A stretch of 32,151 nt of DNA, taken from contig JAITHM010000014.1 of NCBI GenBank assembly GCA_031279965.1, forward strand, positions 1 to 32,151, in the 5' to 3' direction. Source of the DNA: Spirochaetaceae bacterium (GTDB taxonomy: Bacteria > Spirochaetota > Spirochaetia > Treponematales > Breznakiellaceae). The notes under the pieces were generated by a model. That model was not told the DNA's origin. It made no database searches and was given only the letters and a program-made list of their open reading frames with translations. This document shows, one piece after another, positions 1 to 32,151 of the stretch. The position numbers and the translations under genes were made by a program. Position 1 is the first letter of the stretch; each line of letters opens with the position of its first letter.

Positions 1-1
1 C

Positions 2-709
2 CGTGTAGATCCCGTATCGCCGCGCCGCTTTGAGGTTCCTTATCAAAAAGGGCGGGCACTCTTTTATCTTAAACAATATAACGAAGCGCTCATAATGTTT
101 AAGGACTACGCCGACAGTATTCAGGTTGACGGCAGGTATATTCGCGGCATGCGGGCAGAAACATGGAATGAAACCACATTGACAACCGATGCTTATAATA
201 GAAAATCATCAGCAATTTATTGGATTGGTGAATGTTTGTATAATCTTGAGCAATTTGACCGTGCCGCCGAGATGTTCGAACTTATTGTAAAACAATATCC
301 TTCAAGTGTGAAATATGAGCCATCACTTAACCGTCTTGATCTTATTAAACAGAAAAAAACGGCAGAAGGACTTCTTGAAATTATCAGACTGAGCAACCTC
401 CCCTCCGATCCGGCCTCCGTAACAGTTGATAACCAGGAAAAGAAAGCCGCAAAAGAAGATTATGATGATGCAGTGCTCGCGTACAAAAACAGCATTGCGC
501 CCTTTTTAATGCGCGATACCGAAGTGCAGCCGACAGTTGTCGAAACTCCTGTAAAAACAAGAAACTCAACACTGCTTGGCACTCAAGATCCTGATACAAT
601 GATGCGTCTTTTGAACATTAAAACACAGGCGCTTGAACTTATGGACAGGCTTACTTCAACAATGAACGCATTTGAAACTATTGAAGTTGAAAAGTGGGAT
701 ACATGGTAG
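2..709 (+). CDS. TPR-repeat protein, 5' end lies outside the window
   Basis: The frame of ORF 95..709 stays open back to nt 2 with no stop codon. TPR-like helix pairs are visible (YQKGRALFYLKQYNEALIMFKDY; AIYWIGECLYNLEQFDRAAEMFELIVKQYP). The stop overlaps the next ORF. Confidence 0.6.
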   Translation, partial: RVDPVSPRRFEVPYQKGRALFYLKQYNEALIMFKDYADSIQVDGRYIRGMRAETWNETTLTTDAYNRKSSAIYWIGECLYNLEQFDRAAEMFELIVKQYPSSVKYEPSLNRLDLIKQKKTAEGLLEIIRLSNLPSDPASVTVDNQEKKAAKEDYDDAVLAYKNSIAPFLMRDTEVQPTVVETPVKTRNSTLLGTQDPDTMMRLLNIKTQALELMDRLTSTMNAFETIEVEKWDTW

Positions 710-1875
710 TAAAGAATATGCCGCACAAAACGTTTTTGATTCTTGCCGCACTTTTTATTTTGGTGCGCAATGTAAGCGCCGCAGAGTATGAAGACGGCAG
801 AATCAAGCTGCTTATTGATGATAACAACGGCAGATTTTCAATCTACTACATGACCAATGTTGATAAAAAAATATACGAACCGCTTTTTTGGGATCGTGAT
901 AAAAAAACCAGTTTTTTAGGATTGTATCTTAACGGCAGTGAATATCGTTTGGGCGAAAGCGGTAGGTTTCGTATGTATCATCGCGGTACCGCCACGAAAC
1001 CTTCGCTGGTATTTGAAGCTCCACTTTTGCAGGTAATCGTTGAATTTTCATTTATCAGAACAGCAAGTTCCGGCGTGAGTAACGGAATTCGTATTGATAT
1101 TAAGCTTGAAAACTGGGGGGAAAAAACTGTCGAAGCAGGAGCGCGCCTTTTGGTTGATTCATATCTTGGCGAAGCAAATCATCCCAATTTTCGTACTGAT
1201 TTACGTCCAATTGAATCAGAGCTGGTTATTGATCAAAGCTCTCGTGATCAATGGTGGCTGTCGCGGAACAACAAATACGGCCTTATGGGAAGTGTTTTTG
1301 TAGAAGGCATTGACCCGCCAAGTTATATTCATTTTGCAAACTGGAAACGTCTTTATAGTACATCGTTTAAGCCTGAATATGTGCCAACACGTAATTTTAA
1401 TGAAATGCCGTTTTCAATACGCGACTCTGCGGTATGCTACTATCTTGATGCCGCGCCGCTTGAAAAATGGCAGTCGCGCACGTTTACCGTATTGCTTGCC
1501 GCGGATGATAAATTCGGGTTTGATATTAAAAAAGTACGTCCGCTTATTGTTGAACGGATCATCGAGGAAAAACCGGTACGCGACGATGACCGGCGTGAAA
1601 GTGCTCCCCCGGGGGGGGGCGGGATGCAACAGCAGCAACAGCAGATGGGTGGCGGCGGTTCAGCAGTGCGCCGGGGAACGATATTGCTTCCCATAGGCCC
1701 GATACGTGTAGATCTTATGACTCTGCGTGAACTTATTTACAAAGTTGATGAATACATCTATTTTGGAACAGCCATTTCTGAGGAAGAGCTGCGCGGCATG
1801 GAAATGACAATAACGCGCTTAAAATCCCGTTATGGCGGAATCTTATACCCATATAGACAGCTTTATGAAAGATAA
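694..1875 (+). CDS. Hypothetical secreted protein with a Gly/Gln low-complexity insert
   Basis: 393-aa ORF. A signal-peptide-like N-terminus (MPHKTFLILAALFILVRNVSA-AEY) starts at the internal ATG at 718, which may be the true start. Low-complexity PPGGGGMQQQQQQMGGGGS lies near the C-terminus. I recognise no family. Confidence 0.7.
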   Translation: MGYMVVKNMPHKTFLILAALFILVRNVSAAEYEDGRIKLLIDDNNGRFSIYYMTNVDKKIYEPLFWDRDKKTSFLGLYLNGSEYRLGESGRFRMYHRGTATKPSLVFEAPLLQVIVEFSFIRTASSGVSNGIRIDIKLENWGEKTVEAGARLLVDSYLGEANHPNFRTDLRPIESELVIDQSSRDQWWLSRNNKYGLMGSVFVEGIDPPSYIHFANWKRLYSTSFKPEYVPTRNFNEMPFSIRDSAVCYYLDAAPLEKWQSRTFTVLLAADDKFGFDIKKVRPLIVERIIEEKPVRDDDRRESAPPGGGGMQQQQQQMGGGGSAVRRGTILLPIGPIRVDLMTLRELIYKVDEYIYFGTAISEEELRGMEMTITRLKSRYGGILYPYRQLYER

Positions 1876-2965
1876 TATATTGCATAATGCGCTTCGTTTC
1901 GCAAAAAAAGGTAATTATGGTGATGCAATCACGATTCTGGAACGTGAAATTTTGCGCTATCGTGATTCTTTTCGTTTCTATTATATTCTTGCGCTTTCCT
2001 GCCTGCGTACAGGAGACTTTGGCCGCGCATATACATACTTTAAAAGTGCTCATGATATAAAAAATCGTGATGTAAATGTTCTTTTGGGGATTGCCGCACT
2101 TAATATGAAACGTGGTGAGAATGCCCGTGCAGTTGATCTTTATCTTAAAGTGCTCGACATTGAACCGGCAAATAAATGTGCAAAAAATGCACTTTCAATA
2201 TTGCGAAAATATGGCGGCAGCGAAGATCTGCATGATTGGCTGGAAACAAAAAAAATTCATAAGCTCTATCCGCCATTTCCCCGGGAAAAACTACGGCCAT
2301 CTCAAATTATTACCGTTGCATTTGGTGTTCTTGCTGCTGCGGCTTTAGGAACATTTATTGCGGGAAAACTCAGAATAATTGACCTTGTATTTTTTAGACA
2401 AGAAGAACGTACTGGTTTTGCGGTATCTGCGCTTTCATCAAGCGATAAATCAAAAATTGTTGAGACTGGCGGTGCCTATCATACAATACTTACTGAACAG
2501 GATGTGCTTTCCGCATATGAAAATGCCCGGACATATTTTAATGAGTATAAAGATAATTCGGCTCGTATTGAAATTAACAGAATACTGTTATCCAATGCTT
2601 CTGAAGGCATCAAAAATAAAGCACATGTGCTTTTACGTTATATTGATGATGTTGAAGTCGGGTTTAATACTCTTACCGAACGATTTGATTACCGGGATGT
2701 TGAACAGGAAAGCTCTTTGTATAATGGCTGTTATGTCGCGTGGGGGGGGATGGCGGCAAATGTCGAACAAACTGATAATGAAACTTCATTCGATCTGCTT
2801 ATCGGATATGAAACGCGGCGTGAACTTCGCGGCATAGTTCGTGTCATTTGTCCTTTCGCATTTAATATTGACAGAGAGCGCCCTCTTGATGTACTGGGAC
2901 GTGTTGCTGCACAAGATAATGGAACGTTTAATCTTAATGCTGTAAGCATACACCAACAACGGTAA
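1832..2965 (+). CDS. TPR-domain membrane protein
   Basis: The N-terminal TPR repeats include ALRFAKKGNYGDAITILE, FYYILALSCLRTGDFGRAYTYFKSA and LGIAALNMKRGENARAVDLYLKVLDIEP. One TM helix (IITVAFGVLAAAALGTFIAG) and a C-terminal globular part follow. An alternative start is ATG 1865. The gene overlaps the upstream gene end. Confidence 0.7.
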   Translation: MAESYTHIDSFMKDNILHNALRFAKKGNYGDAITILEREILRYRDSFRFYYILALSCLRTGDFGRAYTYFKSAHDIKNRDVNVLLGIAALNMKRGENARAVDLYLKVLDIEPANKCAKNALSILRKYGGSEDLHDWLETKKIHKLYPPFPREKLRPSQIITVAFGVLAAAALGTFIAGKLRIIDLVFFRQEERTGFAVSALSSSDKSKIVETGGAYHTILTEQDVLSAYENARTYFNEYKDNSARIEINRILLSNASEGIKNKAHVLLRYIDDVEVGFNTLTERFDYRDVEQESSLYNGCYVAWGGMAANVEQTDNETSFDLLIGYETRRELRGIVRVICPFAFNIDRERPLDVLGRVAAQDNGTFNLNAVSIHQQR

Positions 2966-2971
2966 ACGATT

Positions 2972-3781
2972 ATGAGTAAACGACGAGATGTGCTTTTTCT
3001 GGACTCAGGTGTAGGGGGGCTGCCTTACTGTAAACACTTTGCTAGACATAATCCTCAGTATGCGTTGTGTTATGTTGCAGACCGGGAACATTTCCCCTAT
3101 GGCGCAAAATCAAGATCTGCCCTTGTTGACCTTCTCTGCCGGCTTATTGAACAACTTCAACAAAAAATTGAACCTGCACTTGTTGTCCTTGCATGCAATA
3201 CGGCATCAATATCTGCATTGAATGAATTACGTATCCGGTTTCCAGAGATTGATTTTGTCGGCACGGTACCGGCTGTGCGGCCTGCTATTCTTGACAGCAG
3301 GAAAGGAAAAGTTGGAGTTCTTGGTACCGAGCGAACCATCACCGATGATTATATTTCAAAGCTTGCGCGGGAAACAGGACGTAATGCTGAAATTATCCGC
3401 CTTGCCGCGCCTTCACTTGTTGATTTTATTGAATATGAATTTATTGATGCGCCGCAGACAATCCGCAGTGAAACTGCGGTGCGCTGGACAAACCTTTTGC
3501 GGGAACAAGGGGTTGATGGCATTGTTCTTGGTTGCACGCATTTTCTTTTTTTACAGAATGAATTCCGCGCTGCCGCCGCGCCTGATATAACGGTTTATGA
3601 TTCTGTTGAAGGCGTATGCCATCGGGCAGAGCTCATTGTGCAGGGGAAACATCATGCCGCCGCCGTCCCGCCGCTTCCTCCCGTACTCATAGTAACTGGA
3701 GATACGCCTCTTGAGGATAGCTGGAGGCGTTGGGCGGAGACTTTTGGAATGAACGCCGTCTGCCTTAAGGAACTGTCATGA
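2972..3781 (+). CDS. murI: Glutamate racemase
   Basis: Motifs FLDSGVGGLPY, LACNTAS and LGCTHF (the two catalytic Cys regions) are present. The length of 269 aa is typical. Confidence 0.9.
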   Translation: MSKRRDVLFLDSGVGGLPYCKHFARHNPQYALCYVADREHFPYGAKSRSALVDLLCRLIEQLQQKIEPALVVLACNTASISALNELRIRFPEIDFVGTVPAVRPAILDSRKGKVGVLGTERTITDDYISKLARETGRNAEIIRLAAPSLVDFIEYEFIDAPQTIRSETAVRWTNLLREQGVDGIVLGCTHFLFLQNEFRAAAAPDITVYDSVEGVCHRAELIVQGKHHAAAVPPLPPVLIVTGDTPLEDSWRRWAETFGMNAVCLKELS

Positions 3782-4740
3782 CCGGCCTTGTTATGAAAGG
3801 GTCACGTAATGTTTTTAGCGTAAAACTTCTTCCGTCTTCAGTGAATCTGTCTGAAAATGAAACAGCGGCGCGCCTGTTTTACGAGTGCAGACTTAAAGGC
3901 AAAGTACTTAAATGCGATGAAGATTTTTATAATCCGCTTGCACCAGGTGATCTTATTAGTTTTGAGGAAGATGCACTTCATTCTGGTAAAGGAATGATTA
4001 CCAGCCTTGCTGACCGGCGAAATTGTTTTACACGTTATAACCGCAAAGGGCAGCTGCCCCAAATACTTGCTGCCAATGTCGATAGTATAGTCTGTGTTGT
4101 AACGCCGGCGGCGCCGCCTTTTAGGCCGCGTTTTGCAGATCGTGTGCTGGTACAAGCTGAAGCTGCGCATATTCCGGCGGTGATTGTCGTGAATAAGTGT
4201 GATTTGGGATTGAATGCCGAGATAGAAGACCGCCTTGCTGATTTTGCGAGAATTGGCTATACGATATTTTATGTCAGTGCGATGACAGGAGATGGACTTG
4301 ATTCAGTGCGAAAAGCACTTGCAGATAAGCTTGTTGTGTTTATAGGACAAAGCGGTGTTGGGAAATCAAGCCTTGTTAATGCATTGGTTCCTGATGCGAT
4401 GTTGAAAATTGGCGCTCTTAATGAAAAATACAATCGCGGTAATCATACAACTGTGCAGGCGGGCCTCTTAGAATACGAGACGCATGATGGAATTCTTCGC
4501 CTGATTGATACTCCAGGAGTAAGGCAGTTTGTTCCATGTGGAGTTCGTGCGGAGGAGATCGTATTCTGCATGCCGGAGTTTGCACCGTATGTATTTAAAT
4601 GTGGTTTTGGGTATTCATGTTCACACCGTGGTGAAAAAGATTGTGCTGTCAAGACCGCTGTTGATCAGGGCATAATTCACCACGACCGTTACGAAAGTTA
4701 TCAGCGCCTTTATGAAGAACTTCATGATATTGAGGTATAA
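3778..4740 (+). CDS. rsgA: Ribosome small-subunit biogenesis GTPase RsgA (circularly permuted GTPase)
   Basis: The G motifs are in permuted order: G4 VVNKCDL, then G1 GQSGVGKSSL, then G3 DTPGVRQF. A C-terminal Zn-finger-like CGFGYSCSHRGEKDC is present. The start forms an ATGA overlap with the murI stop. Confidence 0.9.
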   Translation: MTGLVMKGSRNVFSVKLLPSSVNLSENETAARLFYECRLKGKVLKCDEDFYNPLAPGDLISFEEDALHSGKGMITSLADRRNCFTRYNRKGQLPQILAANVDSIVCVVTPAAPPFRPRFADRVLVQAEAAHIPAVIVVNKCDLGLNAEIEDRLADFARIGYTIFYVSAMTGDGLDSVRKALADKLVVFIGQSGVGKSSLVNALVPDAMLKIGALNEKYNRGNHTTVQAGLLEYETHDGILRLIDTPGVRQFVPCGVRAEEIVFCMPEFAPYVFKCGFGYSCSHRGEKDCAVKTAVDQGIIHHDRYESYQRLYEELHDIEV

Positions 4741-4786
4741 CTTCTAAAAAGATTAACACAAGAAAGGGAGAGGGGGTATAGCGCTT

Positions 4787-6088
4787 TTATGCGCGACAGC
4801 GGTTTCTCTTTCTCTCATTCCGGCGCCTTACCAATGCCTTTATCATTCTTGGGACAGTTAAAACAAATTTTCCAATTTGATATGAGAATGATTTTTTTAT
4901 TTCTTCTATTTTTTGAATAATACTGTTATTATAATTTTCTAAAGAATGTATATATGCATCCGGCACGGGGTGTTGCGTATAGTTACATAAACTTAATTGT
5001 AGAGCTTCTAAAAACGCATACCCATATTTTTTATCTGGCTCAATATGGCAGCCTTCTCCCCATTCATTCCATGCATTGATAAAAACAAACTGTTCGTTTT
5101 TAGGGAAATTCTGTTCCGTTTCTTGTATAATACGTGAAGCCCAATAGGAAAATAATTCAACTACACAATCTGGGAGTTTAATCATATAACTGTCGCCAAT
5201 TTTCTGTTTTCTCGCCGCATTATCCCATGCAGGCGTGATGCAGCGAAATCTTTTGAATTTTACTTTATAAGATAGAGTTGCAGCAAGTAAATTTTCATAA
5301 TCAATACGGGAATATCTCATCTCTTTGTTGTTTTTTTGATAAGAATGTATATTTTTGACTATATCAGGATTAAATTGCGGAGAAAATTCCATTGCGGCAT
5401 CAAAGCTAATGTTTGATGGGTCTGTAAATGGATAATGACATAATGAATTAACATTAATTAAATATATTCCATCATAACCATAATTTATTATTTCTTTTCT
5501 CCATAAAGCAGCCGTTTTTTTTATGCTTGGGAATAGTTCCGGGCGATAAACGATAAAGACAGGTTTATTATCAATTTTTATATATCTTGCATCGCAAAAA
5601 ACGTTTTCGCACAAATATCTTATATGTGCATAATCATCATCTAATGAATAATTCTGTTTAACAATAATTTCATTATCAGCTCCGTCCCATCTGCGTGTCC
5701 AATTTTCATTTGCCCAAATGTATAAAAATGGAAAATCTGGTTTTTTCAGTTTAAGCATATTATCCAAAGGAGTGTTTAAAAGTAATTTTCCATTAAACCA
5801 GTAATGATAGAATGCAAACCCGTAAATTCCATATTTATTTGCCATTGCAGCTTGTTTCACAAGAACTTCCGGGTCCCGTAAATCATAATACCCGATATCT
5901 TCATGAGGAATGTGCGGCTGATAATGTCCTTCAAAAAGTGGTGTGGCGCTTTTTACATTTGTCCATTCCGTAAATCCTTCTCCCCATGCGGCATCGTTTT
6001 CTGGTATGGGGTGATACTGCGGAAGATAGATAGCAACCAGTTTTACTGTGCTAGTCTTTGCGAGAGGCTTGACATATTCGTTGACCAT
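4787..6088 (-). CDS. WbsX-family glycosyltransferase (GH99-like fold), polysaccharide/LPS-type biosynthesis
   Basis: The N-terminal block IYLPQYHPIPENDAAWGEGFTEWTNVKSATPLFEGHYQPHIP...YDLRDPEV...YGIYGFAFYHYWFNGK...WANENWTRRWDG matches the WbsX family signature as I remember it. The gene is visibly AT-rich relative to its neighbours. Confidence 0.85.
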   Translation of the reverse strand: MVNEYVKPLAKTSTVKLVAIYLPQYHPIPENDAAWGEGFTEWTNVKSATPLFEGHYQPHIPHEDIGYYDLRDPEVLVKQAAMANKYGIYGFAFYHYWFNGKLLLNTPLDNMLKLKKPDFPFLYIWANENWTRRWDGADNEIIVKQNYSLDDDYAHIRYLCENVFCDARYIKIDNKPVFIVYRPELFPSIKKTAALWRKEIINYGYDGIYLINVNSLCHYPFTDPSNISFDAAMEFSPQFNPDIVKNIHSYQKNNKEMRYSRIDYENLLAATLSYKVKFKRFRCITPAWDNAARKQKIGDSYMIKLPDCVVELFSYWASRIIQETEQNFPKNEQFVFINAWNEWGEGCHIEPDKKYGYAFLEALQLSLCNYTQHPVPDAYIHSLENYNNSIIQKIEEIKKSFSYQIGKFVLTVPRMIKALVRRRNERKRNRCRA

Positions 6089-6255
6089 GATGACATTTTT
6101 TCATGGGAAATGCAAAAATGTCAAGGCAATTGACAGGAGGATGCCCGCATTACTTTTTTATATTGCTCTTAGTTTACCGCTTTTCCTCAAAAATAAACGC
6201 AGAAGTTCTGGCTGGCTTTTCTAGCTTTGGTATTTTCAGTTAGACTTATACCATT

Positions 6256-7383
6256 ATGAAAAAAGCTGTTCTTATTCCCGATTCGTTTAAAGGGACGATG
6301 AGTTCCCGCGAAATTTGTGCAATTATGGCGGAGCGTATCCGCGCATATTACCCCCAGGCTGAAGTTGTTTCGATACCGGTTGCTGACGGCGGTGAAGGCA
6401 GTGTTGACGCCTTTCTTTCTGCAGTGAAAGGTGAAAAGATTCTGTTAACGGTTAAAGGTCCTTACCATGAAGATATTGAAGCGTTTTATGGCCTTATCGA
6501 CAACGGCAAGACTGCCATTATTGAAATGGCGGCCTGTGCGGGCCTCCCCCTTGTAGGCGCACGGCTTGATCCTTCAAAAACAACAACCTATGGGGTTGGA
6601 CAATTAATGCGCGATGCAGCGGCGCGGGGAGTGCGCAAAATAATTGTAGGGCTTGGCGGGAGCGCAACCAACGATTTTGGAGCTGGTGCAGCCGCTGCAG
6701 CTGGTGCGCTGTTTTTCGACAGTCAAGGGGTTGAATTTGTGCCTGTCGGCGCGACACTTTCCAAAATAGCCAAAATAGATACATCTGGGCTTCGCACAGT
6801 GCTGGACGGTATAGAAATTATTACCATGTGTGATATTGATAATCCGCTCTGCGGTGAAAACGGCGCTGCGTATGTTTTTGCACCGCAGAAAGGCGCTGAT
6901 CAACAGATGGTTGAAGTTCTTGATGCTGAACTTAAAGCGGCGGCGGCTGTGGCTAAAAAAGAACTTGGTATTGATGTTGCACTGCTTTCCGGCGCGGGTG
7001 CGGCAGGCGGCATGGGAGGCGGTATGGTTGCTTTTTTTAATTCAAAGCTGCAAATGGGTATTGAAACCGTGCTTGATACGGTTAATTTTGATACAGTGCT
7101 CCGCGGCGCGGATTATGTTTTTACCGGCGAAGGGAAAATTGATGGTCAAAGTTTGCGGGGCAAAGTTGTCATCGGTGTGGCCCGCCGCGCACAACACCAA
7201 AATGTTCCTGTCATTGCCATTGTGGGTGATATTGGTGATAATGTTGAAGGCGCATATAACGAAGGCGTGTGTGCGATTTTTAGCATTAACCGCATAAGCC
7301 AAAATTTTGAAGAAAACCGCAAACGTTGTAAGAATGACCTCAAACTTACCATTGATAATCTCCTTCGCTTTATGCGGAGATAA
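6256..7383 (+). CDS. glxK: Glycerate kinase
   Basis: The N-terminal IPDSFKGTMSS and VADGGEGSVDA motifs are present, with a C-terminal FTGEGKIDGQSLRGK. The length of 375 aa is typical. Confidence 0.9.
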   Translation: MKKAVLIPDSFKGTMSSREICAIMAERIRAYYPQAEVVSIPVADGGEGSVDAFLSAVKGEKILLTVKGPYHEDIEAFYGLIDNGKTAIIEMAACAGLPLVGARLDPSKTTTYGVGQLMRDAAARGVRKIIVGLGGSATNDFGAGAAAAAGALFFDSQGVEFVPVGATLSKIAKIDTSGLRTVLDGIEIITMCDIDNPLCGENGAAYVFAPQKGADQQMVEVLDAELKAAAAVAKKELGIDVALLSGAGAAGGMGGGMVAFFNSKLQMGIETVLDTVNFDTVLRGADYVFTGEGKIDGQSLRGKVVIGVARRAQHQNVPVIAIVGDIGDNVEGAYNEGVCAIFSINRISQNFEENRKRCKNDLKLTIDNLLRFMRR

Positions 7384-7512
7384 TTTGGGGAAGCGACGGT
7401 CTGCCCGCGGTAGACGTGCAGGGCAGCTGCCCGCCGCCAGTCCTTGCTTGACAGGCCGCCTGAAAAGCAAGGCGGCTCCGGCATCGTGGTAGTGCGGTTT
7501 AGATACCAGTAA

Positions 7513-7659
7513 GGTAGTGGACAGTGGGTAGTGGGTAGTGGGTAGTGGACAGTTTTTTGGCCGGTATATGTTAGCTAACGGCGTGTTCAGCGTTAGGTAA
7601 CGTATTTCGGCCAGAAGCCACTGCCCACTGCCCACTAATCACTGTTCACTATCCACTCA
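7513..7659. repeat. Two inverted arrays of about 6 heptamer repeats (core AGTGG / CCACT) flanking a 65-bp palindrome-rich spacer
   Basis: Left arm 7513-7552 reads GGTAGTG GACAGTG GGTAGTG GGTAGTG GGTAGTG GACAG and is followed by T6. Right arm 7618-7659 reads CCACTGC CCACTGC CCACTAA TCACTGT TCACTAT CCACTCA. The arms are imperfectly complementary. The spacer contains the perfect palindrome GTTAGCTAAC. Confidence 0.8.
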
Positions 7660-7668
7660 GACACGGGC

Positions 7669-7698
7669 TTGAATAAATAAAGAGGAATCGGTTAAGAT
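7669..7698 (+). promoter_or_regulatory. Candidate sigma70-type promoter for rplKAJL
   Basis: TTGAAT (7669-7674), an 18-nt spacer, then TAAGAT (7693-7698), about 65 nt upstream of the rplK ATG. The leader carries small hairpins (GGGC-agc-GCCC; CCGC-ctga-GCGG) that could be an L1-binding leader. That is not verifiable here. Confidence 0.35.
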
Positions 7699-7763
7699 AT
7701 CGTAATTCGTGGAAGGGCAGCGCCCGCAATTCCGCCTGAGCGGACTACCACAAAGGAGATTTC

Positions 7764-8195
7764 ATGGCAAAAAAGAAAATTACCGCAATTATCAAATTGC
7801 AGTGTCCGGCCGGCAAGGCGACTCCAGCGCCCCCTGTCGGTCCCGCGCTCGGACCGCATGGAGTAAGCGCTCCGCAGTTCGTGCAGCAATTTAACGACAA
7901 AACAAAGTCAATGGAGCCGGGACTTGTTATACCCGTTGTGCTTACCGTCTATCAGGATAAGTCGTTTACTTTTATTCTTAAAACTCCGCCGGCAGCGGTG
8001 CTTATAAAAAAAGCAACGGGTATCGAAAAAGGCTCCAAAGAGTCGCATAAAGTAAAGGTTGCCAAACTAAGCAAGGCAAAGCTTGAAGAAATTGCCAAAC
8101 TGAAAATGCCCGATCTTTCGGCAATCGATATTGAAGGTGCAAAAAGGATTATTGCCGGTACGGCGCGGTCGATGGGCGTGGAGGTGGAAAAATGA
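7764..8195 (+). CDS. rplK: 50S ribosomal protein L11
   Basis: [34 protein letters not shown] is the canonical L11 N-terminus. The RBS AAAGGAG lies upstream. Confidence 0.97.
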
Positions 8196-8866
8196 AGCAT
8201 GGCAAAAAATACCTCGAGGCGCTTAAAAAATATGATGCACAGGCGGTGCTTGATCTGAATTCTGCGGTGGAAACAGTCAAGAAGCTTGCCTTTGCCAAAT
8301 TTGACGAGACTGTTGATTTATCCGTTAAACTGAATCTTAAAAAAAGCCAATCGGTGCGCGATACTGTGGTACTTCCGCATCAGTTTAGGGGCGAAAAAAA
8401 GATACTGGTTTTCTGCAAGGCAGAAAAAGAAAAAGAAGCCCAGGAAGCCGGAGCGGCGTTTGTTGGCGCGGAAGATCTTATCGAAAAAGTAAGGGGCGGT
8501 TGGCTTGACTTTGACATTGCCGTTGCCACTCCCGATATGATGAAGGATGTTGGCAAGCTGGGGATGGTGCTGGGACGTAAGGGGCTTATGCCTAATCCCA
8601 AAACTGGCACGGTTACTTTCGACCTTAAAGGGGCGCTTGCCGAACTTAAAAAAGGCCGCACGGAATTCCGCGCTGATAAAACCGGCGTTATACACCTTGC
8701 TGTTGGCAAAGTTTCTATGGACGGCGCTGCCATTGCCGAAAACGCCTCGACAGTGCTTGCCGAAATTAAACGCAAACGCCCAGCCGATGCAAAAGGTGAT
8801 TTTGTGCAGACAATTTCGCTCGCGTCCACAATGGGGCCGGGCGTGTGGGTAAAAGTTGAAGCTTAG
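8192..8866 (+). CDS. rplA: 50S ribosomal protein L1
   Basis: Shows the L1 pattern [28 protein letters not shown] ... [18 protein letters not shown]. The start forms an ATGA overlap with rplK. Confidence 0.97.
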
Positions 8867-8878
8867 GAGGAGAAATAG

Positions 8879-9418
8879 ATGGCTATCGTAGCAAAGAAAA
8901 TACAGGATGTAAAAACAGCATCGATTAACGAGCTTAAAGAGGCGTTCAATGGTGCAGAGGATTTTATTTTTACTGATTACCGGGGGCTTACCGTTGAGCA
9001 GATTACTGGATTGCGCAAAAACCTTCGGGCAAAGGCGGCATCATATAAAGTTGTAAAAAACAACTTTGCCCGCATTGCTTTTGAACAGCTTTCCCTGCCC
9101 GATGTGTCGGCGTATCTAACGGGACCTACGGCTATAGCACTTGTTACCCAGGACTCAAACGAAATCGCCAAAATATTGATTGACGCGGCGAAAGAGACGC
9201 CGGTGCTCAAAGTAAAAGGCGCTATCGTAAGCGGTTCAGTGTATAACGCTCAGCAGATCGAGGCGTTTTCAAAGCTTCCTGGCCGGCTGGAACTTATCTC
9301 TATGCTTATGTCGGTTATGCAGGGGCCCGCACGAAATCTTGCCGGCTGCCTGAACGATGTGCCCGCACGGCTTGTGCGTACGGTCAAGGCTATTGCTGAC
9401 AAAAAAGGCGCTGTGTAA
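8879..9418 (+). CDS. rplJ: 50S ribosomal protein L10
   Basis: Contains FIFTDYRGLTVEQITGLRKNLR, typical of L10. The RBS TAGGAGGAG sits 12 nt after the rplA stop. Confidence 0.95.
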   Translation: MAIVAKKIQDVKTASINELKEAFNGAEDFIFTDYRGLTVEQITGLRKNLRAKAASYKVVKNNFARIAFEQLSLPDVSAYLTGPTAIALVTQDSNEIAKILIDAAKETPVLKVKGAIVSGSVYNAQQIEAFSKLPGRLELISMLMSVMQGPARNLAGCLNDVPARLVRTVKAIADKKGAV

Positions 9419-9480
9419 AATGTGGAAACAATCCGTCAGGCTTCGTGCTGCTGTCCTGTCGGGTTTAGGGCGTATGCCCC

Positions 9481-9515
9481 GCGTATCCTTATGGATACGC
9501 ATATTTTAATTTTTT
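9481..9515 (+). terminator. Strong hairpin plus T-rich tail between rplJ and rplL (attenuator, processing or stabilising element)
   Basis: GCGTATCC-ttat-GGATACGC is a perfect 8-bp stem with a 4-nt loop (9481-9500). It is followed by ATATTTTAATTTTTT, immediately before the rplL RBS. Confidence 0.4.
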
Positions 9516-9527
9516 AAGGAGAATAAT

Positions 9528-9920
9528 ATGGCAGCAACAAAAGAAGAAATTCTGGAAGCGATTGCTTCAATGACTGTGCTTGAAGTTTCCGAGCTTGTCA
9601 AAATGATGGAAGAGAAGTTTGGCGTTTCGGCGGCAGCTCCGGTGGCCGTTGCGGCGGTGGCAGGCGCGGCTCCAGCGGCGGGTGCGGCGGCAGGCGGCGA
9701 AGAAAAGACTGAGTTCAACGTTATACTCAAAGCGTTTGACGAGTCGAAAAAGATTGCCGTTATCAAAGAAGTGCGGCAGGCAACGGGTCTTGGGCTTAAA
9801 GAGGCCAAGGATCTTGTTGAAGGCGCTCCCAAGCCCCTCAAAGAGAATGTGCCCAAGGAAGAAGCCGACAAGATCAAGAAAGCGGTGGAAGCCGCCGGTG
9901 GTACTGTCGAGGTTCAGTAA
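9528..9920 (+). CDS. rplL: 50S ribosomal protein L7/L12
   Basis: An Ala-rich hinge ([23 protein letters not shown]) is followed by the C-terminal domain [28 protein letters not shown]. Confidence 0.97.
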
Positions 9921-9972
9921 ACTTTAAGGCAACGCTGATTAATTCATTCGCGGCAATCTTGCCTCGTCTTAC

Positions 9973-10000
9973 GGGGCTGTTGCTTTTCGGTAACAGCCCC
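9973..10000 (+). terminator. Possible terminator hairpin after rplL (no clear U-tract)
   Basis: GGGGCTGTT (9973-9981) pairs with AACAGCCCC (9992-10000) across a 10-nt loop, 53 nt after the rplL stop. No T-run follows. Confidence 0.3.
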
Positions 10001-10121
10001 ATTGCGGCGCTCTGCGTGATCAAAATAAATTCCAATTATCTCATGTCCACGGCGGATGGTTCACGCCGCCCTTCGCGTTCAAATTGTGAATCGCTAAGTA
10101 GGCTAAGTATGGGCAGTTACC

Positions 10122-10150
10122 TTGACAGGGTGCAGTAGCTGGGTTAAATT
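10122..10150 (+). promoter_or_regulatory. Candidate sigma70-type promoter for the phoH operon
   Basis: TTGACA (10122-10127), a 17-nt spacer, then TAAATT (10145-10150). The TTGACA coincides with the TTG used as the start by the ORF track, so the real phoH start is probably downstream. Confidence 0.45.
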
Positions 10151-10166
10151 TACGGTAGAGGTATTC

Positions 10167-11114
10167 TTGGACGACAGTGTAACTATTGTTTTAGAGACCC
10201 GCGACATTGTTTCCGGTGTATGCGGGGCAAATGACGGCAACTTAAAAGCCCTTTCGTTAAGTTTGGGCGGCAGGGTTGCCGTGAGAGGAAACGAAGTACG
10301 CGTTGAAGGGTTGGACAAAAATGGCGTGGAAAAATTTAAGACGGTGATGAATGACCTTATCACTGCCGTCCGTGAAGGTGAAAATCCCTCTCCTGAATAT
10401 GTACGCGCTCTTGCCGGCACGACTAATGAACAGGTGAATCCTCTTCGGTTCCGCGATGCACTTATCACAATTCCCCAAGGATTCGTAAAAATATTCCCTA
10501 AAAGCAGCAATCAAACTGAATATATCCGCGCTCTCCGCAGTCATGATATATGCTTTGCCGTGGGGCCTGCCGGTACAGGCAAGACTTTTTTGGCAATTGC
10601 CATTGCGCTGTCGCTGGTTCTTGCCAAAAAAATTCGTAAACTTGTACTGACGCGCCCTGTTGTCGAATCGGGCGAAAGTCTTGGTTATCTTCCTGGCGAC
10701 CTTGAACAAAAAATCAACCCCTATCTTCGTCCGCTCTACGACGCGATGGAAGCTCTTGTTCCGTATGAAGCAGTACGCCGGCTCGAAGATTCAAGAATGA
10801 TTGAAATTGCTCCACTTGCGTATATGCGCGGCCGTAGTTTTAACGATGCGTTTATTATTCTTGACGAAGCGCAAAACACCACAAAAGAACAAATGAAAAT
10901 GTTTTTAACGCGGTTAGGGCAGGGCGCGCGCGCGGTAATTACCGGTGATGTTACGCAGATTGATTTGCCCAAAAAAGTTGAATCGGGGCTTCTTAATGCT
11001 GTTTCAGTTCTCAAGGATGTCGAGGGAGTAAATATTTCGTATCTCCATACACAGGATGTGGTACGAAATACGCTTGTTAAGCGTATTATCGAAGCGTATG
11101 ACAGAAGTGGATAA
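10167..11114 (+). CDS. phoH: PhoH-like ATPase
   Basis: Walker A GPAGTGKTFLA is present, along with ILDEAQNTT and VITGDVTQIDLP. I prefer the in-frame TTG 10167, preceded by GAGG at 10158-10161. The ORF-track start at 10122 remains possible. Confidence 0.85.
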   Translation: MDDSVTIVLETRDIVSGVCGANDGNLKALSLSLGGRVAVRGNEVRVEGLDKNGVEKFKTVMNDLITAVREGENPSPEYVRALAGTTNEQVNPLRFRDALITIPQGFVKIFPKSSNQTEYIRALRSHDICFAVGPAGTGKTFLAIAIALSLVLAKKIRKLVLTRPVVESGESLGYLPGDLEQKINPYLRPLYDAMEALVPYEAVRRLEDSRMIEIAPLAYMRGRSFNDAFIILDEAQNTTKEQMKMFLTRLGQGARAVITGDVTQIDLPKKVESGLLNAVSVLKDVEGVNISYLHTQDVVRNTLVKRIIEAYDRSG

Positions 11115-11129
11115 CCCGGAGAAATTGTC

Positions 11130-12605
11130 ATGAAAAAAAAACATACTGCTGCAGACAGTGAGCAGCCATCATTTTTACGGCGCTGCATATTGCAGCGTGC
11201 TGAATTATTGCAAAACCCGCAAAAAGTTATAATAGGATTTTTTACATTCTTTGTTGTTGTAGTCCCGCAGGTAATATTGCAGCATGAATGGCCTTTTTCT
11301 GTCTTGCTTGGTATGATAATGCTCGACATCTTGTTCTTTTATCTTTTTTTCTTTTGTTTGTGCGGTCATCGCTCGACAGGAACAAAATTAGGTTTAAGCC
11401 AGTTTTATTTGGTATCGGCACTTACTGCAATTTATTTTCTTGCGGCAAATCTTATTGATAACAATGCGTTTTACCAGGGAATAATGCCTATTTCCATTGC
11501 ACTGCCAACGGCGCTTATCATACTATTGGTAACAATTATGGTAAATGTTCGTCATGCACGGACAATGGGGCTGCTCTTGCCGCTGGGAGCGTTTCTTAAC
11601 GGCAGTTTTGATTTTTATTCTTTTATATTTGCGCTGATGTCAGGTATTGCAGCCTCGTTTGTTCTGCGGGGAGCAAAGCGGCGCATAGATATGGTAAATG
11701 CGGGCTGCATACTCGCTTTGGTACATGTTGTTACGGTGCTGGCTTTGTTGCTTTTCCAGAATCTGCCTCTTGCTGTGTATCCTGCGATAGTAGGCTTTGC
11801 CGCGTTAAACGGCATTGCATCAGGGATGCTTGTACTTGGCATTACCCCAGTGCTTGAACAGCTTATGCGTACGGCAACGGCGTTTCGTCTTATCGAGCTT
11901 CTTGATTTGGGAGCTCCGCTTATGCGGCTTCTTGCATCGAAAACCCCGGGCACTTACAGCCATTCGCTGGTTGTCGCCAATCTTGCCGAAGCCGCCTGTC
12001 AGGAAATTGGCGCACACTCATTATTAGGCCGTGTCGGCGCATACTATCATGATATTGGCAAGATTGATCAGCCGGATTACTTTGTCGAAAACCAGCGCGC
12101 CGGAAATAAACATGATGATATTAACCCCCGGCTTTCTGCGACGGTTATTCGCAGTCATGTTAAAGTTGGCATAGAAAAAGGTCGTGCGGCGGGACTTCCC
12201 AACGAAGTTATTGATATTATAGCAAGCCATCATGGTAATAGCCTTATTGCCTATTTCTATAACGAAGCGCTTAAAAAAGAAGAGAATGTCGATATGGAAG
12301 ATTTTTGCTATCCAGGACATCCGCCGCAGACAAAAGAAGCGGCCGTGGTGATGCTTGCTGATGTTACCGAAGCGGCCGTGCGAACGCTTGACAAACCGGG
12401 TTCAAGCCGCCTTGAAAAATTCATTAATGAGCTTATTACAAAAAAAGTTGACTCCGCACAGCTTTCTGAATCTGAACTTACCTTTCGTGAACTGGAAACG
12501 ATTAAAAAAGTTTTTGTTCGTGTGCTGGCAGGCTATTATCATACACGTATTGAATATCCCAACCAGCCTAAAGAGTCAAAAGAACCGGCGAAGGATGATG
12601 CCTGA
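11130..12605 (+). CDS. Membrane HD/HDIG phosphohydrolase (7TM-HD, PgpH-like family)
   Basis: About 7 hydrophobic helices are followed by an HD domain (HSLVVANLAEAA..., GAYYHDIGKI, ASHHG). It occupies the conserved position between phoH and ybeY. Confidence 0.85.
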   Translation: MKKKHTAADSEQPSFLRRCILQRAELLQNPQKVIIGFFTFFVVVVPQVILQHEWPFSVLLGMIMLDILFFYLFFFCLCGHRSTGTKLGLSQFYLVSALTAIYFLAANLIDNNAFYQGIMPISIALPTALIILLVTIMVNVRHARTMGLLLPLGAFLNGSFDFYSFIFALMSGIAASFVLRGAKRRIDMVNAGCILALVHVVTVLALLLFQNLPLAVYPAIVGFAALNGIASGMLVLGITPVLEQLMRTATAFRLIELLDLGAPLMRLLASKTPGTYSHSLVVANLAEAACQEIGAHSLLGRVGAYYHDIGKIDQPDYFVENQRAGNKHDDINPRLSATVIRSHVKVGIEKGRAAGLPNEVIDIIASHHGNSLIAYFYNEALKKEENVDMEDFCYPGHPPQTKEAAVVMLADVTEAAVRTLDKPGSSRLEKFINELITKKVDSAQLSESELTFRELETIKKVFVRVLAGYYHTRIEYPNQPKESKEPAKDDA

Positions 12606-13081
12606 TGAATAAGATTGACATATCCGCAGAAGAAGTTCCTTTGCCTGCCTGGACAGATGACGCGAAATCTTTTATCGAAAAAACGTTACAACTGCTTAAT
12701 CACAATAATTGGGATCTCTCTGTGCTCTTTTGCAGCAATTCGTTCATACAGGTGCTTAACGCACGCTATCGTGGATTTGATATGCCAACAGACGTTCTTT
12801 CGTTTAGTTTGGGTGAGTGGAACTGTTCCGAAAATGAAAAGCGTTTTCTTGCAGGTGATATTGTTATTTCGCTTCAAACACTTGCCGAAAATGCCCGTGA
12901 ATTTAATGTAGGTGAAGACGAAGAACTGCGGCGGCTTTTAGTGCATGGCATTCTTCATCTTGATGGACGTGTTCATGATGTACATGAACTTAACGAGGCC
13001 GCACTTCAAAATGAACCCATGCTTGTACTTCAAGAATCAATACTCGTGCAATTAAAAAATGAAAGGATACTATGCCCATAA
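12605..13081 (+). CDS. ybeY: rRNA maturation endoribonuclease YbeY
   Basis: Contains the metal-binding motif LLVHGILHLDG and TDVLSF. The length is 158 aa. The start overlaps the upstream stop (TGATG). Confidence 0.9.
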   Translation: MNKIDISAEEVPLPAWTDDAKSFIEKTLQLLNHNNWDLSVLFCSNSFIQVLNARYRGFDMPTDVLSFSLGEWNCSENEKRFLAGDIVISLQTLAENAREFNVGEDEELRRLLVHGILHLDGRVHDVHELNEAALQNEPMLVLQESILVQLKNERILCP

Positions 13082-13102
13082 TGGGCGCATAAGGATGGTA
13101 GT

Positions 13103-13891
13103 ATGGTGTTTGAAATAATAAAAAACATATTTAAAGGAAAAGAATCTGCGCTTGCAGGATATGATACGCTTGAATCAGACCAACAGGAAATGATACGCGG
13201 CGTTGTTGAATTTGGCGAGACAACCGTAAAAGAAATTATGGTGCCCCGCATTGATGCTGAATTTATTCAGCTTGATACTCCCCGGGATGAAATGCTGAAA
13301 GTTGTTGCCGAAAGCGAACATTCACGATTCCCTGTTTATAAAGAAACAATTGATAATATTATCGGTGTTGTCTATATCAAGGATATATTAAAAAAACTTA
13401 TACGCAATGAAGATTTCAAACTTGAAGACATTATTCATAAAGCATTTTTTGTACCTGAATCAAAACATATTGATGATCTTCTGCATGAATTTCAGGGGAG
13501 ACATGTTCACCTTGCTATTGTTGTAGATGAATACGGCGGTGTATCAGGCATTGTCTCATTGGAAGATATTATCGAAGAAATTATTGGCGATATTCAAGAT
13601 GAATTTGACAATGAAAAAGAAGCAATAGTTAAATTAACTGATGATTCATGGATTTGTGATGCACGGCTTAATCTAAGCGACCTTACTGAAAAGCTTGGTG
13701 TTGAACTTCCTCAGGATGACTTTGATACGTTGGGCGGATTTGTCTTTAATCTTTTGGGGCATATCCCTGTTAAGTATGAAAAAGTGTGTTATAATGATCT
13801 TGATTTTATTGTGCAGGAAATCGAAGGGCGTAAAATACTTTCAGTTAAGATTCTGCTTAATCGTAAGGATGCGGATGTTGTCATGTCTTGA
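13103..13891 (+). CDS. CorC/TlyC-family protein (CBS pair plus CorC_HlyC transporter-associated domain)
   Basis: VKEIMVPRIDAEF and HLAIVVDEYGGVSGIVSLEDIIEEIIGDIQDEFD are present, followed by the C-terminal CorC_HlyC-like segment. There is no DUF21 membrane domain. Confidence 0.85.
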   Translation: MVFEIIKNIFKGKESALAGYDTLESDQQEMIRGVVEFGETTVKEIMVPRIDAEFIQLDTPRDEMLKVVAESEHSRFPVYKETIDNIIGVVYIKDILKKLIRNEDFKLEDIIHKAFFVPESKHIDDLLHEFQGRHVHLAIVVDEYGGVSGIVSLEDIIEEIIGDIQDEFDNEKEAIVKLTDDSWICDARLNLSDLTEKLGVELPQDDFDTLGGFVFNLLGHIPVKYEKVCYNDLDFIVQEIEGRKILSVKILLNRKDADVVMS

Positions 13892-13953
13892 CACTTTTAG
13901 CGAACCAGAGTAGGCTATGGGATATGAGAAATAGAGGAAGGAGGTGATGGTAC

Positions 13954-14157
13954 GTGGCGCATATAAATGTTGACGAAAGTGAGCCTTTAGAAAAAGCTAT
14001 CAAACGTTTTAAGCGTATGGTAGAAAAAGAAGGCATTATTCGTGAGTATAAAAAACGCGAGTATTACGAAAAACCTTCAACAGTATTAAACCGTAAAAAT
14101 AAAGCGCTTCGCCGCAAGCTGCTTAAAAAAACACGACGCGGCAGATCAGAGTATTAA
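13954..14157 (+). CDS. rpsU: 30S ribosomal protein S21
   Basis: [31 protein letters not shown] is the canonical S21 sequence. The GTG start is preceded by GGAAGGAGG. Confidence 0.9.
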
Positions 14158-14177
14158 AAAATGACGGGTACAAGAAC

Positions 14178-15368
14178 ATGAGCATGAACGAGACCCCTGC
14201 GTCAGAGCGTGTTCATATTGGTTTTTTTGGCAGACGAAATGCGGGAAAATCAAGCCTTGTAAATGCCGTTACCGGGCAAGATCTTGTTATTGTTTCGGAA
14301 ATAAAAGGCACAACGACTGATCCTGTGCAAAAGGCAATGGAGCTTTTGCCGCTTGGCCCTGTGGTGGTTATTGATACGCCCGGTATTGATGACGAGGGAG
14401 TTCTGGGCGGACTGCGGGTTCGCAAGGCCCGCCAGACGCTCAATAAAGTTGATATCGCTGTGCTCGTTATTGACGCACTGGAAGGCAAAAAGCCTGTTGA
14501 CGATGAACTTATCAGTCTTTTTTCCGAAAAAAATGTGCCCTATATTGTTGTCTGGAACAAGTGCGACCTTCTTTCAGATGGCCGGCCGCGGCTGGAAACA
14601 GAGCACGAAATTGCCGTAAGCGCCCAGTATAAAACAAATATTGGCGCGCTCAAAGAAAAAATCGCGCACTCTGTCCGGCCTGGCGAGCTTACAGGGCGCA
14701 TTGTTGGAGACTTGCTTGCACCCGGCGATACGGTCGTGCTTGTTGTGCCTATTGATAAGGCCGCGCCTAAAGGCAGGCTGATTCTGCCCCAACAGCAAAC
14801 GATACGCGATATACTTGAGGCAGACGCTGCCGCACTTGTGGTAAAAGAGCATGAATTGCGCAATGTGCTTGCAAATCTTGTCCGGCCGCCGCGCATGGTT
14901 ATTACCGACAGCCAGGTTTTTGCGAAAGTTTCTGCTGATACACCGCCTGATATTCCTCTTACATCATTTTCAATTCTTTTTGCCCGCTATAAAGGTTTTC
15001 TTGTACAGGCCGTGAATGGGGTGCGAGCGCTTGACAGTCTTGAAGACGGCGATACGGTACTGGTATGCGAAGGCTGCACACATCACCGCCAGTGTGACGA
15101 TATTGGCACGGTCAAACTTCCCCGCTGGATACGCGCTTATACCGGACGGCGCATTGAGTTTGCTTTTACTTCCGGGGGCGAATTCCCGGAAGACCTTAGC
15201 CCTTACCGGATGGTAATCCACTGCGGCGCATGCATGATAGGCTGCCGCGAGATAAACTGGCGGCAGCGGCATGCAGCACAGCAGCAAATTCCGTTTACCA
15301 ACTATGGTATTACCATTGCTCATTTACAAGGGATACTTGAACGGGCTACCGCGCTGTTTCCCTTGTAA
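14178..15368 (+). CDS. hydF: [FeFe]-hydrogenase H-cluster maturation GTPase HydF
   Basis: GTPase motifs are G1 GRRNAGKSS, G3 DTPG and G4 NKCD. The C-terminal cluster-binding signature is C-x-H (GCTHH), about 45 residues, then HCxxC (IHCGAC). Confidence 0.8.
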   Translation: MSMNETPASERVHIGFFGRRNAGKSSLVNAVTGQDLVIVSEIKGTTTDPVQKAMELLPLGPVVVIDTPGIDDEGVLGGLRVRKARQTLNKVDIAVLVIDALEGKKPVDDELISLFSEKNVPYIVVWNKCDLLSDGRPRLETEHEIAVSAQYKTNIGALKEKIAHSVRPGELTGRIVGDLLAPGDTVVLVVPIDKAAPKGRLILPQQQTIRDILEADAAALVVKEHELRNVLANLVRPPRMVITDSQVFAKVSADTPPDIPLTSFSILFARYKGFLVQAVNGVRALDSLEDGDTVLVCEGCTHHRQCDDIGTVKLPRWIRAYTGRRIEFAFTSGGEFPEDLSPYRMVIHCGACMIGCREINWRQRHAAQQQIPFTNYGITIAHLQGILERATALFPL

Positions 15369-15372
15369 AAAT

Positions 15373-16845
15373 TTACTGTTTTAAATCTTCCAGCGCGGCT
15401 TCTTCTTGAGCTTTTTTAAGCTGTTCTTTTTCCTGCTCAGACGGTGGAAATATGATGTTCAGTACAATCGAGAATACACAAACAGTAACGGTCGTATCCC
15501 TAAAAAGAAACTGAACTGCCGAAGGAAGATAGTTTACCAGCGTCTTATTTTCGCCAATTGCATAGGCAACTCCAAAGGTAATTGCCAAAATAAGGATGTT
15601 CCGGTCAGAAAAGCCCGCTTTGGCAATAAGTTTCATGCCATTGAGCATGATCATGGCAAATACCGTAACGACAGCGCCGCCCAGCACACTTTGGGGCATT
15701 ACGGCGAAAATCGCGCCAATTTTTGGTGAAAGTCCGGCGAGTACAAGAATCATAGCTCCGGTAAAAATGCAGAATTTATTAACGACTTTGGTCATTGCTA
15801 CGATACCGGCATTTTGGCCAAATGCGGTGTTCGGCAGACAGTTGAAGATGCCGGCAAACATTGAACCTGCCGCATCGGCCATGACGGCACCGGACATTTC
15901 CTTGCTTTTCGCCTCGCGGTCAAACGCCGCTATCGTAATACCATTAATATTCCCCATGGTCTCAAGGCCTGATACCACATACAGCGCGGCGATGCTCAGT
16001 ATCGCGTCAAGCCGAAATTCAGGTTTGATAAAAAAGGGAATGGGCACTGAAACAATGCTTGCCTTACCGACCTCTTCAAAATTAACCTGCCCCAGAAAAA
16101 TCGCAAGTATATAGCCAAAGACTATGCCGATAAGTATTGCTGAAATCTTCAGCATACCCCGGGCAAGACGCTGTAAAACAAGGATTGTGATAAACACCGC
16201 CGTTCCAATAAGCAGGTTCTGCCACGATGCGTATTTTGCCGCCATCGCAGCGACAGCCGCCGGCACATCTGCTCCCTGTGCAGTCAAAGCGGCCATAGTT
16301 CGCGCTGCACCCTCTGCGGCAGCTCCGCCGGCAAAATACTGGACGCCAACAGGCAAAAGATGCAGCCCTATTGTCATTAGTACTGCGCCAATTACCAGCG
16401 GCGGGAAAAATTTCTTCAACGGTTTGATAAAAAAGCCCATAAAGATTTCAACAATGCCGCCGGCAATTACCGATCCCAGCACAACACCCAAACCGAATTG
16501 CGCTCCGAGCGTCGTCATTGTGGGGACGAATGCAAACGAGGTGCCCATTACGATGGGCAGTCCGGCGCCAATTTGATAGCGCCCTAATTTAAGCGGGAAA
16601 AGCTGAATCAGCGTCGTAATTCCCGAAGCGAACATACAACACTGAATCATCAGTGTTCGTTGTTCTGGAGTCGCAATCGGCGCACCGGTAACAGAGCTTA
16701 CCACATTGGTCAATACGACTACCGGTGCAAGATTACCGATAAACATTGAAAGTACATGCTGCAAGCCGAGCGGAATAGCAACGGAAAGCGGCGGTCTTCC
16801 ATCCAGTTGAAAGACAAGGTCATTGTCTTTTGATTTCTTATTCAT
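15373..16845 (-). CDS. NCS2-family nucleobase (xanthine/uracil-type) permease
   Basis: Polytopic membrane protein with NCS2-like segments (GLQHVLSMF, FAFV, TAFGQNAGIVAMTKV). I prefer the start MNKKSK at 16845, preceded by AAGGGGG. The ORF track extends to 16884. Confidence 0.85.
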   Translation of the reverse strand: MNKKSKDNDLVFQLDGRPPLSVAIPLGLQHVLSMFIGNLAPVVVLTNVVSSVTGAPIATPEQRTLMIQCCMFASGITTLIQLFPLKLGRYQIGAGLPIVMGTSFAFVPTMTTLGAQFGLGVVLGSVIAGGIVEIFMGFFIKPLKKFFPPLVIGAVLMTIGLHLLPVGVQYFAGGAAAEGAARTMAALTAQGADVPAAVAAMAAKYASWQNLLIGTAVFITILVLQRLARGMLKISAILIGIVFGYILAIFLGQVNFEEVGKASIVSVPIPFFIKPEFRLDAILSIAALYVVSGLETMGNINGITIAAFDREAKSKEMSGAVMADAAGSMFAGIFNCLPNTAFGQNAGIVAMTKVVNKFCIFTGAMILVLAGLSPKIGAIFAVMPQSVLGGAVVTVFAMIMLNGMKLIAKAGFSDRNILILAITFGVAYAIGENKTLVNYLPSAVQFLFRDTTVTVCVFSIVLNIIFPPSEQEKEQLKKAQEEAALEDLKQ

Positions 16846-16989
16846 AAATAAAGCCCCCTTGGCAATACTTCTATTATTACGCAAACTTCCACCAGTTGTC
16901 CACTGCCACAGCGTTCATAACATCCAATTTAACGAAGCATGCCCAAAAACGAAATAGAAAAAAAACATCAACTTGCTTATAATTAAAAG

Positions 16990-18336
16990 ATGGATAATGT
17001 AAGAGCAATGTGTGCAGAGACGCTTAATTGCCTCGCCGGACTTTCTCTTTTTGGGGGAATTAGGTCGTCGCCGATAATCAAGGCGCTGGAGCGGCTTATG
17101 TCTCTTATTGAGGGGGCTCAGGCAGCACCGCGTCAATTTATTGAAGGGTGGGCGGCGTTTTTAAACGTCTTTGCTCAGCACAATAAAAACCGGACATTTT
17201 TTATGTATTTAACAGATCTTATCATTAGCGATGAAAATATTTTTACGTTAAATGCTGAGCGTGGTGAGTTTAACAACGTTTCGCTCCTTGCCGAAATTGC
17301 CCGTAACGACCTTAAACGGCTTGCTGTTATTGGAGATTTTGACATTCCCATGGCGGCGCTCCACATTACTGATGAGCTTTGGCAGGCCGGTTTTGAGGAT
17401 TTAGCCCGTGTCATTGAAAATAGTGTTCGTACTATTGGAGAGCTTAAAGCAAAAAACTACACATTACCGCAAAAAACCTTCCCCTACGGCCTGCTTAACA
17501 CGCAAGACCTTACAGAACTGTGCGCGCATATCAAAAAACATGGAGCCGGCAGCCTTGCCCAACATCATTTTTTTTACTGGAAGCAGGGTGAAGGACTCGT
17601 TCCGGCATACAATCCAGATCCTGTGCGTCTTGCCGGTCTTTCAGGATACGAAGATCAGCGAAATACCGTCATCGAAAATACCGCACGTTTTCTTGCGGGG
17701 AACGGGGCCAACAATGTCCTGCTTTATGGCGACCGGGGAACAGGAAAAAGCGCCACTGTTAAAGCGGTATGTAACGAGTATAAAAATCAAGGGATCCGGC
17801 TTGTTGAAGTTCGCAAACAGGATTTAAGCGAGATTCCCGTCATTCTTTCGACGCTTGCCCAACGCGGCCTTTTTTTTGTGCTTTTTATTGATGATCTTTC
17901 GTTTGAGCATCAAAATGATGACTTTACCCTGCTCAAGGCCCTTCTTGAAGGAGGCATTGAGGCAAAGCCGCACAATGTTGTTGTTTATGCAACAAGTAAC
18001 CGGCGCCATTTTGTGCGGGAACAATTCAGTGACAGACCAGGCATTACTGCCGCCTCTGATGATGTCCGCGCCTTTGACACTATGCAGGAACAGCTTTCTC
18101 TTGCCGACCGTTTTGGCATAACGCTTGTTTTTAGCGCTCCATCACAGGATGAATTTATTCGTATTGCTGAATTTCTTGCGGAAGAACGGCAACTGTTTAC
18201 CGGTTCAGGCGTAGACCGGCAAAAGTTTCGGGAAAATGCCATTCGTTGGGAACGATGGTTTAATGGACGTTCACCCCGTACCGCACAGCAATATGTTGAA
18301 TGGGCGGCAGGCGGAGAAGGATTCCCCTGGGAGTGA
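16990..18336 (+). CDS. AAA-type ATPase, DUF815-like, with a long N-terminal extension
   Basis: Has a P-loop (LLYGDRGTGKSATVKA), Walker B (FFVLFIDDLSF) and ATSNRRH. I recognise no motifs in the N-terminal 230 aa or so. Confidence 0.75.
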   Translation: MDNVRAMCAETLNCLAGLSLFGGIRSSPIIKALERLMSLIEGAQAAPRQFIEGWAAFLNVFAQHNKNRTFFMYLTDLIISDENIFTLNAERGEFNNVSLLAEIARNDLKRLAVIGDFDIPMAALHITDELWQAGFEDLARVIENSVRTIGELKAKNYTLPQKTFPYGLLNTQDLTELCAHIKKHGAGSLAQHHFFYWKQGEGLVPAYNPDPVRLAGLSGYEDQRNTVIENTARFLAGNGANNVLLYGDRGTGKSATVKAVCNEYKNQGIRLVEVRKQDLSEIPVILSTLAQRGLFFVLFIDDLSFEHQNDDFTLLKALLEGGIEAKPHNVVVYATSNRRHFVREQFSDRPGITAASDDVRAFDTMQEQLSLADRFGITLVFSAPSQDEFIRIAEFLAEERQLFTGSGVDRQKFRENAIRWERWFNGRSPRTAQQYVEWAAGGEGFPWE

Positions 18337-18339
18337 CGG

Positions 18340-18699
18340 TTACGAAAAAAAAGCTACAGATTCGCGGAGAATTTCAGGGGTGAACGGCTTGATAATATAC
18401 CCTTTTGCCCCCTTACGAACCGCTTTTTGAGATGTTTTGTCTTCGGAATTTGCTGTCAAAAATACAACGGGTATGTTTTTGAACTTTTCGTTGTGCTGTA
18501 ATTCATCAAGAAATTCAAGGCCGGAAACACCAGGCATCTCAATATCAAGAAGAAGAAGGCTTGGCGTAATCGTTTCCAATGCGGCACGGGCGGATTTTAC
18601 ATCCGTGACACAGCGGATGTCATAAATTTCTTTAAGCGCGGCGTTAATGCTGGCAAGCGCTTCTGGCATATCGTCAACGGCAAGAATAATTTTTTTCAT
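18340..18699 (-). CDS. Single-domain CheY-like response regulator
   Basis: MKKIILAVDDMPE..., LLLLDIEMPGVSG (phospho-acceptor Asp region) and KGAKGYIIKPF are present. The ATG at 18699 is preceded by GGAAGGAG. The ORF-track extension to 18825 lacks homology-like sequence and would overlap the prfB start. Confidence 0.85.
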   Translation of the reverse strand: MKKIILAVDDMPEALASINAALKEIYDIRCVTDVKSARAALETITPSLLLLDIEMPGVSGLEFLDELQHNEKFKNIPVVFLTANSEDKTSQKAVRKGAKGYIIKPFTPEILRESVAFFS

Positions 18700-18832
18700 A
18701 ACCGGTAATGCTCCTTCCAGAGAATTTTTCTTTACGTTACCGTGCCTTGTCAAAACAGTCAACCTAGGGCAACGCTGATGGGACTCTGGCAGGTGGTAGA
18801 CGATGATTCCGCAGGAATGATACACTTACACC

Positions 18833-19946
18833 ATGTTGTTGCAGGAACTTGGAACACCGGTCTCTGGTCTTTTCAAAAATATTCTTGAGACCTGGAGGCG
18901 GCTTTGAAGCGGCTGACTTTGCCGCGAAAATAAGCGCTCTGGAAGCAAAGAGTGCTGCGCCTGATTTTTGGAATGATTCTGCCGGTGCCGAGAAGGTTAT
19001 GGCAGCATTGAAAGCGCTCAAACTGCGCTATGAGCCGTGGAAAGAACTCAAAGCCGAAATCGAAGACCTTGTTGCTCATCTTGAACTTGCAAATGAAGCT
19101 CAGGATGAAGGCGAAGCGGCAGAAATCGAAGCGGAACTTGCACAGCTTGGCCAGCGGTATGAAAAACAAAACATCATCGAGCTTATGCCTGGCGAAGTAG
19201 ACAGTGCAGGCTGCTTTCTTACGGTACACAGCGGGGCTGGAGGTACGGAAGCCTGCGACTGGGCGGGCATGCTCTACAGAATGTACCTGCGCTGGGCAGA
19301 ACGAAAAGGTTTTGCTCTTGAAGAAGAAGACAAGCTTGAAGCGGAAGGCGGCATAAAAAGCGCAACGGTTAAAATTGACGGTGCTTACGCTTATGGCAGC
19401 CTAAAAGGAGAATCCGGCGTTCACCGTCTGGTTCGCATTTCTCCTTTTGATGCTAATGCCCGCCGTCATACAAGTTTTGCCTCGGTTTATGTGTTCCCCG
19501 TGCTTGATGATTCAATTGAAGTTGATGTCCGCCAGGAAGACCTGCGGGTGGATACGTACCGGTCGGGGGGAGCAGGCGGTCAACACGTTAACAAAACAGA
19601 CAGTGCTGTTCGTTTTACTCATCTGCCGACGGGCATTGTCGTTGCCTGCCAGAATGAACGCAGCCAGACCAAGAACCGCGCTATTGCAATGGCCATGCTC
19701 CGCGCCCGCCTTTACGAATACTACCGGCAGGAAAAAGAAAAAGAAAACGAACGCTTTGCTCAGGAAAAAAAAGATATTTCCTGGGGTAATCAAATTCGTT
19801 CATACGTGTTTCAGCCCTACACGCTGGTTAAAGATTCTCGCACCAAAGCAGAAACGGGTGCGATTGCCGCTGTTATGGATGGCGACATTGATATGTTTAT
19901 AGAAGGTTATTTGAAATTTGCATGGGCACAAGGAGCGCATACATGA
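18833..19946 (+). CDS. prfB: Peptide chain release factor 2, expressed through a programmed +1 frameshift
   Basis: Frame 0 runs from ATG 18833 to CTT 18902-18904, followed by an in-frame TGA at 18905-18907. The +1 frame resumes at GAA 18906 and runs to 19946. It contains the SPF motif (RISPFDANARRHTSFASV) and the GGQ motif (SGGAGGQHVNKTDSAVR). Confidence 0.9.
18894..18907 (+). promoter_or_regulatory. prfB +1 frameshift site (internal SD-like GGAGG, 3-nt spacer, CTT TGA)
   Basis: The sequence is TGGAGG CGG CTT TGA A. The architecture and SD-to-CUU spacing match the E. coli prfB site AGGGGG UAU CUU UGA C. Confidence 0.85.
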
Positions 19947-21043
19947 CTGCAATAGCATTTACCGGCGGAGGGACAGGCGGTCATATCTATCCGGCGCTGG
20001 CTCTTATTGGAGTATTACGGGAAATTTCGGATATTGACGTGTTTTGGATTGGGCATAAAAGCGGAATGGATCGCGCGCTTGTTGAAGGCGCTGGAGTCCG
20101 CTTTTACGGCATACGTGCGGGAAAACTGCGCCGGTACTTTTCGCTTCGCAATGTAAGCGATCTTTTTAGAACATTGTGGGGGGTAATTGGGGCGTGGCGT
20201 GTGCTTGCGCGGGAACGTCCGGCGCTGCTTTTTTCCAAGGGCGGCTTTGTTAGTGTGCCGCCGGTACTCGCCGCCGCATTGATGAAGATTCCCATTCACA
20301 CCCACGAATCTGATTTTAGCCCGGGGCTTGCAACAAAAATCAACGCCCGTTTTGCCGCCTGTGTCTGGACAGCGTATGAGGAGACGGCGCGGCGTTTTCT
20401 AAGATCGCTTCGTGGAGGGATCCGGTATGTGGGGAACCCTGTGCGTCCCGCGTTTTTTAACGCACAGCCTGAACGGGGGCGGGCTTTTCTCGCTGCCGCA
20501 TCGGGCCAGGCGGTGGAGAAAGGCCGGGCTATTCTGATGGTGCTGGGAGGGAGTCAGGGAGCGCACGAGATCAACAATCTTGTCGCCGCCTGCCGCGATC
20601 AGCTCTGCCGTCATTTTTTTGTTGTTCACCAAACCGGCGCAGCCGCCTCCCCGGCACCTGCGGCCATGCCGGGCTACTTCCCCATCGCCTACATCAACGA
20701 TGAAATGCCCGATGTGCTTGCTGCGGCTGCGTTAATACTGGGCAGAAGTGGGGCGGGTACTGTGTGGGAAGCTGCGGCAGTGGGTGTGCCGATGGTTCTG
20801 GTTCCTCTTTCTGGGCCAGGGACACGTGGTGACCAGGTAGAAAACGCCGCATATTTTACCGAAAAAGGTGCGGCCTGCACGCTGTTAAGCCCGAGTGCAG
20901 ATGAACTGTACGCCTGTATTGCAGAGCTTGCCGGTGATGCGGAGCGGCGGACGGCGATGGCGGCGGCGGCGCGGCAGATAGGGGCGCGGAATGCGGCGCG
21001 GATTATTGCCCAGGAACTTGCCCGTTTTGCAGGGGGGGTATAG
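19943..21043 (+). CDS. murG: Undecaprenyl-PP-MurNAc-pentapeptide UDP-GlcNAc transferase
   Basis: The N-terminal FTGGGTGGHIYPALA is present, with the C-terminal GRSGAGTVWEAAAVGVPMVLVP. The start forms an ATGA overlap with the prfB stop. The ORF-track start is 19922. Confidence 0.9.
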   Translation: MTAIAFTGGGTGGHIYPALALIGVLREISDIDVFWIGHKSGMDRALVEGAGVRFYGIRAGKLRRYFSLRNVSDLFRTLWGVIGAWRVLARERPALLFSKGGFVSVPPVLAAALMKIPIHTHESDFSPGLATKINARFAACVWTAYEETARRFLRSLRGGIRYVGNPVRPAFFNAQPERGRAFLAAASGQAVEKGRAILMVLGGSQGAHEINNLVAACRDQLCRHFFVVHQTGAAASPAPAAMPGYFPIAYINDEMPDVLAAAALILGRSGAGTVWEAAAVGVPMVLVPLSGPGTRGDQVENAAYFTEKGAACTLLSPSADELYACIAELAGDAERRTAMAAAARQIGARNAARIIAQELARFAGGV

Positions 21044-21050
21044 CCGCATT

Positions 21051-21539
21051 ATGTCCGTTTCGATGGTGGACATTGTTTTTATCGTGCTTTTTTGCATTAT
21101 TGTACTACTCGCCGCCTTGCGTGGTTTTGTTACCGAGCTTACCGGTACCGTATGGTTTGGCGGCGGGCTTCTCTTTGCTTTTGCTTTTTTTCGTGAGGGG
21201 GCGTTTTTCATACGCGCCCATTTTTTGTCTGAGGTGCCGTATCTCCCTGAAATTCTCGCCTTTGCCGGCCTTTTCATGCTGATTGTATGTGCGGTAAAGC
21301 TTGCCGGCGGCATGCTCCAGGAAATTGTCGAGCGGGCTAATCTTAAAACAATTGATCATGTAGCGGGGCTTGTATTTGGTTTTTTCAAAGGCATTGTAGT
21401 TATCGCCGCGCTGATTTTTATAATCAGCATTCAGCCTCTCTTTGACGGGAACAAACTTCTTAGTGAAAGTGTTATCGCAAAATACCTTACCCCCAGCCGG
21501 ACTTTTATTGAAAAAGCGATGGAGCCGCGTAATGTTTGA
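21051..21539 (+). CDS. cvpA: CvpA-family membrane protein
   Basis: Four hydrophobic helices are present. The N-terminus MVDIVFIVLFCIIVLLAALRGFVTELTG resembles the CvpA family. I prefer the start ATG 21051, 7 nt after the murG stop. Confidence 0.7.
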   Translation: MSVSMVDIVFIVLFCIIVLLAALRGFVTELTGTVWFGGGLLFAFAFFREGAFFIRAHFLSEVPYLPEILAFAGLFMLIVCAVKLAGGMLQEIVERANLKTIDHVAGLVFGFFKGIVVIAALIFIISIQPLFDGNKLLSESVIAKYLTPSRTFIEKAMEPRNV

Positions 21540-22848
21540 AAACATCATCGGGCAAAGCGCTGTTGAAGCGCTTAAGCGTGATTTTACTCAGGGGCAGCTT
21601 CCTCCGTCAATTCTTTTTTGGGGGCCGGAAGCGTCGGCGAAAGGTACGGCGGCGCTGGAACTTGCCCGCGCTCTTTCGTGCGAGGCTGAGGGCGCGTGGA
21701 ATTGTTCGTGCCCGTCCTGCATCCTTCATCGTACACTTTCTCATCCTGATGTGCTTTTGCTGGGGCCCCGGTCTTTTCAGGCTGAAATCGCGTCGGCGGC
21801 GCCTGTTTTTTTAGCCGATTCTGAGAATAACGCTGCCCGTTATCTATTTTTGCGCGCTGTTCGCAAGCTTCTTGCCCGCTTTTCGCCCGTGCTCTGGGAA
21901 GGCGATGCTAAAATTTCCAAGCTGAATAAGCACTTGGAAACAATTTCTGATTGTCTTGAAGAACTTGCCGCGAACAAAAAGCTTGAAAAACTCTGCGAAA
22001 AAATTATTGGTGCTTGTACTGAGCTTGAATCTGAGGGGGTAGCCCTGATGATACCGGCAAGTCAGATACGGCACGGGTCGTACTGGCTGCGCATGGCGCC
22101 CAACGGTAACCGCAAAGTGATGATTATTGAAAATGCCGACAAAATGAACGATACGGCGCGGAATTCACTGCTTAAAATTCTTGAAGAACCGCCTGAACGG
22201 GCGGCAATCATTCTAACGACGGCGCGTCCTAAAGCTTTGCTTCCCACAATACTTTCGCGTTTGCGTCCCTATTATTTTACCCGCCGGAGCGCCGGTGACG
22301 AAGCGGCCGTACTCAAACGAATTTTCCGGCAGGAGCATGAATTTCCGCGGGAATCGCTGCGCCGTGATGAAAACATGATTCAAAGCTTTCAAAACAACTT
22401 TCTGCCTGTACCGGCAAAAAGCCTTTACCCGCCGGCGGCGTATTTTTGGTCGTCGCTTGCGGCGCGGGCAATTTCCCGTGCACGGGAAGAACGGAAAGCA
22501 GATCCGGCAGGTACGCTTGTTGCCATTGGAAAGTATTGCGCCCCGCGTGCCGGTGCCGGGGGCCTGCCCGCCCATGACATGAGCGTTAAGGCAATAAGCG
22601 CCATCATCATGAAGGCGGCGGCGCAGTTTGAGCCGCGTTCTCTTTTTTCGCAGTTCATCGGTCTGCTCTACGAACTGCTTGGCGAGGCGCTTAATGGAGC
22701 CGCCGGTGCGGCAGAGCTTCGCTGCCGTGATGACTTTCGTCATTTTGCCGAAGAAGCGAGAACAGCTGTTGAGGTTTATCATCAAACTCCTGTCCTGGCG
22801 CTTGAATGTCTTATCGAACAACTCACCCGCGCTTATTCGCTGCTATGA
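21532..22848 (+). CDS. holB: DNA polymerase III delta-prime subunit, with an extended C-terminus
   Basis: IIGQSAVEALKRDFTQGQLPPSILFWGPEASAKGTAALELARAL is followed by the Zn-module CSCPSC. VMIIENADKMNDTARNSLLKILEEPP and ILSRL are also present. The ATG at 21532 overlaps the cvpA stop. Confidence 0.8.
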   Translation: MFENIIGQSAVEALKRDFTQGQLPPSILFWGPEASAKGTAALELARALSCEAEGAWNCSCPSCILHRTLSHPDVLLLGPRSFQAEIASAAPVFLADSENNAARYLFLRAVRKLLARFSPVLWEGDAKISKLNKHLETISDCLEELAANKKLEKLCEKIIGACTELESEGVALMIPASQIRHGSYWLRMAPNGNRKVMIIENADKMNDTARNSLLKILEEPPERAAIILTTARPKALLPTILSRLRPYYFTRRSAGDEAAVLKRIFRQEHEFPRESLRRDENMIQSFQNNFLPVPAKSLYPPAAYFWSSLAARAISRAREERKADPAGTLVAIGKYCAPRAGAGGLPAHDMSVKAISAIIMKAAAQFEPRSLFSQFIGLLYELLGEALNGAAGAAELRCRDDFRHFAEEARTAVEVYHQTPVLALECLIEQLTRAYSLL

Positions 22849-22874
22849 CTGGAACGCGCCGTAAAAAAAAGCGC

Positions 22875-22903
22875 TTGACATTGGAGAGATTTTGTCGTAT
22901 ACT
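22875..22903 (+). promoter_or_regulatory. Near-consensus sigma70 promoter of the giant-lipoprotein operon
   Basis: TTGACA (22875-22880), an exact 17-nt spacer, then TATACT (22898-22903). A 5'-UTR hairpin AGGAAAA-ggtt-TTTTCCT lies at 22913-22930. The RBS AAGGAG is at 22944-22949. Confidence 0.6.
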
Positions 22904-22957
22904 TGCGTATTCAGGAAAAGGTTTTTTCCTTTAAGTTGATTTTAAGGAGAGTTTGTT

Positions 22958-25900
22958 ATGAAGCGACGAATGATGATAGGCGTAGGAATACTTGCGGTGT
23001 TGATAGGTGCCGGTGTTTTTTCATGCCATGGGGCTTCTTTTTACGACGGGTGGGGTGATAAAATTGATGATCAGACGAAAAGTCCTTTTCCTGGCGAAGT
23101 TCCCTTGCTGGAGAGTCTGACTATTGTTCCGCAGAAGGGCGGCGATCCTCTGCCGCTTACGCCGGTATTTGTACCGCAGACGAACATGTATCAGTCGTAT
23201 TCGTCGCTGGCCGAGATGGGCTTATACGAAATAAAAGCTACGGTTAAAGAGGGGTCAAACTATAAGATATCGTACGTGAACGGGCCGTTATTTACGCCGC
23301 TTACGGTAACGTATGTTATTGTTACGGTAACGAACGATGACATTAAAAACAGCTATGTTGTCGCGTTTAATGACGACAATATGCCCTATGCCAAGCTTAA
23401 ATTGCTTGGTTTTTCCGAAGGCGAGATAACCACTCCGGCGGAAGGTTTTAACTCATCAATTAAAGATTATAATGTAACGGTTCCCTATGGTACCAAGTCG
23501 GTTATGGCGGCGGGGGAGCCTGAGCAGGAGAGCGGGCAGGTTATTTACAGCGAAGCGCCGCTGGATTTAACAAAACGGCTGACGATGGTGGTGCAGGTTG
23601 TCGCGCCTGGCTACAATGTTGGTTCGTATACGGTAACATTTTTAGAGGCAACTCCCCAGGCTTCGTTTTTAGAGTATTTGGAGCTGTCTGTTGGGTCGTT
23701 GGAGCCTGCGTTTAGCCGCGACAAGACGGAAGGGTATACGCTTACGCTTCCGGCGTCCACGCCGCTTACGCTTAAAGGGCACATAGCCCCGGGCGGCGAA
23801 GTGACCTACAGCCAGGGGATAGCGAAGCCGAACAATGCACAGTATATACCGAATCCCAAGGGCGGATCGGATTTATTAACGATAACAGCGCATAACGGTG
23901 TAGGGTATGCGCCCAAGGAATATGTATTCGAGCTGGTTTTGGATTCAACCACGCCGTATGCGTCGTTGTCGTCGTTGTCGGCAACGATAGATCCGCCGTC
24001 AGACTATTTAACGTGGTACCGGCGGGACGGCGGTTCGCGGGTGCCGGAGGTAAGCGGCTCCGGCGTGTTTAGTCCCGATGTGCTTAACTACGAACTGTAT
24101 TTAGAGAGGGGTCAGCCGAGCGCGGGAACCTTAACCTTTGCTGCGGCTGCCGGTGCGGGAATAGCCAATGCAACGATCACCTATGAATATTTGGGGCCTG
24201 CCAACGAGGATAGCGAGGCGGTATTGAACTTTCGTTTTGACGAGCGGATACCAATGCGTGTGCGGATAAGTGCGCAGGGGTACCTGCCGGTTACCTATCA
24301 TGTTGTTATAAACAGCGCGGCCGACTATAAGCCGGTTGCCTTGTTAAAAGGGTTAACGCTGGTTGGCGCGAATCTGGATCCTGCGTGGGATCCGAACGAT
24401 CCTGCACAGGATTATTATCAGGCGGTAGGGCTGCGGGGGAACGCGCTTATTGTGCAGGGCGTTCCAGAGAAAGATTTTTTCCATGTTACCTACAAAGCGG
24501 CAAAGTCGATAGCGGCGCTGGAAGACAGTGTTGCAATAACGGTACGGGTTGATGGCGGGGAAACCTACCAGCCTATGGAGTATGTAATCCTGGTTGCCGT
24601 GCGGCAGAGGATGAAGCCGCTGCTTTCGCTGTTAAAGGCAGGCGAGAAAGATATAGAGCTTATAGAGGGGCAGTTTGCCTACACGGTAGCGATAGAAGAT
24701 GTGGCGCAGGTAAAAATACCGTATGAGTGGGAGTATGCCACGCCGCTGGATATTGATACGGCTGTCCATTCGTTAAACGGCCTAACGTGGACGGCGCCGA
24801 ACGACGCGCCGCCCCAGGCGGAGATTACGGTGGCGGAAGGGAATACGGCGTTGATGCAGATAAAAATTACCTGCAAAGACAAGACCGAGGCGATCTACCA
24901 TATCTACATGACGCGGGACGAAAATAACGACGAGACCCTCGTTCTTAAGGATATAGAGAGGAATGGTAAAGGCCTAGAAGAATTTAGTCAGAATAAAAGA
25001 AACTATACGGTCTATGTAGACAGTCTTAGTCAGCAAACAATTGAGGGAATACTGTCTGATGAGATGATGAGTAGCCGCCCGGGAATAAAGGTAACATACC
25101 GGTTGAGTGGAGAAATTCTCTGGAACCCTGAACCTGCGAAGTTTAGACTGCAAGCAGAGGCACCAAGAAACACGCAAACAGTAAACATACGTGTTTCGCT
25201 TGGCGGTGCAAAGAATGTCTACTCGGTAACGTACATCTGGGCGGAAAAACTGTTTAAGATAACTGAGGTGACGTATACAGCGAGTATGGGGAAGGTTGAG
25301 ATAGAACCTCTCTCTGCAACAACGACGGGGATACCGGGAGGGGCGCCTTTTATGGTAAGGCAGGTGCCGAATAATGGTTCTAAGATAGGAATAGGGCAAA
25401 CTCCCCAAGATGGCGGACTGCCTGTGATTAGGAGTAGTGATAACGGCGTTGAACTGGATACTGCTATTGACGGATCTGTGCCGGCATCTCCTGTGCCTGC
25501 AATATTTTACGTAAAAGAAATGCCCCCGAAGGATGTAAAATTAGAGTTGTTTTTTGTCCAGGTAGATAGTACTGATAATAAACTTGATATGCTTGATATT
25601 ATAGATAAAGATGGGAATAAATCATGTATGACAACAGCGTTTGTTCGTACAAATAGTAGTGTAAAGGCATTCTTGACGAACAATCAAGGGGTAACGGTCA
25701 AAGGGAAAGCTCCTTTAAGCAGCAATATTTATTACAAGATAATTAAAGTTGGTGCGGCAGCAACTCCGCTGAAGGCCAGTCTTACTGCGACAAGAGAGTT
25801 CAACTTTGATATCGATATGCCAATCCCAATGAGTGTGGTGGTTATATTGGAAGTGCATCCAAATAACGCAGGTTTAGGGGTTACGACCTATATACTTGTT

Positions 25901-26605
25901 ATAAAAAAAATCGATGTGGTGACTGAATTTGGCTTTTCTGCATCAGAAGAATTCTATTCAGTAGGAGCAAGCGGCTGGTTTAAGATAGAAGTTTGGGGAG
26001 CACAGGGCGGGGAGGCTACAAATGTATGGAATGAGTTTCAGAGTGATAAACCTGGCGCAAAAGGTGGTTATTCTTATGGTGATATTTATATTTCTGAAGG
26101 CACAGAACTGTATGTTCGTGTAGGCGGGAGGGGAGAATCGGCGAAAGAGGCTTATAGTTCTTATTCGGATGCTGTCGGCGGCTGGAATGGCGGCGGAGAT
26201 GGAGATGTTGGTAGTTTAGAGGGCGGTGGTGGCGGTGGCGGTAGGTCTGAGGTGCTCATGGGCTCGAATAAACGGCGTATTATTGTAGCTGGCGGTGGCT
26301 CAGGCGGCGTACAGAGTGGTAAGTATGGTGCTGGCGGCGGTGGTAATGAGGGCGAGAGAGAGGGCGTGGCTGGAAGTGACGGGAGCGGTTCAGTTAATGT
26401 TGATGGTAATGGGTCTAAGGGAACTGGTGGTTCAACGTATGGCGGCGGCGGCGGCGGCGGCGGATACAAAGGTGGGAGTAAAAACAGTGGTGGTTCCGCT
26501 TTTATCGAGACGAACAATGGGTTTTTCAGTAACATTGGCGGAAGCCGCGGCACGAGAGAAGGCGATGGTTATGTAAAAATTACCTGGCTTGGTATACAGA
26601 GATAA
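22958..26605 (+). CDS. Giant predicted surface lipoprotein: about 8 cadherin-like beta-sandwich repeats plus a C-terminal ALK/LTK-type glycine-rich domain
   Basis: The signal peptide ends in a lipobox-like GAGVFS-C. Repeated modules of about 90 aa resemble LEYLELSVGSLEPAFSRDKTEGYTLTLP...YVFELV. The C-terminal roughly 230 aa (nt 25910-26605) read FGFSASEEFYSVGASGWFKIEVWGAQGG...GAKGGYSYGDIYISEGTELYVRVGGRG...GGWNGGGDG...GGGGGGGRSEV...RIIVAGGGSGG...GGGGGGGYKGG. Confidence 0.9.
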   Translation: MKRRMMIGVGILAVLIGAGVFSCHGASFYDGWGDKIDDQTKSPFPGEVPLLESLTIVPQKGGDPLPLTPVFVPQTNMYQSYSSLAEMGLYEIKATVKEGSNYKISYVNGPLFTPLTVTYVIVTVTNDDIKNSYVVAFNDDNMPYAKLKLLGFSEGEITTPAEGFNSSIKDYNVTVPYGTKSVMAAGEPEQESGQVIYSEAPLDLTKRLTMVVQVVAPGYNVGSYTVTFLEATPQASFLEYLELSVGSLEPAFSRDKTEGYTLTLPASTPLTLKGHIAPGGEVTYSQGIAKPNNAQYIPNPKGGSDLLTITAHNGVGYAPKEYVFELVLDSTTPYASLSSLSATIDPPSDYLTWYRRDGGSRVPEVSGSGVFSPDVLNYELYLERGQPSAGTLTFAAAAGAGIANATITYEYLGPANEDSEAVLNFRFDERIPMRVRISAQGYLPVTYHVVINSAADYKPVALLKGLTLVGANLDPAWDPNDPAQDYYQAVGLRGNALIVQGVPEKDFFHVTYKAAKSIAALEDSVAITVRVDGGETYQPMEYVILVAVRQRMKPLLSLLKAGEKDIELIEGQFAYTVAIEDVAQVKIPYEWEYATPLDIDTAVHSLNGLTWTAPNDAPPQAEITVAEGNTALMQIKITCKDKTEAIYHIYMTRDENNDETLVLKDIERNGKGLEEFSQNKRNYTVYVDSLSQQTIEGILSDEMMSSRPGIKVTYRLSGEILWNPEPAKFRLQAEAPRNTQTVNIRVSLGGAKNVYSVTYIWAEKLFKITEVTYTASMGKVEIEPLSATTTGIPGGAPFMVRQVPNNGSKIGIGQTPQDGGLPVIRSSDNGVELDTAIDGSVPASPVPAIFYVKEMPPKDVKLELFFVQVDSTDNKLDMLDIIDKDGNKSCMTTAFVRTNSSVKAFLTNNQGVTVKGKAPLSSNIYYKIIKVGAAATPLKASLTATREFNFDIDMPIPMSVVVILEVHPNNAGLGVTTYILVIKKIDVVTEFGFSASEEFYSVGASGWFKIEVWGAQGGEATNVWNEFQSDKPGAKGGYSYGDIYISEGTELYVRVGGRGESAKEAYSSYSDAVGGWNGGGDGDVGSLEGGGGGGGRSEVLMGSNKRRIIVAGGGSGGVQSGKYGAGGGGNEGEREGVAGSDGSGSVNVDGNGSKGTGGSTYGGGGGGGGYKGGSKNSGGSAFIETNNGFFSNIGGSRGTREGDGYVKITWLGIQR

Positions 26606-26628
26606 TTTAATTTAGGAGAAAGGAAAAA

Positions 26629-29600
26629 ATGATGAAAAAGAACGGCAAAAAAATTAACAAGGGTTATGTGGCATGTTTGTGCGGAGCACTGGTGCTTATG
26701 GCGGTAGTGGGCGCCTGTCATGCGGCGGGCTATTTTGATGGCTACGGCGACAATACGGGCGGTAACGGAGGGGCAGACTCCACCACGGTTCCCTACCTCG
26801 ACAGCCTGGAATTGCAGGCAACAGGGGGCGGGATTATCGCGTTTGATAAACCGTTTGATCCGGGTACCAATATGTATTCTGTTAGATATGCAAGCGTCCC
26901 CAACCCGTCATATACGGTCGTTGCGACATCGTTAAATTTTAATGTAACGTATGTAACAGGAACTGTGCTTTCTCCGGCAACGGATACATACGCCATTGTG
27001 TCGGTGGAAAACGGCAAGCTTAAAAACGACTATATTATTTCGGTAAACAAGGATGGGCTTCCGGAAGCTAAACTAAAAAGCCTTACTTTTTCAGACGGTT
27101 ATTTTGTTTCTCCAAGCTGGAGCTTTGACCCGGATATAACTGGCTATGAAATTGAAGTGCCGGAAGGCATTGATACCATACTTGCTTCCGGTGTGCCGGA
27201 GGTTGCTGCGGGCAAGGTAGTCTACAGCGAAGCTCCTGTTTCTGTAGGCAGTGGCAAGCCGCTTATAATTCAGGTTGCCGCTCCCGGACATAATATTGGC
27301 GTGTATACGATATTGGTACAGCGTGCGAACCCGATGCCGTCGTTCCTCGATGGTCTTGAACTTTCGGCAGGTTCGCTGTCGCCGAAATTTTCCAGAAATA
27401 TTACAAATTATACAATAACGTTACATTCATCTACGCCGCTTACCGTGCTGGGGCGTGTTGCCTATGGAACGGTAAGTTATAGCCAGGGTACGGCGCTTGC
27501 AAACGGCGGCCAGCAGATTAATACGCCGTCGGGAGTAGTAACGCTTACGGCAAATTATGGAATTGCCAATATCAAAGTGGTTTCAGGCGATAAGGAGCGC
27601 TATGTCCGGCGTGCCCACACGCCCAAAGACTATCTATTCACTATTGTAATAGATGATACTGCCAAGTATACCAATTTGGACGAAATTAAGGTAAACGGTG
27701 TAAGCGGTGCGCGCGCGCAGGATGAGGCTTGGATACTGTATCAGCGTAACGGAGGGAACCGTACCGGAAAAGAAGGCTTTGAGGCAGATGTGCTTACCTA
27801 CGAGCTGTATTTTACATCGTATTATCCGGGGGAAAAGGCCGCAGATATAACAGCGTATGCCTTGTCTGTAGAAGGTTTTCTAAGTTCTGCAAATAATTTG
27901 CGCTGGAAACTTGAATATAATAAGGGCAATCCGATGTATAATCCTACGGTTGCTGCGCTGTTCCAGACTGACGACGACAAGACAAGGTATTCCAACTTTA
28001 TTGATCCGCAAATACCCATGCAGATTACTGTTAAGGAAAGAGATGGTATAAACGAAGGAGCTCTGCCTCGTGTGTACCATATATTTATATCGTATAACAA
28101 TGCCAACTGGCCCTATGCGGTGCTTACCGATATTTTGGTAAACGGCGAGGGCACAGGTGCCAATACGCTGCAAAATACGGATAGCCCGGGGCAAGGCTTT
28201 CTGTCGCTTAATTTTAACTATTCGCTTGGCGTCCGGCGAGGAGCCAACCTTATCCTTAAAGGCATTCCCGAAAAGGAAAGCGTTATTGTCGACGAGCAAG
28301 TTACTGATAGTGATGGAAACACAACTGGAGAGATGGTTACCCATGCGGTACGCGGTTACGATATCCGCTACGATCCGGAAAACAGTTTTGCTAATGTTCA
28401 GAACGGAGGCACGGTAAAAATATGGGTAAACGGAGGCATTGGCTATAGAGAAGCTGAATACACAATAGAAATTGAAGTTTTTGAACCGATGAATCCAGAA
28501 CTGCAAACGATTAGCGTCCGGGGCAATGAATTGGGAGTAATCACTAAAAACTACCGGTATGTCGAGGTTCTGGAGTACGAAGGCGAAGAATTTATGCAGC
28601 TTCCGTTTGAATGGGCGCCGGTTGTTCCCGAAGGCATTAAAACGATCAGATATGCCTACGAGGTGGTAGCCGGAAGCACCCATTGGATTGATGACCCGGA
28701 GCACGATGGTTTTGACGCGGGATCAAGCTTTGTTGCGGAAAAGGGAAAGGCGTATATAGTCTATATAGAAGTAACCTGCAACGACGGGGAACAGGTTACC
28801 TACACGGTCCAGCTTAAACGCCAAGGACAAACGGACAAGTCGATAGTATTAACAATGATTCAGTTGAACAATGTAGATATTACGGGATTTAATAAAGATA
28901 TTCAAAGCTACGTGATAAACATCACCAATTCAAATGATAACACGCTTAAAGGAATTATTGATCCTAATGTAGGCGTGGTTCTGTATTCGTATGACGAGGT
29001 TAACTGGCAGAACACTGATCCTATAGAATCTTTGCTCCCCGGGGAAACAAGAACGATTATAATCCGCGCGGATGCTTCGGGAAAATACAATGATTATACG
29101 GTAACGCTTTCTCGTTCAACGGCCTTGTATAAGGTTGATGCGGTTTCAGTATCAAAAGATGATGCCGGTAATGAGCTGGGAACTTATCAGCTCAGCCCCA
29201 GTACATCCATTACTACTGGTGTTGTTGCCGGTACTTTGATGTATCTCGTAGTAACACCTGTCAATAATCAATATAAAATTGCTACAAAACCTGTGGTACA
29301 GATAACCGGCACCTCGCAGAGAGAGTCAGTTGTTGGGGTGGTTCCTGGTGGTTCTAACCAAAGTAGTTTTAGCTTTTCTATGCCGGCGGGCGATGTAACT
29401 ATTACACTTTATTTTGAAAATATTCTAAGTCAGAGCAATCAATTGGTTGTTTTGACTGCCAGTGATGGAAGTAAAATGCCGATTATGGAAGTTTTTGATG
29501 GCGCTAAAAGCGACAAAACATGGTATGTAGGAACGAAAAATACAAAAGTAGATTTTTCTATTACGGGCCCTGTGGGAGCAGAAATTTCATACAAAGAGTT

Positions 29601-30624
29601 GTTCTCTGATTATACGGCAGGCCTTTCTGAAAATCCAATACCTCTTAATAAGGACGACGAGTTTAGTCTGGCATCGCTTTATGCTGGGTTAATGAGGCCT
29701 ATTCTCATAACTGTAAGACCGGATAATACGGATCTTGAGATCCGTGAGTATCTGGTGATTGTAATGCGGCTGCCAAACAATGGCGTGTCGAATTTTGCTT
29801 TTTCAGGGAGTACGGTGAACTGGGTTCCTCCAATTCCTGGCTGGTATAAGGTTGAATTATGGGGTGGAGCGGGAGGACAAGCTTGGGCTGATACAGATTT
29901 GACGGCCAATCACAACCGATGGAATAATGATACACAAGGCGGGGGAGGGTACACCTGTGTTGAAGGTGCTTTTAAAGAAAATTATTTCTTCAAGATCAAA
30001 GTAGGGGGACGTGGTCAAAAGGCTGCGGGGAGAAAAGAAGATGATAAGACGTTTAGTGTCACCTTCCCGGATGGTGGAAAAGGGGGTAAGAACAGGCACT
30101 TCGTTGATCAGTATCAAGGTGCTTGCGGTGGCGGGGGTTCCTTTTTATTCTTTGGCTACAATGGGGGAAATGATTTTGAAGCCGTTGCTGTTGCCGGCGG
30201 TGGTGGCGGCGGGTCGTCTAAAGGAAAGGATGGGCCTACAAATGGCGGTGCTGGAGGTGGTGGAAATCCCTGGCGAAGTGCTGGTGAATATGCTTTGAAT
30301 AGACAACAAGCGGATCAGAAGGATGATACTTCAGGTTTTACTCAAACAACTCATACCGGTGATGCTAACAAAACCGCTAATTTTGTTGGAAGGGACGGGC
30401 ATGAGAAAGGTCAAGGCGGCGGCGGCGGCGGATACTATGTTGGAAGTAATTGGGGGCAAGGCGGCCAGGGCTGGGCAAGAATGCCTGCGGATCTTGGCGG
30501 CAGATCGCAATATGATGGTCCTGTTTTTACAAAGGTCAGCGGCAAAAGAAACCAGAAGCTAAAAGCAAGTGGTGAAGTAAGAATTACCTGGATGGGCGCG
30601 GTAGACCCGGCGGCTACTCCGTAA
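26629..30624 (+). CDS. Paralogous giant predicted surface lipoprotein with the same architecture
   Basis: The signal peptide carries LMAVVGA-C. The protein is collinear with the upstream gene (for example SFLDGLELSAGSLSPKFSRNITNYTITL). The C-terminal roughly 285 aa (nt 29771-30624) read FAFSGSTVNWVPPIPGWYKVELWGGAGG...GGGGYTCVEGAFKENYFFKIKVGGRG...GACGGGGSFLFF...AVAVAGGGGGGS...GQGGGGGGYYVG. The gene starts 23 nt after gene 1 and has its own RBS. Confidence 0.9.
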   Translation: MMKKNGKKINKGYVACLCGALVLMAVVGACHAAGYFDGYGDNTGGNGGADSTTVPYLDSLELQATGGGIIAFDKPFDPGTNMYSVRYASVPNPSYTVVATSLNFNVTYVTGTVLSPATDTYAIVSVENGKLKNDYIISVNKDGLPEAKLKSLTFSDGYFVSPSWSFDPDITGYEIEVPEGIDTILASGVPEVAAGKVVYSEAPVSVGSGKPLIIQVAAPGHNIGVYTILVQRANPMPSFLDGLELSAGSLSPKFSRNITNYTITLHSSTPLTVLGRVAYGTVSYSQGTALANGGQQINTPSGVVTLTANYGIANIKVVSGDKERYVRRAHTPKDYLFTIVIDDTAKYTNLDEIKVNGVSGARAQDEAWILYQRNGGNRTGKEGFEADVLTYELYFTSYYPGEKAADITAYALSVEGFLSSANNLRWKLEYNKGNPMYNPTVAALFQTDDDKTRYSNFIDPQIPMQITVKERDGINEGALPRVYHIFISYNNANWPYAVLTDILVNGEGTGANTLQNTDSPGQGFLSLNFNYSLGVRRGANLILKGIPEKESVIVDEQVTDSDGNTTGEMVTHAVRGYDIRYDPENSFANVQNGGTVKIWVNGGIGYREAEYTIEIEVFEPMNPELQTISVRGNELGVITKNYRYVEVLEYEGEEFMQLPFEWAPVVPEGIKTIRYAYEVVAGSTHWIDDPEHDGFDAGSSFVAEKGKAYIVYIEVTCNDGEQVTYTVQLKRQGQTDKSIVLTMIQLNNVDITGFNKDIQSYVINITNSNDNTLKGIIDPNVGVVLYSYDEVNWQNTDPIESLLPGETRTIIIRADASGKYNDYTVTLSRSTALYKVDAVSVSKDDAGNELGTYQLSPSTSITTGVVAGTLMYLVVTPVNNQYKIATKPVVQITGTSQRESVVGVVPGGSNQSSFSFSMPAGDVTITLYFENILSQSNQLVVLTASDGSKMPIMEVFDGAKSDKTWYVGTKNTKVDFSITGPVGAEISYKELFSDYTAGLSENPIPLNKDDEFSLASLYAGLMRPILITVRPDNTDLEIREYLVIVMRLPNNGVSNFAFSGSTVNWVPPIPGWYKVELWGGAGGQAWADTDLTANHNRWNNDTQGGGGYTCVEGAFKENYFFKIKVGGRGQKAAGRKEDDKTFSVTFPDGGKGGKNRHFVDQYQGACGGGGSFLFFGYNGGNDFEAVAVAGGGGGGSSKGKDGPTNGGAGGGGNPWRSAGEYALNRQQADQKDDTSGFTQTTHTGDANKTANFVGRDGHEKGQGGGGGGYYVGSNWGQGGQGWARMPADLGGRSQYDGPVFTKVSGKRNQKLKASGEVRITWMGAVDPAATP

Positions 30625-30647
30625 GCATCTCTGCGCCAAACACAAAA

Positions 30648-30676
30648 CCGCAAAGCCTCCGCTTTGCGGTTTTTTT
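30648..30676 (+). terminator. Rho-independent terminator of the giant-gene operon
   Basis: CCGCAAAGC-ctcc-GCTTTGCGG is a perfect 9-bp stem. A T7 run follows. The structure begins 24 nt after the stop codon. Confidence 0.85.
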
Positions 30677-30690
30677 ATGCGCCCGCCCGC

Positions 30691-30892
30691 CTTCGCTTGT
30701 GGGGCGTTCAATGTTTCTGTCCCAGCAGCCGCTCCTGCGCCCCCCACCGCCCACACTTCACCGGAGGAACGCGCTCAACGTTTCGCACGCTTTCGCTTGG
30801 TGGGGCGTTCGCCTTTTCTGTCCCAGTAGCCGCTTCTGCGCCCCACACCGTGCTAACTTCCCCGGAGGGACGCGCTCAACGTTTCGCGCGCC
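30691..30892 (+). repeat. Two tandem GC-rich units of about 100 bp (short hairpin module plus linker with GCGCTCAACGTTTCGC)
   Basis: Unit 1 (30691-30790) and unit 2 (30791-30892) align end to end. The shared pattern is TTCGCTTG(G)TGGGGCGTTC....TTTCTGTCCCAG.AGCCGCT.CTGCGCCCC...ACTTC.CCGGAGG.ACGCGCTCAACGTTTCGC.CGC. Confidence 0.85.
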
Positions 30893-30907
30893 AGTGCTTG
30901 GTGGGGT

Positions 30908-31160
30908 GGGGGCGCGTGGAAATTCGTGCGGGCAAAACGCTTGGCGGCTAGAGCACAAGCCACGCCAAAGCGTGCGTCAGCAAAGCCCCCGGCCAACTAG
31001 TTTTGTACGCGCGAATTTCCACGCGCCCCGTTTCGGGAAAGCCGTGCGGGCAAAACGTTTGGCGGCTAGAGCACAAGCCACGCCAAAGCGTGCGTCCGCA
31101 AAGTCCCGGCCAACTAGTTTTGTACGCGCGAATTTCCACGCGCCCCGTTTCGGGAAAGCC
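30908..31160 (+). repeat. Palindrome-bounded unit of about 122 bp (30908-31029) and its 118-bp tandem duplication (units 30926-31043 and 31044-31160)
   Basis: The arms GGGGGCGCGTGGAAATTCG (30908-30926) and CGAATTTCCACGCGCCCC (31012-31029) are perfect inverted repeats. The segment GTGCGGGCAAAACG..TTGGCGGCTAGAGCACAAGCCACGCCAAAGCGTGCGTC.GCAAAG..CCCGGCCAACTAGTTTTGTACGCGCGAATTTCCACGCGCCCCGTTTCGGGAAAGCC occurs twice in tandem. Confidence 0.85.
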
Positions 31161-31235
31161 TTTTGTAATTGCAAAGCAAATCGCTTGACTTATTACCGGC
31201 ATTAGACGATACTTAAAACGTCAACTGAATCAAGA

Positions 31236-31847
31236 TCAGCTGACTCCGCCCCCTGTGAGTGGAATAGAACTGTTGGGGTTAGCAGAAGTGGCTGCTGCGT
31301 TAGTGGCGTTTTGTTCGCTATCACTGGAGGGATGGCCGTCTCCCCCTGATTGGTCTATAATTTCAATCTCTGAGATGTCATAAATTGCATTGTTTTCTAA
31401 TATTTTAATAACGTCTTTTACAAAAGTTTTTTTCCTTTTTTTAAAGAATGTAACTGAAAGATACCTTCGCTTTTTTTTGCTTATGTGTTCAATATAAATA
31501 TATGTATGACCTTCTTCTGTGTGTTTACCATAAAGCACACTGTATGTGCTAAAATGTTTTATTTTTCGTATCTCAAATGACGGCGTTTGTACTATGTCTG
31601 GTATACTCATAAAGTCTTTTTCTGTTATGGCAATTTGTCCTTGTTGTTTTTCTGCCACAAAATTACCGTGTCTGTCATAAATATGTTTAATTCTCTCTAC
31701 GTTTGTTGTGTGGGTATATCCATTAGAGTCAAGTAGAATAGTAAAACTATTTTTTGGAATGTCATTTATGCCTTTCTTGTGATTAACTGCTTGTGCCCAT
31801 GCGTTTTGAATAAATCTTTTATATTCTCGTCTTTGTTCTTCACTCAT
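31236..31847 (-). CDS. AT-rich orphan protein (203 aa), possible nuclease/toxin-like domain, cassette-borne
   Basis: This is the only long ORF in the AT-rich segment. It has a clean ATG start, no signal peptide, a basic patch KKKRRYLSVTFFKKRKK, and a low-complexity Ser/Asn/Gly tail. I cannot assign a family with confidence. Confidence 0.65.
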   Translation of the reverse strand: MSEEQRREYKRFIQNAWAQAVNHKKGINDIPKNSFTILLDSNGYTHTTNVERIKHIYDRHGNFVAEKQQGQIAITEKDFMSIPDIVQTPSFEIRKIKHFSTYSVLYGKHTEEGHTYIYIEHISKKKRRYLSVTFFKKRKKTFVKDVIKILENNAIYDISEIEIIDQSGGDGHPSSDSEQNATNAAATSANPNSSIPLTGGGVS

Positions 31848-31892
31848 ACTTCAATTATCGGTGCGGTGACAGCTTGCGGTAAGTGCTTACGA

Positions 31893-32075
31893 CCCCGCCG
31901 CCCACACTTCGCCGGAGGAACGCGCTCAACGTTTCGCGCGCCATTTCTTGGTGGGGGCGCGTGGAAATTCGCGGGGGCAAAACGTTTGGCGGCTAGAGTT
32001 CCGGCCACGCCAAAGCGTGCGTCAGCAAAGTCCCCGGCCAACTAGTTTTGTACGCGCGAATTTCCACGCGCCCCC
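31893..32075 (+). repeat. Third, direct-orientation copy of the linker plus palindromic unit
   Basis: It is near-identical and collinear with 30845-31029. It contains CCCACACTTCGCCGGAGGAACGCGCTCAACGTTTCGCGCGCC, then the 21-bp arms GGGGGCGCGTGGAAATTCGCG (31953-31973) and CGCGAATTTCCACGCGCCCCC (32055-32075). Confidence 0.85.
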
Positions 32076-32151
32076 TCACGGAAAAGCAACACGCTTGCCG
32101 GTAAGGGCTTTGGCGGTGTAGTGTAAGGCATGGGCAGAAACAGCAGCTACA

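Follow-up and report, generated by a model that had tools for sequence, protein, structure and literature searches.

The window analysed here is a 32,151-nucleotide stretch of DNA from a Spirochaetaceae bacterium (GCA_031279965.1, JAITHM010000014.1:1-32151). It carries two large, collinear open reading frames, here genes A and B, whose previously proposed lengths, coordinates and 23-nt spacing we reproduce exactly. The features of the locus are as follows.

22875..22903, plus strand: candidate sigma-70-type promoter, TTGACA-17-TATACT (11/12 matches; best promoter-like site in 22500-31300)
22944..22950, plus strand: ribosome-binding site of A, AAGGAGA, read directly, 7 nt upstream of the ATG at 22958
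22958..26605, plus strand: gene A, ORF of 1215 aa; lipoprotein signal, stalk with nine modules, glycine-rich head (Pfam; AF2)
22958..23026, plus strand: predicted lipoprotein signal of A, residues 1-23, with lipobox GVFS|C23 (lipobox rule)
23099..25909, plus strand: stalk of A, modules M1-M9, residues 48-984 (AF2 strand pattern, hhalign matrix, family collinearity, Foldseek)
25250-25570, plus strand: module M8 of A, a small beta domain with a predicted fold unlike M1-M7 and M9
25910..26602, plus strand: head of A, residues 985-1215 (231 aa), predicted ALK/LTK-type TNF-like plus glycine-rich (TG) domain
26614..26619, plus strand: ribosome-binding site of B, AGGAGA, read directly, within the intergenic gap (26606-26628)
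26629..30624, plus strand: gene B, ORF of 1331 aa; paralogue of A with the same architecture (BLASTP versus A; Pfam)
26629..26718, plus strand: predicted lipoprotein signal of B, residues 1-30, with lipobox VVGA|C30 (lipobox rule)
26788..29769, plus strand: stalk of B, modules M1-M9, residues 54-1047, collinear with A
29770..30621, plus strand: head of B, residues 1048-1331 (284 aa), predicted ALK/LTK-type TG domain with loops longer than those of A
30644..30677, plus strand: predicted intrinsic terminator, a 13-bp hairpin (30644-30673) followed by a T7 tract

The promoter sits within a 109-nt gap downstream of a holB-like gene ending at 22848, and the hairpin beyond gene B folds with an energy of -24.3 kcal/mol (z = -4.9; 0/200 shuffled sequences fold equally well). 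The shared promoter and terminator of the original prediction are both found, and the two genes form, as judged from these signals, one promoter-to-terminator unit and a single predicted operon. A simple terminator scanner did not call the 30644-30673 hairpin, which was seen by reading and folding the sequence. The neighbours at the locus are housekeeping genes, e.g. murG, cvpA and holB; no phage genes were found flanking the pair, and the neighbourhoods of A, B and their relatives yielded no conserved partner gene that would point to a pathway.

BLASTP aligns proteins A and B over their whole lengths (1164 columns at 28% identity, E 7e-118). Full-length relatives are few and 24-46% identical, the closest with an organism-named source coming from Spirochaetaceae MAGs; they include P0003 and P0005 (JGI Ga0466722_043378), P0004 (MDR2510512.1), P0019 (MDR2489937.1; 1648 aa, with extra stalk modules) and P0027, and have in common with A and B the lipobox, a collinear series M1-M7 and the PF12810 head. 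Some are named ‘cadherin-like beta sandwich domain-containing protein’ by NCBI. On another metagenome contig the A-type P0005 is followed, 24 nt later, by the B-type P0003, which scores 511 bits to B; the upstream neighbours of the relatives differ from those seen here. Because the copies are only 28-32% identical, no long DNA repeats common to genes A and B were found and the A-then-B pair is kept on another contig, the duplication appears to be old and stable, which weakens the earlier suggestion of a family undergoing diversification: each copy has its own orthologues, in the same order. Variation is seen in the head, where loop length differs within the family and where the more distant relatives P0009 and P0020 carry a PF21722 (Gly_rich_2) domain in place of PF12810.

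At the N-terminus of each protein we see a signal peptide ending in cysteine, as had been claimed; that of A reads MKRRMMIGVGILAVLIGAGVFS immediately before C23, that of B ends in LVLMAVVGA before C30, and in each a short linker leads on to the stalk. A PROSITE-type rule, written as a regular expression (positive N-terminus, hydrophobic core, lipobox cysteine at 15-35), is satisfied by A, by B and by 10 of the 12 family relatives, versus 3 of 147 other retrieved proteins, these being mostly glycine-rich-domain matches. A and B are predicted lipoproteins, with a lipobox cysteine that is conserved within the family.

The AF2 model of full-length A is all-beta (pLDDT 77.8, pTM 0.48) and consists of nine beta-sandwich modules followed by the head; the modules are 90–128 aa long with about 5–9 DSSP-assigned strands each, most 10-residue blocks having a pLDDT of about 70–90, and their boundaries are collinear across the family. 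The repeating pattern of about 90 aa described previously is in this sense real, but its literal motif (L..L.x..G.L.P.F) occurs only once in each protein. Assignment of these repeats to PF12733 also stands in part: direct Pfam scores for A and B (22.3 and 17.3 bits) fall below the gathering score of 24.2 and, module by module, M2 alone matches (18.1 bits in A, 22.5 in B), but collinear relatives pass (P0019, 79.7; P0021, 82.1; P0027, 74.7; P0004, 28.8 bits), and a stalk profile search retrieves 17 proteins, 16 of which are annotated PF12733. Compared by hhalign with the PF12733-passing segments, M2, M3, M6, M7 and M9 reach probabilities of 94, 87, 93, 99 and 97%, with M1, M4 and M5 connected through M2; M8, by contrast, scores 0% and has no kinship to the other modules, that of B giving a weak Pfam match to Flg_new_2. 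Taken transitively, this profile evidence supports a cadherin-like (PF12733) stalk in eight of nine modules. Foldseek places the stalk among Ig-domain arrays—the GhpA grappling hook (9flp, E 1e-17), DSCAM, contactins, titin, protocadherin and an RTX-adhesin extender—with resemblance also to cadherin and FN3 arrays.

The head closes each protein; beyond stalk and head, Pfam finds no kinase or other domain. Pfam was run on both proteins, and the proposed PF12810 (ALK_LTK_GRD) match lies well above the cut-off of 24.5 bits in each: 64.9 bits over profile positions 7–242 of 243 for A, and 50.1 bits over positions 7–241 for B. All of the ordered glycine motifs claimed for the C-termini are present and collinear in the two proteins. 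Run against 177,635 PDB sequences, a profile that was seeded on head A and built from 34 bacterial heads retrieves only chains of ALK, LTK and SCD-2 (E 6.6e-17 to 1.6e-14); single-sequence phmmer against the PDB returned no match. The 34-sequence alignment has 16 invariant columns, 15 glycine and one tyrosine, and no conserved catalytic-type residues. The head has 83 gap columns versus 216 aligned positions; the indels between heads A and B lie between the conserved glycine motifs, and the loops there differ in length and sequence, both between A and B and among orthologues.

The structure prediction and Foldseek search that had been proposed for the C-terminus gave a confident model of head A (pLDDT 85.9, pTM 0.86; only residues 156–171 below pLDDT 50), with strands at both ends and glycine-rich segments (model residues about 81–150) that are confidently placed yet assigned by DSSP to neither helix nor strand. 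TG domains of ALK/LTK fill all of its first 21 Foldseek ranks (E about 1e-9, TM about 0.5); the sole match outside this group is the Bxb1 phage tail-tip protein (9d93_Qa, E 1e-4). A PF12810 match, a confidently modelled glycine-rich region and predicted export signals, the points on which the original prediction was open to refutation, are all found.

From profile and model together, we regard the heads as homologues, across the whole domain, of the TG ligand-binding supradomain of ALK/LTK (PF12810; PDB 7NX1, 7MZY, 7LRZ, 7N00; C. elegans SCD-2, 7LIR), with which they share motif order and predicted fold at 19–24% identity and a TM of only about 0.5. Alignment to the published PPII segments of ALK (PMC13243192) and to the HMM sets ALK 740–747 against WGAQGG, 776–782 against VGGRG, 816–824 against EGGGGGGG and 841–848 against IVAGGGSGG, the ALK numbering being approximate and derived from the 673–986 construct; motif by motif, this points to heads built on a polyglycine-II lattice. 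The domain is an extracellular, membrane-distal binding module in ALK/LTK, a placement that the heads of A and B would share. The differences are substantial: the heads are shorter (231–284 aa versus about 310), head A has no cysteine and therefore no disulfides, A and B carry none of the kinase, transmembrane helix, EGF, MAM or LDLa elements of the receptors, and their predicted lipid anchor is at the N-terminus, the other end from the receptor anchor. For A and B no ALKAL-like ligand is known, nor is one encoded nearby. That A and B are receptor tyrosine kinases is ruled out by the missing kinase domain; only the ligand-binding module is common to both.

The head is widespread by itself: more than 1000 representative proteins matched, mostly through this domain, whose carriers include pilins, fimbrillins, phage fibres and Ig-like stalks. 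The partners of the head in 50 other bacterial proteins are pilin N-methylation motifs, BspA-type LRR, fimbrillin and Ig-like surface domains, and 108 viral models (BFVD) match its fold (TMq up to 0.73), including virion structural and tail-fibre proteins. In the literature we found neither a tested function for a bacterial PF12810 head nor its description as an adhesive domain, although the domain itself is catalogued in databases; A and B are a lineage-specific variant of this catalogued, functionally uncharacterised kind of protein. Phage polyglycine-rich domains have been described as tips that bind the host and carry variable loops (bioRxiv 10.1101/2023.11.25.568672; 10.64898/2026.07.24.740622). 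As in A and B, the receptor-binding domains of S16/T-even gp38 (6F45) and Bxb1 (9D93), and those of cyanophage and Caulobacter-phage virion proteins with PF12810-like domains, place a glycine scaffold at the far end of a long fibre, with variable loops between conserved glycine motifs, the difference being that A and B are predicted cellular lipoproteins rather than virion proteins. The relation to gp38 is one of analogy, not membership: a gp38-type adhesin domain was ruled out, Pfam finding no PF05268 match in either head (its sole trace, E 0.029, is in stalk module M3 of B) and Foldseek not listing 6F45 among its 50 best matches. In overall plan A and B resemble fibrillar adhesins (RTX adhesin extenders, GhpA, PF12733 surface proteins), with anchor, beta-sandwich repeat stalk and terminal non-repeat head, but their predicted anchor is a lipobox cysteine instead of LPXTG, T1SS/RTX, autotransporter or T9SS routes, and the family keeps orthologous modules at the same nine positions, unlike an array that expands freely.

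We think it fairly probable that A and B are old paralogues, expressed from one operon, that serve a gut-type spirochaete as lipid-anchored fibrillar binding proteins. Following export, the N-terminal cysteine would be acylated, and the stalk, roughly 35–40 nm if extended (assuming about 4 nm per module), would hold the head off the membrane, most likely at the cell surface. There the head may bind a partner molecule, a role that we infer by analogy from the Bxb1 tail tip, the 108 viral models, the bacterial surface-domain contexts and the host-binding tips of phages. Invariant glycines would form a rigid beta-sandwich and polyglycine-II scaffold, with specificity residing in the loops between glycine motifs (cf. 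phage gp38 adhesins and cytokine binding by ALK), such that two paralogues would offer two specificities from one transcript.

Three observations weigh against this reading: the TM to ALK is only about 0.5, the PF12733 scores of A and B themselves are sub-threshold, and no conserved partner gene points to a pathway. Location counts against it too. Many Treponema lipoproteins are periplasmic, not surface-exposed, and while a lipobox is present, nothing in the sequence of A or B specifies surface export; with the locus among housekeeping genes (murG, cvpA, holB), the pair could instead be periplasmic structural lipoproteins, with their lipid anchor in the inner membrane or in the outer membrane's inner leaflet, and serving as spacers or as peptidoglycan or flagellar-sheath binders. 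We hold this to be unlikely, an upright rod of nine modules plus head being long for the periplasm and the head being carried elsewhere on structures outside the cell (pilins, fimbrillins, Ig-like surface proteins, phage fibres). A further arrangement would lay the Ig-like arrays flat as an S-layer-like tiling of the outer sheath, the heads self-associating and perhaps pairing A with B: the paralogues are co-transcribed (as predicted) and co-conserved, ALK/LTK TG domains occur in receptor dimers (according to PDB entry titles), and two S-layer proteins, EA1 and SbsB, are also among the Foldseek matches (E about 1e-9). These S-layer matches, however, reflect generic Ig-array similarity and rank under fibre and adhesion molecules; Pfam detects no SLH or other lattice-anchoring domain, and the full-length pTM gives no sign of compact packing, leaving such a coat very improbable.

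The identity of the head itself could also be questioned, in that a C-terminal region of 24–29% glycine might be low-complexity or disordered and its PF12810 match a compositional artefact; plain phmmer against the PDB was, after all, empty, and word-based searches were swamped. This explanation, scarcely credible, is already contradicted by the profile, model and structure-search results: the match spans the whole PF12810 model, including the non-glycine strand motifs GW[FY]K[IV]E[VL]WG and V.ITW, the head profile draws no other glycine-rich proteins from the PDB, AF2 is confident over all but a short segment, and the leading Foldseek ranks belong to ALK/LTK.

Returning to the reading of A and B as fibrillar binding proteins, a bolder extension, which we put forward as a long shot, is that a very large family of polyglycine-II binding heads in prokaryotes and phages gave rise, late and as one branch, to the cytokine-binding module of ALK/LTK. 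The spirochaete pair would then be a natural two-specificity display—glycine lattice, variable loops, 35–40 nm stalk and lipid anchor—whose ligands might be small helical proteins, or surface molecules of a host or partner, recognised much as ALKAL is by ALK. If true, bacterial heads would provide a tractable model for ligand binding by the glycine-rich fold, and would hint at how a metazoan receptor domain arose via transfer from bacteria or phages.

At the DNA level, Tandem Repeats Finder locates a (GGC)7.7 tract at 26441..26463 (plus strand), encoding the GGGGGGGG motif in head A; because the tract is in frame, slippage here would change only the length of the poly-glycine run.

Genes A and B form an operon encoding two proteins of one architecture, in each of which a lipobox is followed by a nine-module beta-sandwich stalk (M1–M9) and a C-terminal head of the TG type (TNF-like plus glycine-rich). 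The two reading frames of the original prediction agree exactly with the ORF listing, and the transcription unit is laid out as follows:

22875–22903, sigma-70-like promoter TTGACA-17-TATACT (11 of 12 matches; the best site in 22500–31300)
22958–26605, + strand, gene A, 1215 aa
26629–30624, + strand, gene B, 1331 aa
twenty bases 3' of the B stop, terminator, a 13-bp hairpin running into seven T (-24.3 kcal/mol, z = -4.9)

The promoter sits in the gap 3' of a holB-like gene; not one of 200 shuffled sequences reaches the folding energy of the terminator hairpin. Between the stop codon of A and the start of B lie 23 nt, in which a site scan found nothing terminator-like; with a promoter 5' of A and a terminator 3' of B, the pair thus reads as one transcription unit, bearing out the earlier proposal of a shared promoter and strong terminator. 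AAGGAGA is found seven bases 5' of the ATG of A, and AGGAGA, within the spacing, nine bases 5' of that of B. Ordinary chromosomal genes flank the pair (murI, rsgA, L1/L10, phoH, ybeY, hydF, prfB, murG, cvpA and holB) and its GC content falls inside the range of the window; on these grounds we rejected an origin from a phage or mobile element. Rfam gave no match anywhere in the window, and NCBIfam holds no model for A or B.

Moving outwards from the predicted anchor, both N-termini carry a basic region, a hydrophobic core and a lipobox cysteine (C23 after AGVFS in A, C30 after VVGA in B), as had been proposed. A PROSITE-type lipobox rule, applied as a regular expression, matches A, B and 10 of 12 family relatives versus 3 of 147 other retrieved proteins (mostly glycine-rich-domain matches); common in the relatives and rare elsewhere, the predicted lipid anchor would therefore be a trait of this family rather than of head-domain proteins in general. 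The two proteins align from signal peptide to C-terminus (28% identity, E 7e-118) and are old paralogues sharing one architecture. Identity is highest in the membrane-proximal modules M1–M3 (37–52%) and lowest in M4–M9 (19–29%); the heads are 36% identical at aligned positions but require 83 gap columns, the insertions and deletions being located between the glycine motifs. We rejected recent gene conversion between A and B, and likewise variation of the cassette type, since the two share no DNA repeat above 35 nt and inverted repeats are absent.

A full-length AlphaFold2 model of mature A is all-beta, with a pLDDT of 77.8 and a pTM of 0.48, the latter as expected for a beaded rod, and divides the stalk into the following modules (approximate residues of A):

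48–144, M1
145–234, M2
235–332, M3
333–460, M4
461–552, M5
553–659, M6
660–764, M7
765–871, M8
872–984, M9

Foldseek matches this stalk to arrays of Ig-like domains, among them those of the Aureispira grappling-hook protein GhpA (E 1e-17), DSCAM, contactins, titin, protocadherin, an RTX-adhesin extender and the S-layer proteins EA1 and SbsB. The modules had been assigned to the cadherin-like PF12733 family. Scored directly, both proteins fall below its threshold of 24.2 bits (A 22.3, B 17.3), a module-by-module scan matches M2 alone, and the literal stalk motif originally described occurs once per protein; collinear relatives, however, pass (P0019, MDR2489937.1, 79.7 bits; P0021 82.1; P0027 74.7; P0004, MDR2510512.1, 28.8), and of the 17 proteins that a profile of modules 1–5 retrieves, 16 are annotated PF12733. 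Kinship among the modules was judged by hhalign from family profiles built for each, which replaced a self-trained HMM iteration set aside as circular. M1–M5 are mostly interrelated at a probability of at least 90%, M7 is related to M2, M4, M6 and M9 at 91% or more, and PF12733-passing segments of the relatives align with M2 (94%), M3 (87%), M6 (93%), M7 (99%) and M9 (97%). M8 matches neither other modules nor these segments (0–1%); in B and in the B-type relative P0003 it shows weak matches to Flg_new_2 (InlB B-repeat). Taken with the relatives' scores, these comparisons make eight of the nine modules PF12733-type and M8 another small beta domain, so that the assignment stands for those eight by family-profile homology, but not by direct score and not for M8. 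Throughout the family the modules keep collinear boundaries; the stalk is a fixed nine-part array, not a freely expanding repeat.

The heads (residues 985–1215 of A and 1048–1331 of B) match PF12810 (ALK_LTK_GRD) at 64.9 bits (A, 1005–1210) and 50.1 bits (B, 1070–1320) against a cut-off of 24.5, spanning positions 7–242 of the 243-position model. Because glycine-rich sequence invites artefacts, the link to ALK was also examined in the reverse direction. An exhaustive phmmer search with A against 1.84 billion representatives gave 1059 matches at E <= 1e-3, from which 32 complete heads were cut and aligned with those of A and B. Searched against the PDB, the resulting profile returned only nine sequences, all of them ALK, LTK or C. 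elegans SCD-2 (E 6.6e-17 to 1.6e-14); a profile was required, single-sequence phmmer finding no match there. With the same 34-sequence alignment as input, AlphaFold2 modelled residues 976–1215 of A at a pLDDT of 85.9 and a pTM of 0.86, with beta strands at both ends and only model residues 156–171 unreliable, and Foldseek placed ALK/LTK TG-domain entries at ranks 1–21 of the PDB (E 2.6e-9 to 1.5e-6, TMq 0.43–0.55), followed by one mycobacteriophage Bxb1 tail-tip chain (E 1.1e-4) and otherwise nothing below E 0.1. By every test run the head belongs to PF12810, and the profile, reverse-search and structure results all uphold the original assignment.

The glycine motifs had likewise been read as an ALK-type signature, and they map one-to-one onto the polyglycine-II (PGII) helices of ALK: WGAQGG to residues 740–747, VGGRG to 776–782, EGGGGGGG to 816–824 and IVAGGGSGG to 841–848, the numbering being approximate and derived from the HMM alignment, the published PPII segments of ALK (PMC13243192) and the numbering of the 673–986 construct. 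Within the model these motifs (residues about 81–150, block pLDDT 76–96) are predicted confidently, but DSSP assigns them to no helix or strand, as is the case for PGII helices; from the sequence we infer PGII geometry for the head. Sixteen columns of the 34-sequence alignment are invariant, 15 glycine and one tyrosine, and no conserved set of catalytic-type residues is seen in it. A perfect (GGC)7.7 tract at 26441–26463 of the window encodes the GGGGGGGG motif of head A, where slippage, being in frame, could lengthen or shorten one predicted PGII helix.

Beyond this family, more than 1000 representative prokaryotic proteins were retrieved, and a large share of them contain the head. All 50 other bacterial head proteins examined match PF12810, and many bear several heads in tandem; co-occurring domains are the type IV pilin N-methylation motif (8), Listeria-Bacteroides repeats (7), bacterial surface Ig-like domains (6), Big_2, BspA-type LRR, TIG, PKD and, in one protein each, an Mfa-like fimbrillin and a cadherin-like domain. 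The pilin motif and the fimbrillin suggest that the head may also be carried on pili. Among viral models in BFVD, 108 match the head at E <= 1e-3 (TMq up to 0.73), including virion structural proteins, a putative short tail fibre and a tail-collar protein from cyanophages and Caulobacter phages; the UniProt automatic name 'receptor protein-tyrosine kinase' on many phage head proteins is clearly carried over from annotation of the ALK domain.

Full-length relatives are few, and every named one comes from a metagenome-assembled genome (MAG) labelled Spirochaetaceae, under the NCBI name 'cadherin-like beta sandwich domain-containing protein' or as hypothetical. Three contigs could be traced (L035, L036 and L037), all from JGI sample 3300042609. 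Contig Ga0466722_043378 carries an A-type gene cut by the contig end (P0005), then 24 nt, then a B-type gene (P0003, 1317 aa; 511 bits to B versus 406 to A); this matching tandem places the duplication before the split of these organisms, with both copies and their order kept. P0005 and P0004 are nearer A, and look like a single A-type gene that was divided in two by the contig ends. Two further Spirochaetaceae MAG relatives, P0009 and P0020, have the same lipobox and stalk modules collinear from M1 to M7 and only to about M5, respectively, but end in a PF21722 (Gly_rich_2) head where A and B have PF12810; the stalk has thus been conserved while its heads were exchanged. A scan of 185,579 species-representative genomes found no close orthologue, only head-domain relatives in other phyla; the motif GW[FY]K[IV]E[VL]W of the head returned mostly gut Bacilli/Tenericutes MAGs, Muribaculaceae, one Pseudomonadales MAG and one Spirochaetaceae MAG. 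Stalk-specific patterns run twice over JGI metagenome contigs picked up no relative. For the housekeeping proteins of the window, clusters at 90% identity contained no named relatives, and NCBIfam showed no lineage-specific marker among the neighbouring genes. The contig bearing P0004 also encodes a TP_0584_C-domain protein (L036, 266–1669), the domain being named after a Treponema pallidum protein, which lends indirect support to a treponeme-like source of the family. Separately, a Bacilli MAG contig (JAEDJT010000001.1) holds at 8001–12902 a giant gene matching A from residue 51 to 1103, stalk and head; under table 11 its sole ORF of at least 300 aa (3154 aa, 24–9488) ends inside this match, and the genome may use genetic code 4.

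The explanation we favour, and hold to be reasonably probable, is that the operon displays two stalk-borne binding heads. The N-terminal cysteine would be acylated and the stalk extended, by our estimate to about 35–40 nm at roughly 4 nm per module, holding the head away from the membrane, probably at the cell surface; binding would take place at the loops and faces of the head's rigid glycine scaffold, and the two paralogues would provide two specificities. The pair is a candidate surface or attachment factor of the organism. A structural role in the periplasm is a rather unlikely alternative, and a role in a surface lattice or in self-association is less likely again; that the glycine region is a compositional artefact, or disordered, we consider scarcely credible, contradicted as it is by both the reverse-direction profile search and the structure results.

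The pair differs from an ALK-type receptor in having no kinase, transmembrane helix or cytokine partner. Its head is homologous to the ligand-binding domain of this human oncogene receptor, carried here by a gut-type spirochaete on the tip of a long lipoprotein stalk. The stalk resembles PF12733 by homology whilst scoring below the family's own threshold in A and B. Membership of the head in the gp38 family (PF05268) was rejected on the Pfam and Foldseek results. Polyglycine-rich domains of phages are described as fibre-tip host-binding modules with variable loops on a conserved glycine bundle (bioRxiv 10.1101/2023.11.25.568672; 10.64898/2026.07.24.740622; PMC13252515), and a review of PPII/PGII bundles lists about half a dozen domain classes, no bacterial surface protein among them (bioRxiv 10.1101/2023.11.25.568672). 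Our literature searches found no tested function for any prokaryotic or viral PF12810 head, no paper characterising a bacterial PF12810 protein and none on PF12810, cadherin-like or glycine-rich lipoproteins of Treponema. Both domain families are already catalogued in Pfam, and PF12810 was present in the precomputed annotation of A and B; what is new is the lineage-specific combination of lipid anchor, fixed cadherin-like stalk and TG head, kept as a tandem pair. The structure and ligand of one bacterial head would bring a function to a large family of 'glycine-rich proteins', test whether specificity is set by the loops that vary on the scaffold, as in phage gp38, and put the evolutionary origin of the ALK/LTK ectodomain in context.

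Elsewhere in the window, a repeat-rich intergenic region (30660–31180 and 31850–32090) lies just 3' of the terminator, with direct repeats of 101 and 138 nt. Five copies of a 30-nt element, GTTTTGTACGCGCGAATTTCCACGCGCCCC, occur there on both strands and in inverted pairs of 30–44 bp, MITE- or REP-like, its core being absent from the rest of the window; a CRISPR array was rejected, as the stretches lying between the copies are repeats too. A 203-aa ORF (31236–31847, - strand), flanked by the two blocks of repeats, has a PBECR3 (phage-Barnase-EndoU-ColicinE5/D-RelE-like nuclease) domain and may be toxin-like or the remnant of a mobile element. Between two TPR proteins lies a 393-aa ORF (694–1875, + strand) with an N-terminal hydrophobic segment, a GGGGMQQQQQQMGGGG run and no match in Pfam or NCBIfam. 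A WbsX-family glycosyltransferase (4787–6088, - strand; E 5e-122) occupies the lowest-GC kilobase of the window (0.34 versus 0.40–0.59), which suggests a laterally acquired surface-glycan gene. Finally, a complete HydF, the [FeFe]-hydrogenase maturation GTPase (14178–15368, + strand), points to an anaerobic, H2-metabolising organism, consistent with a gut spirochaete.

What the first reader, a model, noticed from the sequence alone, without database searches (positions are those of the whole stretch)
30680..32075. GC-rich structured repeat array bracketing an AT-rich orphan gene: integron-cassette-like (CALIN-like) or a new cassette or recombination-site family
Seen in the sequence, directly after the operon terminator the DNA becomes non-coding, GC-rich and modular:
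1. Two tandem units of about 100 bp (30691-30790 and 30791-30892). Each has a short hairpin module (GGGGCG, about 32 nt, CGCCCC) plus a linker containing GCGCTCAACGTTTCGC.
2. A unit of about 122 bp bounded by 18-21-bp perfect inverted arms, GGGG(G)CGCGTGGAAATTCG and CGAATTTCCACGCGCCCC(C). Inside it, CAAAAC/GTTTTG and TTGGC/GCCAA pairings are separated by small internal loops, and there is a variable centre.
3. The linker-plus-palindrome block 30845-31029 recurs, near-identical and in the same orientation, at 31893-32075.

Between the two direct copies lies AT-rich DNA with a single orphan minus-strand ORF.

The linker heptamer GCTCAAC (30773, 30874, 31924) fits the integron inverted-core consensus RYYYAAC. 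Its complement GTTGAGC fits the core site GTTRRRY on the ORF's own strand, 77 nt upstream of the ORF start.

A promoterless-looking ORF flanked by direct copies of long imperfect palindromes is the architecture of integron gene cassettes. Chromosomal integrons are documented in Treponema, for example T. denticola.

Several points count against a canonical attC. The outer arms are 21 bp and perfect, the units are composite, and no intI lies in the window. The region could therefore be a novel cassette system, a REP/BIME-like family or a MITE. The array may continue past the window end.
Basis: partly seen in the sequence, partly recalled or inferred. Interest (0 to 1): 0.7.

Follow-up and report, generated by a model that had tools for sequence, protein, structure and literature searches.

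The report
Lineage-specific GC-rich hairpin repeat cluster
The end of this contig carries a cluster of GC-rich, hairpin-forming intergenic repeats (closest in design to REPIN/BIME elements) with a horizontally acquired nuclease-like gene sitting among them; it fails the tests I could run for integron attC sites, so it is a fairly ordinary kind of bacterial repeat, though a family not seen elsewhere.

Summary
The repeats are real. All lie in 30684-32151, at the end of a 32151-bp contig.

Only the 122-nt unit (H2) folds better than chance. The short "hairpin modules", the linker, and the RYYYAAC heptamer do not exceed chance.

The AT-rich ORF is not an orphan. It is a PBECR3 (BECR-fold nuclease) protein. 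Its two homologues sit in unrelated neighbourhoods without these repeats. All three share a CCGATAAT element 6 nt before the ATG, which suggests the gene has its own promoter.

The attC tests I could run failed:
- A covariance model built from published T. denticola attC sites gave no hit.
- No complementary R''/R' pair was found.
- The only AAC/GTT helix lies under a 22-bp perfect outer stem.
- There is no recombinase in the window.

The repeat was not found in any collection searched, so its genome-wide copy number is unknown.

Best reading: a lineage-specific REPIN/BIME-like (or MITE-like) repeat cluster amplified locally, with an independently acquired gene lying inside it. A novel cassette system is not excluded, at about 0.1.

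Interest is low to moderate.

The parts
30644..30680 (+). Intrinsic-terminator-like hairpin (13-bp perfect stem, 4-nt loop, T7 tail) ending the upstream + strand operon. This is context, not part of the repeat.
   Evidence: I11; sequence
30684..30906 (+). Two tandem 101-bp units. Each is a short module (GGGGCG...CGCCCC; H1a 30701-30743, H1b 30802-30844) plus a ~55-nt linker containing GCGCTCAACGTTTCGC. The H1 ends resemble the H2 ends, so H1 looks like an internally replaced or deleted H2 derivative.
   Evidence: period 101, 2.2 copies, 82%; alignment; folds no better than shuffles
30909..31029 (+). H2-A, a 121-nt imperfect palindrome. It has a 22-bp outer stem (18 bp perfect arms GGGGCGCGTGGAAATTCG), then a 7-bp helix GCAAAAC/GTTTTGT, a 2x3 internal loop, a 5-bp helix TTGGC/GCCAA, and a variable centre with a conserved CACGC-CAAA-GCGTG tip.
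31030..31043 (+). 14-nt trailer GTTTCGGGAAAGCC following H2-A. It resembles a degenerate left arm.
31044..31160 (+). H2-B, a tandem copy of the H2 core plus right arm plus trailer (117-bp period). It lacks the left arm and is 113/117 identical to H2-A. It does not fold significantly by itself.
   Evidence: (D1)
31161..31892 (-). AT-rich (36% GC) self-contained gene segment lying between repeat units.
31236..31847 (-). ORF of 203 aa with a PBECR3 (phage-Barnase-EndoU-ColicinE5/D-RelE-like nuclease 3) domain.
   Evidence: E 1.2e-10, 41.8 bits against a cutoff of 30; homologues at 59% and 41% identity
31854..31863 (-). CACCGATAAT, a -10-like element 6 nt upstream of the ATG. CCGATAAT is invariant in all three homologues despite unrelated upstream DNA. 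Inferred to be the gene's own promoter, giving a leaderless or very short leader.
   Evidence: alignment; not called by the consensus scan, so this is an inference
31220..31244 (-). Terminator-like hairpin overlapping the ORF stop codon.
31893..31952 (+). Linker copy c, including GCGCTCAACGTTTCGC at 31922-31937. It is preceded by a degenerate H1-like remnant at about 31869-31892.
31953..32075 (+). H2-C, the third copy of the long palindrome. It is 88% identical to A and B, and its differences are a mosaic relative to A and B.
32076..32151 (+). Trailer-like CTCACGGAAAAGCA, then an H1-like start (ACACGCTTGCCGGTAAGGGCTT, 32089-32110) that matches 31869-31889. The array probably continues beyond the contig end.
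   Evidence: 19/22 match, 0 of 500 shuffles reach the score; contig length 32151 equals the window length

Best explanation
The region is a cluster of a lineage-specific, GC-rich, non-coding palindromic repeat family. It belongs to the general REPIN/BIME kind: two inverted REP-like arms separated by a spacer that itself maintains a hairpin, assembled with conserved linkers into a mosaic.

Shown:
- The unit anatomy and the strong hairpin potential of H2 on either strand.
- The extragenic position between convergent transcription units, directly after a terminator.
- Local amplification by tandem duplication (101-bp and 117-bp periods).
- Mosaic differences among copies.

Inferred:
- The units spread and are homogenised as folded single strands or by recombination and slippage.
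- Any genome-wide spread depends on a trans-acting enzyme encoded elsewhere (RAYT/HUH-type or a transposase).
- The units' effect on the cell is incidental, for example hairpins in 3' UTRs or insulation between convergent genes.

The PBECR3 gene is a separate, horizontally acquired, self-contained module with its own -10-like element and terminator-like hairpin. It lies at a junction between repeat units. The repeats are not its vehicle.
For: - H2 is a near-perfect hairpin on both strands (z -5.6 to -7.8). Its 18-nt arms are identical in all five instances.
- Read directly from the sequence, each arm contains a small CGCG-N8-CGCG palindrome.
- GC is 61-64% against a 46.6% host background.
- The position is extragenic, directly after a terminator and between convergent coding regions.
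- Modular order is H1-L-H1-L-H2-t-H2-t-[gene]-H1'-L-H2-t-H1'....
- Tandem copies are 97% and 82% identical; the distant copy is 88-90%.
- The contig ends inside the array, as expected where an assembler meets repeats.
- All six reading frames of the repeat lack protein relatives. There is no Rfam family beyond generic hairpin noise.
- The PBECR3 homologues P0002 and P0003 lie in different neighbourhoods without H2-like flanks. They share only the gene and a few flanking bases, including CCGATAAT.
- REPIN and BIME properties used for comparison come from PMC3337134 and PMC3184786.
Against: - No copy was found in the other 30.6 kb of the contig, which holds some 25 intergenic regions.
- The exact 18/20-mers occur in no other genome, metagenome or viral contig beyond chance single hits. 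A dispersed high-copy distribution, which is a defining REP/REPIN property, is therefore unshown. It may even be false if the source genome is in that collection with only this window masked.
- No RAYT or transposase is known for it.
- The composite unit (~240 bp) is larger than typical REPINs.
- Copies share flanks beyond the palindrome, so they look like segmental or tandem duplicates rather than independent insertions.
- The gene sits exactly at a unit junction, which a cassette model would also predict.
Confidence: 0.55

Rival explanations
1. A novel, non-IntI cassette or recombination-site system. The L+H2 units would be single-strand-folding recombination sites, and segments such as the PBECR3 gene would be captured between them by an unknown recombinase encoded beyond the contig end.
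For: - The gene segment lies between same-orientation copies of L+H2 and at a junction between units.
- Its composition differs sharply from both the array and the host.
- The inner H2 topology (7-bp AAC/GTT helix, small internal loop, 5-bp helix, variable tip) loosely recalls R box, UCS, L box and VTS.
- The array probably continues past the contig end.
- Toxin-like genes are common cassette cargo (PMC4909258).
Against: - Only one of the three or four unit junctions holds a gene.
- H2-A and H2-B form a plain tandem duplication with nothing between them.
- The gene's homologues move without these repeats.
- The gene seems to have its own promoter.
- No recombinase lies in the window.
- There is no second example anywhere.
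Confidence: 0.12
2. A MITE of the Correia/ERIC type. H2 would be a ~122-bp non-autonomous transposon with 18-30-bp terminal inverted repeats, mobilised by a DDE transposase of a parent IS elsewhere in the genome. H1 would be an internal-deletion derivative.
For: - The size and perfect terminal inverted repeats match the class (104-157 bp for Correia, ~127 bp for ERIC; PMC3184786).
- It forms a long hairpin. The Rfam near-misses are hairpin miRNA-precursor models only.
- H1 keeps the H2 termini GGGGCG...CGCCCC.
Against: - No target-site duplication is visible: the flanks are GGTG|...|GTTT and GGT|...|TCAC.
- Conserved sequence extends outside the inverted repeats on both sides, as linker and trailer.
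- The copies are clustered, in one orientation and partly tandem.
- No IS with matching ends occurs in the window or in any collection.
Confidence: 0.15
3. A canonical chromosomal integron fragment or CALIN. H2 units would be attC sites recombined by an IntI encoded beyond the contig end.
For: - The length of 121-123 nt is within the attC range of 57-141 bp (PMC4909258).
- Long attC sites of 115-132 bp are reported in T. brennaborense and T. succinifaciens (PMC3607928).
- The sites are palindromic and lie in direct orientation around an ORF.
Against: - The T. denticola attC covariance model gives no hit in the region on either strand at E<=10 with filters off.
- There is no consensus R''/R' pair.
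- GCAAAAC/GTTTTGT carries 4 mismatches to RYYYAAC/GTTRRRY.
- The internal loop is 2x3 nt instead of a ~5-6-nt UCS, and there are no single extrahelical bases (attC features as defined in PMC5027507).
- 22 bp of conserved perfect pairing lies outside the would-be crossover point.
- The ORF has its own promoter-like element.
- No intI lies in the 30.6 kb examined.
Confidence: 0.04
4. Tandem genes for a structured non-coding RNA of about 120-240 nt that acts on or with the neighbouring nuclease gene, for example as an RNA antitoxin.
For: - RNA folds are very stable (-72 to -77 kcal/mol).
- The + strand gains two G-U pairs over the - strand.
- The repeats adjoin a BECR-fold nuclease gene, which recalls type III toxin-antitoxin layouts.
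Against: - No promoter-like site precedes any unit.
- There is no Rfam family.
- The better-folding strand is antisense to the gene.
- The gene's homologues lack the repeats.
- With only three copies, no covariation can be assessed.
Confidence: 0.06

Closest known systems
REPINs (REP doublets forming hairpins) and BIME clusters of REP elements (Pseudomonas, Enterobacteria)
   Same: - Two inverted short GC-rich arms separated by a spacer (34-110 bp in P. fluorescens SBW25) that is itself organised as a hairpin.
- Extragenic, GC-rich, and often between convergent genes.
- Occur in ordered clusters with linker motifs (PMC3337134; PMC3184786).
   Different: - Hundreds of dispersed copies and a cognate RAYT define the family, and neither could be shown here.
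- The arms here are only weakly palindromic themselves (CGCG-N8-CGCG).
- All units are in one orientation.
- The composite unit is larger, at about 240 bp.
Correia (CREE) / ERIC / RUP-type bacterial MITEs
   Same: Length of 100-160 bp, terminal inverted repeats of about 20-30 bp, long stem-loops at the RNA level, and location at the 3' ends of genes (PMC3184786).
   Different: There are no target-site duplications. Flanks are conserved outside the inverted repeats. The arrangement is tandem and clustered, and no parent IS is known.
Integron attC sites, including the long (115-132 bp) Treponema attC sites
   Same: Imperfect palindrome of similar length that folds as a single strand. An internal AAC/GTT helix is followed by a small loop and a second helix. 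Same-orientation copies flank an ORF.
   Different: - No RYYYAAC/GTTRRRY consensus.
- No UCS of the usual size and no extrahelical bases.
- A 22-bp conserved outer stem lies beyond the would-be crossover.
- No hit to a covariance model built from published T. denticola attC sites.
- No IntI, and the ORF is not promoterless.
BOX elements of Streptococcus pneumoniae (boxA-boxB(n)-boxC)
   Same: A modular intergenic repeat built from a few module types, with a variable number of tandem internal modules and strong predicted secondary structure (mentioned in PMC3184786; module details are from general knowledge).
   Different: The sequence is unrelated, the host is AT-rich, and BOX elements are dispersed in more than 100 copies. 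Dispersal is not shown here.

Membership tests
Integron attC site / CALIN | R'' and R' boxes: RYYYAAC and complementary GTTRRRY at the outer ends of the site (PMC5027507) | tested here: not met
   A Python scan found no pair with >=6/7 pairing and <=2 consensus mismatches in 30600-32151 on either strand. The only AAC/GTT helix (GCAAAAC/GTTTTGT) has 4 mismatches and is internal. RYYYAAC occurs at chance frequency.
Integron attC site / CALIN | Unpaired central spacer, extrahelical bases in the L box, and a variable terminal structure | tested here: not met
   The fold shows a 2x3-nt internal loop, a 1x1 mismatch and a 4-nt bulge. It shows no ~5-6-nt UCS and no single extrahelical bases. A variable tip is present.
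Integron attC site / CALIN | Length 57-141 bp and imperfect palindrome | tested here: met
   121-123 nt; z -7 to -7.8.
Integron attC site / CALIN | Recognised by an attC covariance model (at least 2 sites within 4 kb for CALIN) | tested here: not met
   Model R1, built from five published T. denticola attC sites, gave no hit in the region at E<=10 with filters off. IntegronFinder's own model was not available, so this is a surrogate test.
Integron attC site / CALIN | IntI tyrosine recombinase nearby (complete integron); promoterless cassette ORF | tested here: inconclusive
   No recombinase was found among the window ORFs, but the contig ends 76 nt after the last unit. The ORF has a conserved -10-like CCGATAAT, which argues against its being promoterless.
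REPIN / REP-BIME | Two REP-like sequences in inverted orientation, with a spacer that maintains a hairpin | tested here: met
   (I2, I3).
REPIN / REP-BIME | Each REP is itself a short imperfect palindrome | tested here: inconclusive
   Only a 4-5-bp CGCG...CGCG stem with an 8-nt loop is seen in each arm (read).
REPIN / REP-BIME | Extragenic, GC-rich, and biased to the 3' ends of convergent genes | tested here: met
REPIN / REP-BIME | Tens to hundreds of dispersed copies per genome | not testable with these tools
   The source genome is not retrievable. There are no further copies in the 30.6 kb of contig, and no multi-hit contig in any collection.
REPIN / REP-BIME | Cognate RAYT (Y1/HUH transposase) flanked by the REPs | not testable with these tools
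   None in the window. The rest of the genome is unavailable.
MITE (Correia/ERIC type) | Terminal inverted repeats around a short non-coding core | tested here: met
   18-30-nt arms.
MITE (Correia/ERIC type) | Target-site duplications; copies with unrelated flanks | tested here: not met
   No direct repeat at the H2 ends. Linker and trailer are conserved outside the arms.
PBECR3 nuclease family (for the ORF) | Pfam PF18812 match above the gathering score | tested here: met
   41.8 bits against a cutoff of 30, E 1.2e-10, covering residues 39-140. The homologues also carry PF18812.

The most novel reading that the evidence does not exclude
The L+H2 units are folding recombination sites of a previously undescribed gene-capture system that is not IntI/attC. 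The system stockpiles self-contained accessory genes, here a BECR-fold nuclease, between units in an array that continues beyond the contig end. Its recombinase is encoded on the adjoining, unseen DNA.
Probability: 0.1. Interest if true: 0.75.

Novelty: new member of a known kind. Interest (0 to 1): 0.3.

Why it matters
If the main reading holds, this is one more species-specific palindromic repeat family. It is useful as a strain-typing or assembly-gap marker. It is also a small example of how such clusters become landing pads or neighbours for acquired genes. It would not change any concept.

It would matter much more if the full genome showed the units confined to one array with different genes between them. 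That would be an integron-like capture system with a different site architecture, in a lineage with no close sequenced relatives.

The PBECR3 gene is a side point of interest. It is solitary, seems to be self-promoted and possibly leaderless, and appears in three unrelated contexts.

Tried and rejected
1. Exact-pattern scans gave only chance-level single hits. I scanned for the arm in genome contigs, metagenome contigs and viral contigs, and for the core and linker in viral contigs. Blast of the fetched loci confirmed that only the seed matched. By my calculation about 17 hits to an 18-mer are expected in 596 Gb, and 15 were seen.
2. Distant blastn of the array against plasmids and phages found nothing.
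3. A six-frame translation of the array searched as protein against 5.8 billion proteins found nothing.
4. An exhaustive phmmer search with the 168-aa spurious ORF returned one weak hit, P0010. P0010 is itself a three-fold tandem repeat and looks like a translated REP-type array. I judged it not to be homologous at the DNA level (58% over 36 nt, by eye).
5. Synteny through neighbouring genes failed. The 1331-aa protein search returned only itself, because glycine-rich words swamped the candidate list. Exact-product look-ups for five window proteins found no other contig.
6. Rfam gave nothing at gathering threshold. At E<=10 it gave only plant miRNA-precursor hairpin models. These were rejected as generic hairpin matches.
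7. There is no tRNA or tmRNA in the window that could serve as an integrase target.
8. A DGR TR/VR reading was rejected. Differences between the copies are not adenine-specific, and the repeats are non-coding.
9. Retron, type III antitoxin, dif/Xer and telomere-resolution readings were considered and set aside on anatomy.
10. IntegronFinder's attC alignment is not held in the paper library.
11. PADLOC, PHROGs and PDB sequence searches with the ORF gave nothing useful.
12. The organism could not be identified (one search gives no names).
Full report
OBSERVATION

The window is a whole contig of 32151 bp. The window's own proteins are listed with a longest contig of 32151. The finding lies at its last 1.5 kb.

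After the 1331-aa + strand gene (stop at 30624) comes a classical terminator-like hairpin with a T-run at 30644-30680 (I11). The DNA then turns GC-rich, at 61-64% against 46.6% for the rest of the contig.

Tandem Repeats Finder reports a 101-bp period, 2.2 copies and 82% matches at 30684-30906. The 16-mer GCGCTCAACGTTTCGC occurs three times against 0.44 expected. The 18-mer arm GGGGCGCGTGGAAATTCG occurs five times against 0.04 expected, and all five lie between 30909 and 32074.

The long unit (H2) at 30909-31029, and again at 31953-32075, folds into a near-perfect hairpin:
- DNA: -48.2 and -47.7 kcal/mol, z -7.8 and -7.0.
- Minus strand: z -5.6 and -6.4.
- RNA: -72 to -77 kcal/mol.

The core observation is therefore real and far beyond chance.

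CORRECTIONS TO THE OBSERVATION

1. The two direct copies of linker plus palindrome are 90% identical (157/174, with a 5-nt gap), not near-identical.
2. It is a 117-bp-period tandem duplicate of the H2 core, right arm and a 14-nt trailer (GTTTCGGGAAAGCC). It lacks the left arm and is 113/117 identical to the first copy.
3. The ~100-bp units and the linker do not fold better than shuffled sequence (z between +1.0 and -0.4). The "short hairpin module" is only a 6-9-bp closing stem. Alignment suggests that H1 shares the outermost ends of H2 (GCTTGGTGGGGCG...CTGCGCCCC) with a different interior.
4. RYYYAAC occurs 59 times in the window against 64 expected. The GCTCAAC match carries no information.
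5. The last 76 nt contain a 22-nt motif (32089-32110) that matches 31869-31889 at 19/22. None of 500 shuffles reached that score. It resembles the start of an H1 module, so the array probably continues past the contig end.

The resulting order is: H1-L-H1-L-H2-t-H2'-t-[gene]-H1'-L-H2-t-H1'...

THE GENE

The minus-strand ORF 31236-31847 (203 aa, 35% GC) is not an orphan. It matches Pfam PBECR3 above the gathering score (E 1.2e-10). It has two homologues among 5.8 billion proteins, at 59% and 41% identity, and both carry PF18812.

The contigs of those homologues (L019, L021) place the gene in different neighbourhoods. In L019 it lies between an ABC ATPase and an LptD/OstA-like gene. In L021 it lies between two unrelated ORFs. 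Neither contig has H2-like or linker-like flanks.

Alignment of the three loci shows that homology covers the coding region, about 20 nt upstream and a short 3' stretch. CCGATAAT is invariant 6 nt before the ATG. I infer a -10 element giving a leaderless or near-leaderless mRNA. The consensus scan did not call a full sigma-70 promoter there, so this remains an inference. A terminator-like hairpin overlaps the stop codon.

The gene therefore looks like a self-contained, horizontally moving single-gene module that does not need these repeats.

TESTS OF THE INTEGRON READING

Published T. denticola attC sites are canonical: GTCTAAC...GTTAGAT, 63-68 bp (Wu et al. 2013, PMC3607928, supplementary table). 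I built a covariance model from five of them. Searching the whole window with filters off gave no match in 30680-32151 at E<=10, and only noise elsewhere.

A direct scan for complementary R''/R' boxes found none in the region.

The inner part of H2 loosely mimics an R box, spacer and L box. It has a 7-bp helix GCAAAAC/GTTTTGT, a 2x3 loop, and a 5-bp helix TTGGC/GCCAA. Three things count against the analogy:
- The boxes miss the consensus at four positions.
- The loop is shorter than a UCS, and there are no single extrahelical bases (features as defined in PMC5027507).
- This helix sits inside a 22-bp conserved, perfectly paired outer stem. In an attC, the DNA beyond the R' crossover belongs to the next cassette.

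No recombinase or transposase domain occurs in any sizeable ORF of the window. The other side of the array is off the contig. IntegronFinder's own model could not be obtained, so the covariance-model test is a surrogate.

SEARCH FOR OTHER COPIES

- Exact arm 18/20-mers gave only chance-level single hits in 596 Gb of species-representative genomes, in JGI metagenomes and in IMG/VR. Blast of the fetched loci showed only the seed matched.
- Core and linker motifs gave no viral hits.
- Distant blastn against plasmids and phages found nothing.
- A six-frame translation of the array has no protein relative.
- An exhaustive phmmer search of the 168-aa spurious ORF gave one weak hit that is itself a translated tandem repeat.
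- Within the contig there are no further copies, even with sensitive blastn.

The host lineage is isolated. Its L11, L1 and L7/L12 proteins are singletons at 90% identity among 15 billion proteins. Comparative genomics was therefore impossible, and the genome-wide copy number is unknown.

INTERPRETATION

The anatomy best fits the REPIN/BIME kind of element. Two inverted GC-rich arms are separated by a spacer that preserves a hairpin. The element is extragenic, lies between convergent transcription units, and is assembled with conserved linkers into a mosaic. It has been amplified locally by tandem duplication, and its copies differ in a mosaic pattern that suggests recombination among them (comparison with PMC3337134, and PMC3184786).

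A Correia/ERIC-like MITE is a close rival. Against it, there are no target-site duplications, and the conserved sequence extends beyond the inverted repeats.

The defining population-level features could not be tested: many dispersed copies, and a RAYT or parent IS. I therefore claim that it works like a REPIN/BIME, not that it is a proven member.

The gene lies exactly at a junction between units and between same-orientation L+H2 copies. That keeps a novel cassette-type system alive at roughly 10%. Canonical integron membership is at a few percent.

VERDICT

This is a genuine, previously unseen repeat family of a familiar kind, with an interesting but probably incidental association with an acquired BECR-fold nuclease gene. 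Interest 0.3.

Noticed in passing
window 31854-31863 (-); L019 6230-6245; L021 1897-1911: All three PBECR3 homologues keep CCGATAAT 6-8 nt upstream of the ATG despite unrelated upstream DNA and no consistent Shine-Dalgarno sequence. This suggests a self-promoted, possibly leaderless single-gene module that appears in three different genomic contexts.
   Followed up: partly
L019 6196-6217 versus window linker (30755-30776, 31906-31927): TTGACCGGAGGATGGACGCGCT upstream of the L019 homologue resembles the window's linker TTCACCGGAGGAACGCGCT (1 of 200 shuffles reach the score, before correction for 8 tests). It is in the opposite orientation relative to the gene. The meaning is unclear and it may be chance.
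   Followed up: partly
window 22958-26605 and 26629-30624 (+): Two adjacent large paralogous proteins (1215 and 1331 aa) carry cadherin-like beta-sandwich hits and a C-terminal ALK/LTK-type glycine-rich domain (PF12810). The word-indexed search returned no relatives for the second one, probably because Gly-rich words swamped the candidates.
   Followed up: partly
window 7764-13891 (+): The L11-L1-L10-L7/L12 ribosomal protein cluster is followed by PhoH, a 7TM-HD hydrolase, YbeY and a CorC/CBS protein rather than rpoB/rpoC. L11, L1 and L7/L12 are singletons at 90% identity in a 15-billion-protein collection, so the lineage has no close sequenced relative.
   Followed up: no
window 32151 (contig end): The window is a complete contig that stops 76 nt after the last long palindrome, inside what looks like the next repeat module. 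The assembly apparently broke in the repeat array.
   Followed up: partly
P0010: The only protein in 1.84 billion representatives with weak similarity to the spurious ORF across the array is itself a three-fold ~83-aa tandem repeat. Motifs such as VGASLLAMTAAH and CGSEPARDDGG look, from memory, like a translated Pseudomonas-type REP cluster. This illustrates that gene callers translate such arrays.
   Followed up: no
window 31161-31189: Between the trailer after H2-B and the AT-rich gene segment, GGGAAAGC-[CTTTTGTAATTGCAAAGC]-AAATCGCTTGAC resembles the uninterrupted GGAAAAGCAACACGCTTGCC after H2-C with an 18-nt insert. A short GCTTG-containing direct repeat may therefore flank the gene segment (also at 31872-31876). 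This was not statistically significant in blastn.
   Followed up: partly
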